46,150 bases of DNA, taken from Acidobacteriota bacterium. GTDB taxonomy: Bacteria > Acidobacteriota > Aminicenantia > Aminicenantales > Aminicenantaceae. Numbering within the stretch: position 1 is the stretch's first letter; the number at the start of each line of letters is the position of its first letter. Positions 1 to 46,150 of this stretch are shown here, piece after piece. The position numbers and the translations under genes were made by a program. The stretch spans positions 1 to 46,150 of the forward strand of contig JAHIPL010000132.1 in assembly GCA_018894615.1 (NCBI GenBank), given 5' to 3'. Below the pieces are notes generated by a model. The model had not been told where the DNA came from. It worked only from the letters and a program-made list of their open reading frames with translations, and ran no database searches.

Positions 1-15
1 AAAAAATCAAATGTC

Positions 16-987
16 ATGCGGGGGAAACCTTGTGATAAACTGATAAAAGGAGGCCCCATGAAGAGAGGACCGATGCAGGGATTGACGGGATTGATTCTGA
101 TCTTGGCGCTTGTGTCTTCCGCGAGGGGACAAATCCTGTCACCGCTGGATTATTTGCCCGCGTCCACCCCGGACGGGAAGTGGAAAAAGCACGGCCGAAT
201 GGACACGTACTCTGGTGACGACCTTTTCATCTATATCAACGGCGGGGCGGAAATATTTCATGAGTACGGATTCCGTCAGGTCATGGTTCAGGATTACGTC
301 CATTCGATGGGGAATACACTCACCCTGGAAATCTATGAAATGGAAGATTCGGCCGCCGCATTCGGGATGTATTCCTTCAAGCGGGGTGAGAGCGGTGAGC
401 CCGTGGCTGTCGGCTCCGGCGGTCGGCAGGAGGGATACTATCTGCATTTCTGGAAGGGTCCCTATCTGGTCACCCTGACCGGATTTGATGAGGATGCCGT
501 CACGGTCAGCGGTGTGCGTGATGTGGCTTTTTCCGTCTCCGCCGGGATGGCGTCCTTGCCGGAAGGGGGCGTCCCGCCTCTGGTTGCTCTCCTTCCCGAA
601 AAGGGGTTGATCACTCAAACCGTGTGTTATCTGGAAGGTCATTTGGGGCTGTACAACGTTTACCCCTTTTCCAACCGGGATATCTTCAAAACGACCCGGG
701 CCGTGATCGGAACATATGAAGACGGGTACCGTCTTTTTCTGATCGGTGCGGTCGGCGATGGTCTTTCGCTTCTGGACGCGGCTGCTGAAACGTTCCGGAA
801 GGAAATCCGTTATACAGAGGTTACCAGGAAGGCGGAGGGATGGCTTCTCAGTGACAGCGAGGGGCGGGTCGTCCATCTCCGCTGCCTCGAATCCATCATC
901 GTCGCCGTCGTCGGAAATCCGGGGATAACGGGCCTTGAATCCGTTTTTTCTTCTCTGAAGAGGGATCTGCCGGCAGGTCGGAAGTGA
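16..987 (+). CDS. Exported protein, DUF6599-like (true start probably 58 or 73)
   Basis: Hydrophobic signal-like N-terminus (GLILILALVSSARG) followed by LFIYINGGAEIFHEYGF...LEIYEM...AAFGMYS, a pattern I recall from DUF6599 proteins. Confidence 0.55.
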   Translation: MRGKPCDKLIKGGPMKRGPMQGLTGLILILALVSSARGQILSPLDYLPASTPDGKWKKHGRMDTYSGDDLFIYINGGAEIFHEYGFRQVMVQDYVHSMGNTLTLEIYEMEDSAAAFGMYSFKRGESGEPVAVGSGGRQEGYYLHFWKGPYLVTLTGFDEDAVTVSGVRDVAFSVSAGMASLPEGGVPPLVALLPEKGLITQTVCYLEGHLGLYNVYPFSNRDIFKTTRAVIGTYEDGYRLFLIGAVGDGLSLLDAAAETFRKEIRYTEVTRKAEGWLLSDSEGRVVHLRCLESIIVAVVGNPGITGLESVFSSLKRDLPAGRK

Positions 988-1056
988 TCGATTCCATTTT
1001 CATCCCGGCCCGTGTGATTATTGCCCGGAAAGCCGGTGTCAGGTGTATGGAAGGCT

Positions 1057-2919
1057 CTACAGCTTTTTCGCCGCCCAGAGCATGATGTCCTGCAGACGCG
1101 GTACGACGTGATCGATGTCTTCCAGAATTCCATCGCGCAGCAGCATGTTTTCCAGAAGCTGAAGGGACAGGCCTTTGAGCTCTTCTGAATCGGGCCGTTC
1201 GTCATGGATGCGCATCATTTCCCGGATCAGGCTGTTGTCGGGATTGATTTCAAAAACCCTTTTTGCGAATGGATAGTCCTTATTGGACAGCTTCATCATT
1301 TTTTCCATCTGAATGGAAGGCGCCCCGGGGGCGTGCACCAGCAGGCAGGGACTGTCGACCAGGCGGTTGGACCGCTTGACGTCGGCGACGCGGTTTTCAT
1401 ATACGGTTTTTAGATATTTGATGAAGTCCTCGACCCGTTTGACCGTGCTCTTGTCTTCGGTTTTGTCTTTATCCCTGTCAAGACGGATGTCGGCGGCCTC
1501 CGCGATTTTGAAGATTTTCCCGTCAAATTCTCTCAGGTGTTCGATCACAAACTCGTCCAGCGGATCGATTAGATACAGGACTTCCAGTTTTTTTTCCCTG
1601 AAAGCCTCCAGGGCGGGATTGTGCGCCAAAGACGCTCCATCAGGCCCGGTGACGTAATAGATTTCCTTCTGGTCGGCGGCCATCCTGTCCACATAGGTCC
1701 GAAGATCGATCAATTCATCCTTCTTCTCATTGGAGGAATGGAATAGCAGCAGGGGCGTGATTTTATCCCGGTTGTTGAAATCGGAAATAATGCCCTCCTT
1801 CAAGTTGCGCTGAAAATTGTTCCAGATTCGAAGATAATTCTCCCGCTGCCCTGTTTTAAGTTTCTTCAGGTGAGAAAAAAGCTGTTTCAGGATGTGTTTC
1901 CGTATTTTTTCGATCTTGATATTGTTCTGAATGGTCTCCCGGCTGATATTGAGGGGGATTTCCTCGGAATCGATGACCCCCTTCAGAAATCGAAGATATT
2001 CGGGAAGAATATCACGGCTTCCTTTTTGGATGAGGACTTTTCGTGAGTACAGGTCGATGCCCGGTTCTTCCTTGAAGAAGCCCAGGGCTTCCAGCGATGT
2101 TTTAGGGACAAATAAAACGGCGTTGAACTGGACAGGGGCGTCGGACGAGAGATGGAGGAAGGTTTCAGGTTCTTCCTTGGTATGTTCGATGAATTTGAAA
2201 AAAGCGTGATAGTCATCGGCCTTGAGTGAGGATTTGGGTTGAGCCCAGATGGCCTCCGTGCTTACCAGTTTTTCCCCCTCCAGAGAGATGGGGAAGGGAA
2301 CAAATTTGGAGTGATTGTCGATGATGGTCCGGAGGGCGAAAGTGTCCAGGAGCCCCTTCTCTTCTTCCTTTTTCAAATAAAGTTCGATCCGTGTGCCCCG
2401 TGTCTTTTTTACTGTCTCTTCGATGGAATAGTCCTTCTCGCCTGTGGATTTCCAGATCCAGGCCGGACTGTCTTTTTGATAGGATTTGGTGATGATGTGA
2501 ATTTCCCTGGCCACCATGAAGCTGGAATAAAATCCGACTCCGAACTGGCCGATCAGGTTTGACCTCTCTTTCTGGTCCGTTTCAGACAGCGTTTTGAGGA
2601 ACTCCATGGTCCCCGAGCGGGCGATGGTTCCTATGTTGTCGATGATCTCCTGCTTGGTCATGCCGATCCCGGTGTCTTCGATGACGATGGTTTTCCGGGT
2701 ATTGTTGAAACCGATTTCGATCTTGAGGTCCAGGTCCGTATCGGGAAGGTCTTTGTCCGTCAGCAGCTTGAACCGGACCTTATTGAGAGCGTCGACGGCG
2801 TTGGAGATCAGTTCCCGAAGAAAGACCTCTTTGTTTTTATAGAGGGAATAGACAAGGATGTTGAGCAGCTGTTTGACCTCGGATTGAAATTCAAATTGTT
2901 CTTTTTTGGTGTTGGACAT
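1057..2919 (-). CDS. htpG: Chaperone HtpG (Hsp90)
   Basis: FQSEVKQLL, FLRELISNAVDA, DTGIGMT, GQFGVGFYSSF, LNISRETIQ; RBS GGAGGA upstream. Confidence 0.98.
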   Translation of the reverse strand: MSNTKKEQFEFQSEVKQLLNILVYSLYKNKEVFLRELISNAVDALNKVRFKLLTDKDLPDTDLDLKIEIGFNNTRKTIVIEDTGIGMTKQEIIDNIGTIARSGTMEFLKTLSETDQKERSNLIGQFGVGFYSSFMVAREIHIITKSYQKDSPAWIWKSTGEKDYSIEETVKKTRGTRIELYLKKEEEKGLLDTFALRTIIDNHSKFVPFPISLEGEKLVSTEAIWAQPKSSLKADDYHAFFKFIEHTKEEPETFLHLSSDAPVQFNAVLFVPKTSLEALGFFKEEPGIDLYSRKVLIQKGSRDILPEYLRFLKGVIDSEEIPLNISRETIQNNIKIEKIRKHILKQLFSHLKKLKTGQRENYLRIWNNFQRNLKEGIISDFNNRDKITPLLLFHSSNEKKDELIDLRTYVDRMAADQKEIYYVTGPDGASLAHNPALEAFREKKLEVLYLIDPLDEFVIEHLREFDGKIFKIAEAADIRLDRDKDKTEDKSTVKRVEDFIKYLKTVYENRVADVKRSNRLVDSPCLLVHAPGAPSIQMEKMMKLSNKDYPFAKRVFEINPDNSLIREMMRIHDERPDSEELKGLSLQLLENMLLRDGILEDIDHVVPRLQDIMLWAAKKL

Positions 2920-2977
2920 CGTAAATCCTCCGTGAAATGGATATGTTTAAGTTCTTATTATAGGGCCTTCTTATTTT

Positions 2978-4603
2978 TTATCGATAAGGATCAGTGTTGT
3001 ATGGGTCGTTCGTCGCGGTATCTCCCGTTGATTTTAAATCGAGGAGGAACTGATTTTTTTTCGACCGGTCCTCCCCGATGCTGGTGACGTAGATGGCCGG
3101 CTGGTCGACAACCGGACATTTGTTCTCACAGATCCCGCAGCCGTTGCACAGTTGTGTGTCAATCACCGGGGCTTTCGGTTTTTTTATACTTCCATCGGGT
3201 TGAAGGACATCCACCTCCACCATTTTGATGGCTTTGGGTGAGACCGGGCAGTGCTCCTCGCAGACGATACAGGGGTCCCCGAATATCCAGGGGATGCATC
3301 GGTCCTTGTTGATCCAGGCTGTCCCGATCTTGACCTGGGTTTTGGCTTCGACCATCAGCTCTTCGATGGCGCCCGTCGGGCAGACCTGTGTGCAGAGAGA
3401 GCAGTAATACTCACAGTATCCGATCTCGGGAACGAGAATGGGTGTCCAGAGGCCGTCAGGCCCGGCTTCCCATTTTGCGGGCTGCAGCGCATTGGTCGGA
3501 CAGACCTTCATGCATTCCCCGCACTTGACGCATTTTTGAAGAAACATGTCTTCGGGAAGGGCGCCCGGCGGACGGATTAGTTTCTCAGAAGCCCGGGTGC
3601 GTCCGGGATGGATTCGAAAAAAGGGGACGGCCAGAGCACCCAGGAATGTGCCCAGAAGGACTTTTCTTCTGGAGAGATCGATGGCTTCGATGCTTTCCGG
3701 GCGGGCTGAAAAATGAAAATCGATGGCGCTTGTGGGGCAGATCGAACCGCAGGTGAAGCAGTACACGCACTCAGCGCTTTTCCATTCGGCTTCGGGATAA
3801 GGATCGGCCTCGGTTTCGCACTGGATGGTGCAGAGGTTGCAATTAATGCATTTATTCTCATCAATCTTGAGCTTCATGATGTTCCAGCGGGCCAGCAGTC
3901 CCAGAAAAGCGCCCAGCGGACAGAGGTAGCGGCACCAGAAACGCTCTCTGTGCATGTTGAGGAAAACAATTCCGAAAAAAATCAGGCTGATGAGCAGGCC
4001 CTGAAAAAAAACGGCATTCATGTTCAGGGTCTCAAAGGCCTGGACGAATCCGTCTCCCAGGGACGTCCATCCCGTCGAAAAAACGAGCCCGATGGAGATG
4101 GAAAGGACGTGGTTGACGGCAGGAAGAATCCCGGTTGCGAATGAACGGGTAAGCAGGGATAAGGGATCCAGAATTCCGGCCAGATTGAGGGAGAACAGGG
4201 AGGATATCAGCAAAAAGATAAGAATGTAATATTTCCAGGTGGTGTGATTATGGGATCCTTTTCTTGGATGCAGGAGTTTCGCTTTTTTGAAAACAAAAGA
4301 AAAAAACTGCTGAACGGCGCCCATGGGACAAACCCACCCGCATGCCACACGTCCCAGAACCAGGGTGATGACGATCGTGACGGCGGCGAATTTGAAGGCT
4401 GTGAACATGGTCCTGGCCGCAAGAAACGTAACAATCGCAATCAGTGGATCCCAGTGAAAAAATCCCTCCACGTTTTTAATGTAGTCTTCTCCTGGAAATC
4501 GGGTTTGAAGAAGAAGAATCAAAAAGAGGGAGAAAAAGAAAATCTGGGACAGAATGCGCAGAGCTTGAATCAGGCGGTACTTTTTAGACCGTTCTTTTTT
4601 CAA
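2978..4603 (-). CDS. Membrane polyferredoxin, NapH/MauN-like transmembrane domain fused to a NapG/MauM-like 4Fe-4S domain
   Basis: GRVACGWVCPMG and RFWCRYLCPLG (CxxxCP) motifs, several TM segments, multiple CxxCxxCxxxCP clusters, IRPPGA of NapG/MauM; TTG start. Confidence 0.85.
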   Translation of the reverse strand: MKKERSKKYRLIQALRILSQIFFFSLFLILLLQTRFPGEDYIKNVEGFFHWDPLIAIVTFLAARTMFTAFKFAAVTIVITLVLGRVACGWVCPMGAVQQFFSFVFKKAKLLHPRKGSHNHTTWKYYILIFLLISSLFSLNLAGILDPLSLLTRSFATGILPAVNHVLSISIGLVFSTGWTSLGDGFVQAFETLNMNAVFFQGLLISLIFFGIVFLNMHRERFWCRYLCPLGAFLGLLARWNIMKLKIDENKCINCNLCTIQCETEADPYPEAEWKSAECVYCFTCGSICPTSAIDFHFSARPESIEAIDLSRRKVLLGTFLGALAVPFFRIHPGRTRASEKLIRPPGALPEDMFLQKCVKCGECMKVCPTNALQPAKWEAGPDGLWTPILVPEIGYCEYYCSLCTQVCPTGAIEELMVEAKTQVKIGTAWINKDRCIPWIFGDPCIVCEEHCPVSPKAIKMVEVDVLQPDGSIKKPKAPVIDTQLCNGCGICENKCPVVDQPAIYVTSIGEDRSKKNQFLLDLKSTGDTATNDPYNTDPYR

Positions 4604-5468
4604 TTTTCAGCTTCTCCAGGTTGAATTCTCCGAATCCCCTTTCATTGGCCATTCGGAGATAGGGCATGTCTTCAGGTTTGATGTCAAAAAAGCTCAAACC
4701 CAGTGCATCCACAGCCACGTAGTCCGTTCCCGCGATGACGGTTTTTTTCACTTCCATGTCTGAGGGGCGTCCGCCCTGAGGCCCGTTGCGGAGAAGGACC
4801 CTGTAGGCATCGAGCACGGTCAGGACGGGTTTGAAATAGGCGGCGAGATCGATCATGGCCGCATCGAGATTCTGGTGCAGCTGGTTTCTGTTCCCACCGA
4901 GGCAGCCCAGCCAGTTTTTCATTCCCAGAGTGACGCGGGACAGGCTGTGGTGTTTGGCGATGGGAACGTTGATGATTTTATCCGTTTCGATGAAGTCGGT
5001 GTAGACCTCCCAGTCCTTCAGCCATTCTCCGTTCAGGTCAACTTTTTTCATCTTGTGTTCGCTGCAGTAAAGGACCTTTGCCCCCGCATCCTTGGCGGCC
5101 TGGGCGATGCCTGAACGGAGATAGGTCCGTTGGGCGGGATTGCAGGGATTGTCCATCACCTTGACTTCTTTGGCTCCGGCGTCGCGGCACATTTCCACCA
5201 GCGCTCTGACAACCTCCGGATTGGTGCAGGCCGCCTGTTCCGGCCGGCGGTCCCATCCGATATTCGGTTTGATCATCACTCGATCGCCCTTTGTGATGAA
5301 GCGGCCCATTCCGCCGATGGCTTCCACAGCGGTTTTTGTGATCTGAGCAGGGGATTCCCCCTGGATAGAGGCCAGATCCGGAAGGACGGACTGAGCCCAC
5401 AGTCGAGGGCCGGCCTGCAGGATCAGGCTGCCGACCGTGACATCTTTGATAAATGTTCTTCTTTTCAT
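4584..5468 (-). CDS. DUF362 family protein with twin-arginine signal peptide
   Basis: MKRRTFIK Tat motif at ATG 5468; VMIKPNIGWDR, TNPEVV, INVPIAKHH, TLGMKNWLG, DYVAVDA motifs. Confidence 0.85.
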   Translation of the reverse strand: MKRRTFIKDVTVGSLILQAGPRLWAQSVLPDLASIQGESPAQITKTAVEAIGGMGRFITKGDRVMIKPNIGWDRRPEQAACTNPEVVRALVEMCRDAGAKEVKVMDNPCNPAQRTYLRSGIAQAAKDAGAKVLYCSEHKMKKVDLNGEWLKDWEVYTDFIETDKIINVPIAKHHSLSRVTLGMKNWLGCLGGNRNQLHQNLDAAMIDLAAYFKPVLTVLDAYRVLLRNGPQGGRPSDMEVKKTVIAGTDYVAVDALGLSFFDIKPEDMPYLRMANERGFGEFNLEKLKIEKRTV

Positions 5469-5472
5469 AATC

Positions 5473-6681
5473 CTATCCTTTTCCGAGAGATTGAATGTAG
5501 CGGACAATGCCGTTGAAGATCCCCTGAGCGACATGCTGTCGGTACTCGGGCGACTTGAGGCGTTCCTCCTCCCGGCTGTGGCTGAGATGGGAGATTTCGA
5601 TCAGAACGGACGGCATTTCTCCTCCGATGAGCACCCAGAACGGGCCGCCTCTGACCCCCAGGTCTTGGATGTACTTGTACGATCCGGAGAGGTGCTGGAC
5701 AAGTTGGGACTGGATGCACTGGGCAAGCTCCCTGGATTCCAGTATTTTGCTGTTTTTGACGATTTTATTGATGATGTTTTTCATATCACTGATATTTTTG
5801 GTGGAGGTCGCGTTCTCGCGTGCGGCGATCGCTGTAACATCGGGATCCGCGGAAAAATTAAGAAAAAAAGTGGAGGTCCCGTAAAAATTTTTCCGTGGAT
5901 TGGCATTGGCGTGCACGGAGATAAAAAGATCGGCCTGTTTCTGGTTGGCGATAACGGTTCTGTTCTCGGGCGGAATGAAGATGTCCGACTCGCGGGTGAA
6001 GACGACCTCCAAACCCTTCTGCTGTTGAAGGAGCTGTTTCAAGCGGACGCAGACATCCAGTACGATGTCCTTTTCATAAACGCCGGTCTTTCCCACGCAT
6101 CCCGGGTCGTTGCCTCCATGGCCGGGATCGATGACGATCCGGTGAATCCCGAGTCCAAGCTGTCGGGCCAGGCTGTAGCCCGATTCAAGGGGTTGGGCCG
6201 GTTGGACCAGGGTCGCCGGCGGTTTTCCCGCCGGGGTGGCCGGGATGTTTTTTTTAGGGAAAATATCGATGACGATCCGAAAGGGATCAAAAAGGTGCCA
6301 GACTTGATAGCGGTCGGTCAAGTCAAAATCCAGATCCACCACCATGCGGACGGTCGATTTGTTTTTCTGCGCGATACGGATGCTGCGGATGTAGCCGTTA
6401 TCCACAAGAATGGTCTTGCCGTGAAGAATGGGATTCAGCTGCGTTTCATAGATGTCGATATAAACGCGATCCGGTTCAATGAGCCGGTTGGAATGGTATT
6501 CCCTGAGCTGCCCGATATCAATGGCGATCCGGGTGTGAGTCGGGTGGGTGAAGGGCCGGAGGTTGTACACTTCCACCTGGGCCGCACCCGAGCCGGGGCT
6601 GAAGAGGAGGAGCAAAACAGCTGGCGGAAAAAACAGGGAAAAAATCCGGCGGCGTTTCATCCGCTGTTTAATGTCTGTCAT
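5473..6681 (-). CDS. amiC: N-acetylmuramoyl-L-alanine amidase (AMIN domain + Amidase_3)
   Basis: Signal peptide, AMIN-like RIAIDI/VRMVVDL/FRIVIDI strands, IDPGHGG, FISVHANA, SVLIEISHLS. Confidence 0.9.
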   Translation of the reverse strand: MTDIKQRMKRRRIFSLFFPPAVLLLLFSPGSGAAQVEVYNLRPFTHPTHTRIAIDIGQLREYHSNRLIEPDRVYIDIYETQLNPILHGKTILVDNGYIRSIRIAQKNKSTVRMVVDLDFDLTDRYQVWHLFDPFRIVIDIFPKKNIPATPAGKPPATLVQPAQPLESGYSLARQLGLGIHRIVIDPGHGGNDPGCVGKTGVYEKDIVLDVCVRLKQLLQQQKGLEVVFTRESDIFIPPENRTVIANQKQADLFISVHANANPRKNFYGTSTFFLNFSADPDVTAIAARENATSTKNISDMKNIINKIVKNSKILESRELAQCIQSQLVQHLSGSYKYIQDLGVRGGPFWVLIGGEMPSVLIEISHLSHSREEERLKSPEYRQHVAQGIFNGIVRYIQSLGKG

Positions 6682-6733
6682 CTTTTGTTTTACTGTCCAA
6701 ACGATTGGGTCGCCTTCCTATAATACAAGACGC

Positions 6734-7936
6734 TCAGGCGCCGTATTTTTGCAGTTTCCCGGCATGGGCCAGTAGCAGCGCCATAACATGCACGGCGGGA
6801 AAGCGGCCCAGATATCCATGGCTGCAGGCCCTCTCGGAAAAAAAGGTCACGGTGTCCGGCATGGCGGTCCTCCCGTGAATAATGACGGGATTCGGGTGCC
6901 AGGAGTGAGCCTTCATCAAACAGGGGGTGGAGTGGTCGGAGGTCACCGCCAGCACTTCAGGATTGTGGTGCAGGATGCGCGGAATAAAACCGTCCGTTTT
7001 TTCGATGGCCTTTGTTTTAGCCTCCATATCGCCGTCTTCTCCGGCCGAGTCCGTCCTTTTGACATGCATATAAAAAAAGTCATAATCCGCGTAATGGCGG
7101 TCCAGCGTGTCAAAAAGATCGGAGATGTCCGGCCCGACATCCAGAATGTCCATTCCCGCAAGCTTCGCCAGCCCCCGGTACATGGGATAGTTGGCAATGG
7201 CCGCGGCCTTGAGCTTGTAGAGCTCTTTAAAGGTGGGGATTGTCGGATGTTTGGAAAAGCCGCGAAGAAGGATGGTGTTGGCCCGGGGCTGATCCTTGAG
7301 AACGGCCGTGACTTCCTCGATGAACGCATTCACGACGGCGGCCGCGGTCGCGGCTTCTTCCGTCTGCGCTCCGGTTCCGACAGGAGGCTTGTTTTCCTTC
7401 TGGGGGTCGGCGTCGCTCAAACGGTCGCATAGACCTTCCCCACTGAATTTGGCGACAAAACGGTGCTCCTTGCCGGGTGTGAGCTCAACCGCGATTCCTC
7501 TTACGGATTGAAGGGAGGAATTGACCAGACGGCACAGTTCCATGTTCCGCTCGCTGGAGATGCGTCCGGCCCGGCGGTCCGTTATCTTCCCCTCGGACAG
7601 AGTGGCGAAGTTGCCTCTGGCGACCATGTCGTTCGGCCCGACAAGAACACCGACTCCCAGGGCCTCAAGAATTCCGCGTCCCAGGATGTACTTGAACGGA
7701 TCGTATCCGAACAAAGACAGATGGGAAGGTCCGCTGCCCGGGGTGATGCCCCTGGCGACCGGATCCGTCAGGCCGCATGCGCCCTCCAGGGCCAGCCGGT
7801 CGAGATGGGGAGTAACAGCTCTTTCGAGCGCCGTCTGTCCGTCCGTCGGGAGGTCGCCGAGCCCGTCCATGACCAGAAGGACGATTTTGGATTCCGTTGG
7901 AACACATAAGGAGCGCAGAACGTCAATTTCTTTCAT
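6734..7936 (-). CDS. apgM: 2,3-bisphosphoglycerate-independent phosphoglycerate mutase, archaeal-type
   Basis: VMDGLGD, TPGSGPSHLSLFGY, DRRAGRI, HVKRTDSAGEDG, TSDHSTP, HSWHPNP. Confidence 0.92.
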   Translation of the reverse strand: MKEIDVLRSLCVPTESKIVLLVMDGLGDLPTDGQTALERAVTPHLDRLALEGACGLTDPVARGITPGSGPSHLSLFGYDPFKYILGRGILEALGVGVLVGPNDMVARGNFATLSEGKITDRRAGRISSERNMELCRLVNSSLQSVRGIAVELTPGKEHRFVAKFSGEGLCDRLSDADPQKENKPPVGTGAQTEEAATAAAVVNAFIEEVTAVLKDQPRANTILLRGFSKHPTIPTFKELYKLKAAAIANYPMYRGLAKLAGMDILDVGPDISDLFDTLDRHYADYDFFYMHVKRTDSAGEDGDMEAKTKAIEKTDGFIPRILHHNPEVLAVTSDHSTPCLMKAHSWHPNPVIIHGRTAMPDTVTFFSERACSHGYLGRFPAVHVMALLLAHAGKLQKYGA

Positions 7937-7984
7937 AATGCCTGCTTAAACATTATTGATTCAAATCGCATTTTTTCGACACAA

Positions 7985-8013
7985 ACTATAGGGGATAATT
8001 TCCGGCAAGTCAA
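7985..8013 (-). promoter_or_regulatory. Sigma70-type promoter for the apgM operon
   Basis: Minus strand TTGACT-17 bp-TATAGT, about 50 bp upstream of the apgM ATG. Confidence 0.65.
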
Positions 8014-8016
8014 CGA

Positions 8017-8080
8017 AGCGGGCCTGTTTCCAGGGGACATGCCGGTGGACATCACCGCCTGGAACACCCGGGAGGCCGCT
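8017..8080. repeat. Nested inverted repeat (long hairpin) between the divergent apgM and guaA promoters
   Basis: AGCG(G)GCCT/AGGCCGCT, TTCCAGG/CCTGGAA and CGGTG/CACCG stems nested around a GACAT loop. Confidence 0.55.
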
Positions 8081-8117
8081 CGTCCCGAATTCGCTGGTAG
8101 AACCACCGGGCAATTTC

Positions 8118-8126
8118 TGCTAAAAT
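8118..8126 (+). promoter_or_regulatory. Extended -10 promoter of guaA (possibly leaderless transcript)
   Basis: TGcTAAAAT ends 7 nt before the ATG at 8133; no Shine-Dalgarno before the ATG. Confidence 0.45.
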
Positions 8127-8132
8127 CTATGC

Positions 8133-9665
8133 ATGAAGAAGGTTTTTGTTCTCGATTTCGGGTCACAGTACACTCAACTCATTGCGAGGAAGATTAGAGA
8201 ACTGGGTGTTTTTTCTGAAATTCTGCCGTTTGATACGTCCGTGGAGCATTTCAGAAAGGAGCGTCCCGGGGCGATCATTCTATCCGGCGGTCCGCAAAGC
8301 GTCTACGAGAAGGATTCCCCTTCCATTACGGCAGAGATTTTTAACCTCGGCGTTCCCGTTCTCGGGATCTGCTACGGCCTTCAGATCATGAGCCTGAGCC
8401 TCGGAGGCGAAGTGGTGGCCTCGACCAAACGGGAGTATGGTTTTGCCGCTCTCCGGGTGCTGGACCGGAAAGGGATTCTGTCCGGGATTCGGGACGGCGG
8501 GCAGGTCTGGATGAGCCACGGCGACAAGGTCAGCCGGATCCCCCCGGGGTTCCGCGTTACGGGAACGACAAAGAACTGTAAAACGGCCGTCATCGAGTCC
8601 CCGGGAAATAATCTGTACGGGATCCAGTTCCATCCCGAAGTCATTCACACCAGGCAGGGGAAAAAGATCCTGGCCAACTTCCTCTTCAATCTGGCCGGAA
8701 TCGAGCCGAACTGGGACATGGAATCCTTCATCGACACAAAAACAAAGGAAATCCGGCGGCAGGTCGGAGACAGGCTGATCGTCTGCGGCCTGAGCGGCGG
8801 CGTGGATTCTCTCGTGACTTCGCTTCTCCTTCATCGGGCTGTCAAAGACAACCTTTACTGCATCTTCGTCGACAACGGACTGTTGCGAAAAGGCGAGTAT
8901 CAGAGACTCATGGAGACATTCAGAAAAAAGTTCGATCTGAACGTGATCGGCGTCGAAGCGGAAGACCGATTTCTTCACCGGCTGAAAAAGATATCCTCTC
9001 CGGAAAGGAAGAGAAAAATCATCGGGGAAGAGTTCATCCACATTTTTGAGGAGGAAGCGGGAAAAATCGGACAGATCGATTTCCTGGCCCAGGGGACGAT
9101 TTATCCCGATGTGATTGAAAGCAATCCCGTCAAGGGGCCCTCATCAAAAATCAAATCCCATCACAATGTGGGCGGACTGCCCAAGGATCTCCCCTTTGAA
9201 CTGATCGAACCGCTCAAGGAACTGTTCAAGGATGAAGTGAGGGAACTGGCGGCTGATCTGGGGCTGGAGAAGGATTTTATTTCTCAGCACCCCTTTCCCG
9301 GGCCGGGGCTCGCCGTGCGGGTGATCGGCGAGGTCACGCGGGAAAGGCTGCGTATTCTGCGCGAAGCGGACGATATCCTGATTCAGGAAATTCGCAAAGC
9401 GAGGCTGTACGATAAACTATGGCAGGCTTTTGCCGTTCTCCTGCCGGTCCGATCCGTCGGAGTGATGGGAGACCGCCGGACATACCAGAGGGTTTGTGTC
9501 CTTCGTCTTGTCCAGAGTGTCGACGGCATGACGGCGGATTGGTTTCCCGCGGATTCCAGGCTTCTCTCCACAATTGCGAACAGGATCGTCAATGAAGTGG
9601 ACGGAATCAACCGGATCGTTTACGATATAACGACCAAACCGCCCGGAACGATTGAGTGGGAGTAG
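8133..9665 (+). CDS. guaA: GMP synthase (glutamine-hydrolysing)
   Basis: LDFGSQYTQLIAR, GICYG, QFHPE, LSGGVDS, AQGTIYPDVIES, KPPGTIEWE. Confidence 0.99.
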   Translation: MKKVFVLDFGSQYTQLIARKIRELGVFSEILPFDTSVEHFRKERPGAIILSGGPQSVYEKDSPSITAEIFNLGVPVLGICYGLQIMSLSLGGEVVASTKREYGFAALRVLDRKGILSGIRDGGQVWMSHGDKVSRIPPGFRVTGTTKNCKTAVIESPGNNLYGIQFHPEVIHTRQGKKILANFLFNLAGIEPNWDMESFIDTKTKEIRRQVGDRLIVCGLSGGVDSLVTSLLLHRAVKDNLYCIFVDNGLLRKGEYQRLMETFRKKFDLNVIGVEAEDRFLHRLKKISSPERKRKIIGEEFIHIFEEEAGKIGQIDFLAQGTIYPDVIESNPVKGPSSKIKSHHNVGGLPKDLPFELIEPLKELFKDEVRELAADLGLEKDFISQHPFPGPGLAVRVIGEVTRERLRILREADDILIQEIRKARLYDKLWQAFAVLLPVRSVGVMGDRRTYQRVCVLRLVQSVDGMTADWFPADSRLLSTIANRIVNEVDGINRIVYDITTKPPGTIEWE

Positions 9666-9676
9666 AATCAGCCGTT

Positions 9677-12600
9677 ATGGAATCAACATTCATCCATCTG
9701 CACAATCATTCCGAATTCAGTATTCTCGACGGAGCATTCAAAACAAAAAATCTGATTAAAACCGTCTCCGAAATGAATATGCCGGCAGTGGCCTTGACCG
9801 ACCATGGGAACATCTTCGGGGCCGTCACTTTTGCCCGGCAGGCCAGAGAAAAAAATATTAATCCCATCATCGGCTGCGAGGTCTATGTCGCTCCCGGAAG
9901 CCGGAAGGAAAAAAAACACAAGGCTCATGAACCGCTGCACTTCCATCTCGTGCTGCTCGCCAAAAATGAAGAGGGATACACCAATCTCTGCCGATTGATA
10001 TCCAGCGGATATCTGGAGGGTTTTTATTACCGCCCCCGAATCGACAAGGAGATTCTGTCCCGGCACAAGGACGGCCTGATCGCGCTCTCCGGCTGTCTGA
10101 AGGGGGAAGTCAGCTATTATCTCCACCTGGGCCAGGAGGAAAGGGCTGAGAAAGCGGCGCTGGAGTATGCGGCGATTTTCCCCCCGGAGCATTTCTATGT
10201 CGAGCTTCAGGACCATGGCCTTCCCCCGCAGCAGAAGATCCGGCCGGAATTGATACGGTTGGCCCGAAAACTCGAGCTGCCTCTGGTGGCCACGAACGAT
10301 GTCCATTACCTGAACAAAGAGGACGCAAAAAGCCACGATATTCTGCTCTGTGTCCAGACGAATAAAAAAGTCACCGATTCGGACCGCATCCGTTTCGGAA
10401 CGCAGGAATTTTATTTTAAAACCGCAGAGGAGATGACGGAGCTGTTCCATGATGTCCCCGATGCTTTGTCAAACACGGGCAAAATTGCGGACCGCTGTGA
10501 TTATCATTTTCCGGATGCGGGATATTTTCTGCCCCATTTCAAGCCGCCTGAAGATCTTAAGCTGCGCGATTATTTTGAAAAGGTTGTGCGCGAAGGATTC
10601 CGGAAAAAAATGATGCAGCTGACGGAAAGAATGGGAAAAGGGGACATCCCATCCAGAGAGGTGTATGAAGAACGCCTGGAAAAGGAAATCCGCCTTGTCG
10701 AGCAAATGAATTTTGAGGGATATTTTCTCATTGTCTGGGATATGATAAGAGAGGCGAGGAGACGGAAAATTCCGGTCGGCCCCGGTCGAGGCAGCGCCGC
10801 CGGCAGCCTTCTCGCATTCAGCCTGGGCATCACGGCCATCGATCCAATGGAATATGATCTTCTGTTTGAGAGGTTTCTCAATCCCGAGAGAATCAGCCTG
10901 CCGGATATCGATATCGATTTTTGCGGGAGGCGGCGGGAAGAAGTCATCGAATACGTAACCGGCAAGTACGGACGGGAGAACGTTTGTCAGATCATCACTT
11001 TCGGGACGATGGCAGCCAGAGCGTCGGTGCGCGACATCGGACGGGCTCTGGAGGTTCCCCTGCCCCAGGTGGACATGATCGCCAAGCTCATCCCCCCCCT
11101 CGGGCCTGATGCCCACATCGCCGCCGCCGTTAAAAAGATTCCTCAGCTGCGGGAGATGCAAAAACAGGACGACAAAATTTCGGAACTCCTGGCGATTGCC
11201 CAAAAACTGGAGGGCCAGGTCCGCCATCCCTCCATTCATGCTGCGGGAATCGTCATCACGCCCAGGCCACTGGTTGAGTTTTTGCCCCTTTATCAGTCGG
11301 TCAAGGGAGAAATCACAACCCAGTTTCCAATGGGGGATATCGAAGCGATCGGGCTCCTCAAAATGGACATTCTCGGACTGCGCAATCTCACCGTCATTCA
11401 GGACTGTCTGGATATGGTCAAGCGGGACCTGGATGTCGCTCTTGATGTCGAGAGCATCCCCCTGGATGATGAACTCACGTTCACCCTTTTTCAGAATGGA
11501 AGGACAGACGGCGTCTTCCAGTTTGAAAGTTCCGGCATGAAGGATCTTCTTCGGCGGTATAAACCGGAAACATTCAGGGACCTGATTGCTCTCAATGCGC
11601 TCTATCGGCCCGGACCGCTGCAGAGCGGAATGACGGAAGAATTCATCCAGTGCAAAAATGATCCCGAACGCATTCGCTACGAGTTTCCCGAGATGGAGCT
11701 TATCCTGAAGGAAACCAAGGGGATGATCGTCTATCAGGAACAGGTCATGCGCATCGCGACGGATCTGGCTGGTTTTTCCATGGCGGAAGCGGATATTCTC
11801 CGCAAAGCCATGGGAAAGAAAAACGAGTCCGTGATGAAGGACCAGCAGAAAAACTTCGTCAGCGGCGCCGGGGAAAAAGGAATGAAGGCATCCGATGCCA
11901 ATAAGATTTTTGAACAGATCAACTATTTCGCCGGATACGGATTCAACAAATCCCACAGCGCGGCCTATGCCTATCTCGCTTTTCACACGGCCTATCTTAA
12001 AGCCCACTATCCGCAGTATTTTCTGGCGGCCCTTCTCACTTCGGAAGCGGAGCGTGGAGCCACGGCCCAAGTGGTGAAATACATCCATGAATGCAAAGAG
12101 ATGGGGATCACCGTTCTTCCTCCGGACATCAATAAAAGTGAGCTCCATTTCAAGGTGGAAGGCGGGGGCATACGTTTCGGTCTTGCAGCCGTTAAAAATA
12201 TAGGAGAGGGCGCCATCCTGTCTCTGATCGAAGCCCGCCGCCGGCGAAAGGCCTTTTCCTCACCTTTTGAACTCTGCGAGGACCTGGATTCCAAAGCGCT
12301 GAATAAAAAGGTGATCGAAGGATTGATCAAATCGGGAGCCATGGATTCTCTCGGCTGGAAGCGGTCGCAGCTGTTTCATCTGATCGACGAAATCATCAAT
12401 TATTCCCATGCCCTTCAAAAAATGAAAAAATCCGCCCAGAATCCCCTTTTCCCCCAAAGCCACGTCATCAATCCGGTCATTCCGGCGGAAGTGAAGGGGA
12501 TGCGGGAGTGGGACGAATCGCTGCTGCTGTCCTACGAAAAGGATTCTCTGGGATTCTACGTCACGGGTCATCCACTGACGCAATACGGCGGTCGTCTGCG

Positions 12601-13153
12601 TCAACTGGTATCCCACGCCATCAAGGACCTGGATGAGGAAAAGGATTTCAACAGAGAAATCACCCTCGCCGGCATTATTTCGGGATTCAAGCCCCTCAAA
12701 ACAAAAAAAGACGAACGGATGGCGACCTTCACCATAGAAGACCTGGGCGGGCGAATCGATGTCGTCGCATTTCCGGATGCCTTCAGAGTCAGCGAAGATG
12801 CGCTGCATGATGACTGCCTGGTATGGATACGAGGCAAATTCCTGGGTGAAGAGGATAACAGGCGGATCCAAATCCTTCAGGCCATGCTTCTCGAGGAGGC
12901 GTTTAAAAAGCAGGCCAAGCGGGTGGTCTTTCGAATATTCTTGCCGGGAATCGAAAAATCCGTTTTTTTGGAACTTAAAGACATACTTGAAAAATTTGCC
13001 GGAGAGTGTCCGGCCTCGTTTGAACTCGAAACACCGCGCAAGAGCCGTGTCGTTCTTCGTTCCATCGATATTCAGGGAGTTGAGCCTTCTGAAAAGCTGA
13101 TCGCCGCCGTGCAGGGGATATTAGGAGAAAACAGCGTCCATGTGGAGTACTGA
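9677..13153 (+). CDS. dnaE: DNA polymerase III alpha subunit
   Basis: PHP HLHNHSEFS, GPGRGSAAGS, PDIDIDF, KMDILGL, GYGFNKSHS; no intein-sized insertion; start taken at ATG 9677. Confidence 0.98.
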   Translation: MESTFIHLHNHSEFSILDGAFKTKNLIKTVSEMNMPAVALTDHGNIFGAVTFARQAREKNINPIIGCEVYVAPGSRKEKKHKAHEPLHFHLVLLAKNEEGYTNLCRLISSGYLEGFYYRPRIDKEILSRHKDGLIALSGCLKGEVSYYLHLGQEERAEKAALEYAAIFPPEHFYVELQDHGLPPQQKIRPELIRLARKLELPLVATNDVHYLNKEDAKSHDILLCVQTNKKVTDSDRIRFGTQEFYFKTAEEMTELFHDVPDALSNTGKIADRCDYHFPDAGYFLPHFKPPEDLKLRDYFEKVVREGFRKKMMQLTERMGKGDIPSREVYEERLEKEIRLVEQMNFEGYFLIVWDMIREARRRKIPVGPGRGSAAGSLLAFSLGITAIDPMEYDLLFERFLNPERISLPDIDIDFCGRRREEVIEYVTGKYGRENVCQIITFGTMAARASVRDIGRALEVPLPQVDMIAKLIPPLGPDAHIAAAVKKIPQLREMQKQDDKISELLAIAQKLEGQVRHPSIHAAGIVITPRPLVEFLPLYQSVKGEITTQFPMGDIEAIGLLKMDILGLRNLTVIQDCLDMVKRDLDVALDVESIPLDDELTFTLFQNGRTDGVFQFESSGMKDLLRRYKPETFRDLIALNALYRPGPLQSGMTEEFIQCKNDPERIRYEFPEMELILKETKGMIVYQEQVMRIATDLAGFSMAEADILRKAMGKKNESVMKDQQKNFVSGAGEKGMKASDANKIFEQINYFAGYGFNKSHSAAYAYLAFHTAYLKAHYPQYFLAALLTSEAERGATAQVVKYIHECKEMGITVLPPDINKSELHFKVEGGGIRFGLAAVKNIGEGAILSLIEARRRRKAFSSPFELCEDLDSKALNKKVIEGLIKSGAMDSLGWKRSQLFHLIDEIINYSHALQKMKKSAQNPLFPQSHVINPVIPAEVKGMREWDESLLLSYEKDSLGFYVTGHPLTQYGGRLRQLVSHAIKDLDEEKDFNREITLAGIISGFKPLKTKKDERMATFTIEDLGGRIDVVAFPDAFRVSEDALHDDCLVWIRGKFLGEEDNRRIQILQAMLLEEAFKKQAKRVVFRIFLPGIEKSVFLELKDILEKFAGECPASFELETPRKSRVVLRSIDIQGVEPSEKLIAAVQGILGENSVHVEY

Positions 13154-13640
13154 AAGAAAAGGTCCGCTGGTTGTGTGTATTGTCGAAAGCAGTCCGGCCG
13201 TCTGCTCCATCCTTCGCCTTTCCCTGAGAGAACCCGAGTTCCTTCTGCGTTTTTTCTCCGATATTCCGGCACTTCATGAGTCTATTTCTCAGGAACGTCC
13301 CGATGTTCTTCTGATGAATATATCCTTCCGGCAGGGAATTACCGGTTCCATTCCCTTCATTCTGCTCGCCGGGGCTTTTGACGTGCTCCCCCCTTCGCTT
13401 CCTGAACCGCCGACCTGCCGAGCGTTTGTCCGTGTGCCGTTTGATTCCGGGGAACTGGCCCGTTTGGTTCGATCGATCGGTCGGGAGGGAAACCATGGTC
13501 CGGGAGGAACAGCGGAGATAAAACCTTCAGACAATATCATACCCGCTCCCCCGGATTTGGAGAGGCGGGTCCGACGGATCGTGCAGGAGGAACTGCAAAA
13601 AAGGGATAAAGAATATGGAATTCCGGAGGAGCCGGAATAA
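13140..13640 (+). CDS. Degenerate (pseudo) receiver-domain protein with a short C-terminal helix
   Basis: Receiver-like order VCIVESS / PDVLLMNIS / PFILLAGAFD / RVPFDSGEL with the phosphorylation residues substituted; C-terminal ERRVRRIVQEELQKR. Confidence 0.6.
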   Translation: MWSTERKGPLVVCIVESSPAVCSILRLSLREPEFLLRFFSDIPALHESISQERPDVLLMNISFRQGITGSIPFILLAGAFDVLPPSLPEPPTCRAFVRVPFDSGELARLVRSIGREGNHGPGGTAEIKPSDNIIPAPPDLERRVRRIVQEELQKRDKEYGIPEEPE

Positions 13641-13653
13641 AGGAGGACATCCC

Positions 13654-14418
13654 GTGCTGATTACCGTCGACATTGGCAACACAAACACGGCTATCGGTGT
13701 ATTCAGGGAGGAGAGTTTGATCGCCCAGTGGAGGGTTTCATCCGACCGGGATAAAACAAGCGATGAGTATGCTGTCCTGCTGATGAATTTTCTGACGATG
13801 GCATCGGTCGCAAAGGAGGGAATAAGAGGGATGATCATCTCCAGTGTCGTTCCCCCCTTAACTCCGGTGTTCCAGCAGTTGTGCCGAAGGCACTTCCGGT
13901 TCAAACCCATGGTGGTCGGACCGGGACTGAAAACAGGGATGCCCATCCTTTATGAAAACCCGCATGAGGTCGGTGCCGACCGGATTGTGGCCTCTGTTGC
14001 CGCCTATGTCAAATACACCCGGCCGGTGATTATCTGCGATTTCGGGACCGCGACCACCTTTGATGCGGTTTCGGGAAAGGGGGAATACATGGGAGGAGCG
14101 ATTGCGCCCGGATTCAAAATCGCGGCGGAAGCGCTCTATCTCCGTACGGCCAAACTGCCCCATGTGGAGATCCTGAAACCGGAGGGCATCATCGGGAAGA
14201 CAACGGTCACCAGCATACAATCGGGGATTTATTACGGATATATCGGACTGGTCACTCACATCATTCAGGAGATGAAAAAGGAGATGGAGGGGCCGGTTGT
14301 CGTCGTTTCAACCGGAGGATTCGGCGAAGAGGTGTTCAACGACATCGATATCATCGACTATTATGAGCCCTCCCTTATTCTCGATGGCCTGGCTTTCCTT
14401 TTCAGGAAAAATTCTTGA
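13654..14418 (+). CDS. coaX: Type III pantothenate kinase
   Basis: VDIGNT, EVGADR, DFGTATT, GGAIAPG; GTG start at 13654 after AGGAGG (13641). Confidence 0.95.
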   Translation: MLITVDIGNTNTAIGVFREESLIAQWRVSSDRDKTSDEYAVLLMNFLTMASVAKEGIRGMIISSVVPPLTPVFQQLCRRHFRFKPMVVGPGLKTGMPILYENPHEVGADRIVASVAAYVKYTRPVIICDFGTATTFDAVSGKGEYMGGAIAPGFKIAAEALYLRTAKLPHVEILKPEGIIGKTTVTSIQSGIYYGYIGLVTHIIQEMKKEMEGPVVVVSTGGFGEEVFNDIDIIDYYEPSLILDGLAFLFRKNS

Positions 14419-14479
14419 GAGGAAACCGCCGAGGGACCGGGGAGGAGCTGCCGGAGCGCGTAAAGCGGGCTTGAGGGCG

Positions 14480-15112
14480 ATGGAACGGAGAAGCGATTAT
14501 TACCGGACAATCGCCCGTCTCTTTTTAAAAGAGAGGGGAGCGCCGTTGGTTCTTTCCTCTGGTGACATGAATCAGATTCGGGCCTGGGAGAACAAGGGGA
14601 TCCCCCTTCACGCCGTGACCGAAGGGATTCGTCTGCATTTCAGGCGGCCTGCCTCCCGGAACCGCACCCGGGGAGGCGTTTTGCCATTATCCGCCTGCTC
14701 CGTTTCCGTTGAAAAAGCCTATGACATGTTTCGGTCCCGCAGAGTCGGATCCGACGGACGAAGAATAAGCCGGAGGAAAAAATACAGGGCGGCCCTCGAG
14801 CGGATTGAATCCTTTCTGCAAAACGTGACCCCTGAAGCGCAGATCCTCCTATCGGTCATTCTTGAAGCCCGCGACATTTTCCGTTCCGATTCCGTAGACG
14901 AAGACCTGTTGGAAAAACTGGAAAATCGGCTGGAGGAGATTATGGCCGGCATGATTCTTCCGTCCGAAATGGGACAGAGAAGAAGTGCGGCAGCGGAGGA
15001 TTACCCGGAATTGAAGGATGAGGAACGGGAGCGGATCGCGTTTTTATTCGCCTGCCGGGACGTGCGGGACAAATATGGGATCCCTTATTTGTCCGTTCAT
15101 TATTACGAATGA
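14480..15112 (+). CDS. Conserved hypothetical protein, N-terminus resembling a DnaD-like helical domain
   Basis: ATG at 14480 after GAGGG; LVLSSGDMNQIRAWENKGIPLHAVTEGI pattern; fills the gap between coaX and the next gene. Confidence 0.6.
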   Translation: MERRSDYYRTIARLFLKERGAPLVLSSGDMNQIRAWENKGIPLHAVTEGIRLHFRRPASRNRTRGGVLPLSACSVSVEKAYDMFRSRRVGSDGRRISRRKKYRAALERIESFLQNVTPEAQILLSVILEARDIFRSDSVDEDLLEKLENRLEEIMAGMILPSEMGQRRSAAAEDYPELKDEERERIAFLFACRDVRDKYGIPYLSVHYYE

Positions 15113-15161
15113 AGGAATGAGTTTGATTGTGGGTGAGTGAAATGACGCAGGAGAAGAGACG

Positions 15162-16262
15162 ATGATGACCTGTACATTCGATGCGGTGCTTGATCAGCAG
15201 GAAAAAGAGCGGAATTTTCGATGTGTTGTTCGTTTTGCGGAAAAAGATTATGCCGCTGAGATGAGCCGGTTTCCGCAAAAAAGGGAGGAAGGGGAACAAC
15301 CGGCCTTTTATTTTGTCCGTTCCAGCCAGCCCATTCCTCTGGTGTGGAAACATCCATTCATTTATACCAAGGAAAAGGAAAGCGGTGCCGCAGGAAAGGC
15401 AACGGTCCTTTTTCCCGGGGCGAACAGGGTGACAGGGAAAAAAGAAATGGCTCGAAGGGGCATGCTGTTTCTTCTGTCTGAAGGGGTGGAGGAGATGGTG
15501 CGCGCCGTTGTGGATGAAGCGGGGATTCAAGGGATCATCCAAGAGCGGCTCGTTGATTTTTCAGGGCTCTCCGTTCAGGATCTGACGGAGCGGAGCGTCC
15601 TGCTGGAATCCAAAGGACATCTTCGCATCCTCTCCTTTTCCCCGCTCTTTTTTCTTTCACAGACCAGTTTTGAGAATCTCTGCTCAAAGATCGTTCAGCA
15701 TCTGACCCGCTTCCACGAGGGGCATCCGACCCTGATGGGACTGAATAAAAAAAAGATCCGGCAGCGGTTTGACGTGCATCCGCGTATTTTGACCCTGGCC
15801 CTCAAGAATCTGGTCCGGGCTCAGATGATAAGGGAAGGGGATGAATATATCGCCCTTGCAGATTTCCAGATTCATCTCTCTTCATCGGATGAAAAAGTTC
15901 TGGCCCACCTCGAAGACATCTACCTTGAGGGGCATTTTCAGTCGGAGTCTCTTGAAAGTCTGCGACGCAAGCTCAACGTGGCACCCCATAAGTTGGATCA
16001 GTTGATTTCCCTTCTTATCGAAAGGGAGAGGGTGGTGCAGTCCAAAGACGGGTATATTCTTCATGCCGACTGGCTGGATGACCTGGTCGCCAAACTGAAA
16101 TCCCTGGAGAAGAGGGAGCTGACGGTTTCCGAATTTAAAGACATGACAGGCCTGACGAGGAAGTATGCCATTCCTCTTCTTGAACTGCTCGATCAGATGA
16201 ACATCACCCGCCGCAGAGGATCGGTGCGGGAAATCGTATCGGAGGGAGAACGAGGGAAATGA
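15162..16262 (+). CDS. SelB C-terminal (winged-helix, SECIS-binding) domain protein lacking the GTPase domain
   Basis: C-terminus LTVSEFKDMTGLTRKYAIPLLELLDQMNITRRRGSVR matches SelB WH4; FHEGHPTLMGL matches WH2; no P-loop in 366 aa; own RBS AGGAGA. Confidence 0.8.
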   Translation: MMTCTFDAVLDQQEKERNFRCVVRFAEKDYAAEMSRFPQKREEGEQPAFYFVRSSQPIPLVWKHPFIYTKEKESGAAGKATVLFPGANRVTGKKEMARRGMLFLLSEGVEEMVRAVVDEAGIQGIIQERLVDFSGLSVQDLTERSVLLESKGHLRILSFSPLFFLSQTSFENLCSKIVQHLTRFHEGHPTLMGLNKKKIRQRFDVHPRILTLALKNLVRAQMIREGDEYIALADFQIHLSSSDEKVLAHLEDIYLEGHFQSESLESLRRKLNVAPHKLDQLISLLIERERVVQSKDGYILHADWLDDLVAKLKSLEKRELTVSEFKDMTGLTRKYAIPLLELLDQMNITRRRGSVREIVSEGERGK

Positions 16263-17284
16263 AGGAATGGATGCCGCCCGGTGATATAAGGGTGATCCGG
16301 ACCGTGGATGCCCATACGGCCGGAGAGCCCCTTCGTATCATTGTCGAGGGAATTCCGGAAATTCCGGGATCGACCATTCTGGAGAAAAGACGTTTTGCAA
16401 AAAAAAATCTGGATTGGATCCGAACGGCATTGATGTGGGAACCGCGAGGACATGCCGACATGTATGGATGTTACCTGACGGAAGCCGAAAAACCTGATGG
16501 AACGCTGGGTGTGATCTTTCTGCACAACGATGGCTACAGCACGATGTGCGGACACGGTATCATCGCGCTGGCGACGGCACTGGTTGAAACCGGCCGGATA
16601 GAACCGGACGGCGGGACCGCTCAGATTAACTTTGACACGCCCGCCGGAAGAGTGACGGCCCGGGTTGAAAGCGTGGAGGGCCGAGCGGAGAGGGTTTCTT
16701 TCGAGAACGTGCCTTCCTTTGTCTACGCGCTGGACCGGTCATTTGATATTCCGGGCGTGGGTCGGATCCTGGTGGATGTTGCCTACGGTGGGGCTTTTTA
16801 TGTCTTCTGCAGGGCTGAGGATTTCGGTTTTCGCCTCGTGGCCGAGGAATTCAATAAACTGATCGCCGCCGGAAAAGCGGTGAAAAAGGCCGTATCTTCC
16901 GCTCTTGACATTCGGCATCCTGAAAATCCCGATCTGGGTTTTCTGTACGGGACGATTTTTATCGGGCCGCCTCACGATTCAGGGAACCATTCACGAAATG
17001 TATGTGTGTTCGCTGAGGGTGAAGTGGATCGCAGCCCGACGGGAACCGGGATCAGCGCGCGAGCGGCCATCCACCACGCCAGGGGTGAACTATCCCTTGG
17101 CTCGTATTTCTCCGTTGAAAGCATTCTGGGGACATGTTTGACTGGCCGGGCGGTCCGAACCGCACAGGTCGGTTCTTTTTCCGCAGTGGTTCCCGAAGTT
17201 TCAGGAACGGCCTATTTGACGGGCCGCCACGAATTCTTTCTTAATCCGGACGATCCTCTCCATCAAGGATTCCTGTTCCGTTGA
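16259..17284 (+). CDS. Proline racemase family, Cys/Thr type (predicted trans-3-hydroxy-L-proline dehydratase)
   Basis: DAHTAGEP, EPRGHADMYG, YSTMCGHG (catalytic Cys), DRSPTGTG (Thr in place of the second Cys); ATGA overlap with the upstream gene. Confidence 0.85.
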   Translation: MKEWMPPGDIRVIRTVDAHTAGEPLRIIVEGIPEIPGSTILEKRRFAKKNLDWIRTALMWEPRGHADMYGCYLTEAEKPDGTLGVIFLHNDGYSTMCGHGIIALATALVETGRIEPDGGTAQINFDTPAGRVTARVESVEGRAERVSFENVPSFVYALDRSFDIPGVGRILVDVAYGGAFYVFCRAEDFGFRLVAEEFNKLIAAGKAVKKAVSSALDIRHPENPDLGFLYGTIFIGPPHDSGNHSRNVCVFAEGEVDRSPTGTGISARAAIHHARGELSLGSYFSVESILGTCLTGRAVRTAQVGSFSAVVPEVSGTAYLTGRHEFFLNPDDPLHQGFLFR

Positions 17285-17373
17285 TAAAGGACCCCTTCCC
17301 TCTGTGGATCTTGTTTTCCTAAAGGGAGTATCTCTGGTAAGACCACTGTCTATTTTTAAATGGGAGGCTGTGA

Positions 17374-19617
17374 CTATCTTCGTCTTCTTTTTCTGGCCGC
17401 TTTTTGCTTTTCTTTTTCTTTTTTGGTTTCCACAAGAGCCGTTTTCAATTTTGCGGCGAAAAGACCGGAAGTGGGCTCTTCGTCCTTCACAAAGACCGGG
17501 TATTCTTCTTCTTGTTTCTTTTTCTCGCCCTCTTTTAGGGGCTCTTCTTTGAGAGGCTCCTCGATGACCTTGTCATCAAAAGCGGACTTGAGGGCGGAGA
17601 GGGCTTCCATCTCGGATTCTTCCAGTTCAATCTCTTCTTCCCTGATTTTTCGGACGCCTTTTCTATGCCGCCGGGCACCCCGTTCCGTTTCTGTTTTTAA
17701 AGGATGCCCCTTTTTCTTATCTTTGGCTTTCTTCGTTTTTTCATCTTTCGCTTTCTGGAGCGTCAGTTTCGCCTCCTCCGCTTCCGGCAGTTTTTTCTCT
17801 TTGGGTTCCCTTTCAGTCGGAGGGGAGACGGGTTTCGTCCGGGCCGGTTCAACCGGGGACACCGATTCGATCTTCTCTCTCACAGGAGGGACCTCCGGCT
17901 CGATGATACGAAGCTTCGGCATCTCTTCGGCCGCAGCACTTCCCGGTTCGGGGGCGATGGTGCCGATACTGGGCATCCTTTTCTTTCCCTCTTCCCCGGA
18001 GGGTGACGGGGTTTTTGCTCCGGAGGGAGAGGGTGCCGGTTTTTTCTCGATTTCAACGTCCTCTGTCACGATTTTTTCTCTGTAAAAGAAAATGCCTTTT
18101 TTCTTTTCGGATCTTTCAAATTCAGGGGAATTGAGCAGAACGGTTTCCACATCTTCCTGGTAGGTCAGCTTTAACAGGGTGAGAAGATGGTAGGCGCGCA
18201 GATAGTGCAGAAACTGATCGTCGCCTTCAAAACCGAAATTTTTATAGACATAAACCAGGAGGTCCTGCAGATCTGCTTTTTTCCGAAGGTTGTACGCGCG
18301 GAACAGTTCTTCCATGGCGTTTTTTTCCAGGAAGATGATTTTATTCGGCATGCAGTAGGAATGAACGTCCCCCTTCTCCAGGAAGAACTCATCCTTATCC
18401 TTGTTGTATCCGATTTTTGGGATTTCGATTTTTTTCTTTCCTTTTTTTATGGAAAAAGAAAAATCGGCCGGGCCGTTCCGTTTCAAGGACAGGCTTGATC
18501 CCTGCGGGACATTGTGTTTCTGGAAATAGTCCTTCAGCCCGATAAAGGAGTGGATGTTCGAGTAGTAGTAGACGGTGTAGATGTCTCCCGATCCCAAGTC
18601 CGTGAACCGGTATTCCCGAATCGCCGCCAGTTCTCTGTGGAGATGTTTGGGAATGATCACCCCTCCGGAAAAAAGTTCCCGCCATGTGAGATAAAGCTTG
18701 AGTGGAAATTTCTGCGAGGTGGAAATTTCCGGCTTGATCCCGTCCGTATAGGCAGGGACCCGAACTCTTTTGGCGGAGAGGGGAAGATCCTGGATGAGGG
18801 CATCCAGAATGCTTTTCAGATGCCAGCGGCCTTCATCCTCGGGAGAAACGAAAACAAACTGTTTTTTCAGGCTTTCGAGCGTGGCGTTGAGGCTCAGGCA
18901 TTGGAGGTGGAAAAGCGGGTCCTTAACCTTCATGGAAAACAAATCACGAACAAGGTCTTTTGTGGGAACGGACTTTTGTGAGGCGTTTATTTTTTTCTGA
19001 ACCTGGTCGATCTGCTTTGGGGAAACGGCGATTCGATTCGTGCTCAGCTGCCAGAAATTATTCCAGCTGAAAAAATCGCCGGAACCCGCCAGTGAATGCG
19101 ACAGATTTTTTCCCAGAGAGCGAAAATCCTTGTCCGTCATGGGAAGCTCATGAAGACGGGGATCCTCCTCCCGTTTGAGGGCATCGGGTTTCTCGTTTCT
19201 GGCGTCCTGATTGGACGGGATCAGAACCTGTGTTTTGCTTTTTTTCATGTAGTCGATGTGCCGGCGGAAGATTCCTCCACCCGTGTAATCGACCTCCAGC
19301 ATTTCACAACCGAAGCTTTCATAAGTGATTTTATTGATCACTTTTAATACAACAGCCCCGGAAAAATGTTCTGTTCCCTTGCTGCTCACAACCAGCGGTT
19401 CATCATAGACCCTGTAAATGAGGTCGTCCACTTCGTATAAACCACTGGGGCTGTAGACCTTGACTTCCTGATTCAGCTGTTTGGAGTTTTTTTGAAAGGC
19501 CAATTTTTGTGACAAATCAACCAGACTGAAGGGTTTTTTCTCCTCAGTCAGGACTTTTTTAATGAAGGCCAGGTCCTTGTCGGAAATATTTAAGATATTG
19601 TTTTCTTTGTTCATCAT
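17374..19617 (-). CDS. Large hypothetical protein, globular N-terminal ~520 aa plus disordered Pro/Glu/Lys-rich tail
   Basis: 747-codon ORF, ATGA overlap with the upstream OTC-like gene, low-complexity tail ending KRRRR. Confidence 0.85.
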   Translation of the reverse strand: MMNKENNILNISDKDLAFIKKVLTEEKKPFSLVDLSQKLAFQKNSKQLNQEVKVYSPSGLYEVDDLIYRVYDEPLVVSSKGTEHFSGAVVLKVINKITYESFGCEMLEVDYTGGGIFRRHIDYMKKSKTQVLIPSNQDARNEKPDALKREEDPRLHELPMTDKDFRSLGKNLSHSLAGSGDFFSWNNFWQLSTNRIAVSPKQIDQVQKKINASQKSVPTKDLVRDLFSMKVKDPLFHLQCLSLNATLESLKKQFVFVSPEDEGRWHLKSILDALIQDLPLSAKRVRVPAYTDGIKPEISTSQKFPLKLYLTWRELFSGGVIIPKHLHRELAAIREYRFTDLGSGDIYTVYYYSNIHSFIGLKDYFQKHNVPQGSSLSLKRNGPADFSFSIKKGKKKIEIPKIGYNKDKDEFFLEKGDVHSYCMPNKIIFLEKNAMEELFRAYNLRKKADLQDLLVYVYKNFGFEGDDQFLHYLRAYHLLTLLKLTYQEDVETVLLNSPEFERSEKKKGIFFYREKIVTEDVEIEKKPAPSPSGAKTPSPSGEEGKKRMPSIGTIAPEPGSAAAEEMPKLRIIEPEVPPVREKIESVSPVEPARTKPVSPPTEREPKEKKLPEAEEAKLTLQKAKDEKTKKAKDKKKGHPLKTETERGARRHRKGVRKIREEEIELEESEMEALSALKSAFDDKVIEEPLKEEPLKEGEKKKQEEEYPVFVKDEEPTSGLFAAKLKTALVETKKEKEKQKAARKRRRR

Positions 19618-20531
19618 CTTTTTGTGTCCAATAATAATAACATAATCGCTTTTTGAACATGAAGTTGATTTTTTACCTGCTCGGCGGCCAGAGAGGAGGG
19701 GCGATGTTTTATTCCTCTCTCAAAAACATCCGGATCAAGAAACGGATCGGTGTATATCCGGAGAACGTCTCTTCCGATTTCGGGAAACCGGGCTCCGCCG
19801 ACGAATGATGCTTGGGCTGTTCGGGTGGATATTTCTTTATGGTCCTCCGTTGCTGTTCCTTTTTCGCCGCTCAGATAGACGACATCGGCTGTATCTGCGG
19901 CTGCGGTCGGATCGTCACTCCATTCGATGAATGAGAGCCAATCGGGAAAGACGCCTTCCAGCCGGACAGAGCTCTTCCTCTCCTCGGGATCGGGGAGAGC
20001 GAAAATCAGTCGTGTGCCGGAATAGAGAGCAGCCAGAATCAGGTCTAAACAGAGATTGGTCCAGCTACCGATGTATCCGATGCGAAGCCCGCTTACAGAG
20101 CCTCGGGCCTCTCTGATGGTGTAGAAATCGGACAGGACACGGCAGGGATGATGATGTTCGGAGGAGGCGTTCAGCACCGGGATGGTCATGTCCTCCGCCA
20201 TCGCCAACATCCGCGAGGTGGAAAATCCGGAGAAGATCCATCCGTTCACCCACTGTCCCAGACTCCCGCTCCAGGCGTACTGTCCGGTTTGGGCCTCATC
20301 CTGGGACGGCGACCAGGGAAGATGAATGAGAGCGCCTCCGAGTTGAGCGACCGCTGCTTCCAGGAGGAGGTATTCGGGCATTGATTCTTTTTTGAACAGA
20401 TAGGCAAGCTGATGATGTTTCAGTTTGCCCCTGTAGTCCCGGGGCTTCCCTTTTACATCTTCCGCAAGATCCAGAACCTGGATGAAATCATAGGGGGACA
20501 GGTCCTGAAGGGAAAAAAGACGTGTCGGCAC
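19614..20531 (-). CDS. Ornithine carbamoyltransferase-fold protein with degenerate active site (probable pseudoenzyme)
   Basis: OTC-like framework (LFSLQDLS, AAVAQLGG, PVLNA..HPC..LSDFYTI, NQLHVQKAIM) but STRT, SMG, HCLP and catalytic Arg residues are absent; GTG start 2 nt after the arcC stop. Confidence 0.8.
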   Translation of the reverse strand: MPTRLFSLQDLSPYDFIQVLDLAEDVKGKPRDYRGKLKHHQLAYLFKKESMPEYLLLEAAVAQLGGALIHLPWSPSQDEAQTGQYAWSGSLGQWVNGWIFSGFSTSRMLAMAEDMTIPVLNASSEHHHPCRVLSDFYTIREARGSVSGLRIGYIGSWTNLCLDLILAALYSGTRLIFALPDPEERKSSVRLEGVFPDWLSFIEWSDDPTAAADTADVVYLSGEKGTATEDHKEISTRTAQASFVGGARFPEIGRDVLRIYTDPFLDPDVFERGIKHRPSSLAAEQVKNQLHVQKAIMLLLLDTKR

Positions 20532-20533
20532 TC

Positions 20534-21490
20534 TCAGTTCCTCGACTCTCCGACAATTTTTGTTCCAGATCGATTGAGAAGGGCCGCCTTGAGATGACTG
20601 GCCGAGGTGATCAGCACTTCGTTCCCGCCGGATTCGATGTACTCGATCGCCGCCTTGACTTTGGGGCCCATAGATCCGGGAGGAAAATGCCCGTCGTCAA
20701 GATGTTTTCGGGCTTCACCGACGGTCATTCGGCTGAGAGGTTTTTCATCCGGAGTTCCGAAGTTGAGGCAGATTTTCGGGACATTCGTCAGAATGATGAA
20801 AAGATCACAACCCACCTCATGGGCGATCAGGCCGGAAGCGAAATCCTTGTCGATCACCGCCTCCACTCCCTGGAAAAGGCCGTTGCCGTTGATGATGACC
20901 GGAATTCCGCCGCCGCCGGCCGCGATCACGATTTTTCCCGAATAGACGAGGGTGTGAATGATTCGTTTGGGGATGACATCGATGGGCCTGGGCGAGGGAA
21001 CCACCTTGCGGTAGCCGCGCCCTGCGTCTTCGACCATGATCCACTTTTTTTCTTTCATCAGCATCAGGGCTCTGTATTTGGAGTAAAAAGGGCCGATGGG
21101 TTTCGTCGGATTTTCAAAGGCGGGATCATCCTTATCGACGACGATCTGAGTCATCAGAGTGGCGACATCCTTGTCGATAGAGTTCTTCCGCAGTTCATTG
21201 AGAAGGGCTTTTTCCAGCATGTACCCCATGCTGCCCTCGGTCATGGCATCACAGATGTCCAGAGAGAAAGGAGGAATTTTATTGATCGTTTCCTCCATCT
21301 GGATAAGAAGGTTGCCGACCTGAGGCCCGTTGCCGTGAACGATGATCAGATCAAATCCCTTTTTGACGATGTGGATCATCAGCTGGGCCGCCTTCTGGGC
21401 GTTTCTCATCTGCTCGTCCTGCAGCCCTCTCTGCTCCTTTGGAAGGATGGCGTTTCCGCCGAAGGCGATCAGCGCGGTTTTCTGTCTCAT
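20534..21490 (-). CDS. arcC: Carbamate kinase
   Basis: AFGGNAI, VHGNGPQVG, GRGYRKVVPSP, AGGGGIPV, AVIDKD, GSMGPKV. Confidence 0.96.
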   Translation of the reverse strand: MRQKTALIAFGGNAILPKEQRGLQDEQMRNAQKAAQLMIHIVKKGFDLIIVHGNGPQVGNLLIQMEETINKIPPFSLDICDAMTEGSMGYMLEKALLNELRKNSIDKDVATLMTQIVVDKDDPAFENPTKPIGPFYSKYRALMLMKEKKWIMVEDAGRGYRKVVPSPRPIDVIPKRIIHTLVYSGKIVIAAGGGGIPVIINGNGLFQGVEAVIDKDFASGLIAHEVGCDLFIILTNVPKICLNFGTPDEKPLSRMTVGEARKHLDDGHFPPGSMGPKVKAAIEYIESGGNEVLITSASHLKAALLNRSGTKIVGESRN

Positions 21491-22794
21491 TTGAAACGCT
21501 GGAGGACCTCGTTGAGATCGGGCTTCCCGATTTCTTCCAGATCGTACGTGACGCGCAGGATTTTTTTGTTTGTCTGAATGAGGCGGCCGAGATCGATGGG
21601 TGTGGCGCCGATGACGAGATCACAATCCGTATTGTTGATGGTCTCGGTGAGTTCATCGATCTGATGCTGTCCATACCCCATGGCCGGAAGGACGCGATCG
21701 AGATGGCTGTACTTGGCGAAGGTGTCTTTGATACTGCCGACGGCGTAGGGCCTCGGATCGATGATTTTACCCGCACCATACTGTTCGGCGGCGATGATGC
21801 CGGCGCCGTAGGGCATTTCACCGTGGGTCAGGGTCGGCCCGTCTTCAATGACCAGGACGGATTTTCCCCGGATTTTTTCTCCGTCCGGAACGGTTATCGG
21901 AGAATTGGCCTTGATGACAACGGCTTCGGGATTGCAGATTTTTATATTGTTTTCAACCACTTCAATGTTTTTCTGTTTTGCGGTGGCCATCTTGTTGATG
22001 ATGATCACTTGAGCCCGCCTGAAGTTGGTTTCACCCGGATGATAGAGCCGTTCATGACCGGGCCGGTGTGGATCGACCACGACGATTTCGATATCCGCCT
22101 TGTAAAAGGGGATGTCGTTGTTTCCACCGTCCCAGAGGATGATGTCGGCTTCCTTTTCCGCTTCGGCAAGGATGTCTCCGTAATCAACTCCGGCGTAGAC
22201 AATGATGCCGTTCTGAATGTGGTGTTCGTATTCCTCCATTTCCTCGATTGTGCATTTATGCTTCATCATGTCGTCATAGGTCGCAAATCTCTGGACCCGC
22301 TGTTTGGCAAGGTCTCCGTAAGGCATGGGGTGGCGAATGACGACGACTTTTTTACCCTGTTCTTTGAGAAGCAGAGCAATTTTTCGTGTGGTCTGGCTTT
22401 TCCCGCAGCCCGTCCTGACCGCGCACACCGAAACCAGAGGACGTTTGCTGGGAATCATGGTATCGTTAGGGCCCAGAAAAACAAAACCGGCTCCGGCCGC
22501 CAGAACGATGGAGGCCTTGTGCATCACATTCTCATGAAAAATGTCACTGTAGGAGAACACAACCTCATCCACGCCCAGCTCTTTGATCAGCCGCGGGAGG
22601 CCTTCCTCCTTGTAGATGGGGATTCCATCGGGATAGAGGGGGCCGGCCAGAACGGAGGGGTATTTCCTTCCGTCGATATCCGGTATCTGAGTGGCGGTAA
22701 AGGCCAGAACCTGAAAATCTTTATTGTTTCGATAAAAGACGTTAAAATTATGAAAGTCTCTTCCGGCTGCGCCCATGATAAGGACTTTTCTCAT
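21487..22794 (-). CDS. arcE: COG2403 P-loop protein (often annotated cyclic 2,3-DPG synthetase-like); probable arginine synthetase
   Basis: GAAGRDFHNFN, TATQIP, AVRTGCGKSQT P-loop, RHPMPYG, WDGGNND, EDGPTLTHG; directly upstream of arcC and an OTC homologue; start ATG 22794 after AAGGAG. Confidence 0.8.
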   Translation of the reverse strand: MRKVLIMGAAGRDFHNFNVFYRNNKDFQVLAFTATQIPDIDGRKYPSVLAGPLYPDGIPIYKEEGLPRLIKELGVDEVVFSYSDIFHENVMHKASIVLAAGAGFVFLGPNDTMIPSKRPLVSVCAVRTGCGKSQTTRKIALLLKEQGKKVVVIRHPMPYGDLAKQRVQRFATYDDMMKHKCTIEEMEEYEHHIQNGIIVYAGVDYGDILAEAEKEADIILWDGGNNDIPFYKADIEIVVVDPHRPGHERLYHPGETNFRRAQVIIINKMATAKQKNIEVVENNIKICNPEAVVIKANSPITVPDGEKIRGKSVLVIEDGPTLTHGEMPYGAGIIAAEQYGAGKIIDPRPYAVGSIKDTFAKYSHLDRVLPAMGYGQHQIDELTETINNTDCDLVIGATPIDLGRLIQTNKKILRVTYDLEEIGKPDLNEVLQRFK

Positions 22795-22837
22795 AAGGGA
22801 AACTCCTTTTAACAAATAAAATATCTGAAAAACGATT

Positions 22838-22866
22838 AGTATAATACAGGGCTTGGAAATATGCAA
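22838..22866 (-). promoter_or_regulatory. Sigma70-type promoter for the arcE operon
   Basis: Minus strand TTGCAT-17 bp-TATACT. Confidence 0.6.
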
Positions 22867-22872
22867 TCATTC

Positions 22873-22893
22873 GTGAAATGGCTGTGAAATGGC
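22873..22893. repeat. Perfect 10-bp direct repeat with 11-bp period; candidate operator
   Basis: GTGAAATGGC at 22873-22882 and 22884-22893, between two divergent promoters. Confidence 0.6.
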
Positions 22894-22905
22894 CGGGAAT
22901 ATTTA

Positions 22906-22934
22906 TTGACAGGTTCGATTTAAATGTCTAGTAT
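22906..22934 (+). promoter_or_regulatory. Sigma70-type promoter for tRNA-Val/thrS
   Basis: TTGACA-17 bp-TAGTAT, 18 nt before the tRNA. Confidence 0.7.
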
Positions 22935-22952
22935 AGATGGGCTTGCAAAAGT

Positions 22953-23027
22953 AGGCGCGTAGCTCAGTGGAAGAGTGCTTCCTTGACGCGGAAGAAGTCG
23001 AGGGTTCGATCCCCTCCGCGCCTACCA
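22953..23027 (+). tRNA. tRNA-Val(GAC)
   Basis: Cloverleaf: acceptor AGGCGCG/CGCGCCT, D stem GCTC/GAGT, anticodon stem CTTCC/GGAAG with loop TTGACGC, T arm GAGGG-TTCGATC-CCCTC, encoded CCA. Confidence 0.97.
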
Positions 23028-23106
23028 TTAAATTTATAGACGTATTCAAGCGGGACATCAACCTGGACAACGGGTGTTTCTTCCCTGTTGGGTACACAAT
23101 AAACAA

Positions 23107-25026
23107 ATGAATGATGTGAAGTTCTCCATAGAGGGGTCTAGTGTCTCTGTTTCAAAAGGGACGTCTCTCTCTCAAATCGTGCCGGACGTGAAGAACGGGA
23201 CAAGGCCGGTCTTCGCCAGAGTGGACGGAGCCATTGTCGATCTGGACTGGACCGTGGAGGATGATGCCCGTGTGGATTGGATCTATCCCGACTCCCAAGA
23301 AGCGTTGGATATTCTCAGGCACTCAACCGCGCATCTGTTGGCACAGGCCGTGCTTGATCTGTTTCCGGGAACGCAGACCGGAGTGGGACCGGCCGTTGAA
23401 AACGGTTTTTACTATGATTTTTTGAAGGACACTCCCTTCACCCCCGACGATCTGGGTCTCATTGAGAAACGGATGCGGGAGCTGGCCGAAGAAGATTTTC
23501 AAATAAATAAGGAAACCCTGGATAAGGATGCCGCGCTGCGCATGTTCCGTGAGATGAACCATGATCTCAAAGAGGAACTGGTTCAGGAAAAGGGGGGCGA
23601 TAAAGTCTCCTGCTACCGCCAGGGGAATTTTATCGATTTTTGCCGTGGGCCCCATGTCCCTTCCACCGGGCTTATCAGACACTTCAAAATCGTCTCGGTT
23701 TCAGGAGCCTACTGGAAGGGTGAGGAGAAGGGAAAGCAGCTCCAGAGAATTTACGGAACGGTTTTTTTCTCCCGGGAAGATCTCGATCATCATCTGGAGC
23801 TGATTGAGGAGGCGAAGAGACGGGATCACCGCAAACTCGGAACGGAACTGGACCTGTTCAGTTTTCATGAAGACCTCGGGGCGGGGTTGATCCTTTGGCA
23901 TCCGAAAGGCGGGGCCGTGCGCAGGGTCATCGAAGACTTCTGGCGGGATGAGCACTTCAAGGCGGGCTATGACCTGCTCTTTTCTCCCCACATCGCCAAG
24001 CTGGACGTCTGGAAAAGAAGCGGGCACACGGAATTCTATGATGCCATGTACCCTACCCTCGAGTCGGACGAGGTTGAATATGAACTGAAACCGATGAACT
24101 GCCCCTTCCATATCATGGTCTACAATTCCAGGCAGCGGAGCTACCGGGATCTTCCACTCCGCTGGGCCGAACTGGGGACCGTTTATCGTCATGAACGGAG
24201 CGGAGTTCTCCACGGCCTGATGCGGGTGAGGGGATTCACCCAGGACGACGCCCACATCTTCTGCCGGCCCGATCAACTGGAAAAGGAGATCCAGGGTGCG
24301 GTTCGTCTGGCTCTCAGCATGCTGAAAACGTTCGGTTTCAGCGAGTTTGATGTTTACCTCAGCACCCGTCCCGAGAAATATGTCGGAAATCCGGAGGACT
24401 GGGTCACGGCCACCAAGGCCCTGGAAGACGCCCTCCGTTCCGTCGGGCTGGAGTTCAGAGAAGATATCGGAGAGGGCGTGTTTTACGGACCCAAAATCGA
24501 CATAAAAATCAGGGATGCCCTGCAGCGCTCCTGGCAGTGCACGACGGTTCAGCTGGATTTCAATCTGGCTGAGCGCTTCAACATCCATTATGTCGGCGAG
24601 GATGGCGGAAATCATAGGCCCTTCATGATTCACCGGGCGCTGCTCGGGTCGCTGGAGAGGTTTTTCGGCGTATTGATCGAGCACTACAACGGAAATTTTC
24701 CTCTCTGGCTGGCGCCTGTTCAGATTGTCATTCTTCCCATCGCCGACCGGCACAATGATTATGCGGACCGTCTCAACGCCCGTTTTATCGAGCGGGGATT
24801 GCGCTCCCAGGTGGACCGGAAGCGGGAAAAGATCGGTTATAAAATCCGCCATGCTGAAATGCAGAAGATCCCCCTCATCCTGATTGTCGGGGATAAAGAG
24901 GTTCAGGATGAAACAGTCTCTCCCCGGATTCACACGATCGGTGACAAAGGGCAGATGCCGGTAAAGGAATTTCTTGAAAAAGTTGATAACTTGGTTGAAA
25001 ATAAAAGTTTGGTATTGGATCTATAA
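23107..25026 (+). CDS. thrS: Threonine--tRNA ligase
   Basis: HSTAHLLAQA and CRGPHV editing motifs, RDHRKLG, KPMNCP, RVRGFTQDDAH, IHRALLGSLERF; start taken at ATG 23107. Confidence 0.98.
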   Translation: MNDVKFSIEGSSVSVSKGTSLSQIVPDVKNGTRPVFARVDGAIVDLDWTVEDDARVDWIYPDSQEALDILRHSTAHLLAQAVLDLFPGTQTGVGPAVENGFYYDFLKDTPFTPDDLGLIEKRMRELAEEDFQINKETLDKDAALRMFREMNHDLKEELVQEKGGDKVSCYRQGNFIDFCRGPHVPSTGLIRHFKIVSVSGAYWKGEEKGKQLQRIYGTVFFSREDLDHHLELIEEAKRRDHRKLGTELDLFSFHEDLGAGLILWHPKGGAVRRVIEDFWRDEHFKAGYDLLFSPHIAKLDVWKRSGHTEFYDAMYPTLESDEVEYELKPMNCPFHIMVYNSRQRSYRDLPLRWAELGTVYRHERSGVLHGLMRVRGFTQDDAHIFCRPDQLEKEIQGAVRLALSMLKTFGFSEFDVYLSTRPEKYVGNPEDWVTATKALEDALRSVGLEFREDIGEGVFYGPKIDIKIRDALQRSWQCTTVQLDFNLAERFNIHYVGEDGGNHRPFMIHRALLGSLERFFGVLIEHYNGNFPLWLAPVQIVILPIADRHNDYADRLNARFIERGLRSQVDRKREKIGYKIRHAEMQKIPLILIVGDKEVQDETVSPRIHTIGDKGQMPVKEFLEKVDNLVENKSLVLDL

Positions 25027-25037
25027 GGAGGTCAATC

Positions 25038-25667
25038 ATCAGAAAACGCACATATTATCCCGGGCGTGCAGATAAGCGCAAACCACACCGGATTAACGAA
25101 TGGATTCGAGTCAGAGAAGTCAGGATTATCGATGAAGAGAAACAACAATTGGGAATCATGCCCATCGCCGACGCGATCAACCTGGCGAAGGAACGAGGCT
25201 TGGATCTTGTTGAGGTAGCCCCCCAGGCGAATCCTCCGGTTTGCCGGGTAATGGATTATGGTAAATTTCTGTATGAACAGCATAAAAAAGCTCACGAAGC
25301 AAAAAAACATCAAAAACAGATTCAGGTCAAGGAAATCAAATTCAGACCAAAAATCAGCATCCATGACTACACATTTAAACTCAATCATGTGCTGCGATTC
25401 CTGAAAGAAGGAAATAAAGTCAAGATTACGGTGATGCTCCGAGGTAGAGAAAAAGCAAAACCGGAGTTGGCACATCAGATTCTGGATCGTGTTTTTGAGG
25501 ACACAAAAGAATTCGGGCAAAAAGATGGAGATATACGCAGGCAGAGCTGGGCGGTATCGGCCCTGTTAAGTCCGACAAAAACAGGAGGAAAAGATGCCAA
25601 AGTTAAAGACGCACAAAGGGGCCAAAAAGAGGTTCAAAGTAACGGCGAAAAAGAAGATCGTTCATAG
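25038..25667 (+). CDS. infC: Translation initiation factor IF-3 with non-canonical ATC start
   Basis: [32 protein letters not shown]; the frame is open back to ATC 25038, which lies 6 nt after AGGAGG. Confidence 0.93.
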
Positions 25668-25794
25668 CAAGGCCTTTAAAAGCCACATCCTTACAAAAAA
25701 GTCAGCAAAACGAAAAAGAAAACTTCGCAAATCGGATCTGGTTAGCGATTCAGATCGGGGACGCATCAAGGCTATGATGCCCTACGATTTCTAA
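25594..25794 (+). CDS. rpmI: 50S ribosomal protein L35
   Basis: [21 protein letters not shown]; AGGAGG RBS. Confidence 0.97.
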
Positions 25795-25885
25795 ACCGGT
25801 CCTTATTTATTTGTTTGATTTGTTGGTTCGACAGGAGATGTAGAGAAGACAAGATCTTTTCTTTTTCCCCATAGGAGGAGTAACG

Positions 25886-26242
25886 ATGCCACGTGTAAGA
25901 AGAGGCGTGAAAAAGAGTCGGCGGCGCGCAAAAATTCTCAAACTCGCAAAAGGGTTCTGGGGAGCGCGAAGCCACAATTACCGGACCGCGAAAGAAGCGG
26001 TCGAACGGTCTCTGAAGTATTCCTACAGAGACAGGAGAACGAGGAAGAGGGATTTCCGGCGGCTCTGGATCATCCGGATCAAGGCGGCCGCTCTGAACAA
26101 CGGGCTTTCGTACAGCCGTTTCATCAACGGCCTGAAAAAAGCCGACATCCTGCTGGATCGAAAGATCCTTGCGGAACTGGCGGTGGGGGCTCCGAAGACG
26201 TTCAGCGACCTGGTCCAGACGGCTAAAAAGGAACTGGGCTGA
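25886..26242 (+). CDS. rplT: 50S ribosomal protein L20
   Basis: [33 protein letters not shown]. Confidence 0.98.
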
Positions 26243-26258
26243 TTCGATCAAGACCGGG

Positions 26259-27296
26259 ATGAGAGAAATAAAGAATCAGATTGACGCGTACCGGAAGGAA
26301 CTGGAAAAAGCCACCGCGCGCATAAAGGATGCCGAGTCCCTTCAGGAGCTGCACACCCTTTTTCTCGGGCGTAAAAAAGGGTATGTCACCCTTCTGATGA
26401 ACGCCATGAAATTTCTTCCTCCGGAAGAAAAAAGGGATGCCGGACAAATCATCAACCTGTTCAAAAAAGATGTTCAGGATGTGCTTGACGGGCGGCAGAA
26501 GTCCATTCAGAAATCCCGGATAATTTCATTTGCCGCCGACCTGACCCTTCCCGGGAGAAGTCCGTATTGGGGTGCCCCTCATCCTCTTCGTCTTTTTCAG
26601 AACAGGATCGAAAGCATTTTTCAAAAAATGGGCTTTTCCATTGAAGAGGGCCCGGAGATCGAAACCGATTTCTATAATTTTGAAGCGCTGAATTTTCCTC
26701 CCGAACATCCAGCCAGAGATGATTGGGATACACTTTATCTTGACAAAGATGACTGGCTGCTGCGGACACACACCTCACCGGTGCAGATCCGGGTGATGGA
26801 AAAAAGAAAACCACCCATTCGCATCATCTGCCCGGGAAAGGTTTTTCGCAAGGAGGCCCCTGATCCAACCCATTCTCCCATGTTTTATCAGGTCGAAGGG
26901 CTTATCGTGGACCATGGAATCACTTTTGCCCACCTGAAAGGAACGATTGATTTCTTTTTGCGCACCTTTTTTCATGAAAAAATCAAGGTCCGTTTCCGTC
27001 CCAGCTTTTTCCCTTTCACCGAGCCGTCGGCCGAAGTGGATATCAGCTGCACTGTTTGTAATCAGAAGGACGACAACTGCCGGGTTTGCGGCGGTTCCGG
27101 GTGGGTGGAAATTCTGGGAGCAGGGATGGTCGATCCTCAGGTCCTTAAAAATGTGAATATCGATCCTGAAAAATATTCCGGGTTCGCCTTTGGAATGGGA
27201 ATCGATAGGACGGGAATGTTCCAGTATCAAATTCCCGATCTGCGGTATTTCTTTGACAACGATCTGCGTTTTATACGGAAGTTCTCGAGACAATGA
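26259..27296 (+). CDS. pheS: Phenylalanine--tRNA ligase alpha subunit
   Basis: HPARDDWDT, LLRTHTSPVQ, FHQ-like FYQVEG, FPFTEPSAE, GFAFGMG; start taken at ATG 26259. Confidence 0.97.
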   Translation: MREIKNQIDAYRKELEKATARIKDAESLQELHTLFLGRKKGYVTLLMNAMKFLPPEEKRDAGQIINLFKKDVQDVLDGRQKSIQKSRIISFAADLTLPGRSPYWGAPHPLRLFQNRIESIFQKMGFSIEEGPEIETDFYNFEALNFPPEHPARDDWDTLYLDKDDWLLRTHTSPVQIRVMEKRKPPIRIICPGKVFRKEAPDPTHSPMFYQVEGLIVDHGITFAHLKGTIDFFLRTFFHEKIKVRFRPSFFPFTEPSAEVDISCTVCNQKDDNCRVCGGSGWVEILGAGMVDPQVLKNVNIDPEKYSGFAFGMGIDRTGMFQYQIPDLRYFFDNDLRFIRKFSRQ

Positions 27297-29356
27297 AAAT
27301 CAGTGTGAATTGGCTGAAGGACCACATCGACCTGGAGGTGGATCCTGACGGATTGATCGACGCGTTGAACAATATTGGTTTAATGGTTGGTGGATGGGAA
27401 GCGTTTGAGGATGACATCGTCCTCGACATCGAAACATACGCCAACAGGCCGGACACGCTGGGACACCGGGGAATCGCGCGGGAGATCGCTGTCAAGTTCG
27501 GCCTTCCGTTCAAGGAATTGGAGCTGCCTCTCGATGAATCGTCTCTGGAAACGGCAGATCTTGTCGACATTCAGATTTTGAACGAAGATCTCTGCCCCCG
27601 TTATACCGGATTGGTGGTAAAGGGAGTCAGAATCGAATCCTCCCCGGAATGGCTTCAGAAAAGACTTCGAAGCATGAATTTGAAGCCCGTCAACAATGTG
27701 GTGGATGTCAGTAATTATGTTCTGTTCGCCACGGCCCAGCCCATTCACACCTTCGATCTGGGGAAAATTGCGGGAAACCGGATCATTGTTCGAAAGGCGG
27801 GCAAGGGAGAATCCCTGCTTGCCCTGGACGGAAGCCTTCTGGAACTTGATTCGGAGATGCTTGTCATCGCCGATGAAAGCAAACCCGTCGCCCTTGCCGG
27901 TGTCATCGGCGGTATGGATTCTTCGGTTACGGACTCCACAACGGACATTTTTATTGAAAGCGCCTCCTTTCATCCCGGGTCCATTCGATCCTCAGCAAAA
28001 AAAATCGGGCTCCAGACGGATGCATCCTACCGTTTCGAACGGCACACCGATATTGCCTTTCCTCCCCTCGCGGCCAAAATGGCGGCGTCCCTTTTGTGCC
28101 GTTTCGGCGGTAAAGTGTCTAAGGGATTGCTTGATGTTTATCCCGCGCCGGCAAAAACCAAAACCGTTGTTCTTCGCAGACACCGGATCAGGGGCCTTCT
28201 CGGACTCGACGTGGAGGATGGTTTTGTCGTCGAAACACTCGAATCCCTGGGATTTCTGGTTGAAGAAAAGCAGCCCCATATCTGGCAGCTCAAAGTCCCT
28301 TCCTTTCGAATCGATATCGAACGGGAGGCGGATGTCATTGAGGAGATCGCACGGTTCTACGGGTACGACAAAATTCCCACCCAGCTCCCGCCGATGGAGG
28401 AACTGGAGCCTATTCATGATGAGAGGCGAAACAGGATCGAGTCCCTCAGGCAGGTCATGTTCCACCAGGGATACGATGAAGTGGTCAATCTGAGCTTCAC
28501 TCATCCGGAAGAAGAAAGCCTGTTTCATACGAACCGAAGGCCCGTCGTCATTCGAAATCCCATCTCCACCAGAGCCTCCCTGCTGCGAACGACTCTTTCC
28601 GGAGGGCTGCTTCAGAATATTGCCTGGAACCGGAACCGCGGCGCCGAAGGTGTCCAACTGTTTGAAATGTCAAAGACCTACTATCGAAAAGAGAATGATT
28701 CCTATGGAGAGGATGAAACGCTGGCCTTTGCGGCGACCGGGCTTGTGGGCGAGGATCACTGGCAGGGCGCCAGAATCAAAGCGGATTTTTTCTCCCTCAA
28801 GGGGACATGTGAAGCGCTGATGTCGAATCTGCGCTACGCGGCCTGCAGCTTCATGGAGCTCGAGCACGAGTGTTTTCTTAAAGGAGCGGCGCTGTCCATT
28901 CATTATAAGGGGCAGATCGTTGGTTGTCTGGGAGAGGTCAACCCTCCTGTTCTCAAATACTTTTCCATTAAAGAAAAAGTCTGGCTGGCGGAGTTGAATC
29001 TTACCCGGCTTTTCGCCAAACAGCCGCAGCCCTTCATGTTCAGCCCCATCTCCCGTTTTCCTTCCATAGAAAGGGATCTCTCCATCATCATCGATAAGGA
29101 TGTGGTTTTTCAGGACATCCGGGAAGTTATCGACAGATTATCCATCCTGAACCTTGAAAAATATGTCCTCGTTGATAAGTTCAGCGGAAAGCCGGTTCCT
29201 GACGGAAAAGCGAGCCTGTCATTCCGGTTTGTTTTTCGTCATTCATCCAAAACTCTTCTGGCGGAAGATATCGATATCTGCCAGAAACAAATACTCGCGG
29301 CGCTGAGATCCGCTTTTAAAATTCATCTCAGAGAGGGGGAGTCAATTGACAAGTGA
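27293..29356 (+). CDS. pheT: Phenylalanine--tRNA ligase beta subunit, short form without the B2 OB-fold
   Basis: NRPDTL follows the first ~45 aa directly; NNVVDVSNY, QPIHTFD, YRFER, IEEIARFYGY, FDX-ACB C-terminus. Confidence 0.96.
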   Translation: MKISVNWLKDHIDLEVDPDGLIDALNNIGLMVGGWEAFEDDIVLDIETYANRPDTLGHRGIAREIAVKFGLPFKELELPLDESSLETADLVDIQILNEDLCPRYTGLVVKGVRIESSPEWLQKRLRSMNLKPVNNVVDVSNYVLFATAQPIHTFDLGKIAGNRIIVRKAGKGESLLALDGSLLELDSEMLVIADESKPVALAGVIGGMDSSVTDSTTDIFIESASFHPGSIRSSAKKIGLQTDASYRFERHTDIAFPPLAAKMAASLLCRFGGKVSKGLLDVYPAPAKTKTVVLRRHRIRGLLGLDVEDGFVVETLESLGFLVEEKQPHIWQLKVPSFRIDIEREADVIEEIARFYGYDKIPTQLPPMEELEPIHDERRNRIESLRQVMFHQGYDEVVNLSFTHPEEESLFHTNRRPVVIRNPISTRASLLRTTLSGGLLQNIAWNRNRGAEGVQLFEMSKTYYRKENDSYGEDETLAFAATGLVGEDHWQGARIKADFFSLKGTCEALMSNLRYAACSFMELEHECFLKGAALSIHYKGQIVGCLGEVNPPVLKYFSIKEKVWLAELNLTRLFAKQPQPFMFSPISRFPSIERDLSIIIDKDVVFQDIREVIDRLSILNLEKYVLVDKFSGKPVPDGKASLSFRFVFRHSSKTLLAEDIDICQKQILAALRSAFKIHLREGESIDK

Positions 29357-29606
29357 AATGGAAAGAATTAAAATTTTAGAGGGGAAGATATCGCACGTTA
29401 TCAATTATGTTCAATCGGTTCTAGCTGAAAACGAGAAGTTGAAAAAAACAATCGGCGAGCTGCAGTCGGATATCAAAACGATGGAAAGCAAGGCCGGAGA
29501 AGCGGAAAAACTGGATCAAAATTTAAAAAAATATGAAAAAGAAAGGGAGGTTCTCAAGGAAAAAATCGAAACCATCATTGTTCAAATCGACCAACTAGGC
29601 ATATGA
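29346..29606 (+). CDS. ZapB-like coiled-coil cell division protein
   Basis: 86-aa coiled coil directly upstream of zapA, GTGA/ATGA-type coupling. Confidence 0.7.
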   Translation: MTSEMERIKILEGKISHVINYVQSVLAENEKLKKTIGELQSDIKTMESKAGEAEKLDQNLKKYEKEREVLKEKIETIIVQIDQLGI

Positions 29607-29932
29607 AAGATCGAATCATTGAAATCGAAGTCTATGGACAGAAATATAAAATTAGGGTCAAAGGAGAAGACGACGAGAAATATATAAGCCATCTTACTTC
29701 TTACCTGGATCAGAAAATGCGTGAAATTGCCGTGAAATCCAAATCTGCCGATACGGTGAAGATTGCGGTGCTTGCGGCGCTTAACATTGCAGATGAGTAT
29801 TTTGTCAGCCAAAACAGGCTGGATCAATTGGATGAAGTACTGGCGAATATGGAGAAAGGCTTAGAGAATTTGGAAGACCATCTTTTTAAAAATGGATCGA
29901 TACACAAAAAAGTTGAGCAGGCGGTCAAATGA
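29603..29932 (+). CDS. zapA: Cell division protein ZapA
   Basis: IEVYGQKYKI, LDQKMREI, AVLAALNIADE. Confidence 0.92.
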   Translation: MKDRIIEIEVYGQKYKIRVKGEDDEKYISHLTSYLDQKMREIAVKSKSADTVKIAVLAALNIADEYFVSQNRLDQLDEVLANMEKGLENLEDHLFKNGSIHKKVEQAVK

Positions 29933-30114
29933 ATCCTGTGATTCCTTTCAATTCCGACGAAACAGGCGTCCGCCTGTCCTTGATGACAGGACGGCGATTC
30001 GAATGGATATACAGTCAGTGTCAGCGGCGTGTTTTGCAGCGCAGAAGAATCATTCGGAATCATCCATTTAAAATGTGATTTCTCCACCCTTTTTTCTCCT
30101 TTGGCACTCCTAAT
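29933..30114 (+). ncRNA. Candidate structured RNA at the syntenic position of 6S RNA (zapA-rny gap); identity not confirmed
   Basis: About 190-nt gap with several inverted repeats (ATTCCGA/TCGGAAT, GAATGGAT/ATCCATTT, ACAGGC/GCCTGT, CCTGTC/GACAGG); canonical 6S sequence motifs not recognised. Confidence 0.25.
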
Positions 30115-30129
30115 AAGGAGGTGCTCAAA

Positions 30130-31692
30130 GTGAATACGATACTTTTACTGGTTGCTGTGGTTTTCTGCGTGTTGTTGGCTGCGACCATTTTCCTTCTTTT
30201 AAAAAAAACATCAGGGTCCCGCTCGATTTTTAAGGCTCAGCAGGAAGCCAAGACCATTCTCGACAAGGCCGCCGAGTCGGCGGAGAGTGTCAAGAGGGAA
30301 GCCTCGATCGTCGCCAAGGAAAAATATCTCAATCTCAAAACGGAATTTGAGAACCAGACCCGTGAGAGACGGGAGAAGATCAACGAGATGGAACGCCGTA
30401 TTGTCAACAAGGAAGAAAACTTGGAAAGACGCATGGCCAACCTGGAGAGAAGAGAACGGGATTTCTCAAACAAGGAAACGCAGCTGTACACCAAAGAACA
30501 GGACCTAGTGAACAAGGAGAAAGAGGTCGAGGAAATTATCGCCAAGGAGCTGAAAGAGTTGGAACGGGTGGCGGGGATGACGCAGGATGACGCCAAAAGG
30601 GAACTGCGGAAAAAGATCGAGGATGAAGCCAAACTGGAAGCGATCCAGATCATAAGAAAGATTGAAGAGGAAACCCGGGAGAAGAGCCAGGCCATTGCCA
30701 AGGACCTGATCAGTCAGGCCATTCAGCGCTCCGCCGCCGAGCATGTTGTGGAAACAACCGTGTCCGTGGTCGATCTCCCTTCGGATGACATGAAGGGACG
30801 GATCATCGGTCGAGAAGGACGTAACATTCGAGCCCTGGAACTGGCGACGGGTGTGGATATCATTGTTGATGACACGCCCGAGGCAGTCATCCTTTCAAGT
30901 TTTGACCCCATTCGCCGTGAAATGGCGCGCCTGGCCATAGAAAAGCTGGTTCTGGATGGACGGATTCATCCCGCCCGGATCGAAGATGTCGTGAACACCG
31001 TTAAAATCGAGTTGGAGGAATCCATCAAGCAGGAGGGAGAGACGGCGATTCTTGAACTGCGGATTCAGGATATGCACCCCGAACTAATCCGCCTCCTGGG
31101 TAAATTGAAATACCGAACCAGTTACGGACAGAATGTTCTTCAGCATTCCAAGGAAGTGGCTTTTCTGTCCGCACTGATGGCAAGGGAGCTTGACCTCAAT
31201 ACAACGGTTGCCCTTAGGGCCGGTCTGCTGCATGACATCGGGAAGGCGGTGGACAAGGACGTGGAAGGAACCCATACGGAATTGAGTGTTGAACTGACAC
31301 GGAAATATGGGGAAAAAGAAGCGGTTGTCCTGGCCATCGCATCCCACCATCGGGATGTGGATTTCCCTTCCATTGAGGCCGTGCTCGTCCAGTCGGCGGA
31401 TACGCTCTCAGCCGCGAGACCGGGAGCCCGCCGCGAACTGCTTGAAACCTATATCAAGCGGTTGAAAAAACTGGAAGACATCGCCACGGGTTTTGACGGA
31501 GTCGCCAAGGCGTACGCCCTGCAGGCCGGACGGGAAATCCGTATTATTGTTGAAAGCCAGAAGGTCAATGATGAAAAAGCGGCCTTTGTCGCCAAGGAGA
31601 TCGCGAGGAAAATCAAAGATGAGATGGATTATCCGGGACAGATCAAAGTGACCGTTATTCGTGAGATGAGAGCCGTCGAATATGCCCGATAA
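30130..31692 (+). CDS. rny: Ribonuclease Y
   Basis: N-terminal TM anchor, coiled coil, KH KGRIIGREGRNIR, HD GLLHDIGK, AARPGARRE; GTG 30130 after AAGGAGGT. Confidence 0.97.
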   Translation: MNTILLLVAVVFCVLLAATIFLLLKKTSGSRSIFKAQQEAKTILDKAAESAESVKREASIVAKEKYLNLKTEFENQTRERREKINEMERRIVNKEENLERRMANLERRERDFSNKETQLYTKEQDLVNKEKEVEEIIAKELKELERVAGMTQDDAKRELRKKIEDEAKLEAIQIIRKIEEETREKSQAIAKDLISQAIQRSAAEHVVETTVSVVDLPSDDMKGRIIGREGRNIRALELATGVDIIVDDTPEAVILSSFDPIRREMARLAIEKLVLDGRIHPARIEDVVNTVKIELEESIKQEGETAILELRIQDMHPELIRLLGKLKYRTSYGQNVLQHSKEVAFLSALMARELDLNTTVALRAGLLHDIGKAVDKDVEGTHTELSVELTRKYGEKEAVVLAIASHHRDVDFPSIEAVLVQSADTLSAARPGARRELLETYIKRLKKLEDIATGFDGVAKAYALQAGREIRIIVESQKVNDEKAAFVAKEIARKIKDEMDYPGQIKVTVIREMRAVEYAR

Positions 31693-32482
31693 AGTCAGCG
31701 TCCTTTTTGTGGGAGATATCATCGGCCGTCCCGGAAGGATGGCGGTTGAGATGTTTCTTCCCCGGCTTATCAGTCAGTACCGTCCTTCCGTCGTGATCGG
31801 GAACGGAGAAAATGCGGCGGGAGGCATCGGAATCACCCAGGACATCTGCCGGGACATGCTGGAAACCTTTGATCTGCTGACCTCGGGCAATCATGTCTGG
31901 GACAAGAAAGAAGGCGCTCTGTGCCTGACGAAGGAATCCCGTCTTATTCGACCGGCGAACTATCCGGCTGAGAATCCGGGTCAGGGCACCGCCGTGCTGA
32001 CAACAAAGGATGGAATCAAAATCGGGGTGATGAACCTGCAGGGCCGTGTCTTTATGGAAGCTCTGGAGTGCCCTTTTCGGACGGCGGACTCCTGCCTTGA
32101 GCAGCTCAAAAAAGAAACCGATATCGTTGTTGTCGACATCCATGCCGAAGCGACTTCGGAAAAACAAGCTCTTGGATGGTATCTCGACGGGCGGGTGTCC
32201 GCGGTATTTGGTACGCACACCCATGTGCTCACAGCGGATGCCAGGATCCTTCCGAAGGGAACAGCTTATCTGTCGGACGCGGGCATGGCCGGAGGATACC
32301 GGTCCGTGATCGGTATCAGGACCGATCAGGCTATCGAGCGTTTCCTCTCTTCCCGACCACAACGTTTTGAGCCGGCGACAGGCCCCCTCCACCTGTCGGC
32401 CGCTGTTGTCGAAATAGACAGCAAATCGGGCAGGGCTCTTTCCATCGTGACGGAGACACTCTTGGAGGAAGACCGTGAGTGA
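31682..32482 (+). CDS. ymdB: YmdB/TIGR00282 metallophosphoesterase
   Basis: GDIIGRPGR, NGENAAGG, GNHVWD, DIHAEATSEK, GTHTHV; canonical position after rny. Confidence 0.93.
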   Translation: MPDKVSVLFVGDIIGRPGRMAVEMFLPRLISQYRPSVVIGNGENAAGGIGITQDICRDMLETFDLLTSGNHVWDKKEGALCLTKESRLIRPANYPAENPGQGTAVLTTKDGIKIGVMNLQGRVFMEALECPFRTADSCLEQLKKETDIVVVDIHAEATSEKQALGWYLDGRVSAVFGTHTHVLTADARILPKGTAYLSDAGMAGGYRSVIGIRTDQAIERFLSSRPQRFEPATGPLHLSAAVVEIDSKSGRALSIVTETLLEEDRE

Positions 32483-33806
32483 GAGCGATTCGCAGGCCCC
32501 TGAACACATCTTTTCGGTCCATGAGCTGACGCAGCATATCAAAAATCAGCTGGAATCAGCCTTTCCCCGAATCTGGGTTGAAGGGGAAATTTCAAATTTT
32601 CATCGACACCACAGCGGACACCTGTATTTTACTTTGAAGGATGAGAAGAGTCAGCTGCGGGCGGTGATGTTCCGGGGGGCGGCTTCTCGAATCCGTTTTG
32701 AGATCGAGGATGGAATGCAGGTGATTTCCAGGGGGAAGATCAATGTCTATGAGCCCCGGGGAGAATACCAGCTTCTTTCCGAGTTGATCGAACCGAAGGG
32801 GAAAGGGGCCCTTCAGATGGCCTTTGAACAGCTCAAGGCCAAGCTTCAGAAAGAAGGGCTGTTCAATGCGGCCCACAAAAAATCCCTGCCCCTGTTTCCG
32901 AAAAAAGTGGGCGTCGTAACTTCGCCGCGGGGGGCGGCCATCATCGATATCATCCGCACCTTCGAAAGACGCTTCGGACGTACCCACATCATCATCTATC
33001 CGGCACGTGTCCAGGGAGAAGGGGCGGCGGAAGAAATCGTTGAGGGACTCGATTATCTGGGAGGGCAAACGGATATCGACGTCATCATCGTCGGCAGAGG
33101 GGGAGGGTCTATGGAGGACCTCTGGGCGTTTAATGAGGAAATTGTCGCCCGGGCCGTGTTTCGCTGTCCCATTCCCGTTATATCCGCCGTCGGTCACGAG
33201 GTTGATTTCACCATCACCGATTTTGTCTCCGATATCCGCGCATCCACTCCCTCAGCCGCGGCCGAGATGGTGATCGAGAGCGAGCAATCCTTTTTGGATC
33301 GGATCGAGAATCTGCAAAATCGTCTGATTCACAGTTTGAAATATGGGGTTCAGGAGAAAAAAAATGAGGTTCTGGGGCTCGTTCATCATCATGCCTTTCA
33401 GAATTTCAAGATGAAACTTTTGAATCTGGAGCAGCGCGTCGATGATTTGGATATGCGTTCCTGGGACAGGCTGAGGCGCCTGCAGCACCGGTTGATGGAA
33501 GGGCGGTCTCGAGCGGATTTGTATCTGGAAAAACTGACGGCTAAAATGAATGCCCGCCTCCAGGGATGGAAGGGGGTGTGGGAAAAGTTTGCGGTTGCCC
33601 TCGACGGCGCAAGTCCTCTGGCGATATTAAAAAAAGGCTATGCCGTCTGCATGAAAAATGGAGGATTAAAACCGGTGAGAGGAATCCGGGATATTGCGGT
33701 GGAAGACAAGGTCACCGTCTCCTTTTTTCAGGGGGAATTTCACTGCCGGGTGCAGGATGTGGATCCCCTCGCCTCTATCGAGAGGCGGCTGAAACAGGGA
33801 AAATAA
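32475..33806 (+). CDS. xseA: Exodeoxyribonuclease VII large subunit
   Basis: SGHLYFTLKD, GRGGGSMEDLWAFN, SAVGHEVD, TPSAAAE. Confidence 0.96.
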   Translation: MSESDSQAPEHIFSVHELTQHIKNQLESAFPRIWVEGEISNFHRHHSGHLYFTLKDEKSQLRAVMFRGAASRIRFEIEDGMQVISRGKINVYEPRGEYQLLSELIEPKGKGALQMAFEQLKAKLQKEGLFNAAHKKSLPLFPKKVGVVTSPRGAAIIDIIRTFERRFGRTHIIIYPARVQGEGAAEEIVEGLDYLGGQTDIDVIIVGRGGGSMEDLWAFNEEIVARAVFRCPIPVISAVGHEVDFTITDFVSDIRASTPSAAAEMVIESEQSFLDRIENLQNRLIHSLKYGVQEKKNEVLGLVHHHAFQNFKMKLLNLEQRVDDLDMRSWDRLRRLQHRLMEGRSRADLYLEKLTAKMNARLQGWKGVWEKFAVALDGASPLAILKKGYAVCMKNGGLKPVRGIRDIAVEDKVTVSFFQGEFHCRVQDVDPLASIERRLKQGK

Positions 33807-33872
33807 TCCTTTCCCGGGAGAGACGACGAAAGAAAAAATGAGGATAAACGTCCTTTTCTGAAGGAGAATACG

Positions 33873-34163
33873 ATGGCGGAACAAAACTTTGAGAAAGCGC
33901 TGGAGGATTTAGAAAAAATCGTCGGCCGGCTGGAGGAAGGCGGAGCTTCTTTGAACGAGTCTCTGGCGCTGTTTGAAAAAGGCGTGCAGCTGGCCCGGTT
34001 TTTGAGGAAGGAGCTGGAAAAGGCGGAGAAAAAAATTGAAATCCTGATGAAAAACACAAATGGGGAGGTGAAAGCCGAGCCCTTTGAATCCGATTCCGGG
34101 GAACCCGAAACCGGAGATGACGATCAGTCTGAGCCGGGTGATAACAACACGCTTCCTTTTTGA
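33873..34163 (+). CDS. xseB: Exodeoxyribonuclease VII small subunit
   Basis: FEKALEDLEKIVGRLE, LNESLALFEKG. Confidence 0.93.
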   Translation: MAEQNFEKALEDLEKIVGRLEEGGASLNESLALFEKGVQLARFLRKELEKAEKKIEILMKNTNGEVKAEPFESDSGEPETGDDDQSEPGDNNTLPF

Positions 34164-35038
34164 TGCCTATGACAATTGATAATCTGCTCCGGGACCACAA
34201 GCAAATGATAGAGGAGGCACTCGAACGCCTTCTGAGCGGAGGATCCACGCCGCTGCACCTGGCAATGCGGTCAGCGGTCCTTTCCGGCGGAAAACGTTAC
34301 CGACCTCTCCTGATGATCGCGGCGGGAGAGTATTTTCATGTTCCCCTTGACCGGATCCTTCCTTTTGCCTGCGGTCTTGAACTCATTCACAATTATTCCC
34401 TTGTTCATGATGACCTCCCCTGCATGGATGATGACGACATGCGCCGCGGACGACCGACCGTGCACAGGGCGTACGGAGAGGATATCGCGCTCCTGACGGG
34501 AGATGCGCTCCTCAGTCTGGCCTTTGAGGTGATGGCGGATGCTTCCGGGGGTCCGGAATTTCTGCCGCAGAAGGTCCGGACGATTCAGGAAATCAGCCGT
34601 TTTTCCGGTGCGAAAGGAATGATCGGCGGGCAGTTTCTGGATATTCGCTACATCCCCGAGGAAGCCACGGAGGAGCTCCTTTTGGAACTGATGGCGAAAA
34701 AGACCGGGGGCCTGATAACGGCCGCCGTCCGGGTGGGAGGAATACTGGGAGATGCGCCGGAGGCCGGCCTTCGCGCTCTGACAACCTATGGAGAAAACAT
34801 CGGTCTCGCCTTTCAGACGAGAGACGATATTCTGGATTATCGCCAGGACGAATCGAAGGACCGGCCTTTTCGTCCCAATGCGGCTCATTTCTTCGGACTT
34901 GAGCAGGCGAAAACGCGGCTGAACCAATACATTGACCGGGCGCAAATTGTTTTGTGCGATGCCGGGATTCAATCCGAATCTCTTGTCTATCATGCGAATT
35001 GCCTGCGCCTGCCGGAAGCGGAAAAGAGAGATGAATAA
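34160..35038 (+). CDS. ispA: Polyprenyl (farnesyl) diphosphate synthase
   Basis: GGKRYRP, HDDLPCMDDDDMRRG, KKTG, FQTRDDILD. Confidence 0.93.
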   Translation: MMPMTIDNLLRDHKQMIEEALERLLSGGSTPLHLAMRSAVLSGGKRYRPLLMIAAGEYFHVPLDRILPFACGLELIHNYSLVHDDLPCMDDDDMRRGRPTVHRAYGEDIALLTGDALLSLAFEVMADASGGPEFLPQKVRTIQEISRFSGAKGMIGGQFLDIRYIPEEATEELLLELMAKKTGGLITAAVRVGGILGDAPEAGLRALTTYGENIGLAFQTRDDILDYRQDESKDRPFRPNAAHFFGLEQAKTRLNQYIDRAQIVLCDAGIQSESLVYHANCLRLPEAEKRDE

Positions 35039-36926
35039 TAAGCTATTGGATTCCATTGACGATCCGAAAGATCTGAAAAAATTGTCCATCAAGGAATTGT
35101 CCCAGCTGAGCCGGGAGATTCGAAGCCAGATCATTGAGACCGTATCCAAAACAGGGGGGCATCTATCTTCCAATCTGGGAGTTGTGGAGATCACCTTGGC
35201 TCTTCATTTCGTGTTCAACGCTCCCGAGGATAAAATCATCTGGGATGTCGGACACCAGTGCTACACCCATAAAATCGTCACAGGCCGAAGGGATCGTTTT
35301 CCCGGTCTCCGCCAGTGCGACGGGTTGTGCGGGTTTCCCACCCGGAAAGAAAGCCCCTACGACGTCTACAACACGGGGCATGCATCCACCTCTCTGTCCG
35401 CCGCGCTGGGAATGGCTGTGGCCAGGGATCAGAAAGGGGAAAAACACGATGTGATCGCGGTGATCGGGGACGGCAGTCTGACCGGCGGCGTTTCCTGGGA
35501 AGCTTTGAATCAAATCGGCCATCTTCGGAAAAAAGTGATCATTGTCCTCAACTACAACGAGATGTCCATCTCCCTTAATGTGGGGGCGTTATCGAAATAC
35601 TTGAGCTATCTTGTGTCCGGACAGCACTATCTTCGTATGAAGGACACCGCCAAAACACTGCTCAAAGCCATTCCCGCGGTGGGATGGCCTTTGATCAAAG
35701 TAGCTCGGGCGGTTGAGGAAGCGGTGAAAAAGACCTTTTTCCCGGGCCTTGTCTTTGAGGAACTGGGGATTCGCTACATCGGTCCGGTTCAGGGGCACAG
35801 CCTCCGGTCTTTGATGGAGGTCTTTGAAGATGCCCGAAAATACGACGGCCCGGTCCTGATCCTGTGTGTGACCAAAAAAGGGAAGGGATATTTACCTGCT
35901 CAGAACAAGCCCGCCACATTTCACAGCGCCCCGCCTTTTCATATTCCGACAGGTGAACCGAAATCCACCGACACCCGTCCGACTTTCTCCGGAATATTCG
36001 GCGACACCGTGCTGAAACTGGGGCGGAAGGATCCCTCAATCATCGCCATCACCGCGGCCATGCCGGATGGGACGGGATTGAAATCATTCGCCGAAGAGTT
36101 TCCCGACCGGTTTTATGATGTGGGGATTGCCGAACAGCATGCCGTCAATTTTGCGAGCGGGCTGAGTCTTGGGGGATTCAAACCGATTGTGGCGATCTAT
36201 TCCACCTTTTTGCAGCGGGCCTATGATCAACTCTACCACGATGTCTGCCTGATGGATATTCCACTTGTTTTTGCTTTGGATCGGGCGGGGATCGTTCCCG
36301 ATGACGGGCCTACCCATCAGGGAATCAATGACATCGTTTATCTGCGCCATCTTCCCAATATGATTGTCATGGCCCCCAAGGACGAAAATGAGCTGCGCCA
36401 CATGATTCGATCCGCCCTGGAATATGGGCACCCGACGGCCGTCCGTTTTCCCAAAGGCCGGGCTTTCGGCGTTGATTTGGATGAGAAGCTGGAAGTCCTT
36501 CCTCTCGGAAAGGCTGAGCTGCTGAAACCCGGGAAAAACCTGTTGCTCGCTTTTGGAAACATGGTTCAAGACTGTCTTCGAGCCGCGGATAGGCTGGAGG
36601 AGGAAGGAATCAGCCTGGCTGTGGTGAATGCTCGTTTCGCCCGCCCTCTGGACAGAGAGCTCATCCTCAGCTATGCCCAATCCGACCGGTTGATCATCAC
36701 GGCTGAAGAGGGAGTGACCGCGGGCGGCTTCGGCAGCGCCGTACGGGAGCTTCTGGATGAAGAAGCATGCGATGGAATCCGCTTCATGCAGATCGGGCTT
36801 CCCGTTGAAATCTATCCCGTCGGAAAGGTGGAGCAAATTAAACGGATGTACAGGCTGGATGTTGAGGGGCTTATCGACAGGATAAAAGCCTTCTGGGCTA
36901 AAGGAGAAAAAACGGGGGGATCGTGA
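35031..36926 (+). CDS. dxs: 1-deoxy-D-xylulose-5-phosphate synthase
   Basis: GGHLSSNLG, WDVGHQ, GDGSLTGG, IAEQHAV, DGPTHQG; start taken at ATG 35031. Confidence 0.97.
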   Translation: MNNKLLDSIDDPKDLKKLSIKELSQLSREIRSQIIETVSKTGGHLSSNLGVVEITLALHFVFNAPEDKIIWDVGHQCYTHKIVTGRRDRFPGLRQCDGLCGFPTRKESPYDVYNTGHASTSLSAALGMAVARDQKGEKHDVIAVIGDGSLTGGVSWEALNQIGHLRKKVIIVLNYNEMSISLNVGALSKYLSYLVSGQHYLRMKDTAKTLLKAIPAVGWPLIKVARAVEEAVKKTFFPGLVFEELGIRYIGPVQGHSLRSLMEVFEDARKYDGPVLILCVTKKGKGYLPAQNKPATFHSAPPFHIPTGEPKSTDTRPTFSGIFGDTVLKLGRKDPSIIAITAAMPDGTGLKSFAEEFPDRFYDVGIAEQHAVNFASGLSLGGFKPIVAIYSTFLQRAYDQLYHDVCLMDIPLVFALDRAGIVPDDGPTHQGINDIVYLRHLPNMIVMAPKDENELRHMIRSALEYGHPTAVRFPKGRAFGVDLDEKLEVLPLGKAELLKPGKNLLLAFGNMVQDCLRAADRLEEEGISLAVVNARFARPLDRELILSYAQSDRLIITAEEGVTAGGFGSAVRELLDEEACDGIRFMQIGLPVEIYPVGKVEQIKRMYRLDVEGLIDRIKAFWAKGEKTGGS

Positions 36927-36966
36927 TCCGGAGACGGAATCACGGCAATGCTTCCGGACCGATAAA

Positions 36967-37755
36967 ATGAAAGAAAGGGCGGACAGGCTTCTTGTCGAGC
37001 GGAATCTGGCTGAAAGCAGGCAGAAAGCCCAGGCGTTGATTCTGGCCGGCATGGTCTACGCGGATGATGTCAAGGTGGAAAAATCCGGGCAGCTCCTGTC
37101 GGTCGATAGATCCCTTCGAGTAAAGGAGTCCTTGCCTTATGTGGGGCGGGGGGGACTCAAGCTTGAGGGTGCTCTGGAATCATTCAAACTCTCCGTTTCA
37201 GGGAAAACGGCGGCGGACATCGGGGCGTCAACCGGGGGATTCACCGACTGTCTGCTTCAGCGCGGCGCTTCTTTTGTGTTTGCCGTCGATGTGGATACCC
37301 GTCAGCTTGACTGGAAACTCAGCCGGGATTCCCGCATTCAGAAGATTCAGAAAAATGCGCGCTACCTCACCTCCGGGGATTTCGACCGGCCTCTGGATAT
37401 CGTCGTGATGGATGTGTCGTTTATTTCCATTCTCAAGCTGCTTCCCGTTCTTAGGAATCTTGGTGAGGAAATAACCGTGGTTTCCCTTGTCAAGCCTCAG
37501 TTCGAAGTGGGCCGGGGCCAGGTGGGGAAAAGAGGGATTGTCAGAGATCCATCCTTGCATCGGAGTGTGCTGGCAAGCATAATAGAGAAAGCCGAACTTA
37601 TGGGATACGTCGTCCGGGATGTCGTTCCGTCACCCATCCGGGGCCAGAAGGGCAATCGGGAGTTTTTTATTCACTGGACGATGACGGGGGAGTCCCTAGA
37701 CTCCTCGACAGCTCAATCATTGATCAAGGAGGCCGTCAGGGATGATTCTGATTAA
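36967..37755 (+). CDS. tlyA: TlyA family rRNA 2'-O-methyltransferase
   Basis: S4 domain then RGGLKL, DIGASTGGFTD, DVSFIS, KPQFE, GNREF. Confidence 0.94.
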   Translation: MKERADRLLVERNLAESRQKAQALILAGMVYADDVKVEKSGQLLSVDRSLRVKESLPYVGRGGLKLEGALESFKLSVSGKTAADIGASTGGFTDCLLQRGASFVFAVDVDTRQLDWKLSRDSRIQKIQKNARYLTSGDFDRPLDIVVMDVSFISILKLLPVLRNLGEEITVVSLVKPQFEVGRGQVGKRGIVRDPSLHRSVLASIIEKAELMGYVVRDVVPSPIRGQKGNREFFIHWTMTGESLDSSTAQSLIKEAVRDDSD

Positions 37756-38587
37756 TCGGGTTGGATTTGTGATCAAACCCCACGCTCCGGACATCAAGCC
37801 GGTTCTGGACGAGGCCATTCAATACTGCCGCGCAAAAGGACTGGAATGTGTTCTCGAGAAAGATGCGGCGCGCATTCTGGGCGAGAGGGACGGAGTTCCC
37901 CGGGAGCTGCTTCCGGGTCAGGTGGACGTACTCATCGTCCTCGGAGGAGACGGCACTCTCCTCAGCGTTTCTCACCTGGCCGCCAAAAACGGGATTCCCG
38001 TGATCGGTATCAACATGGGAAGCCTTGGATTTTTGACGGAGGTGCCTCTCAATGAAATGAGACAGACCATCGATTCTTTTCTTGATGGCAATCCTCACAT
38101 CAGGAATCCCAGGCAGATGCTTGAAGTCGTTTGCAGGGGGAAAACCTATGACTGCCTGAATGATGTCGTCATCAACAAAGGGGCGCTGGCTCGGATGATC
38201 CAGTGCATCATCCGCATCGACGGTGAAGAAATCGCCCGTCTTCGTGCGGACGGCTTGATCATCTCCACCCCTACGGGATCGACGGCGTATTCCCTCTCGG
38301 CAGGAGGTCCCATTGTCCACCCCTCCATCCCGGCCATTATCATCGCACCGATCTGTCCGCATACTCTGACCTTCCGTCCCATGGTGATATCCTCCGCTTC
38401 CGAAGTCCGGGTCCAGCTTCAAAACGAGAGTGAAGAGGTTTATCTGACCATCGACGGGCAGCGGGGGGGACAAATGAATGAACAGGACGAAATTATTATC
38501 CGAAAGAGCCCGCTGGTTCTCACTCTCATTTCTTCTCCGAAAAGGAACTATTTTGATCTCCTCCACGATAAACTCGGATGGGGGTAG
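37742..38587 (+). CDS. nadK: NAD kinase
   Basis: LGGDGT, GSLGFL, NDVV, DGLIISTPTGSTAYSLSAGG. Confidence 0.96.
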   Translation: MILINRVGFVIKPHAPDIKPVLDEAIQYCRAKGLECVLEKDAARILGERDGVPRELLPGQVDVLIVLGGDGTLLSVSHLAAKNGIPVIGINMGSLGFLTEVPLNEMRQTIDSFLDGNPHIRNPRQMLEVVCRGKTYDCLNDVVINKGALARMIQCIIRIDGEEIARLRADGLIISTPTGSTAYSLSAGGPIVHPSIPAIIIAPICPHTLTFRPMVISSASEVRVQLQNESEEVYLTIDGQRGGQMNEQDEIIIRKSPLVLTLISSPKRNYFDLLHDKLGWG

Positions 38588-38592
38588 CATGA

Positions 38593-38621
38593 TTGACTTT
38601 GGCCGGATGCGATATTAAAAT
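38593..38621 (+). promoter_or_regulatory. Sigma70-type promoter for trxA-trxB
   Basis: TTGACT-17 bp-TAAAAT. Confidence 0.65.
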
Positions 38622-38704
38622 AATCATTTCCTTTTCGGGGAAAAAACCCATGGGATGGATCCGAAATGGGAAATCAGCAAATTTTAATGAATGAGGAGGC
38701 CCTT

Positions 38705-39031
38705 GTGGCGAAAAATCTTTCAGTTATTACGGAACAGGATTTTGAAGATGTGGTCATTAAATCCGATCTTCCCATTCTGGTAGATTTTTGGGCGGCTTGG
38801 TGCGGCCCCTGCCAAATGATCACGCCATCCCTGGAAAACATCGCTCAGAGATATATAGATACACTCAAAGTTGTTAAAGTGAATGTGGATGACAGCCAGA
38901 CGGTTGCCGCCAGATACGGGATCATGAGCATTCCGACTCTCCTTCTTTTCAAAGATGGAGAAGTGAAAGAGACCATCGTCGGCGCTCTTCCTCAGGATAA
39001 AATCGAGGAAAAAATAAAAAAACACCTATGA
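38705..39031 (+). CDS. trxA: Thioredoxin
   Basis: VDFWAAWCGPC, SIPTL; GTG 38705 after GAGGAGG. Confidence 0.96.
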   Translation: MAKNLSVITEQDFEDVVIKSDLPILVDFWAAWCGPCQMITPSLENIAQRYIDTLKVVKVNVDDSQTVAARYGIMSIPTLLLFKDGEVKETIVGALPQDKIEEKIKKHL

Positions 39032-39954
39032 CTGAACTGCAGGATGTCATCATCATCGGTGCCGGGCCCGCCGGAATGTCGGCCGCCATATACACCGGAC
39101 GCGGCCGACTGAAAACCCTGGTGATCGAAAAAGGCATGCCGGGAGGACAGATACTGACTTCGGATTGGATCGAGAATTATCCCGGTTTCCCGGAAGGTAT
39201 TTCGCCCTTTCAGTTGATGCAGGATTTCCGAAAGCAGGCGGAAACGTTTGGAGCCGAAATCCTGACCGATTATGTCAAATCGATTGAACAATCCGATGAA
39301 GGATGGAGCATCGTCTGTCAGAATCAAACCTATACAGGCCGGACAGCCATCATTTGCACGGGATCCGATTATAAGAAACTGAAAATCCCGGGGGAAGCCG
39401 AACTGACGGGAAGGGGCGTTTCCTATTGCGCCACCTGTGATGCCGCGTTCTTCAAGGAAAAGGATATCGCTGTTGTAGGCGGCGGCGACAATGCCCTGAA
39501 AGAAGCTATTTTTTTGGCCAAATTCGGAAAATCCCTGAAAGTGATCCATCGAAGGGATCAGCTGAGGGGGGAAAAAATACTGCAGGAAAGGGTGTTTGCC
39601 CACGAGAAGATAGATGTTCTTTGGGATACGGTGATTGAAAAAATCAACGGAACAGACAAACTGGAGTCCCTGACCCTTAAGAATGTGAAAGATGCGTCTC
39701 TCAGCGAACTGAAGTTGGATGGGTTGTTTGTTTCTATTGGAACCCTTCCTAATACCGGCTTTGTGTTAAACATCGTCGACCTCGACAGATGGGGTGCGAT
39801 CAAGGTTGACGGGGAGATGAGGACATCAAGGGAGGGCCTGTATGCGGCCGGGGATGTCTCAAGTGCCTGCCCCAAACAGGTGGCGACAGCCGTCGGCAGC
39901 GGTGTCCATGCCGCTCTCTCTGTGACGGAATATCTCCAGAGTCTCGGAATCTGA
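39028..39954 (+). CDS. trxB: Thioredoxin reductase
   Basis: GAGPAG, SYCATCD, GGGDNA, HRRDQLR, AAGDV; ATGA overlap with trxA. Confidence 0.96.
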   Translation: MTELQDVIIIGAGPAGMSAAIYTGRGRLKTLVIEKGMPGGQILTSDWIENYPGFPEGISPFQLMQDFRKQAETFGAEILTDYVKSIEQSDEGWSIVCQNQTYTGRTAIICTGSDYKKLKIPGEAELTGRGVSYCATCDAAFFKEKDIAVVGGGDNALKEAIFLAKFGKSLKVIHRRDQLRGEKILQERVFAHEKIDVLWDTVIEKINGTDKLESLTLKNVKDASLSELKLDGLFVSIGTLPNTGFVLNIVDLDRWGAIKVDGEMRTSREGLYAAGDVSSACPKQVATAVGSGVHAALSVTEYLQSLGI

Positions 39955-39979
39955 AAAACAAGCCGCAGCCCGATATTCC

Positions 39980-40019
39980 GCCGGCACGGCCGAAAAAAAT
40001 CACCCTGAACCGTGCCGGC
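39980..40019. terminator. Inverted repeat between convergent trxB and comEA; possible terminator
   Basis: GCCGGCACGG/CCGTGCCGGC 10-bp stem with a 20-nt loop; no clear U-tract. Confidence 0.35.
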
Positions 40020-40030
40020 ACAGGATTGTT

Positions 40031-40357
40031 CTACTTTTTCCCTTCCCCCTCTCCGGACGCTGCGACCGTGATTCTGTCCTTGAGTTGAAGGAAAACCTTC
40101 TCCCCGATTCCTTTGACCTTCATCAGGTCTTCGATTCTTTTAAAGGGCCCGTTCTTTTTTCGAAAATCGATAATTCTTTCGGCGATCTTTTCACCGATTC
40201 GCGGAAGGCTCTGCAGCTCCGCCGCGGGGGCCGTGTTGATGTTGATTTTTGTCACTTGTTTTCCACTCTGTGCGGCGGCCGGAACGGCCGCTGCTGAGCC
40301 CAGGGCAAGGATAAAAACCAGACAGGTGAGAATGATTCGAATGCTTTTTCTGTTCAT
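40031..40357 (-). CDS. comEA: ComEA-like helix-hairpin-helix DNA-binding protein with signal peptide
   Basis: ININTA, LPRIGEKIAERII, MKVKGIGEK; hydrophobic N-terminus; AGGAGG RBS. Confidence 0.9.
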   Translation of the reverse strand: MNRKSIRIILTCLVFILALGSAAAVPAAAQSGKQVTKININTAPAAELQSLPRIGEKIAERIIDFRKKNGPFKRIEDLMKVKGIGEKVFLQLKDRITVAASGEGEGKK

Positions 40358-40379
40358 GAGTACCTCCTGTTCACCCTAT

Positions 40380-40395
40380 TGCAAGACATGGGCCA
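40380..40395 (-). promoter_or_regulatory. Sigma54 (-24/-12) promoter of comEA
   Basis: Minus strand TGGCCCATGTCTTGCA: GG-N10-GC spacing, close to the TGGCACGNNNNTTGCW consensus. Confidence 0.65.
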
Positions 40396-40411
40396 GGTGG
40401 TTTGAAAGTCA

Positions 40412-40424
40412 TAAGAGGTTGATA
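40412..40424 (-). promoter_or_regulatory. IHF binding site
   Basis: TATCAACCTCTTA is an exact match to WATCAANNNNTTR, just upstream of the -24 element. Confidence 0.6.
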
Positions 40425-40469
40425 TAAATGATGATAGGAGATATCAGGTGGTCGCGGTATGAATATATC

Positions 40470-40500
40470 CGTTGACCGACTTCCTTTTTGCATGTCAACG
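40470..40500. promoter_or_regulatory. Palindrome; candidate enhancer (UAS) for a sigma54 activator
   Basis: CGTTGAC-N17-GTCAACG, about 100-130 bp upstream of the predicted comEA start site. Confidence 0.45.
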
Positions 40501-40522
40501 AAAGGGAACGTCTGAATGGTGA

Positions 40523-41407
40523 TTAGGATCGGGGAAAGTTTTTTTTGTAGACGGAAAGCAGCTGTTTGAGATCCATGTGGGTGTATTTCTGTGTGGTGGC
40601 GAGGCTTTCATGGCCCAGCAGCTCCTGAATAATGCGCAGGTCGGCCCCCCGGCTGAGAAGATGGGAGGCGAAGGAATGACGAAGGGAGTGCGGGCTGATT
40701 TTGCGCCGAAGGGATGTCCTGTCGATGTATTTGTCCACGATCCGCTCGATGGACCGGGTGGTCAGCCGCTCCCCTCTGTAGTTGAGGAAGACCGCCCTGT
40801 CATCGATTTGACCGTTGTGCATGGATATCCGGACTTTTAGATACCGCTGCAGGCTTGTCCTGGCCATGGATCCGAAAGGAAGAAGCCGCTCCTTTTTCCC
40901 TTTTCCCATGACTCGGATGATCTCTTCAGAAAAACTGATATCTTCCAGATTGATACCCACAAGTTCACTGACGCGAATGCCGGTAGCGTACAGCAGCTCG
41001 AGGATGGCCTTGTCCCGCACGCGGATGGGCTCGTTTCCCTGCGGCAGATCCAGAAATTCCGCCATTTCATCCTCCGACAGGAAAACCGGCACGTTTTTCG
41101 GCTGTTTGGGAGTAGCCAAAATTTTGGCCGGATTTTCGCTCACCCAGCGGCGGTGGAGGCTGTACTGGAAAAATGAGCGAACAGCAGCCAGTTTTCTGGC
41201 GATGGTCGATTTTTTTTTCTTCTGTTCCACCAGCGAGGCCAGAAATCCCCGGAGGATGATGTGGTCGATCTGCCGGAAGGAGATGTTTTTCTCCTCCAGA
41301 TAACCGGCCAGCTGAAGCAGATCCCTCCGGTAGTTGTCGATGGTATGGGGTGATGCGTTCCGCTCATGTCGGAGGTGAGCCATGTACTGATCGATCTCTT
41401 GTTTCAT
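40523..41407 (-). CDS. xerC: Tyrosine recombinase XerC
   Basis: ATGIRVSEL, GKGKKER, HSLRHSFASH, LGHESLATTQKY; after topA. Confidence 0.92.
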   Translation of the reverse strand: MKQEIDQYMAHLRHERNASPHTIDNYRRDLLQLAGYLEEKNISFRQIDHIILRGFLASLVEQKKKKSTIARKLAAVRSFFQYSLHRRWVSENPAKILATPKQPKNVPVFLSEDEMAEFLDLPQGNEPIRVRDKAILELLYATGIRVSELVGINLEDISFSEEIIRVMGKGKKERLLPFGSMARTSLQRYLKVRISMHNGQIDDRAVFLNYRGERLTTRSIERIVDKYIDRTSLRRKISPHSLRHSFASHLLSRGADLRIIQELLGHESLATTQKYTHMDLKQLLSVYKKNFPRS

Positions 41408-41480
41408 GGGATGTCGGTCTCTCCGCCTCTCTCTCCATTATAGCGCATATAAATGCGGAATGGCGAAGGAGTGACCGGCC

Positions 41481-43691
41481 CTATTCCTCAGGGGCGTCTT
41501 CCTTGTAATCACATTCCTCGTTTCCGCAGTAAATGGAGACCGGTTCTTTGGCCCGGGTTTTTTTCAGGAGAAATGGCCGGCCGCATTTGGGACAGGGTTT
41601 GTTCTGCGGGTCATCCCAGGTCGCGTACTTGCATTTGGGAAACCGGCTGCATCCATAGAACAGTTTTCCCCGCCGCGTTTTTCTATGAATCAGTGTTCCT
41701 TCGCAGCCGTTGTTGGGACAGGAAATGCCGGTATCCTTCGCTTCTTTTTTAATGTATTTGCATTCGGGATAATTGGAACAGGCGACAAAAGCCCCGAATT
41801 TTCCCTGTCGCTCGACCATCTGAGATCCGCATTCGGGGCAGGTTTCCTCCAGCGGTTTGCTTTCCTTTTTGATCATGCTCTGCTTGTAACTGCAGTCGGG
41901 ATACCCGGTGCACGCCTTGAATCGCCCGTACCGGCCTTCCTTGATGACCAACTGCTTTCCGCATTCCGGACAATTTTCCTCGGCCGGAATCCCCTGGGGT
42001 TTGATGCTGTCCTTCTGCATCGCCTTCTCCAGGTCCTGGTCGAGGAGGCCGTAATAGGTTTTGAGATACTCCTGCCAGTTTGTCTGTCCTTCGGCGATCG
42101 TGTCGAGAGCTTCCTCCAAGCGGGCGGTGAATTTGAATTCCATCAGATCGGGGAAGTTTTCGACCAGATAATCATTGACGAACAATCCCAAATCGGTGGG
42201 AATAAATTTTCCCTGGTCTTTGATGACATACACTCTCCCCTGAATAGTGGAAATGATGGGGGCGTAGGTGCTGGGACGGCCGATACCCCGTGCTTCCAGC
42301 TCTTTGACGAGGGTGCCTTCGGTGTACCGGGGCGGGGGTTGGGTGAAATGCTGTTTCGGATCAAGCTTCAGGAGCTTCAGGGTTTCGCCCTTTACCCCCA
42401 GTGGAAGTATTTTCCCCTCTCCGTCCTTTCTTGAAAACAGTCGCATGAATCCGTCGAACCGGATCACTTCCCCCTTGGACTTAAAAAGGAAGCGCCCGGC
42501 CCGAATATCGAATTCGGTCTCTTCGATTTTTGCAGCGCTCATCTGGGATGCCATAAAGCGGTTCCAGATCAGGGTGTAGAGGAACAGTTCATCTTTGTTG
42601 AGATAGGATTGAACGGCGTCGGGAGGGAGATTGAAGGATGTGGGCCGAATGGCCTCATGGGCATCCTGTGCCTTTTTTTTGTTTTTATAGAAACGTGGGG
42701 ATTTGGGCACATACTCCTGCCCGTACTTTTCGAGGATGGCGGCTCGCGCGGCCTCCAGGGCATCCTGTGAGATACGCACGGAATCCGTACGCATGTAGGT
42801 GATGAGGCCTTCCAGGCCGCGCTCTCCGATTTCTTTTCCTTCATAAAGCTTTTGAGCCAGGAGCATGGTTTTTCTCACGGAAAAACGTTTCGTTCGGAAA
42901 GCCTCCTGTTGAAGGGTGCTCGTGATATGGGGCGGAGGCGGGGTTTTTGTCTTGATCTTGACCTGGATGTCATCCAGAATAAAGGGCTGATTCTTCAGCT
43001 CTTCGACGATGGAGAGAGCCTGCTCTTCCTTTTCCAGATGGATCTTCTTGTTTTCGATTTTGACGAGAGAGGCATCGAACGGCGGCGGCACGGCGGCCTC
43101 GAGTGAAGCCGTGATTGACCAGTACTCCTCCTGAACAAAGGCTTTGATTTCCTTTTCGCGCTCGCAGATCAGCCGGACGGCGATGGACTGCACCCGTCCC
43201 GCGCTCAGTCCTCGTCCGACTTTTTTCCACAGGAGAGGGCTGATGAGATAGCCGACCAGCCTGTCGATAATGCGCCGCGTCTGCTGGGCGTTAAATTTAT
43301 CCTCATCGATGTGACGGGAATGCCGCAGGGCTTCGGTGATGGCGTTTATTGTGATTTCATTGAATAGAATTCTAAAAATATTAGGATTATATTTTTCCAG
43401 CACCTGCTTCAGATGCCAGCAGATGGCCTCACCCTCCCTGTCCGGGTCCGCGGCAAGAAGGACTCGGTCCACCTTCCCGGCCGCTTTCTGCAGTTCGCCG
43501 ACGACATTTTTTCGCCCGGGGATGAGTTGGTATTGGCTTTTAAACTTGTCTTCAACATCGACTCCCAGCTTTGTTTTCGGAAGATCCCGGATATGACCCA
43601 TGGAAGCCTTCACGATATAGTCTTTTCCGAGATAGCGGTTGATGGTTTTTGCTTTGGCGGGGGATTCGACGATCACCAGGGTTTTTGGCAT
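41481..43691 (-). CDS. topA: DNA topoisomerase I
   Basis: IVESPAKAKTI, DPDREGE, SAGRVQS, ITYMRTDS, GIGRPSTY, four C-terminal Zn ribbons. Confidence 0.98.
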   Translation of the reverse strand: MPKTLVIVESPAKAKTINRYLGKDYIVKASMGHIRDLPKTKLGVDVEDKFKSQYQLIPGRKNVVGELQKAAGKVDRVLLAADPDREGEAICWHLKQVLEKYNPNIFRILFNEITINAITEALRHSRHIDEDKFNAQQTRRIIDRLVGYLISPLLWKKVGRGLSAGRVQSIAVRLICEREKEIKAFVQEEYWSITASLEAAVPPPFDASLVKIENKKIHLEKEEQALSIVEELKNQPFILDDIQVKIKTKTPPPPHITSTLQQEAFRTKRFSVRKTMLLAQKLYEGKEIGERGLEGLITYMRTDSVRISQDALEAARAAILEKYGQEYVPKSPRFYKNKKKAQDAHEAIRPTSFNLPPDAVQSYLNKDELFLYTLIWNRFMASQMSAAKIEETEFDIRAGRFLFKSKGEVIRFDGFMRLFSRKDGEGKILPLGVKGETLKLLKLDPKQHFTQPPPRYTEGTLVKELEARGIGRPSTYAPIISTIQGRVYVIKDQGKFIPTDLGLFVNDYLVENFPDLMEFKFTARLEEALDTIAEGQTNWQEYLKTYYGLLDQDLEKAMQKDSIKPQGIPAEENCPECGKQLVIKEGRYGRFKACTGYPDCSYKQSMIKKESKPLEETCPECGSQMVERQGKFGAFVACSNYPECKYIKKEAKDTGISCPNNGCEGTLIHRKTRRGKLFYGCSRFPKCKYATWDDPQNKPCPKCGRPFLLKKTRAKEPVSIYCGNEECDYKEDAPEE

Positions 43692-44794
43692 TACAATTTC
43701 CTCTGATAGAATTTTCCGGGGCGTTGAAAGACGAGGTCTTTGAGTTCGAGGTGGAGCAGCGCGGACAACACCTCCGGAACGGACATGCGGCTGACTGTGA
43801 CCAGTTCATCCACGTGAACAAGGGCATCCGGTTTCAAAAGGGAGAAGAGGCTCTGTTCGGTCCCGGTGAGCCGAACGGGAGAGGCATCGTCGAGCGTGTC
43901 TTCAAAAAGGAATTCCTGCTGGATCTCCCGGGGAAGCTCTTCCACGACATCCCTCCAGGACTGAACGGGCTTGGCTCCGAGTTTGAGAAGAGTGTTGGTC
44001 CCTTGGCTGGATTTGGATGTGATATTTCCGGGGATCGCCATCACTTCCCTGTTCTGTTCCAGCGCGAGATCGGCCGTAATCAGTGAGCCGCTTTTTTCTG
44101 CCGCCTCCGTGACCACCACCACTCGCGAAAGGCCGCTGATGATGCGGTTTCTCTGAGGAAAATGATGCCGGAGGGGAGGGGATGAGAAAGGGTATTCGGA
44201 GACCACCGCGCCTCTCTGCAGAATGGTGCGAAAGAGACCGGCGTTTTCTTTGGGATATACGGTTCCCAATCCGGATCCAAGCACGGCGACTGTTTGTCCT
44301 CCTTTTACGGCGCCCCAGTGAGCGATGGAATCGATGCCGCGGGCCAGTCCGCTGACAATGACGACCCCCCTGCGGGCCAGATTGCGGGCCAGTTGTTCGG
44401 TCACCGAACGTCCGTAGGGTGACGGCCGGCGCGTGCCTACGATGGCTACGCCCAGGCTGTTGACGGCCTCAATCTTTCCGGCACAATACAGGACAAGCGG
44501 GGGATTGTCAATTTCTCGCAAGACACGCGGATATTCCGGGTCTTTTAAAAGTAACGCAGTATATCCTTTTTTATGCAGCCATTCAATTTCTTTTTTTGCT
44601 TTTTCCTGCAGATTTCCTGAACGGATGACCGCCGTCTTTTCTGAGTCAAAACCAAGCTTATGTATTTTTTCCTCTGGACATTTGAAAAAATCCGACAGAT
44701 GGGGAAAAGCCTTGCGGATGGTGTCGATCAGATAGTGATTTTCACAGAGGAGGATGCTCAGGGCGATTGAGTCGATCCGCTCCTGAGCCTCCAT
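43691..44794 (-). CDS. dprA: DNA-processing protein DprA
   Basis: AIVGTRRPS, VSGLARGID, FPQRNRIISGLS, EAAEKSGSLITA, C-terminal winged helix. Confidence 0.95.
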   Translation of the reverse strand: MEAQERIDSIALSILLCENHYLIDTIRKAFPHLSDFFKCPEEKIHKLGFDSEKTAVIRSGNLQEKAKKEIEWLHKKGYTALLLKDPEYPRVLREIDNPPLVLYCAGKIEAVNSLGVAIVGTRRPSPYGRSVTEQLARNLARRGVVIVSGLARGIDSIAHWGAVKGGQTVAVLGSGLGTVYPKENAGLFRTILQRGAVVSEYPFSSPPLRHHFPQRNRIISGLSRVVVVTEAAEKSGSLITADLALEQNREVMAIPGNITSKSSQGTNTLLKLGAKPVQSWRDVVEELPREIQQEFLFEDTLDDASPVRLTGTEQSLFSLLKPDALVHVDELVTVSRMSVPEVLSALLHLELKDLVFQRPGKFYQRKL

Positions 44795-45673
44795 TCATTT
44801 TCCGCTGCGTTCCGGCGGAATGGCAAAAATAGGGACCTGGCTGTGGGCGATGACTTTTTCCGTTGTGCTTCCCAGAAAAAACCGCTCTATTTTACTCTGG
44901 ACACAGGTGGAGATCACAATCAGATCATATTTGTTGCTCTGGGCGTAATCCGCAATTCCGAGAGAGGCGTTGATCGCCCTGGTTACATCTTCCTTGAGCA
45001 CGATGTCTTCATGCTCCTTTTTGCGCCGGGCTTTCAACTTATCCAACACGGCGTCCATCATTTTATCGAGAATCTTTGGCGGGAACTCGTAATCGTGAAG
45101 CTCGAGCACGTGAAGAAACATCAGGGCGGAATCGAAGCCCTTGGCCAGTTTCCAGGCATAGTCCCGTTCGATGTCCTCCTGCTCAGAGAAATCGGTGGGG
45201 ACGAGAATTTTTTTCATAGAAGGTTTGCGACGGCCTTTTTTTGTGAGTAGAAGGGGTACGGAGGTGTTCCTGACGACATGATTGGCAACGCTCCCGATAA
45301 AGAGTTTTTCGATGGCTGAAAGACCTTTGGATCCCATGACGATCAAGTCGGCTCCGATTTCCTCGGCCGTTTCTATGATCTTCTTGGAAGCATTTCCTTC
45401 GCTGAGGATGATATCAAAGACAATGCCCCTGGTTTTCTGTATGTCCTCCAGCTTTATCCGGGCCTCACTCTTGAATGCCGCCACCCGCTTGGAGAGTTCT
45501 CCCTGGATGACGGCCACCGTGTCGTAAAGGGCCGGGGAAAAATCAGGCGCGACATGGAGCGCGGATATTTTTGCTTTAAATGTGTCGGCGAATATCTTGG
45601 CATAGGACAGGGAATCCAGGGATTCGTCTGAAAAATCCGTGGCCCAAAGGATTTTATTGAGGAATTTTGCCAT
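44795..45673 (-). CDS. Tandem-domain universal stress protein
   Basis: Two repeats: ILWATDFS...IVMGSKG...IGSVANHV and ILVPTDFS...LGSTTEKV. Confidence 0.92.
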   Translation of the reverse strand: MAKFLNKILWATDFSDESLDSLSYAKIFADTFKAKISALHVAPDFSPALYDTVAVIQGELSKRVAAFKSEARIKLEDIQKTRGIVFDIILSEGNASKKIIETAEEIGADLIVMGSKGLSAIEKLFIGSVANHVVRNTSVPLLLTKKGRRKPSMKKILVPTDFSEQEDIERDYAWKLAKGFDSALMFLHVLELHDYEFPPKILDKMMDAVLDKLKARRKKEHEDIVLKEDVTRAINASLGIADYAQSNKYDLIVISTCVQSKIERFFLGSTTEKVIAHSQVPIFAIPPERSGK

Positions 45674-45706
45674 GGTTATCTCCTTGGTGATGTAAGGCTC
45701 CAGAGT

Positions 45707-45735
45707 ATTCTAGAAGAAAAAATTCCTTCGGGCAA
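45707..45735 (-). promoter_or_regulatory. Sigma70-type promoter for usp-dprA-topA
   Basis: Minus strand TTGCCC-17 bp-TAGAAT. Confidence 0.55.
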
Positions 45736-45857
45736 CATTTTCATGAGAGAAGACGCCCTTATGTTCCTGTTTTTCTCAAACGGACGGAGGAAATATGGAA
45801 AAAATCCGGATTGTTGAGGTGTGGAGTGGAAATCGGACGATATTTCGAAACGCCCGG

Positions 45858-45956
45858 TTAATAGCCGAGGAGAATGGATCCTCCGGCGACAAAAGTCCCG
45901 GCGATCGCCATCAGTAAAAAAATGCCGCAGAAACTGATGAGATTATATACGGTCAT
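45858..45956 (-). pseudogene. 32-codon hydrophobic ORF; possible internally deleted NupC/CNT nucleoside transporter remnant, or a small membrane protein
   Basis: Strong RBS AGGAGG; MTVYNLISFCGIFLLMAIA recalls a CNT N-terminus and GTFVAGGSILLGY a CNT C-terminus. Confidence 0.4.
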
Positions 45957-45967
45957 CTCTCTCCTCC

Positions 45968-46132
45968 TTAAACGCCTGTCCGTTTGGCTGAAGAGGCGGG
46001 GAGTCTCACTTCAATTCGCTTGTGACGGGAGGTTTCACCGCAGGTGATGCGAATCTGAGAAACCGGGATGCCGAAGTGATCGGCAAGCATATGAATGACT
46101 TCCCTGTTGTCATCAGGGCGAGTTCCTTCAGT
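45968..46132 (-). pseudogene. C-terminal fragment of a DUF167/YggU (UPF0235) protein
   Basis: NREVIHMLADHFGIPVSQIRITCGETSRHKRIEV matches the family C-terminus; in-frame TGA (46133-46135) and TAA TAA lie immediately upstream. Confidence 0.55.
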
Positions 46133-46150
46133 TCATGATGCTGTTTATTA

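What the first reader, a model, noticed from the sequence alone, without database searches (positions are those of the whole stretch)
15162..16262. SelB without its GTPase half: a stand-alone SECIS-binding protein?
Seen: a 366-aa intact ORF with its own RBS. It has a degenerate domain-III-like start and winged-helix repeats, and ends in a well-preserved SelB WH4 motif (GLTRKYAIPLLELLD...TRRRGSVR). There is no P-loop, and the upstream ORF is not a G domain, so this is not a simple frameshift. Known: bacterial SelB is a ~600+ aa EF-Tu-like GTPase whose WH3/4 binds the SECIS hairpin, while eukaryotes split the job between eEFSec and SBP2. Inference: (a) one half of a split bacterial SelB, functionally like SBP2; (b) a competitor or regulator of Sec insertion; or (c) an RNA-hairpin binder repurposed for other mRNAs.
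Basis: partly seen in the sequence, partly recalled or inferred. Interest (0 to 1): 0.78.

Follow-up and report, generated by a model that had tools for sequence, protein, structure and literature searches.

The report
GTPase-less SelB paralogue, RNA-binding arm
This intact, strongly conserved gene encodes only the back half of the selenocysteine elongation factor SelB (one beta-barrel plus four RNA-hairpin-binding winged helices); nearly every Aminicenantes bacterium has it, with or without selenocysteine or RNase R, so it is most likely a re-used stand-alone RNA binder of unknown target.

Summary
Window 15162-16262 (+) is an intact 366-aa ORF made of a SelB domain-III-like beta-barrel, a spacer helix and four winged helices (WH1-4). 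It has no GTPase domain or domain II.

It is not half of a split SelB. The same genome carries a complete selA-selD-selB-tRNASec cluster on another contig.

It belongs to an ancient, monophyletic paralogue family found in 192 of 201 sampled genomes of its class (Aminicenantia). Only 43 of those genomes have SelB, so the general function cannot be selenocysteine insertion or its regulation.

WH4, the SECIS-gripping module, is the most conserved part. It scores as well against Pfam as the genome's real SelB.

In 68 of 74 related loci the gene directly follows RNase R, usually with an ATGA overlap. This window's lineage has lost RNase R, as have at least three others. The gene stays under the same purifying selection there (dN/dS 0.12-0.16).

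Best reading: an autonomous RNA-hairpin-binding protein, probably in RNA turnover or translation surveillance, with an unknown target. No publication on it was found. NCBI labels it only "SelB C-terminal domain-containing protein".

The parts
15162..16262 (+). Gene for the GTPase-less SelB paralogue (366 aa; SelB domain 3 + spacer + WH1-4)
   Evidence: ORF. Pfam and NCBIfam hits. Residues 121-359 align to the Moorella SelB C-terminal fragment 1LVA, E 5e-21. AlphaFold model pLDDT 86. Foldseek matches 1LVA, 4ZU9 and 5LZB at E 1e-14 to 1e-16.
15150..15153 (+). GGAG ribosome-binding site, 8 nt before the ATG
   Evidence: Read directly from the sequence.
15162..15425 (+). Residues 1-88: EF-Tu/SelB domain-3-like six-strand beta-barrel. 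It is the least conserved part and is absent in some family members.
   Evidence: Strands at 2-10, 18-25, 28-36, 48-59, 65-70 and 78-85. Foldseek aligns about 95 columns to EF-Tu chains. Mean column conservation 0.49. Forms of 260-290 aa lack this part.
15426..15485 (+). Residues 89-108: spacer helix, equivalent to the N-C spacer of SelB
   Evidence: Helix 93-105. In A. aeolicus SelB the spacer is residues 343-361, between D3 and WHD1 (PMC4605307).
15486..15863 (+). Residues 109-234: winged helices WH1 and WH2
   Evidence: Secondary structure. Pfam SelB-wing_2 at residues 179-232. Alignment to 1LVA.
15864..16241 (+). Residues 235-360: WH3 and WH4, the module that binds the SECIS hairpin in SelB. 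WH4 (302-360) is the most conserved part of the family.
   Evidence: Pfam SelB-wing_3, 61 bits. In the genome search this WH4 scores 64.4 bits and the genome's real SelB 61.1 bits. Foldseek to 1WSU (WH3/4 with SECIS RNA): TM 0.89-0.90, rmsd 1.8 A. 26 of 58 WH4 columns are at least 90% conserved.
15113..15161 (+). 49-nt spacer at the position where most relatives carry the 2-kb RNase R gene (rnr); rnr is cleanly absent here
   Evidence: 68 of 74 related loci have rnr directly upstream on the same strand. No RNase R orthologue was found anywhere in this assembly.
14480..15112 (+). Conserved upstream gene 'hyp' (210 aa, all-helical, no known family). It precedes rnr-selBC in relatives and sits directly before selBC here.
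   Evidence: The homologue is present in 55 of the 80 related loci, and the alignment has 15 invariant columns. No Pfam or NCBIfam hit. AlphaFold pLDDT 88, with no PDB fold match.
13615..14418 (+). coaX (type III pantothenate kinase), first gene of the conserved coaX-hyp-(rnr)-selBC run
   Evidence: Pfam Pan_kinase, E 1e-74. Synteny.
16259..17284 (+). Proline-racemase-family gene whose ATG overlaps the selBC stop (ATGA). This arrangement is specific to this lineage.
   Evidence: Pfam Pro_racemase, E 1e-113. In relatives the homologue lies on the opposite strand or is absent. The closest relative, L136, shares the arrangement.

Best explanation
**What it is.** The gene encodes an ancient paralogue of the bacterial selenocysteine elongation factor SelB. 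It has lost the GTPase domain (D1) and domain 2. It keeps domain 3, the spacer and the four winged helices.

**Shown here:**
- It is a core, single-copy gene of the class Aminicenantia.
- It forms one clade apart from true SelBs.
- It is under purifying selection.
- Its presence does not depend on SelB, and therefore not on the selenocysteine trait.
- Its presence does not depend on RNase R, although in most genomes it is translationally coupled to the end of rnr.

**Inferred:**
- The WH3/WH4 module is the most conserved part and is structurally superimposable on the SECIS-bound module of SelB. The protein therefore most likely works as a free-standing binder of an RNA hairpin with a SECIS-like apical loop.
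- WH1-3 would serve as a rigid arm, and D3 as a dispensable accessory.
- The most likely arena is handling of structured RNA: mRNA or stable-RNA turnover, or surveillance at the ribosomal mRNA entrance. There it cooperates with RNase R where RNase R exists, but it also has a role of its own.

The RNA target is unknown.
For: **Architecture**
- Searches give D3 + spacer + WH1-4 with no G domain.

**A paralogue, not a split gene**
- The genome has a full selA-selD-selB-tRNASec cluster on contig C37.
- All stand-alone forms sit on one side of a branch with SH-aLRT 100 and length 0.92, apart from 21 full-length SelBs.

**Distribution**
- 192 of 201 class genomes have the protein; 43 of 201 have SelB.
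- In the window's own family the figures are 35 of 35 against 8 of 35.
- Elsewhere in Acidobacteriota, nearly all listed matches lie in frames of about 630-720 aa, which are full-length SelBs.

**Selection**
- dN/dS is 0.12-0.16 in all three regions of the gene in this lineage.
- It is 0.11-0.38 in lineages that keep rnr.

**RNA-binding module kept**
- WH4 has 26 of 58 columns at least 90% conserved, against 9 of 88 in D3.
- Pfam WH4 score is 64.4 bits, against 61.1 for the genome's own SelB.
- TM 0.89-0.90 and rmsd 1.8 A to the 1WSU WH3/4-SECIS complex.

**RNA-decay context**
- RNase R (TIGR02063, 685 bits) lies directly upstream in 68 of 74 loci. The commonest arrangement is a 4-nt start/stop overlap.
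- Other orders of the class have rnr-pgi-selBC.

**Independence from RNase R**
- G000, G021, G081 and G115 lack RNase R yet keep hyp-selBC.
- The SelB-C gene tree needs at least 3-4 separate rnr losses.
Against: - No RNA binding has been measured and no candidate target hairpin was found.
- Winged helices can also bind DNA or protein.
- The link to rnr may be inherited gene order rather than function. It runs through a housekeeping string (dnaE, coaX, pgi). In this very genome the gene is coupled by an ATGA overlap to an unrelated proline-racemase-family gene.
- The role of D3 is unexplained. In SelB it touches the T and extra arms of tRNASec (PMC4605307).
Confidence: 0.55

Rival explanations
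1. It is a dedicated accessory subunit or adaptor of RNase R. It brings the exonuclease to particular hairpins or to the ribosome, or restrains it there, and has no role without it.
For: - rnr lies directly upstream in 68 of 74 loci, mostly with an ATGA overlap, across families 36-45% identical.
- The local RNase R ends right after its S1 domain at residue 688 of 692. From memory, E. coli RNase R uses a basic C-terminal tail for ribosome and tmRNA-linked work, and no such tail is present here.
- The family (f10) that lacks true RNase R has only very divergent copies or none.
Against: - Four genera, including this genome, lost RNase R completely but kept the gene intact.
- dN/dS in those lineages (0.12-0.16) is no higher than in rnr-positive lineages.
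- In deeper orders pgi lies between the two genes.
Confidence: 0.2
2. It is a modulator of selenocysteine insertion. By occupying SECIS hairpins it competes with SelB and tunes or blocks UGA recoding.
For: - WH4 keeps the SelB consensus.
- This genome has the full Sec machinery, so SECIS hairpins presumably exist here.
Against: - About 150 genomes have the protein without SelB.
- WH4 is equally invariant in Sec-positive and Sec-negative genomes.
- The paralogue clade sits on a long branch away from the SelBs of the class, so competition can at most be a local side effect.
Confidence: 0.1
3. It is a non-RNA role. The tandem winged helices act as a DNA-binding regulator or a protein scaffold, and the SelB-like WH4 motif is conserved for fold reasons only.
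For: - The next-best Foldseek matches after SelB are tandem-WH scaffolds and DNA-binding proteins (UFL1/DDRGK1, Pol III RPC34, TFIIIC, ESCRT-II), at much weaker scores.
- No RNA target was identified.
Against: - The conserved residues are concentrated in the helix and wing of WH4 that carry the SelB family signature.
- Matches to SelB are 10 or more orders of magnitude better than to any DNA-binding WH protein.
- The neighbour is an RNase, not a regulated operon.
Confidence: 0.1
4. It is one half of a split SelB, or a decaying remnant of selB.
For: The size and domain content equal the C-terminal 57% of SelB.
Against: - A complete SelB is present elsewhere in the genome.
- No stand-alone D1-D2 protein was seen among the translational-GTPase hits.
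- The length is the same in hundreds of genomes, dN/dS is 0.12-0.16, and the clade is monophyletic and old.
Confidence: 0.02

Closest known systems
[quoted passage not shown]
   Same: - Domain 3 beta-barrel, N-C spacer helix and four tandem winged helices occur in the same order.
- WH4 carries the SelB signature (G-x-[ST]-R-K-Y-x-x-P-L-L-E-x-L-D-Q ... T-R-R-x-G).
- WH3/4 superimposes on the SECIS-bound module (TM about 0.9).
   Different: - It has no GTPase domain and no domain 2, so it cannot bind GTP or the aminoacyl end of tRNASec.
- It scores 46 bits against a cut-off of 242.
- It forms a separate clade.
- It is present in about 150 sampled genomes that have no SelB.
- It sits beside RNase R rather than selA or selC.
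Eukaryotic SBP2 with eEFSec (SECIS binding and tRNA delivery split between two proteins)
   Same: In concept, it is a SECIS-type hairpin-binding activity on a polypeptide separate from the GTPase.
   Different: - There is no L7Ae-type domain.
- The genome's SelB keeps its own WH1-4, so nothing is split.
- Most carriers have no Sec machinery at all.
Isolated SelB domain 4 / 4b fragments studied in vitro (Moorella SelB 377-634, 1LVA; E. coli SelB WH3/4, 2PJP)
   Same: It has the same domain content as the engineered C-terminal fragments, which fold and bind SECIS RNA on their own (PDB entry titles).
   Different: This is a natural, independently evolving gene with an extra D3 barrel. It is fixed across a bacterial class and its ligand is unknown.
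Archaeal SelB-like proteins (aSelBL / 'EF-Pyl', PMC3037878, PMC4329189)
   Same: They are SelB paralogues retained in organisms without selenocysteine and re-used for something else.
   Different: Those keep the GTPase and EF-Tu-like domains 1-3 and lack winged helices. This one is the reverse: winged helices without the GTPase.

Membership tests
SelB (TIGR00475 equivalog) | EF-Tu-type GTPase domain (D1) with P-loop | tested here: not met
   No GTP_EFTU hit. The TIGR00475 match covers model positions 391-575 only. The AlphaFold model starts with a beta-barrel.
SelB (TIGR00475 equivalog) | Domain 2 beta-barrel, forming the Sec-binding pocket together with D1 | tested here: not met
   No GTP_EFTU_D2 hit. 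Only one barrel precedes the spacer helix. The SelB HMM alignment starts at position about 329 of 645.
SelB (TIGR00475 equivalog) | Domain 3 beta-barrel followed by the N-C spacer | tested here: met
   Six-strand barrel at 2-85 plus helix 93-105. 365 columns align to 4ZU9 and 5LZB. The domain layout follows PMC4605307.
SelB (TIGR00475 equivalog) | Four C-terminal winged helices, with the WH4 signature | tested here: met
   Pfam SelB-wing_2 and SelB-wing_3. Residues 121-359 align to 1LVA residues 14-256. 1WSU TM 0.89-0.90.
SelB (TIGR00475 equivalog) | Whole-protein score above the curated cut-off | tested here: not met
   45.7 bits against a cut-off of 242.25. The genome's true SelB scores 347 bits.
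SelB (TIGR00475 equivalog) | Co-occurrence with selA, selC and selD (the Sec trait) | tested here: not met
   The family is in 192 of 201 class genomes and SelB in 43 of 201. In this genome the Sec genes exist but are served by a canonical SelB.
SelB (TIGR00475 equivalog) | Binds a SECIS hairpin through WH3/WH4 | not testable with these tools
   Only motif and fold retention could be shown.
SBP2-like split Sec system | A SECIS-binding protein separate from an elongation factor that itself lacks a SECIS-binding domain | tested here: not met
   The genome's SelB has its own WH4, 61.1 bits, and aligns over positions 1-578 of 581 in TIGR00475. The short protein has no L7Ae-type hit.
Aminicenantia stand-alone 'SelB C-terminal domain-containing protein' family (NCBI label only) | About 360 aa, D3 + WH1-4, member of the monophyletic stand-alone clade, located after coaX-hyp(-rnr) | tested here: met
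   40-45% identity over 98% of the length to more than 100 members. Alignment A1. Clade support SH-aLRT 100. Synteny.
RNase R-coupled gene pair (rnr-selBC) | Start codon overlapping or abutting the stop of rnr | tested here: not met
   In this window hyp is followed by a 49-nt gap and then selBC. There is no RNase R orthologue in the assembly. The feature is met in 68 of 74 related loci.

The most novel reading that the evidence does not exclude
The mRNA-hairpin-reading, ribosome-docking arm of SelB has been exapted in a whole bacterial class. It would be an autonomous trans-acting factor that sits at the ribosomal mRNA entrance, or on free RNA, and reads a specific hairpin. Through that hairpin it would control translation, recoding or decay of a set of transcripts. 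This would be a bacterial counterpart of hairpin-reading factors such as SBP2 or Roquin, working without SelB and without RNase R.
Probability: 0.12. Interest if true: 0.85.

Novelty: new variant of a known kind. Interest (0 to 1): 0.6.

Why it matters
- SelB's C-terminal arm is the textbook example of a bacterial protein that reads an mRNA hairpin on the ribosome, and it is known only as part of the selenocysteine machinery.
- Here the same arm exists as a free, class-wide core protein. It has outlived both selenocysteine and, in several lineages, its usual neighbour RNase R.
- If it binds a defined hairpin, it would define a new bacterial RNA-binding protein family and probably a new regulon or RNA-surveillance route in a widespread, uncultured sediment and subsurface lineage.
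- It would also be a natural, well-folded, GTPase-free hairpin-binding module for RNA tools.
- This window adds the natural "knock-out" control. It shows that the protein's role does not depend on RNase R.

Tried and rejected
1. **RNase R::SelB-C fusion proteins.** Several genomes showed open frames of 850-1070 aa around the match. Reading the DNA showed these are stop-poor alternative frames in high-GC genomes. rnr ends with its own stop, and the short gene starts at or over it.
2. **"N-terminal-only" SelB in genus g29.** TIGR00475 matched only positions 1-345. The proteins are ordinary 643-674-aa SelBs with WH4.
3. **Stand-alone SelB C-termini in other phyla.**
   - A search with the C-terminal 262 aa of the genome's real SelB found only a handful of short high-GC proteins. 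They look like fragments or mis-called starts of full SelBs.
   - The representative-library search lists many 250-370-aa hits below E 1e-20, but most come from 1-3-kb contigs with no taxon.
   - Whether the architecture exists outside the class remains unresolved.
4. **The upstream 'hyp' protein as a clue.** Its AlphaFold model is confident (pLDDT 88) and all-helical, but it has no PDB fold match at E < 1 and no Pfam or NCBIfam hit.
5. **Replacement of SmpB.** rnr often precedes smpB in other bacteria. The genome, however, has both SmpB and tmRNA.
6. **Known RNA families near the gene.** Rfam found only one tRNA in the window, and the scan found no convincing promoter or terminator around the gene.
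7. **N-terminal extension of the 470-aa f13 variant.** It has no detectable similarity to SelB D1 or D2.
8. **Literature.** Five full-text searches found nothing on GTPase-less SelB paralogues.

Full report
**1. Observation**

Window 15162-16262 (+) is an intact 366-codon ORF. GGAG lies 8 nt before the ATG. Only 7 further sense codons precede the upstream stop (open frame 373 aa).

- Pfam finds SelB-wing_3 (residues 316-356, E 7.5e-17) and SelB-wing_2 (179-232), and no GTPase domain.
- The NCBIfam selB equivalog matches only its last third, at 45.7 bits against a cut-off of 242.
- Residues 121-359 align end to end with the crystallised C-terminal fragment (WH1-4) of Moorella SelB (1LVA, E 5e-21).
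- An AlphaFold model built on 27 homologues (pLDDT 86) shows a six-strand beta-barrel (2-85), a helix (93-105) and four winged helices (109-360).
- Foldseek aligns all 365 columns to domain 3 plus WH1-4 of full-length SelB (4ZU9, 5LZB). It aligns WH3/4 to the SECIS-bound module 1WSU (TM 0.89-0.90, rmsd 1.8 A) and the barrel alone to the C-terminal beta-barrel region of EF-Tu chains.
- This is exactly the D3 / N-C spacer / WHD1-4 layout described for A. aeolicus SelB (PMC4605307).
- The upstream ORF is not a G domain. With its start corrected to 14480, it is a conserved 210-aa helical protein of no known family.

**2. Not a split or broken selB**

The same assembly (2.95 Mb, 91% complete) carries a complete Sec cluster on contig C37:
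- selA (573 bits);
- a selD-type AIRS protein;
- a 641-aa SelB (347 bits, positions 1-578 of 581) with its own WH4 (61.1 bits);
- directly after it, tRNASec with anticodon TCA (73 bits).

The other tRNASec-model hits are tRNA-Ser and tRNA-Leu. The short protein is only 26% identical to the C-terminal half of that SelB.

**3. A large, old, conserved family**

- More than 500 proteins of 340-406 aa match over 98% of the length at 40-45% identity. The named ones come from Candidatus Aminicenantes and carry NCBI's automatic label "SelB C-terminal domain-containing protein".
- 535 stretches in the species-representative genome collection (one genome per species) encode a relative.
- In a sample of 201 genomes of the window's class, 192 have a match. 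Every genome of the window's own order scores E <= 1e-65, apart from one fragmented case.
- In 301 genomes of the phylum, nearly all listed matches outside the class lie in 630-720-aa frames, which are ordinary SelBs.
- In a tree of the D3-WH region, all stand-alone forms from 10 families of the class sit on one side of a branch (SH-aLRT 100, length 0.92). They are apart from 13 SelBs of the class and 8 of other Acidobacteriota. This points to one ancient origin.

The family shows a size series:
- 470-497 aa in one family, with an N-terminal extension not recognisably SelB-like;
- about 360 aa (D3 + WH1-4) in most;
- 260-290 aa (WH1-4 only) in two families.

WH1-4 is thus the invariant core and D3 is dispensable. 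Within the family, WH4 is by far the most conserved part (26 of 58 columns at least 90% conserved, against 9 of 88 in D3). It scores slightly higher against Pfam's WH4 model than the genome's real SelB does (64.4 against 61.1 bits).

**4. Independence from selenocysteine**

SelB above the curated cut-off is present in only 43 of the same 201 genomes. In the window's own family, 35 of 35 genomes have the short protein and 8 of 35 have SelB. A role as a SelB partner or as a regulator of Sec insertion therefore cannot be the function the family is kept for. It remains possible as a side effect in Sec-positive genomes like this one.

**5. The RNase R link and its limits**

- In 68 of 74 related loci where the gene was called, the gene directly upstream on the same strand is RNase R (TIGR02063, 685 bits; RNB, cold-shock and S1 domains).
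- The commonest arrangement is a 4-nt ATGA start/stop overlap.
- The conserved run is coaX-hyp-rnr-selBC.
- In other orders of the class the order is rnr-pgi-selBC, or pgi-selBC.
- One large family (f10) has no true RNase R and only very divergent copies elsewhere in the genome.

This window is an exception that works as a natural experiment:
- hyp is followed by 49 nt and then selBC.
- No RNase R orthologue exists anywhere in the assembly. There is only a distant RNB-family protein on contig C211.
- The two closest relatives (86% and 73% identical proteins) share the arrangement.
- Three other genera of the family (G021, G081, G115) also lack RNase R and keep coaX-hyp-selBC.
- On the SelB-C gene tree these cases need at least 3-4 separate losses. 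One apparent fifth case, L091, was an ORF-calling artefact.
- dN/dS in the window's rnr-less lineage is 0.12-0.16, uniformly over D3, WH1-2 and WH3-4. Sixty-one pairs from rnr-containing lineages give 0.11-0.38.

Selection on the protein did not relax when RNase R was lost. An obligate RNase R subunit is therefore unlikely, although cooperation where both exist remains plausible.

A caution on ATGA overlaps: in this genome the gene's stop overlaps the start of an unrelated proline-racemase-family gene, which in relatives lies on the other strand.

**6. Mechanism proposed**

*Shown:*
- the architecture;
- paralogy with SelB;
- class-wide retention;
- purifying selection;
- independence from SelB and from RNase R;
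- preferential conservation of WH4.

*Inferred:*
- The protein binds an RNA hairpin through WH3/WH4 in the way SelB binds SECIS.
- It acts as a free-standing RNA-binding factor in RNA turnover or translation surveillance.

The D3 barrel touches the T and extra arms of tRNASec in SelB (PMC4605307). Here it is the least conserved part and is sometimes lost, so I treat it as an accessory.

I put about 0.55 on "autonomous RNA-hairpin binder, Sec-independent". The rivals are:
- 0.2 on a dedicated RNase R adaptor;
- 0.1 on Sec modulation as the main role;
- 0.1 on a non-RNA role;
- 0.02 or less on a split gene or remnant.

No target RNA was found. Rfam finds only one tRNA in the window. The genome has SmpB and tmRNA, so the protein does not stand in for SmpB.

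**7. Comparison with what is known, and novelty**

- The closest known protein is SelB itself. The protein fails four of SelB's defining features (D1, D2, curated score, Sec co-occurrence) and meets two (D3/spacer, WH1-4).
- It resembles the engineered SelB C-terminal fragments used for crystallography, but it is a natural gene.
- It is the mirror image of the archaeal SelB-like proteins, which keep the GTPase (PMC3037878).
- Five literature searches found no paper on it. The only public trace is the automatic NCBI name.
- Earlier notes of this scan on other genomes (e1-1488155, e1-949472) describe the same family beside RNase R. I reached the same architecture and synteny independently.
- New here: the co-occurrence counts, the single-origin tree, and the evidence from rnr-less lineages that the protein does not depend on RNase R.
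- I class it as a new variant of a known kind.

**8. Limits**

- Taxon names of the sampled genomes are hidden, so "class" and "family" are the tool's ranks.
- rnr losses were counted on a gene tree.
- The assemblies are about 90% complete, so a single absence is weak evidence. Absence in four genera, each with an empty syntenic slot, is not.
- Whether similar stand-alone forms exist outside the class is unresolved.

Noticed in passing
window 16259-17284 (+): A proline-racemase-family gene (Pfam E 1e-113) starts with an ATGA overlap on the selBC stop. In relatives its homologue lies on the opposite strand, next to ornithine-cyclodeaminase-like and FAD-oxidoreductase genes (a hydroxyproline/proline catabolic set). 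An inversion therefore put it into the selBC transcription unit in this lineage.
   Followed up: partly
window 14480-15112 (+): A conserved 210-aa all-helical protein ('hyp') always lies between coaX and rnr/selBC in the window's order. It has 15 invariant residues and ends in a conserved IPYxSxxYY-type motif (here IPYLSVHYY). It has no Pfam, NCBIfam or PDB-fold match.
   Followed up: partly
genome contig C37:3525-8143 (L001, L011, L138): A compact selA - selD-like - selB - tRNASec(TCA) cluster is followed by an AbiEii-type toxin gene on the opposite strand.
   Followed up: partly
genome contig C211:2835-4994: A divergent RNB-family exoribonuclease-like protein (about 700 aa, motif VTSPIRRYADL) is the only RNase II/R relative in this assembly. 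It is not the orthologue of the operon RNase R.
   Followed up: no
L133:1601-4270 (+) (genome G007): An 889-aa open frame joins a phosphoglucose isomerase, a Lys/Glu/Pro-rich linker and a SelB-C-like D3+WH1-4 part. It is either a real PGI::SelB-C fusion or a lost stop codon. It was seen in one genome only; sister genomes have separate pgi and selBC genes.
   Followed up: no
L125:3002-4414 (-) (genome G018 and relatives, family f13): This family has 470-497-aa variants of the stand-alone protein. Their N-terminal extension of about 220 aa shows no detectable similarity to SelB D1 or D2.
   Followed up: partly
window 17374-19617 (-): A 747-aa protein with no family match and a long Lys/Glu/Pro-rich tail is the usual convergent downstream neighbour of selBC across the order.
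   Followed up: no
window 13140-13640 (+): A 166-aa ORF between dnaE and coaX gives only a weak, partial response-regulator receiver match (E 1.2e-3, first half of the domain). It overlaps both neighbours.
   Followed up: no

What the first reader, a model, noticed from the sequence alone, without database searches (positions are those of the whole stretch)
19614..20531. Full-length but catalytically stripped ornithine carbamoyltransferase
Seen: an intact 305-codon frame alignable to OTC from end to end, yet every active-site motif is altered. STRT reads SMPE, the Arg of the 'IRT' strand is gone (IFSGF), HPxQ reads HPCR, DxWxSMG reads YLSGEKG, HCLP is absent and ENR reads KNQ. Known: these residues bind carbamoyl phosphate and ornithine in all active OTCs. 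Inference: selective loss of catalytic residues with no stops or frameshifts suggests a retained pseudoenzyme. It could be a scaffold channelling carbamoyl phosphate between ArcE and ArcC, a regulatory subunit forming mixed trimers with a true OTC encoded elsewhere, or a ligand sensor for the downstream 747-aa protein.
Basis: partly seen in the sequence, partly recalled or inferred. Interest (0 to 1): 0.82.

Follow-up and report, generated by a model that had tools for sequence, protein, structure and literature searches.

The report
Dead ornithine carbamoyltransferase kept in arc operon
This gene is a full-length copy of ornithine carbamoyltransferase that has lost its substrate-binding residues; an Aminicenantes lineage still keeps it under weakened selection after a second, intact copy of the enzyme elsewhere in the genome made it redundant.

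Summary
A 305-codon ORF (19614-20531, on the minus strand, not the plus strand) has the OTC fold but lacks all three motifs that define transcarbamylases (SxRT, HPxQ, HxLP) and the ornithine-site motifs.

It is the orthologue of the OTC gene in an operon conserved across Candidatus Aminicenantes: arcE-like, carbamate kinase, OTC, 747-aa protein. Most relatives carry an intact OTC in this slot. Those intact copies are 64-73% identical to a reference intact copy. The window copy is only 27-33% identical to relatives' slot OTCs, although its neighbour genes are 68-81% identical.

Motif-stripped full-length copies occur in about 8 genera. Every genome that has one also has a second, intact 333-aa OTC ("OTC2"; in this genome on contig C26).

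This is not simple decay:
- dN/dS is 0.36 (95% CI 0.24-0.50), against 0.06-0.08 for neighbour genes.
- Eleven full-length sequence variants, across two species, are all open.
- A neutral sequence would stay open with P of about 7e-8.
- The predicted fold is still that of OTC.

The gene is nevertheless dispensable. The sister genus and two other genomes have deleted it.

Best reading: a displaced, catalytically dead orthologue kept as a folded protein. A residual structural role is inferred, not shown.

The parts
19614..20531 (-). Catalytically stripped OTC orthologue (305 aa, GTG start). It is the third gene of the operon.
   Evidence: AF2 model pLDDT 79, pTM 0.83. Foldseek to solved OTCs gives TM 0.75-0.82.
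20370..20384 (-). SMPEY, in place of the phosphate-binding S-x-R-T-R motif.
   Evidence: A1 and A4; coordinates.
20223..20237 (-). IFSGF, in place of M-I-R-T-F. The carbamoyl-phosphate-binding Arg is replaced by Ser101.
   Evidence: A4.
20139..20150 (-). HPCR, in place of HPxQ.
   Evidence: A1 and A4.
20055..20069 (-). GSWTN, in place of D-G-N-N.
   Evidence: A4.
19788..19877 (-). YLSGEKGT plus a degenerate 240s loop, in place of the DxWxSMG ornithine-binding loop. The model has low confidence here, and amino-acid polymorphisms occur here.
   Evidence: A4; pLDDT below 50 for residues 224-248; variants at residues 227 and 241.
19743..19754 (-). YTDP, in place of HCLP (HxLP).
   Evidence: A4.
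19665..19673 (-). KNQ, in place of ENR, at the start of the otherwise well-conserved C-terminal helix.
   Evidence: A4.
20534..21490 (-). Carbamate kinase (arcC), the second gene of the operon.
   Evidence: TIGR00746 scores 382 bits against a cut-off of 358. It is 72-81% identical to relatives.
21487..22794 (-). ArcE-like P-loop protein of 435 aa, starting at MRKVLIMGAAG. The longest ORF would start at 22866. It is the first gene of the operon.
   Evidence: Weak match to cyclic 2,3-diphosphoglycerate synthetase, PDB 9sxb. Database copies are 435 aa and named GTPase or cDPG synthase. Family described in PMC11032458.
17374..19617 (-). 747-aa protein, the last gene of the operon. It has a 520-aa globular part and a K/E/P-rich tail. 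Its start overlaps the dead OTC's stop as ATGA.
   Evidence: AF2 model pLDDT 85. B3-like DNA-binding pseudobarrel matches. Conserved across Aminicenantes.

Best explanation
The ORF is the orthologue of the OTC (arcB/argF) gene in an operon conserved across Candidatus Aminicenantes: arcE-like, arcC, OTC, 747-aa protein.

In most relatives this slot holds a normal OTC, and in most of them it is the only OTC found. Some lineages of the family also carry a second, E. coli-type OTC of 333 aa (called OTC2 here; in this genome on contig C26). In part of those lineages the slot copy has lost catalytic constraint. The carbamoyl-phosphate and ornithine binding residues eroded, differently in each genus, while the two-domain fold was kept.

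The window protein is therefore very probably unable to bind carbamoyl phosphate or ornithine. OTC2 must supply OTC activity. The genome has no argininosuccinate synthetase and no arginine deiminase, so the arcE-like enzyme is the only candidate found for converting between arginine and citrulline.

The dead copy is still made as a folded protein under weakened but clear purifying selection, about five times more relaxed than its neighbour genes. The most likely reason (inferred, not shown) is a residual non-catalytic structural role, for example as a trimeric partner of the co-translated carbamate kinase. A weak carbamate kinase-OTC association is known in Pyrococcus. That role is dispensable, because the sister genus and two other genomes have deleted the gene.

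Shown: orthology, motif loss, presence of OTC2, selection, fold, deletions in relatives. Inferred: catalytic death, and the nature of the retained role.
For: Synteny. The arrangement thrS | arcE-like, CK, OTC, p747 | selB-like is seen in 13 relatives from 6 families of the order and in about 60 more family members.

Relatives' slot OTCs are intact in every motif. They score about 430 bits on NF001986 against a cut-off of 306; the window copy scores 120.

Identity to relatives: OTC 27-33%, ArcE 58-77%, CK 71-81%. Intact slot OTCs are 64-73% identical to a reference intact copy.

Fully motif-stripped, full-length (292-314 aa) copies occur in 7 genera and a partly stripped copy in an eighth.

OTC2 (NF003286 580 bits, cut-off 515):
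- Present in all 19 sampled rows with a degenerate or partial slot OTC.
- Present in 5 of 51 sampled rows with an intact slot OTC.
- No genome found to lack OTC2 has a degenerate slot copy.

Selection:
- NG86 omega is 0.36 (CI 0.24-0.50) for the dead OTC, against ArcE 0.07, CK 0.06, ThrRS 0.075.
- ML omega is 0.20-0.30 in degenerate genera and 0.09-0.15 in intact genera.
- Former active-site segments have omega 0.31-0.57 and the rest 0.20-0.29. In three of the four intact pairs tested both are 0.05-0.15.
- Conservation is inverted: the SxRT loop falls from 0.93 to 0.14 and HxLP from 0.89 to 0.22, while the C-terminal helix goes from 0.73 to 0.53.

The ORF is open in 11 full-length sequence variants of two species. 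P(no stop under neutrality at dS 0.46) is 7e-8.

Fold: pTM 0.83; only the 80s and 240s loops have low confidence; top structural matches are all OTCs.

Genome content: only this ORF, OTC2 and pyrB carry the OTCase fold. There is no argG and no ADI, and carB is present.

[quoted passage not shown] Weak CK-OTC association in Pyrococcus (PMC6245113).
Against:
- No interaction was tested. Only monomers could be modelled.
- The gene is deleted in the sister genus g17, where only a remnant of 27-29 codons remains. It is also deleted in G071 and G075 of genus g46, which also contains full-length degenerate copies. Any role is therefore non-essential.
- omega below 1 could come from selection against misfolding of an expressed protein, and from selection for operon translation, without a specific function.
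- The link to OTC2 rests on only 1-4 independent origins. Just 2 independent pairs are supported, and a single origin is not rejected (AU p = 0.155). It is therefore a consistent pattern, not a statistical proof.
- The genome is a 91% complete MAG in 371 contigs.
Confidence: 0.62

Rival explanations
1. A functionless relic in slow decay. After OTC2 took over, the slot gene lost all function. Its frame is kept only indirectly. Nonsense or frameshift mutations would reduce translation of the downstream, ATGA-coupled 747-aa gene. Missense changes that cause misfolding of an expressed protein would also be selected against. Deletion is the end point.
For: - The gene is deleted in sister genus g17, and in G071 and G075. 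In g17 the remnant keeps the last 27-29 OTC codons just upstream of p747, where p747's ribosome-binding region would lie.
- Tight coupling on both sides.
- Replacement residues at the former active site differ between genera, so there is no shared new motif.
- omega is raised over the whole protein.
Against: - omega is 0.20-0.29 outside the former active site in four independent genera. Even the former site segments stay at 0.31-0.57 and not 1.
- Full-length copies persist across genera with synonymous divergence above 1.
- Lengths stay within 292-314 aa with few indels, and a confident OTC fold is kept.
- Clean deletions show that the operon tolerates removal of the gene, so coupling alone does not force it to be kept.
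Confidence: 0.25
2. A neofunctionalised protein. The OTC fold has been re-used as a ligand sensor or regulatory partner, for example for the DNA-binding-like 747-aa protein, or as an enzyme with a new substrate.
For: - Purifying selection persists.
- Within a genus the replaced residues are fairly stable; g50 has 0.54-0.83 identity in the former site segments.
- The downstream protein has B3-like and winged-helix DNA-binding folds, so a sensor-regulator pair is conceivable.
Against: - There is no common new motif across degenerate genera. SxRT-loop identity between genera is 0.14.
- The cleft loops are the least confident parts of the model and the most polymorphic.
- p747 is conserved in genomes that have lost the OTC (g17, G071, G075) or all arc genes (G066).
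- No excess of nonsynonymous change was seen in any segment or pair tested.
Confidence: 0.09
3. A regulatory subunit that forms mixed trimers with the true OTC (OTC2) and modulates its activity.
For: A true OTC is present in every genome that has a degenerate copy. The structural helices of the carbamoyl-phosphate-binding domain are the best-kept parts.
Against: - OTC2 belongs to a different OTC subfamily (NF003286 versus NF001986).
- OTC2 is only 27% identical to the window protein, and only over residues 6-171.
- OTC2 is about 40% identical even to intact slot OTCs.
- The two genes are unlinked, on contigs C26 and C52.
Confidence: 0.03
4. The protein is still an active carbamoyltransferase with an unconventional active site.
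For: Full-length fold. Ser50, His128, Pro129 and Cys130 are kept.
Against: All three superfamily-defining motifs are broken. Every Arg that binds carbamoyl phosphate is gone: the SxRT Arg, the MIRTF Arg and the ENR Arg (PMC4581275). The replacement residues are not conserved between genera.
Confidence: 0.01

Closest known systems
Ornithine carbamoyltransferase (ArgF/ArcB; NCBIfam NF001986/TIGR00658 type, about 305 aa)
   Same: Two-domain OTCase fold, same length, and the N- and C-terminal helices. It sits in the genomic slot of the intact OTC in relatives' arcE-arcC-OTC operon.
   Different: SxRT, HPxQ, HxLP, DGNN and DxWxSMG are all lost. It scores 120 bits against a cut-off of 306. It is 27-33% identical to its own orthologues, which are 64-73% identical to a reference intact copy.
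Inactive dihydroorotase (PyrC') of Pseudomonas ATCase holoenzymes, and the inactive DHOase domain of fungal CAD-like proteins
   Same: A catalytically dead homologue of a carbamoyl-phosphate-pathway enzyme, kept as a structural piece beside active enzymes (PMC4581275). This is the kind of role inferred here.
   Different: Those are a different fold and are required for assembly of the holoenzyme. Here no complex has been shown, and the dead protein is dispensable in sister lineages.
Arginine synthetase pathway (ArcE + OTC + carbamate kinase; Michimori et al. 2024, PMC11032458)
   Same: An arcE-like gene clustered with arcC and an OTC gene. ADI and argininosuccinate synthetase are absent.
   Different: In this genome the clustered OTC is dead, and the pathway's OTC step must be supplied by an unlinked gene. 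ArcE identity was not tested directly against TK2200.
Carbamate kinase-OTC channelling complex of Pyrococcus furiosus (Massant et al. 2002, as cited in PMC6245113)
   Same: It gives a precedent for physical association between the products of the two adjacent genes.
   Different: In Pyrococcus both partners are active and the association serves carbamoyl phosphate transfer. A dead OTC cannot accept or produce carbamoyl phosphate.

Membership tests
Transcarbamylase superfamily / OTC (EC 2.1.3.3) | Two-domain OTCase/ATCase fold (PF02729 + PF00185) | tested here: met
   PF02729 scores 69 bits (cut-off 29.9) and PF00185 scores 34 bits (cut-off 29.4). Foldseek gives TM 0.75-0.82 to solved OTCs.
Transcarbamylase superfamily / OTC (EC 2.1.3.3) | SxRT phosphate-binding motif | tested here: not met
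   Reads SMPE(Y) at residues 50-54. The motif definition is from PMC4581275.
Transcarbamylase superfamily / OTC (EC 2.1.3.3) | HPxQ carbamoyl-binding motif | tested here: not met
   Reads HPCR at residues 128-131.
Transcarbamylase superfamily / OTC (EC 2.1.3.3) | HxLP motif | tested here: not met
   Reads YTDP at residues 260-263.
Transcarbamylase superfamily / OTC (EC 2.1.3.3) | Ornithine-site motifs DGNN and DxWxSMG | tested here: not met
   They read GSWTN and LSGEKGT. The 240s loop has pLDDT below 50.
Transcarbamylase superfamily / OTC (EC 2.1.3.3) | Curated family score (NCBIfam NF001986 / TIGR00658) | tested here: not met
   120.5 bits against 306, and 111.8 bits against 280.85. Intact orthologues score about 430 bits.
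Transcarbamylase superfamily / OTC (EC 2.1.3.3) | Carbamoyltransferase activity | not testable with these tools
   This needs an enzyme assay.
Pseudoenzyme (dead homologue kept by selection) | Descent from an active enzyme, with loss of catalytic or binding residues | tested here: met
   Syntenic orthologues are intact. The motifs are lost in the window copy.
Pseudoenzyme (dead homologue kept by selection) | Open frame kept across populations and species | tested here: met
   Eleven full-length sequence variants of two species are all open. Twenty-one degenerate copies from 7 genera are all open. Neutral expectation: P = 7e-8.
Pseudoenzyme (dead homologue kept by selection) | Purifying selection on the protein (omega clearly below 1) | tested here: met
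   omega is 0.36, CI 0.24-0.50. ML omega is 0.20-0.30 in other degenerate genera.
Pseudoenzyme (dead homologue kept by selection) | Expression, and a demonstrated non-catalytic function | not testable with these tools
No multimer modelling or experiment was available.
Decaying pseudogene | Stops, frameshifts or omega near 1 | tested here: not met
   No stops or frameshifts. The CI of omega excludes 1.
Decaying pseudogene | Loss of the gene in close relatives | tested here: met
   The gene is deleted in g17 (G016, G055), G071 and G075. g17 is sister to the window genus with 99/98 support.
Arginine synthetase (ArcE) pathway gene cluster | Carbamate kinase gene | tested here: met
   TIGR00746 scores 382 bits against a cut-off of 358.
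Arginine synthetase (ArcE) pathway gene cluster | ArcE (TK2200-type) homologue | tested here: inconclusive
   cDPG-synthetase-like P-loop protein (PDB 9sxb, E = 5e-4). Database copies are named GTPase or cDPG synthase, as the paper describes for ArcE homologues. There was no direct comparison with TK2200 and no library model.
Arginine synthetase (ArcE) pathway gene cluster | Functional OTC in the cluster | tested here: not met
   The clustered copy has lost all motifs. An intact OTC is unlinked, on contig C26.

The most novel reading that the evidence does not exclude
The dead OTC is a true non-catalytic subunit. As a trimeric scaffold it would organise or stabilise the co-translated carbamate kinase, and possibly the ArcE-like arginine synthetase, in an arginine-fermentation enzyme complex. 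Degenerate copies in several Aminicenantes genera would then be a natural series showing an enzyme turning into a scaffold. It would be the first described pseudoenzyme of the transcarbamylase superfamily.
Probability: 0.2. Interest if true: 0.7.

Novelty: new variant of a known kind. Interest (0 to 1): 0.45.

Why it matters
All known transcarbamylases keep the SxRT, HPxQ and HxLP motifs (PMC4581275). This clade of OTC-fold proteins has lost all three and is still under purifying selection in more than 20 uncultured species.

The family offers every stage of enzyme displacement in one conserved operon slot:
- intact, with no second OTC;
- intact, with OTC2;
- partly eroded;
- fully stripped;
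- internally deleted;
- gone.

That makes it a useful natural series for studying how an enzyme gene dies or is re-used after it becomes redundant.

Practically, annotation pipelines either label some of these proteins "ornithine carbamoyltransferase" or call them hypothetical. Metabolic reconstructions of Aminicenantes arginine catabolism through the recently described arginine synthetase pathway should not count this gene as the OTC step.

Tried and rejected
- Plus-strand reading of the coordinates: full of stops. The gene is on the minus strand.
- Word-based homologue search: only one close relative and ordinary OTCs. The exhaustive search was needed to see other degenerate copies.
- Hidden third OTC-type gene in the genome: only OTC2 and pyrB were found.
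- Single versus multiple origins of degeneration. The quick tree gave one clade. The careful tree needs up to 4 changes, and well-supported branches force at least 2. The AU test does not reject one clade, p = 0.155. Left unresolved.
- Independent-contrast test of degeneration against OTC2: only 2 supported pairs, which is too few for significance.
- Sequence search of the 747-aa protein against PDB, Pfam and NCBIfam: nothing. Only the fold search gave domain-level B3-like matches, with E around 2e-3.
- NCBIfam and Pfam have no ArcE model. Direct comparison with TK2200 was not possible.
- Literature search for an OTC or transcarbamylase pseudoenzyme: nothing relevant. Search for Aminicenantes arginine catabolism: nothing relevant.
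- One malformed family-search call and one malformed literature query were repeated correctly.
Full report
**What is there.** The coordinates 19614-20531 hold a 305-codon ORF on the minus strand. The plus-strand reading is full of stops.
- The ORF starts with GTG, 2 nt after the stop of the upstream gene.
- A GAGGAA Shine-Dalgarno sequence lies 9 nt upstream.
- Its TGA stop overlaps the ATG of the next gene as ATGA.
- Both OTCase Pfam domains match over their cut-offs (PF02729 69 bits, PF00185 34 bits).
- The best curated OTC model gives only 120.5 bits against a cut-off of 306.
- The closest solved structures by sequence are anabolic-type OTCs, for example M. tuberculosis ArgF at E = 7e-27.

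| Canonical motif | Window protein | Residues |
|---|---|---|
| S[T/L]RTR | SMPEY | 50-54 |
| M-I-R-T-F (Arg) | IFSGF (Ser101) | 99-103 |
| HPxQ | HPCR | 128-131 |
| DGNN | GSWTN | 155-159 |
| YTDxWxSMG | YLSGEKGT | 219-226 |
| HCLP | YTDP | 260-263 |
| ENR | KNQ | 287-289 |

[quoted passage not shown] All three are broken here.

**The operon.** Four translationally coupled genes lie on the minus strand.
1. A 435-aa P-loop protein (21487-22794).
   - It weakly resembles cyclic 2,3-diphosphoglycerate synthetase (PDB 9sxb).
   - Databases name it GTPase or cDPG synthase.
   - This fits the description of ArcE (arginine synthetase) homologues, which cluster with arcB and arcC (PMC11032458).
   - I could not compare it directly with TK2200.
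2. Carbamate kinase (TIGR00746, 382 bits against a cut-off of 358).
3. The OTC-like ORF.
4. A 747-aa protein with no family or PDB sequence match.

**Relatives.** Record titles place the relatives in Candidatus Aminicenantes.
- The arrangement thrS | arcE-like, CK, OTC, 747-aa | selB-like is conserved in 13 relatives from 6 families of the order and in about 60 more genomes of the window's family.
- In most of them the OTC at this slot has every motif.
- Those intact copies score about 430 bits on NF001986 and are 64-73% identical to a reference intact copy.
- The window copy is only 27-33% identical to relatives' slot OTCs.
- Its neighbours are far better conserved: ArcE-like 58-77%, CK 71-81%, 747-aa protein 42-56%.

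The window gene is therefore a highly accelerated orthologue, not a foreign gene.

**A family-wide pattern.** Of the 96 species genomes of the family, I sampled the slot in about 75.
- Full-length (292-314 aa) ORFs with all motifs lost occur in 7 genera: g1 (the window), g3, g7, g15, g42, g46 and g50. In g50 all 9 species have one.
- A partly eroded copy occurs in g40. It keeps SLRTR, HPCQ and ENR but has lost DGNN, SMG and HCLP.
- The residues that replace the motifs differ from genus to genus.
- On an ArcE+CK tree the non-intact states need between one and four changes. The quick tree gave one clade. The careful tree gave four changes, at least two of them forced by well-supported branches. 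The AU test does not reject a single clade, p = 0.155.

**A second OTC.** The window genome has three OTCase-fold genes: this ORF, pyrB next to pyrC and pyrR, and a 333-aa OTC with all motifs on contig C26. The last one is called OTC2 here and scores 580 bits on NF003286 against a cut-off of 515.

| Slot OTC state (sampled rows) | OTC2 present | OTC2 not found |
|---|---|---|
| Degenerate or partial | 19 | 0 |
| Intact | 5 | 46 |
| Deleted | 2 | 1 |

- The one deleted row without OTC2 is an 83% complete genome.
- This fits displacement: once OTC2 is present, the slot copy can lose catalysis.
- With only 1-4 independent origins the association cannot be shown statistically.
- In genus g21, species that have OTC2 still have motif-intact slot copies. 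One pair already shows raised omega in the active-site segments (0.31 against 0.12 elsewhere), and one copy has SMG changed to SMD. This may be the same process starting again.

**Not simple decay.**
- Against a sister species (loci L004 and L175), omega is 0.36 (bootstrap CI 0.24-0.50) for the dead OTC. It is 0.07 for ArcE, 0.06 for CK, 0.075 for ThrRS and 0.13 for the 747-aa N-terminus. All are at dS of about 0.4-0.6.
- ML omega (GY+F3X4) is 0.20, 0.30 and 0.25 in the degenerate genera g50, g7 and g15. It is 0.09-0.15 in five intact genera.
- All 11 full-length sequence variants found (8 of the window species, 3 of the sister species) are open.
- About 3.9% of random substitutions in this gene give a stop. 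A neutral sequence at dS 0.46 would therefore stay open with P of about 7e-8.
- Amino-acid polymorphisms within the species include a cluster at residues 77-82 and changes at 227 and 241. These lie in the two segments that the AlphaFold model predicts with low confidence (71-90 and 224-248). The rest of the model is confident, with pLDDT 79 and pTM 0.83.
- The model superposes on solved OTCs with TM 0.75-0.82.
- Conservation has been inverted. Among intact genera the SxRT loop (0.93) and HxLP region (0.89) are the most conserved parts. Among degenerate genera they are among the least (0.14 and 0.22). The best-kept parts there are helix H6 (0.56), the C-terminal helix (0.53) and the helix after HPxQ (0.48).
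- Former active-site segments now have omega 0.31-0.57 and the remainder 0.20-0.29. In three of the four intact pairs tested both are 0.05-0.15.

Constraint on catalysis is gone. Constraint on the fold remains, at roughly half strength.

**But dispensable.**
- In genus g17 the slot OTC is reduced to a remnant of its last 27-29 codons in front of the 747-aa gene. g17 is sister to the window's genus with 99/98 support.
- In genus g46, which also has full-length degenerate copies, G071 keeps only about 60 N-terminal and 17 C-terminal codons, and G075 has none.
- G066 lacks the arcE-like gene, CK and OTC between thrS and the 747-aa gene, but keeps the 747-aa gene.

Whatever the dead protein does, lineages can lose it.

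**Metabolic setting.** The genome (91% complete) shows no argininosuccinate synthetase and no arginine deiminase, and it has carB. The arcE-like enzyme is then the only candidate found for arginine-citrulline conversion, and OTC2 must carry out the OTC step.

- A scaffold passing carbamoyl phosphate between ArcE and ArcC does not fit the pathway, because OTC, not ArcE, makes carbamoyl phosphate (PMC11032458). A structural association with carbamate kinase is still plausible. A weak CK-OTC association is known in Pyrococcus (PMC6245113). This is my preferred, inferred role.
- Mixed trimers with OTC2 are unlikely. The two proteins belong to different subfamilies and share about 27% identity over only half the length.
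- A sensor for the 747-aa protein is weakened because that protein persists without the OTC. Its model shows B3-like DNA-binding pseudobarrel and winged-helix folds, so this reading is not excluded.

**Verdict.**
- The interpretation "retained pseudoenzyme" is partly supported.
- The best reading is a displaced, catalytically dead orthologue kept as a folded protein under relaxed purifying selection. It sits on a path that ends in deletion in some lineages.
- I found no description of a transcarbamylase pseudoenzyme in the literature searched. I rate it a new variant of a known kind, of moderate interest.

Noticed in passing
window 17374-19617 (-); homologues in L015-L027 and L089-L168: The 747-aa last gene of the operon is conserved across Aminicenantes, with 206 relatives among GTDB species genomes. 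Its 520-aa N-terminal part models confidently (pLDDT 85) and contains a B3-like DNA-binding pseudobarrel and winged-helix folds, followed by a K/E/P-rich tail. It persists in genomes that have lost the OTC or all the arc genes.
   Followed up: partly
window 15162-16262 (+): A SelB C-terminal (winged-helix, PF09107/PF09106) protein without a GTPase domain. It is syntenic next to the operon in every relative examined (30-50% identity). It is the subject of another note of this scan.
   Followed up: no
L071, L081, L085 (genus g51: G106, G108, G105): No arcE-like match was found upstream of the carbamate kinase gene in these loci. In L071 no arcE-sized ORF lies there. The cluster appears to be CK, intact OTC, 747-aa gene only. 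Most g51 species also carry OTC2.
   Followed up: partly
L046 (G046:C89:10997-11899): A third kind of OTC-like paralogue (313 aa). It has STRTR, HPCQ and HCLP, but DIWN instead of DGNN and NTWHSMG instead of DVWxSMG. It may be a transcarbamylase with another second substrate.
   Followed up: no
window 16259-17284 (+); L024 11824-12200: A proline racemase / trans-3-hydroxy-L-proline dehydratase family gene lies between the selB-like gene and the 747-aa gene in the window and in some relatives (L017, L026). In L024 only broken fragments of it remain.
   Followed up: no
G000 whole genome: No argininosuccinate synthetase (PF00764) and no arginine deiminase (PF02274) were found; carB is present. 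Arginine-citrulline conversion appears to rest on the arcE-like gene alone. The genome is 91% complete.
   Followed up: partly
L083 (G060) and L061 (G057), genus g21: These slot OTCs are motif-intact and sit in genomes that also carry OTC2. The pair shows raised omega in the active-site segments (0.31 against 0.12 elsewhere), and the L083 copy has SMG changed to SMD. This may be an early stage of the same erosion.
   Followed up: partly
public records of the window protein's cluster: NCBI names these proteins 'hypothetical protein', while one JGI record of the sister species calls it 'ornithine carbamoyltransferase'. Annotation of this clade is inconsistent.
   Followed up: no

What the first reader, a model, noticed from the sequence alone, without database searches (positions are those of the whole stretch)
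19614..22794. Arginine synthetase (ArcE)-type energy-conserving operon instead of an arginine deiminase pathway
Seen: a COG2403 P-loop gene, carbamate kinase and an OTC homologue are tightly coupled (4-nt overlap, 2-nt gap), with no arcA in the window. Known, from memory: a Thermococcus kodakarensis member of this family was shown by the Atomi group in 2024 to be arginine synthetase (Arg + ADP + Pi = citrulline + ATP + NH3), acting with OTC and carbamate kinase. Inference: this bacterium may gain two ATP per arginine. Because the operon's OTC looks dead, the middle step must come from another gene, or the pathway has been rewired to a different amidine or ureido substrate.
Basis: partly seen in the sequence, partly recalled or inferred. 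Interest (0 to 1): 0.72.

Follow-up and report, generated by a model that had tools for sequence, protein, structure and literature searches.

The report
Arginine synthetase operon with dead OTC
This uncultured Aminicenantes bacterium carries an operon for the recently discovered two-ATP "arginine synthetase" route of arginine breakdown; its built-in ornithine carbamoyltransferase has lost its catalytic residues but is still conserved, and a second, intact copy elsewhere in the genome most likely does that step.

Summary
On the minus strand lie a 435-aa P-loop gene (21487-22794), a carbamate kinase (20534-21490; 4-nt overlap) and an OTC-fold gene (19614-20531; 2-nt gap). A 747-aa gene follows (17374-19617; 4-nt overlap).

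- **ArcE assignment.** The P-loop protein is 64-65% identical, without gaps, to the single homologue in each of five Thermococcus genomes. It scores only 22 bits against the solved cyclic-2,3-DPG synthetase.
- **Genome content (91% complete).** No arginine deiminase, argG, argH or argC was found. CPS, an ATCase and one intact 333-aa OTC on another contig are present.
- **Class-wide pattern.** arcE-arcC-arcB-p7xx is widespread in the class: 64 of 83 loci carry an OTC gene there. That OTC is intact in 56 loci.
- **Dead copies.** It has lost its catalytic motifs only in the window, a JGI relative, G136 and one genus of five genomes. In the family sample, those with whole genomes are among the few that gained the second OTC.
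- **Selection.** The dead copies keep open frames, a predicted OTC fold and dN/dS of 0.12-0.36. That marks a retained pseudoenzyme rather than a neutral relic.

So this is a known pathway in a new host. The paralogue displacement and retained dead ArcB are the modestly new part. No activity was assayed.

The parts
21487..22794 (-). arcE: arginine synthetase orthologue (435 aa, P-loop with Walker A RTGCGKS)
   Evidence: 64% identity over 433 aa with no gaps to a Thermococcus homologue. One homologue in each of 5 Thermococcus genomes at 65%. 22 bits to cDPGS 9sxb. Present in 133 of 134 high-quality genomes of the class. Single copy in this genome.
20534..21490 (-). arcC: carbamate kinase (318 aa), start overlaps the arcE stop by 4 nt
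   Evidence: TIGR00746 382 bits, above the 358 cut-off. PF00696 match. Single copy in the genome.
19614..20531 (-). Catalytically dead ArcB: an ornithine carbamoyltransferase-derived pseudoenzyme (305 aa)
   Evidence: All four OTC motifs and R106 are lost. Descends from the intact operonic OTC of family-mates (tree). dN/dS 0.36 against its 73% relative. AF2 pLDDT 78 and TM about 0.78 to solved OTCs, with the SMG-loop region 223-248 disordered.
17374..19617 (-). Last gene of the operon: 747-aa Aminicenantes-specific protein with a predicted B3-like pseudobarrel, winged helices and a Lys/Glu-rich tail; probably binds DNA
   Evidence: Start overlaps the dead arcB stop by 4 nt. Follows arcC or arcB in 78 of 83 loci. 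No Pfam or NCBIfam hit. AF2 pLDDT 88. Foldseek hits to B3 DNA-binding domains, BfiI and LlaJI.R1 N-domains and SelB/MukE winged helices, with E only about 2e-3.
22795..22952 (-). 5' region of the operon, holding the AAGGAG ribosome-binding site 8 nt before the arcE ATG; promoter not identified
   Evidence: Sequence read. No minus-strand sigma-70-like site was found here. tRNA-Val and thrS lie divergently on the + strand.

Best explanation
This is the arginine synthetase (ArcE) pathway operon of an Aminicenantes bacterium. ArcE converts arginine + ADP + Pi to citrulline + ATP + NH3. An OTC phosphorolyses citrulline to ornithine + carbamoyl phosphate. The operon's carbamate kinase then makes a second ATP. 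The ancestral operon of the class is arcE-arcC-arcB-p7xx. In this lineage a second 333-aa OTC arose or was acquired (contig C26) and took over the middle step. The operonic arcB then lost all its substrate-binding residues. It has nevertheless been kept as an intact, folded protein under purifying selection, that is, as a pseudoenzyme. Its most likely role is non-catalytic: a structural or regulatory partner of the neighbouring enzymes, by analogy with the physical carbamate kinase-OTC complex of Pyrococcus furiosus. Shown here: orthology, gene content, motif loss, the co-occurrence with the second OTC, and selection on the dead copy. Inferred: the direction of flux, the ATP yield, that the C26 OTC serves this pathway, and any role of the dead ArcB.
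For: ArcE orthology rests (64-65% identity, full length, no gaps, a single Thermococcus homologue per genome), (22 bits to cDPGS) and on PMC11032458, which states that arcE homologues occur throughout Thermococcales and sometimes lie next to arcB/arcC. The carbamate kinase is above its equivalog cut-off. The genome has no ADI, argG, argH or argC, while CPS, an intact OTC and an ATCase are present. That pattern fits catabolism in an arginine auxotroph, as in T. kodakarensis (PMC13260591). The operon is widespread in the class, and the OTC is intact in 56 of the 64 loci that have one. In the family sample the C26-type OTC occurs in G000, G136, five genomes of genus g4, G146, G122, G060 and G182. 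That set covers every dead-OTC genome with a whole genome available. In G146 the operonic OTC is deleted, and in G122 arcE is followed directly by the C26-type OTC. The operons of G060 and G182 were not fetched. The other 24 family genomes have only the operonic-type OTC. Dead copies show dN/dS 0.12-0.27 within g4 and 0.36 in the window's lineage, against 0.03-0.17 for arcE, arcC and p7xx. Their frames stay open at dS above 1.4 between genomes. The OTC fold is predicted to be retained.
Against: No enzyme was assayed, and no bacterial ArcE has been characterised in the papers I found. TK2200 itself was not retrieved, only Thermococcus orthologues. The genome is a 91%-complete MAG, so absences are not absolute. 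ArcE is reversible, and without argG/argH it could also make arginine from citrulline. No dedicated arginine/ornithine antiporter reaches its cut-off. The C26 OTC is not linked to arginine genes in this genome. The dead ArcB evolves 2-4 times faster than its neighbours, was deleted outright in G146 and is absent from families f9 and f10, so any residual role is dispensable. The single-origin grouping of dead copies may be long-branch attraction, and the ArcE tree intersperses genomes with intact copies.
Confidence: 0.78

Rival explanations
1. The operon runs mainly in the anabolic direction. Carbamate kinase or CPS supplies carbamoyl phosphate, the C26 OTC makes citrulline, and ArcE makes arginine from citrulline + ATP + NH3, replacing the missing ArgG/ArgH.
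For: argG and argH are absent. argG is present in only 22 of 201 genomes of the class, while ArcE is in 190 of 201. CPS is present. ArcE is reversible and supports arginine synthesis in vivo in T. kodakarensis, and the authors propose a biosynthetic role in some bacteria (PMC11032458).
Against: argC gives no match even at E 0.001, so no acetylated route to ornithine is evident. Tight coupling to a carbamate kinase is the signature of the catabolic pathway. The equilibrium favours arginine breakdown (K = 10 at 80 C, PMC11032458). argB, argD and argJ were not searched.
Confidence: 0.12
2. The OTC-like gene is just a pseudogene in slow decay with no remaining function. Its open frame persists by chance, or only to keep translation coupled to the downstream gene.
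For: Every catalytic motif is gone. The branches are very long, with a stem of 5.35 changes per site for the window's lineage. The constraint is relaxed relative to the neighbours. The gene is deleted in G146 and absent in families f9 and f10. It overlaps the start of the next gene by 4 nt.
Against: dN/dS is 0.12-0.36, well below 1, in two independent lineages. Nine copies from at least four genera all keep full-length frames despite saturated synonymous divergence. Core fold elements stay conserved and the fold is predicted with pTM 0.82. Selection for coupling alone would not constrain amino-acid changes.
Confidence: 0.2
3. The P-loop protein is a cyclic 2,3-diphosphoglycerate synthetase (as some NCBI records name its relatives) or a generic GTPase, unrelated to arginine.
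For: Source names such as 'cyclic 2,3-diphosphoglycerate synthase' and 'predicted GTPase' appear on close homologues. There is distant similarity to 9sxb.
Against: It scores only 22 bits (E 5e-4) over partial stretches to the solved cDPGS, against 633-640 bits and 65% identity to the Thermococcus arcE orthologues. The operon with arcC and arcB is conserved across most of the class.
Confidence: 0.01
4. The pathway has been rewired to a different amidine or ureido substrate (for example agmatine), with the OTC-like protein acting on a new carbamoyl acceptor.
For: The operon's OTC is unlike any active OTC. Transcarbamylases with altered second-substrate motifs are known (PMC6022934).
Against: Transcarbamylases of every substrate described in PMC6022934 keep the SxRTR and HPxQ carbamoyl-phosphate motifs. 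Here SxRTR is lost in all dead copies, and HPxQ is altered in the window's protein. ArcE is 70-79% identical to orthologues paired with intact OTCs. The C26 enzyme scores as OTC (580 bits) and not as putrescine carbamoyltransferase (294 bits against a cut-off of 500).
Confidence: 0.03

Closest known systems
Arginine synthetase pathway of Thermococcus kodakarensis (ArcE/TK2200 + ArcB + ArcC; Michimori, Yokooji & Atomi 2024, PMC11032458; Michimori et al. 2026, PMC13260591)
   Same: ArcE orthologue at 64-65% identity. Carbamate kinase and OTC are present. arcA, argG and argH are absent, so the organism is a likely arginine auxotroph. arcE is clustered with arcC/arcB, as the paper notes for some genomes.
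   Different: The host is a bacterium (Aminicenantes) with a canonical CPS. The operonic ArcB is catalytically dead, and the active OTC is an unlinked paralogue. A fourth, probably DNA-binding, gene is part of the operon.
Arginine deiminase (ADI) pathway, arcABC(D)
   Same: Same last two steps (OTC, carbamate kinase) and the same overall conversion of arginine to ornithine, CO2 and 2 NH3.
   Different: The first step is hydrolytic ArcA and yields one ATP. No ArcA is present here. In the class, full-length ADI (about 430-aa frames, 188-232 bits) is found only in about 21 genomes of families f9 and f10. No ArcD antiporter reaches its cut-off.
Cyclic 2,3-diphosphoglycerate synthetase (PDB 9sxb)
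   Same: Distantly related P-loop fold. The name is mis-transferred to relatives of this protein in some records.
   Different: Only 22 bits of similarity over partial stretches.
Carbamate kinase-OTC channelling complex of Pyrococcus furiosus (Massant & Glansdorff 2005, as cited in PMC6022934)
   Same: It shows that OTC and carbamate kinase can bind each other physically. That gives a plausible non-catalytic reason to keep an OTC-fold protein next to arcC.
   Different: Both partners are active there. No interaction was tested here.
Inactive dihydroorotase PyrC' that scaffolds Pseudomonas aspartate transcarbamoylase (recalled from memory, not checked)
   Same: A dead enzyme paralogue of carbamoyl-phosphate metabolism retained for a structural role.
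   Different: A different fold and a different partner. It serves only as an analogy.

Membership tests
ArcE arginine synthetase (TK2200 family) | Full-length orthology to T. kodakarensis TK2200 | tested here: met
   64-65% identity over 433 aa with no gaps to the single homologue in each of five Thermococcus genomes. TK2200 itself was not retrieved. Orthology is inferred because PMC11032458 reports arcE throughout Thermococcales and each genome has one homologue.
ArcE arginine synthetase (TK2200 family) | P-loop nucleotide-binding site | tested here: met
   Walker A 'RTGCGKS' is conserved with Thermococcus. Weak P-loop Pfam hits.
ArcE arginine synthetase (TK2200 family) | Catalyses Arg + ADP + Pi = Cit + ATP + NH3 | not testable with these tools
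   Needs an enzyme assay.
ArcE arginine synthetase (TK2200 family) | Complements the absence of arcA in genomes that have arcC | tested here: met
   No PF02274 match in the genome, and arcC is adjacent.
Carbamate kinase (ArcC, TIGR00746) | Score above the equivalog cut-off over the full length | tested here: met
   382.4 bits against 358.25, model positions 2-308 of 309.
Ornithine carbamoyltransferase (active enzyme) | SxRTR and HPxQ carbamoyl-phosphate motifs | tested here: not met
   ESMPE and HPCR in the window protein. Motif definitions from PMC6022934.
Ornithine carbamoyltransferase (active enzyme) | DxxxSMG and HCLP ornithine motifs | tested here: not met
   LSGEKG and YTDP. The region is predicted to be disordered.
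Ornithine carbamoyltransferase (active enzyme) | Score above a curated OTC model cut-off | tested here: not met
   Best is 120.5 bits against a cut-off of 306.
Ornithine carbamoyltransferase (fold and descent) | Two-domain transcarbamylase fold and descent from an OTC | tested here: met
   Both Pfam domains are above cut-off. TM 0.75-0.80 to solved OTCs. Nested among intact operonic OTCs in the tree.
Cyclic 2,3-diphosphoglycerate synthetase | Close sequence similarity to a characterised cDPGS | tested here: not met
   22.4 bits, E 5e-4, partial stretches only, to 9sxb.

The most novel reading that the evidence does not exclude
The dead ArcB is the first transcarbamylase-fold pseudoenzyme. It would be retained as a non-catalytic subunit that binds carbamate kinase and/or ArcE, acting as a scaffold, a channelling adaptor towards the unlinked OTC, or a sensor of citrulline or ornithine. 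ArcE would also be the only arginine-citrulline link across nearly the whole class Aminicenantia.
Probability: 0.3. Interest if true: 0.6.

Novelty: new member of a known kind. Interest (0 to 1): 0.42.

Why it matters
Arginine synthetase was described only in 2024, and only in an archaeon. Here a whole bacterial class of uncultured, amino-acid-dependent sediment and subsurface organisms carries arcE in 133 of 134 good genomes. It usually lies in an arcE-arcC-arcB operon. Only 22 of 201 genomes have argG, and true ADI is rare. This gives comparative support that the two-ATP arginine route is a major energy pathway in environmental bacteria. The window also records a clean case of paralogue displacement: a second OTC appears, and the operonic OTC loses catalysis yet stays under selection. 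That makes it a tractable candidate for a new pseudoenzyme role in carbamoyl-phosphate metabolism.

Tried and rejected
- **cDPGS identity:** rejected.
- **Rewired substrate:** rejected on loss of the carbamoyl-phosphate motifs (PMC6022934).
- **Second arcE or arcC copy in the genome:** none found.
- **T. kodakarensis genome via a KOD polymerase query:** the strain itself did not appear, only Thermococcus MAGs at up to 92% identity. These were used instead.
- **Supplement of PMC11032458** (gene-cluster and tree figures): not held.
- **Sigma-70 promoter and terminator scan:** nothing above chance for the operon.
- **Literature search for transcarbamylase pseudoenzymes:** nothing relevant.
- **Arginine/ornithine antiporter TIGR03810:** only generic permease-level hits.
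- **Genomic context of the active OTC on C26:** membrane glycosyltransferase-like proteins and a radical-SAM-like protein, judged by eye from the translations without a family scan; no arginine genes.
- **Single origin of the dead copies:** could not be settled, because of long branches and an ArcE tree that intersperses genomes with intact copies.
Full report
**What is there.** The window is contig C52 of a 2.95-Mb, 91%-complete genome. Close protein relatives are labelled Candidatus Aminicenantes. Four tightly packed genes lie on the minus strand:
- a P-loop gene, 21487-22794;
- a carbamate kinase, 20534-21490, with a 4-nt overlap;
- an OTC-fold gene, 19614-20531, after a 2-nt gap;
- a 747-aa gene, 17374-19617, with a 4-nt overlap.

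The P-loop ORF extends to a TTG at 22866. tRNA-Val and thrS-infC-pheST run divergently upstream.

**The P-loop protein is an ArcE orthologue.** Pfam and NCBIfam have no model for it. Against solved structures, the only relative is cyclic-2,3-DPG synthetase 9sxb, at 22 bits over partial stretches. I reached five Thermococcus genomes through a DNA-polymerase query. Each holds exactly one homologue, 65% identical over the whole length. A pairwise alignment shows 279 of 433 identities and no gaps, including the Walker A RTGCGKS. Michimori et al. showed that T. kodakarensis TK2200 (ArcE) catalyses Arg + ADP + Pi = Cit + ATP + NH3. They report arcE throughout Thermococcales and in many bacteria, sometimes next to arcB/arcC, with cDPGS only as a distant outgroup (PMC11032458). 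TK2200 itself was not retrieved, so orthology is inferred, but strongly.

**Genome context favours catabolism.** The carbamate kinase passes its equivalog cut-off, 382 against 358 bits. arcE and arcC are single-copy.
- Absent from the genome: ADI, argG, argH (only a 93-bit paralogue) and argC.
- Present: CPS, an ATCase, and one intact 333-aa OTC on contig C26. That OTC scores 580 bits on NF003286 (cut-off 515) and only 294 on the putrescine carbamoyltransferase model.

This is the same pattern as the arginine-auxotrophic T. kodakarensis (PMC13260591), except that CPS is present. Because ArcE is reversible and argG/argH are missing, an anabolic role from exogenous citrulline or ornithine cannot be excluded. 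No ArcD-type antiporter reaches its cut-off.

**The operon's OTC is dead, and the reason is visible in relatives.** The window protein has STRTR->ESMPE, RTF->SGF, HPCQ->HPCR, DxxxSMG->LSGEKG and HCLP->YTDP. These are the carbamoyl-phosphate and ornithine motifs of the family (PMC6022934). In the protein database it has only one close relative (73%). Everything else is at most 28% identical and is a normal OTC.

ArcE occurs in 190 of 201 sampled genomes of the class, and in 133 of 134 high-quality ones. I fetched 80 of these loci. Together with the window and two metagenome or genome loci this makes 83 loci. Of these, 64 carry an OTC gene between arcC and p7xx, which gives the cassette arcE-arcC-OTC-p7xx. 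The OTC is missing in families f9 and f10 and in five loci that are rearranged, have a deletion or are cut short by the end of the locus. The ~700-aa gene is present in 78 of the 83 loci.

The operonic OTC carries all motifs (SLRTR, RTF, HPCQ, DVWxSMGQ, HCLP) in 56 loci. It is degenerate only in the window, the JGI locus L091, G136 and five genomes of genus g4.

A search of all 35 sampled family genomes with the C26 OTC gave this picture:
- The C26-type enzyme (71-100% identity) occurs in G000, G136, the five g4 genomes, G146, G122, G060 and G182.
- This set includes every dead-OTC genome for which a whole genome was available.
- In G146 the operonic OTC is deleted.
- In G122 arcE is followed directly by the C26-type OTC.
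- The operons of G060 and G182 were not fetched. G182 also has an OTC of the operonic type elsewhere.
- The other 24 genomes have only the operonic type (38-44% identical to C26).

This is paralogue displacement.

**The dead copy is retained, not decaying freely.** Within g4, dN/dS of the dead gene is 0.12-0.27. The same genome pairs give 0.04-0.13 for arcE, 0.03-0.09 for arcC and 0.07-0.16 for p7xx. For the window against its 73% relative, the value is 0.36, compared with 0.17 and 0.14 for the flanking gene fragments. All nine dead copies keep full-length frames, although synonymous sites are near saturation between genera.

In a tree they nest inside the family's operonic OTCs on very long branches. 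They form one group (SH-aLRT 96), with a long-branch caveat. The ArcE tree puts their genomes in one neighbourhood but intersperses four genomes with intact copies, so one or several origins remain open.

Dead copies keep 43-85 of the 130 columns that are at least 90% conserved in intact enzymes. The kept columns are mainly core helices and strands: the N-terminal helix, IPVINA, PCQAL.DFFT, LAFIG and the C-terminal NRLHxxKAIM. AlphaFold gives pLDDT 78 and pTM 0.82, with only the former SMG-loop region (223-248) disordered. The model matches solved OTCs at TM 0.75-0.80.

Loss of the SxRTR carbamoyl-phosphate motif, with HPxQ also altered in the window's protein, argues against any transcarbamylase chemistry. 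The 'new ureido substrate' idea is therefore not supported. A structural or regulatory role is the best guess. The physical carbamate kinase-OTC complex of P. furiosus (cited in PMC6022934) is a precedent. This role is inference only.

**The fourth gene.** The 747-aa protein has no family match. Its 782 detected homologues are nearly all labelled Aminicenantes or Acidobacteriota where a name is given, and all named ones are 'hypothetical'. The N-terminal 530 residues fold confidently (pLDDT 88). Foldseek finds a B3-type DNA-binding pseudobarrel (plant B3 factors, BfiI, LlaJI.R1) and SelB/MukE-like winged helices, but with E-values of only about 2e-3. The tail is Lys/Glu-rich. It is probably a DNA-binding protein. 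Whether it regulates the operon or is merely syntenic is unknown.

**Class-level picture.** Full-length ADI (about 430-aa frames, 188-232 bits) appears only in about 21 genomes of families f9 and f10. Those are the families whose operon lacks an OTC. Other hits are short amidinotransferase-like proteins. argG is present in only 22 of 201 genomes. ArcE is thus the main, and often the only, arginine-citrulline enzyme of the class.

**Verdict.** This is a known pathway (2024) in a new bacterial host. The new element is a selectively retained dead ArcB, explained by displacement by a second OTC. Limits of this analysis:
- The genome is a MAG, so absences are provisional.
- TK2200 itself was not in hand.

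Noticed in passing
window 16259-17284 (+): A proline racemase family gene (PF05544, 380 bits) converges on the end of the arc operon. Ornithine from this pathway is the proline precursor in T. kodakarensis (PMC11032458), so a link to ornithine or proline fermentation is conceivable.
   Followed up: no
window 15162-16262 (+): A 366-aa protein whose only Pfam hit is the SelB winged-helix domain 3 (PF09107), with no GTPase half.
   Followed up: no
window 22953-23027 (+): tRNA-Val (GAC) lies between the arc operon and thrS, at the head of the thrS-infC-pheST cluster. This arrangement is also seen in L091.
   Followed up: partly
L093 (CP070757.1) 7305-9158: In this complete Aminicenantes genome, arcE is followed by one open frame whose first ~90 residues are carbamate kinase (80% identical) and whose remainder is an HD-domain protein. 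The gene caller split it into 92 aa + 468 aa. The kinase appears truncated or replaced, and no OTC or p7xx follows.
   Followed up: no
L122 (G122:C53) 2519-8279: arcE is followed by the C26-type OTC (81% identical). Next, on the other strand, come a second carbamoyltransferase (35% to the ATCase) and a second carbamate kinase (44%). This may be another carbamoyl-phosphate-yielding catabolic cluster.
   Followed up: no
loci L155-L157 and L165-L179 (families f9 and f10): Here the operon is arcE-arcC-p7xx without an OTC. These same two families are the only ones with full-length arginine deiminase genes, so ArcE and ADI coexist there.
   Followed up: partly
L005 and L017 (QXXF01000046.1, QXXE01000237.1): Short contigs in two 'Clostridiales/Clostridiaceae bacterium' assemblies encode a protein 99-100% identical to my recalled T. 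kodakarensis KOD DNA polymerase N-terminus. This is most likely reagent or plasmid contamination of those assemblies.
   Followed up: no
G000:C26:16076-21167: Two large paralogous multi-pass membrane proteins (905 and 797 aa, glycosyltransferase-like by eye) lie just upstream of the active OTC. A radical-SAM-like CxxxCxxC protein lies downstream. None was scanned against a family library, and none is arginine-related.
   Followed up: no

What the first reader, a model, noticed from the sequence alone, without database searches (positions are those of the whole stretch)
40363..40500. Complete sigma54 enhancer architecture in front of a stand-alone comEA
Seen, in the correct order on the minus strand: palindrome CGTTGAC-N17-GTCAACG (40470-40500), exact IHF consensus TATCAACCTCTTA (40412-40424), -24/-12 box TGGCCCATGTCTTGCA (40380-40395), then AGGAGG and the comEA ATG. 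Known: sigma54 promoters need an upstream activator site and often IHF bending between the two. Inference: DNA-uptake receptor expression is gated by a sigma54 activator (PilR-like), separately from the upstream dprA-topA-xerC genes. This would be a competence regulatory logic different from the ComK, SigX or TfoX models.
Basis: partly seen in the sequence, partly recalled or inferred. Interest (0 to 1): 0.62.

Follow-up and report, generated by a model that had tools for sequence, protein, structure and literature searches.

The report
Sigma-54 enhancer promoter driving comEA
The gene for the periplasmic DNA-catching protein ComEA in this uncultured Aminicenantes bacterium sits behind a textbook sigma-54 promoter with activator sites and a DNA-bending site, an arrangement kept in about a hundred related genomes and shared with a minor-pilin operon, which points to a so far undescribed way of switching on DNA uptake.

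Summary
All four elements are at the stated coordinates. Taken alone in this window, none is beyond chance. Comparison settles the matter.

- **Promoter.** In 76 of 79 distinct comEA loci of Aminicenantes, a T-G-G-C-[A/C]-[C/T]-N5-T-T-G-C-A box lies 23-30 nt before the start codon.
- **Activator sites.** In 78 of 82 loci, two 16-bp dyads (GTMAAC-N4-GTTKAC) lie 31-34 bp apart. The proximal dyad ends 60-66 nt before the TGG.
- **Bending site.** An AT-rich stretch lies between dyads and box. It carries an exact IHF core in either orientation in 20 of 80 loci (0.4 expected).

The genome has rpoN, about 11 sigma-54 activators and three IHF-like genes. The same dyads plus a sigma-54 box precede a minor-pilin operon (PilV-like, GspH/FimT-like), here and in relatives. 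The pilS-pilR-pilA locus uses a different site (TGACA-N5-TGTCA), so the activator is probably not PilR. comEC and dprA lack both elements.

No paper linking sigma-54 to comEA was found.

Verdict: a real, ordinary-mechanism sigma-54 enhancer promoter, but a new regulon.

The parts
40494..40509 (-). Distal activator (bEBP) dyad: gttccc-tttc-GTTGAC. Only the promoter-proximal half-site is a perfect match. Centre at about -129 from the predicted start.
   Evidence: Aligns with site 1 (GTMAAC-N4-GTTKAC) of 82 orthologous loci. The pair scores 18 of 24; the maximum in 410 shuffles was 17.
40461..40476 (-). Proximal activator dyad: GTCAAC-ggat-atattc. Only the distal half-site is a perfect match. It ends 65 nt before the TGG; centre at about -96.
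   Evidence: The dyad centres are 33 bp apart, about 3 helical turns. In relatives the proximal dyad ends 60-66 nt before the TGG in 90% of loci, against 11% in shuffles.
40407..40440 (-). AT-rich IHF-type bending region, with an exact core TATCAACCTCTTA at 40424-40412. Centre at about -55.
   Evidence: One search places the core. In one search, the exact core lies forward at -29 or reversed at -40 from the TGG in 20 of 80 loci (0.4 expected). AT content is 71-78% from -45 to -15. The same core lies at the same place in the pilA sigma-54 promoters of relatives.
40380..40395 (-). Sigma-54 -24/-12 element TGGCCCATGTCTTGCA.
   Evidence: The columns TGG and GC are invariant in 30 of 30 relatives. 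The 76-locus matrix reads T100 G100 G100 C92 [A46/C51] [C55/T45] ... T88 T79 G100 C97 A84.
40369..40370 (-). Predicted transcription start, giving a leader of about 12-13 nt.
   Evidence: Inferred from the usual distance of 11-12 nt after the -12 GC.
40363..40368 (-). Shine-Dalgarno sequence AGGAGG.
   Evidence: In relatives GAAAGGAGG lies 15 nt after the box.
40031..40357 (-). comEA: 108 aa, Sec-type signal peptide (by eye: MNRKSIRIILTCLVFILALGSAAAVPAAA|QS) plus one HhH DNA-binding domain.
   Evidence: Pfam HHH_3 6.6e-25. TIGR00426 above its cut-off. PDB relatives are ComEA structures 8dfk, 8dss and 2duy.
39959..40020 (-). Terminator-like hairpins between comEA and the convergent trxB. They make comEA monocistronic.
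   Evidence: One search finds a stem plus T-run at 39972-39959. The inverted repeat TGCCGGCACGG/CCGTGCCGGCG at 40020-40010 and 39989-39979 was read.

Best explanation
This is a genuine enhancer-dependent sigma-54 promoter dedicated to a monocistronic comEA gene of an Aminicenantes (Acidobacteriota) bacterium.

Proposed mechanism:
1. Sigma-54 RNA polymerase sits as a closed complex on TGGCCC-N5-TTGCA.
2. Two dimers of an NtrC-family activator bind the two dyads (consensus GTMAAC-N4-GTTKAC), centred near -96 and -129, and assemble the ATPase ring.
3. An IHF-like protein bends the AT-rich stretch centred near -55, so that the ring touches sigma-54.
4. ATP hydrolysis opens the promoter. A message with a leader of about 12 nt is made.
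5. ComEA is exported to the periplasm, where it holds incoming DNA.

The same activator sites precede the minor-pilin operon (PilV-like, a large pilus-associated protein, and a GspH/FimT/ComGD-like pilin). The outer DNA-capture parts thus form one regulon, while comEC and dprA are outside it. The activator is one of the roughly 10 non-PilR response-regulator bEBPs of the genome. Its signal is unknown.

**Shown:** the sequence elements, their conservation and phasing, the presence of rpoN, bEBP and IHF-like genes, and the shared sites at the pilin operon.
**Inferred:** binding, bending, the start site, inducibility and the role in DNA uptake.
For: - **Elements** are at the exact coordinates.
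- **Box conservation.** TGG and GC are invariant in 30 of 30 relatives of the same family and order, at 50-65% ComEA identity. 76 of 79 distinct loci from named Aminicenantes MAGs have the box 23-30 nt (mode 27) before the start.
- **Dyad pair.** It scores >=19 of 24 in 61 of 82 loci, against 0 of 410 shuffles. Its end is 60-66 nt from the TGG in 90% of loci, against 11% in shuffles.
- **IHF core** at a fixed place in 20 of 80 loci, against 0.4 expected.
- **Machinery.** rpoN, 11 bEBP hits, and three HU/IHF genes that score best against IHF models.
- **Genuine sigma-54 promoters elsewhere.** The genome has about 20 high-scoring, intergenic, correctly oriented sigma-54 boxes.
- **Shared regulon.** The same bipartite dyads lie 61 nt before a GG-N10-GC box at the minor-pilin operon on contig C138. 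In relatives that operon has strong TGGCAC-N5-CTGCA boxes and GTCAAC-N4-GTTGAC sites.
- **Wider reach.** Other classes of Acidobacteriota show sigma-54 boxes of >=12.8 bits before comEA in 12 of 40 genomes (about 0.4 expected), and the same half-sites in L135, L136 and L139.
Against: - No transcript, start-site or binding data exist.
- The window's own box is only mid-ranking (14.6 bits, C instead of A at -22). Each of its dyads keeps only one good half-site (PWM 7.2 and 9.7 against about 20 maximum).
- The activator is not identified. NCBIfam gives no equivalog for the seven bEBPs scanned. No bEBP gene lies near comEA in 110 loci. No autoregulatory site was found.
- The IHF-like genes stay below the curated IHF cut-offs.
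- The predicted leader is very short, with the SD starting at about +2.
- No intrinsic terminator separates xerC from comEA, so read-through could add basal expression.
- My sigma-54 matrix was written from memory of the published consensus, so its bit scores are approximate.
Confidence: 0.85

Rival explanations
1. The activator is the canonical PilR encoded in the pilC-pilS-pilR-pilA cluster, so comEA is simply part of the PilR regulon.
For: - The genome has a pilS-pilR-pilA cluster with a sigma-54 promoter before pilA.
- The comEA dyads also precede minor-pilin genes.
- PilR is the classical sigma-54 activator of pilins (established knowledge).
Against: - The pilR-pilA intergenic region carries TGACA-N5-TGTCA dyads about 22 bp apart. 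This holds here (GTGACAattatTGTCAC, GTGACAatatgTGTCA) and in nearly all of 29 relatives.
- comEA and the minor-pilin operon carry GTMAAC-N4-GTTKAC dyads about 33 bp apart.
- No TGACA-N5-TGTCA site is seen before comEA.
Confidence: 0.15
2. The promoter is real, but the protein serves something other than genetic transformation. It might capture extracellular DNA as food, or anchor it in a matrix. The regulon would then be nutritional or structural, not a competence regulon.
For: - comEC and dprA are not under the same sites.
- ComEA-type HhH domains bind DNA without sequence preference (established knowledge).
- Only the outer parts, ComEA and the minor pilins, are co-regulated.
- No transformation has ever been shown in this uncultured lineage. 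A full-text search found a single paper holding both 'Aminicenantes' and 'competence', and it does not address transformation.
Against: - The genome keeps comEC, dprA and a full pilB/C/S/R/A set.
- DNA taken up for food uses the same machinery, so the two uses are not exclusive.
Confidence: 0.3
3. The conserved blocks are a sigma-70 promoter with repressor operators, or the 3' hairpin/terminator of xerC, and not a sigma-54 enhancer.
For: - The left arm contains TTGACA.
- The dyads lie only 14 nt after the xerC stop codon.
Against: - No sigma-70-type promoter was found in 39900-40700.
- In relatives the half-site is often GTAAAC/GTTTAC, which is not -35-like.
- The invariant GG-N10-GC with a TTGCA core is the sigma-54 signature.
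- The RNA fold of 40440-40525 does not use the arms, has z = -1.3 and no T-run.
- The unit is kept where xerC is not the upstream gene.
Confidence: 0.04
4. The motifs co-occur by chance in one intergenic region.
For: Each motif alone is near its chance expectation in the window.
Against: All three elements are conserved in register in about 100 loci, with 0 of 410 shuffles reaching the typical dyad score.
Confidence: 0.01

Closest known systems
NtrC at glnAp2 / glnHp2 and NifA at nifH (enteric bacteria, Klebsiella): sigma-54 promoters with upstream dimer sites and, at glnHp2 and nifH, an IHF bend
   Same: - A GG-N10-GC core.
- Two dyad sites about three helical turns apart, roughly 100-130 bp upstream.
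- An IHF-type site centred near -55 between them.
- A response-regulator type activator family.
   Different: - The target is a DNA-uptake protein, not nitrogen metabolism.
- The dyad sequence is GTMAAC-N4-GTTKAC.
- The phasing is very rigid (60-66 nt from the proximal dyad to the TGG).
- The leader is very short, about 12-17 nt.
- The host is an uncultured Aminicenantes.
PilS-PilR / sigma-54 control of the major pilin pilA (Pseudomonas aeruginosa, Myxococcus xanthus, Geobacter sulfurreducens)
   Same: - A sigma-54 promoter and an NtrC-family response regulator drive type IV pilus components.
- This genome has such a pilS-pilR-pilA unit, with an IHF core at the same position.
   Different: - The comEA and minor-pilin dyads differ from the PilR-type TGACA-N5-TGTCA sites in sequence and in spacing.
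- The targets are ComEA and minor pilins, not the major pilin.
- No activator gene is adjacent.
Known competence regulators: ComK (Bacillus), ComX/SigX and SigH (streptococci and other Firmicutes), TfoX/Sxy with CRP plus QstR (Vibrio, Haemophilus)
   Same: All gate comEA together with pilus or pseudopilus genes.
   Different: - Those use sigma-70-family holoenzymes with class I/II activators, or an alternative sigma-70-family sigma factor.
- Here the logic is sigma-54 plus an ATP-dependent enhancer-binding protein. Only the outer DNA-capture parts (ComEA, minor pilins) carry the sites.
FimT / ComGD / GspH-type DNA-uptake minor pilins (Legionella pneumophila FimT; Bacillus ComGD)
   Same: The co-regulated operon ends with a GspH/FimT/ComGD-like minor pilin (ComGD model 1.1e-08, GspH 7.1e-08, both below cut-off).
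   Different: The similarity is sub-threshold, and the DNA-binding residues were not examined.

Membership tests
Sigma-54 (-24/-12) promoter | GG and GC dinucleotides exactly 10 nt apart, within a TGGCAC-N5-TTGCW-like core | tested here: met
   TGGCCCATGTCTTGCA has one mismatch, at -22. GG and GC are invariant in 30 of 30 relatives. The consensus matrix from 76 loci agrees.
Sigma-54 (-24/-12) promoter | rpoN and at least one enhancer-binding protein encoded in the genome | tested here: met
   Sigma54_DBD at 198.7 bits on contig C341. Eleven Sigma54_activat hits above 60 bits.
Sigma-54 (-24/-12) promoter | Transcription starts 11-12 nt after the GC and depends on RpoN | not testable with these tools
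The organism is uncultured.
Enhancer (UAS) for an NtrC-family bEBP | Dyad-symmetric sites, usually two, about 80-150 bp upstream and in fixed phase with the promoter | tested here: met
   Two GTMAAC-N4-GTTKAC dyads lie 31-34 bp apart and end 60-66 nt before the TGG in 90% of 82 loci. 0 of 410 shuffles reach the typical score.
Enhancer (UAS) for an NtrC-family bEBP | A cognate activator is identified and binds the site | tested here: inconclusive
   No equivalog among the seven bEBPs scanned. No neighbouring bEBP. No autoregulatory site.
IHF-assisted sigma-54 promoter | WATCAANNNNTTR core with an AT-rich flank, between the UAS and the -24 element | tested here: met
   An exact core lies at 40424-40412. 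A positioned core occurs in 20 of 80 loci against 0.4 expected, in either orientation around the same centre.
IHF-assisted sigma-54 promoter | ihfA and ihfB genes present | tested here: inconclusive
   Three HU/IHF-family genes all score better against IHF than against HU models (best 98 bits, cut-off 111), but none reaches a curated cut-off.
PilR regulon | The same binding site as at the pilR-linked pilA promoter | tested here: not met
   pilA carries TGACA-N5-TGTCA dyads 22 bp apart, here and in relatives. comEA carries GTMAAC-N4-GTTKAC dyads about 33 bp apart.
ComEA (periplasmic DNA receptor of transformation) | ComEA-type helix-hairpin-helix DNA-binding domain | tested here: met
   TIGR00426 at 71.4 bits against a 53.1-bit cut-off. 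Pfam HHH_3 6.6e-25. PDB ComEA structures 8dfk and 8dss at 4.5e-14 and 1e-12.
ComEA (periplasmic DNA receptor of transformation) | Export signal or membrane anchor, and a requirement for DNA uptake | not testable with these tools
   An N-terminal signal-peptide-like segment was read by eye. No signal-peptide predictor and no genetics are available.

The most novel reading that the evidence does not exclude
Aminicenantes, and probably many other Acidobacteriota, possess a dedicated DNA-capture regulon made of ComEA and a minor-pilin set that includes a FimT/GspH-like pilin. A sigma-54 enhancer-binding protein distinct from PilR switches it on by recognising paired GTCAAC-N4-GTTGAC dyads. This would be a further class of competence master switch beside ComK, ComX/SigX/SigH and TfoX/Sxy-CRP. 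It would convert a general type IV pilus into a DNA-uptake organelle only on an as yet unknown signal.
Probability: 0.5. Interest if true: 0.72.

Novelty: new member of a known kind. Interest (0 to 1): 0.6.

Why it matters
How DNA uptake is controlled is known for only a few cultured model groups. Nothing is known for Acidobacteriota or Aminicenantes, which are abundant in soils, sediments and digesters.

This finding gives a precise and testable cis-code, made up of a sigma-54 box, two dyads and a bend site. It links ComEA to a minor-pilin operon and excludes comEC and dprA.

- It predicts that DNA capture in this phylum is an all-or-none, signal-dependent decision made by an ATP-driven activator.
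- It gives a handle for finding that activator and its signal.
- It offers a promoter/activator pair that could be rebuilt in E. coli.

Sigma-54 control of comEA is absent from the large comparative survey of sigma-54 functions (PMC3162934) and from the papers my searches found.

Tried and rejected
- **Typing the bEBPs with NCBIfam**. Seven of the bEBPs were scanned; all hit many NtrC-family models below cut-off, so nothing was assigned.
- **Activator or pilin gene within 1.2-1.5 kb of comEA** in 110 loci. None found.
- **Autoregulatory dyads within 5 kb of the 12 bEBP hits**. None convincing.
- **Exact-pattern scan for GTMAAC-N4-GTTKAC in 7 relatives**. Only the four single-contig genomes had a match, one perfect site each, at unrelated places; two sit next to transposase-like ORFs. 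The pattern is too strict, since the real sites carry mismatches.
- **Strongest dyad pair in the genome** (contig C250, 19-65). It lies at a contig edge, so its target could not be read.
- **Terminator/hairpin reading of the N17 palindrome.** Rejected.
- **Sigma-70 promoter reading.** Rejected.
- **Literature hits for 'comEA' plus sigma-54 or RpoN.** Those I opened were the author name 'Comeau', or a gene table with no regulatory link.
- **Flanking bases of the dyads**. They are only weakly biased, so the idea of a shared TGTCA pentamer with the PilR site was dropped.

Full report
**1. Observation.**
- CGTTGAC-N17-GTCAACG at 40500-40470
- TATCAACCTCTTA at 40424-40412
- TGGCCCATGTCTTGCA at 40395-40380
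- AGGAGG at 40368-40363
- ATG at 40357

The downstream ORF (40031-40357, 108 aa) is a ComEA-type protein:
- Pfam HHH_3, 6.6e-25.
- TIGR00426, 71 bits against a cut-off of 53.
- Its nearest solved relatives are ComEA structures 8dfk, 8dss and 2duy.
- By eye it has a Sec-type signal peptide.

Upstream on the same strand lie usp, dprA, topA and xerC. Downstream lies a convergent trx-trxB pair, separated by terminator-like hairpins. comEA is therefore monocistronic.

**2. Is it more than chance?**
Inside this one window it is not. TGGC-N7-TTGCW occurs once against 0.70 expected. The IHF core occurs twice against 1.65 expected. The N17 palindrome occurs once against 0.09 expected.

I scanned the whole genome with a sigma-54 matrix written from memory of the published consensus, so its scores are approximate. 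The scan found about 20 sites of 16 bits or more. Nearly all of these are intergenic and point at a gene 25-130 nt away, so the organism clearly uses sigma-54 promoters. The comEA box scores only 14.6 bits, and in that range most hits are intragenic. The box alone would therefore be ambiguous.

**3. Genome context.**
The window is contig C52 of a 2.95-Mb, 371-contig MAG. The genome encodes:
- rpoN,
- eleven strong sigma-54 activator domains,
- three HU/IHF-family proteins. These score better against IHF than against HU models but stay below the curated cut-offs.

Record titles of 80 related loci name the lineage as Candidatus Aminicenantes / Saccharicenans, within Acidobacteriota.

**4. Conservation of the box.**
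ComEA orthologues (50-65% identity) were found in 60 of 61 relatives of the same family and order. An alignment of 30 loci has T, G, G and G, C of the box, and the SD, as invariant columns.

In 79 distinct loci from named MAGs, 76 carry the box 23-30 nt (mode 27) before the start codon. The column frequencies are T100 G100 G100 C92 [A46/C51] [C55/T45] G62 ... T88 T79 G100 C97 A84. This is the sigma-54 consensus with a lineage-specific A/C at -22. The window's TGGCCC is the common local variant and not a defect.

**5. Conservation of the activator sites.**
Upstream, 78 of 82 distinct loci carry two 16-bp dyads of consensus GTMAAC-N4-GTTKAC. Their centres are 31-34 bp apart.
- 61 of 82 loci score 19 or more of 24 positions. 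In 410 shuffles none did, and the maximum was 17.
- The proximal dyad ends 60-66 nt before the TGG in 90% of loci, against 11% in shuffles.

In the window the dyads are gttccc-tttc-GTTGAC (40509-40494) and GTCAAC-ggat-atattc (40476-40461). With a start near 40369, their centres fall near -129 and -96.

**6. Conservation of the bending site.**
Between the dyads and the box lies a stretch of 71-78% A+T. An exact IHF core occurs in 20 of 80 loci, against 0.4 expected. It lies either forward, starting 29 nt before the TGG (as in the window), or reversed, starting 40 nt before it. The two orientations put the core plus its AT flank over the same roughly 34-bp footprint, centred near -55. That is what a bending protein would need.

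The same core sits at the same place in the pilA sigma-54 promoters of relatives.

**7. The regulon.**
I scanned the genome with matrices built from the relatives' dyads. The best complete hit is on contig C138:

GTCAACatctGTTTCC-N16-GTCCACattcGTCAAC, 61 nt before TGGCATGATTCCGGCT.

It lies in front of an operon with three genes:
- a PilV-like prepilin,
- a 531-aa pilus-associated protein,
- a GspH/FimT/ComGD-like minor pilin.

The 531-aa protein is single-copy in 55 of 61 relatives. In most of the loci where the first pilin gene could be located, the operon is preceded by a strong sigma-54 box (TGGCACGTCTCCTGCA and the like), and many of them also show GTCAAC-N4-GTTGAC-type sites.

Other observations from the scan:
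- A small secreted Cys-rich protein on C278 has a promoter of the same geometry, with two such dyads.
- A secreted protein on C206 has one half-matching dyad at 62 nt.
- comEC sits inside another operon and shows neither box nor dyads. The same holds for the usp-dprA-topA-xerC block.

Only the outer DNA-capture parts therefore seem to be co-regulated.

**8. Which activator?**
Contig C72 carries pilC-pilS-pilR-pilA, with a 17-bit sigma-54 box before pilA. Its upstream sites are GTGACAattatTGTCAC and GTGACAatatgTGTCA, 22 bp apart. TGACA-N5-TGTCA-type sites recur between pilR and pilA in nearly all of 29 relatives.

These differ from the comEA and minor-pilin dyads in both half-site sequence and spacing. 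The comEA activator is therefore most likely another of the NtrC-type response regulators. I could not tell which.

**9. Breadth.**
In other orders of the class, the dyads and the -24 half are kept, but the -12 half often reads TTGAA or GTGAA.

In other classes of Acidobacteriota, 12 of 40 sampled comEA upstream regions hold a box of 12.8 bits or more (about 0.4 expected). Several (L135, L136, L139) show the same GTCAAC-N4-GTTGTC site and the same box-to-SD geometry.

Earlier notes of this scan had independently seen sigma-54 boxes before comEA in other genomes, and a comEA-FimT-like operon across Acidobacteriota. I treat these as leads only. My phylum sample agrees with them.

**10. Rivals.**
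- **Sigma-70 promoter or operator.** No such promoter was found. The half-site is often GTAAAC, which is not -35-like.
- **Terminator or hairpin of xerC.** The RNA fold ignores the arms, has z = -1.3 and lacks a T-run. The unit also persists where xerC is not upstream.
- **PilR as activator.** Disfavoured, as explained in section 8.
- **Function of the protein.** Whether the captured DNA serves transformation or nutrition cannot be decided from sequence.

**11. Literature.**
Full-text searches for comEA with sigma54, sigma-54 or RpoN gave no paper that links them. The hits I opened were the name 'Comeau' or gene tables. The broad comparative study of sigma-54 functions does not mention competence or DNA uptake (PMC3162934). 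No paper combined natural competence, enhancer-binding proteins and minor pilins.

**12. Limits.**
The start at 40369-40370, the binding of the activator and of IHF, and inducibility are all inferred from the anatomy and from established knowledge of sigma-54 promoters.

**13. Verdict.**
The mechanism is the ordinary sigma-54/enhancer/IHF one. Its target, ComEA together with minor pilins, and its cis-code are new.

Noticed in passing
Genome contig C72:10600-14675 (not in the window; locus L197): A pilC-pilS-pilR-pilA cluster. A sigma-54 box TGGCATGCATATTGCA (10776-10761, minus strand) lies before pilA (MNKKAKG|FTLIELL). Two TGACA-N5-TGTCA dyads lie just after the pilR stop. The same layout, plus an IHF core about 25-30 nt before the box, recurs in relatives.
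   Followed up: yes
Genome contig C138:2850-6135 (locus L167): A minor-pilin operon: a PilV-like prepilin, a 531-aa protein with no family assigned, and a GspH/FimT/ComGD-like pilin. In this genome the sigma-54 box ends only 12 nt before the first plausible ATG. The real start codon, or a leaderless message, is unresolved.
   Followed up: partly
Genome contig C278:60-475, minus strand: An ~80-aa secreted, Cys-rich protein with no family hit (MFKRSKWVRSF...). It lies behind TGGCATGCTTCATGCA, with the same box-to-SD geometry as comEA and two GTCAAT/ATTGAC dyads only 21 bp apart. It may be a further regulon member.
   Followed up: partly
Genome contig C250:19-65: The best-scoring dyad pair of the whole genome (GTAAACCGCTGTTTAC plus GACGACTTTTCTTTAC) sits at a contig end, so its target gene is unknown.
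   Followed up: partly
Loci L127-L134 (other orders of the class Aminicenantia): The comEA upstream regions keep the dyads and TGGCA[CT]. The -12 half, however, reads TTGAA, GTGAA or TTGAG instead of TTGC. That is an unusual loss of the normally invariant -12 GC.
   Followed up: no
window 43691-45673, minus strand: usp (tandem Usp domains), dprA and topA are packed without gaps. The dprA stop overlaps the topA start at 43691, and usp ends at 44795 next to the dprA start at 44794. With xerC they probably form one transcript.
   Followed up: no
window 37736-38590: Two nearly coextensive ORFs lie on opposite strands: 284 aa on the minus strand with no Pfam hit, and 281 aa on the plus strand. Which one is the gene was not resolved.
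   Followed up: no
Loci L228 (G057) and L229 (G051), around position 1501: A perfect GTCAAC-N4-GTTGAC palindrome is followed by similar sequence in two different genomes. L228 has a transposase-like ORF next to it (MAGVYRPRHPERTVLYLVLFHYFERF...). This looks like the end of a mobile element and is unrelated to the comEA enhancer.
   Followed up: no
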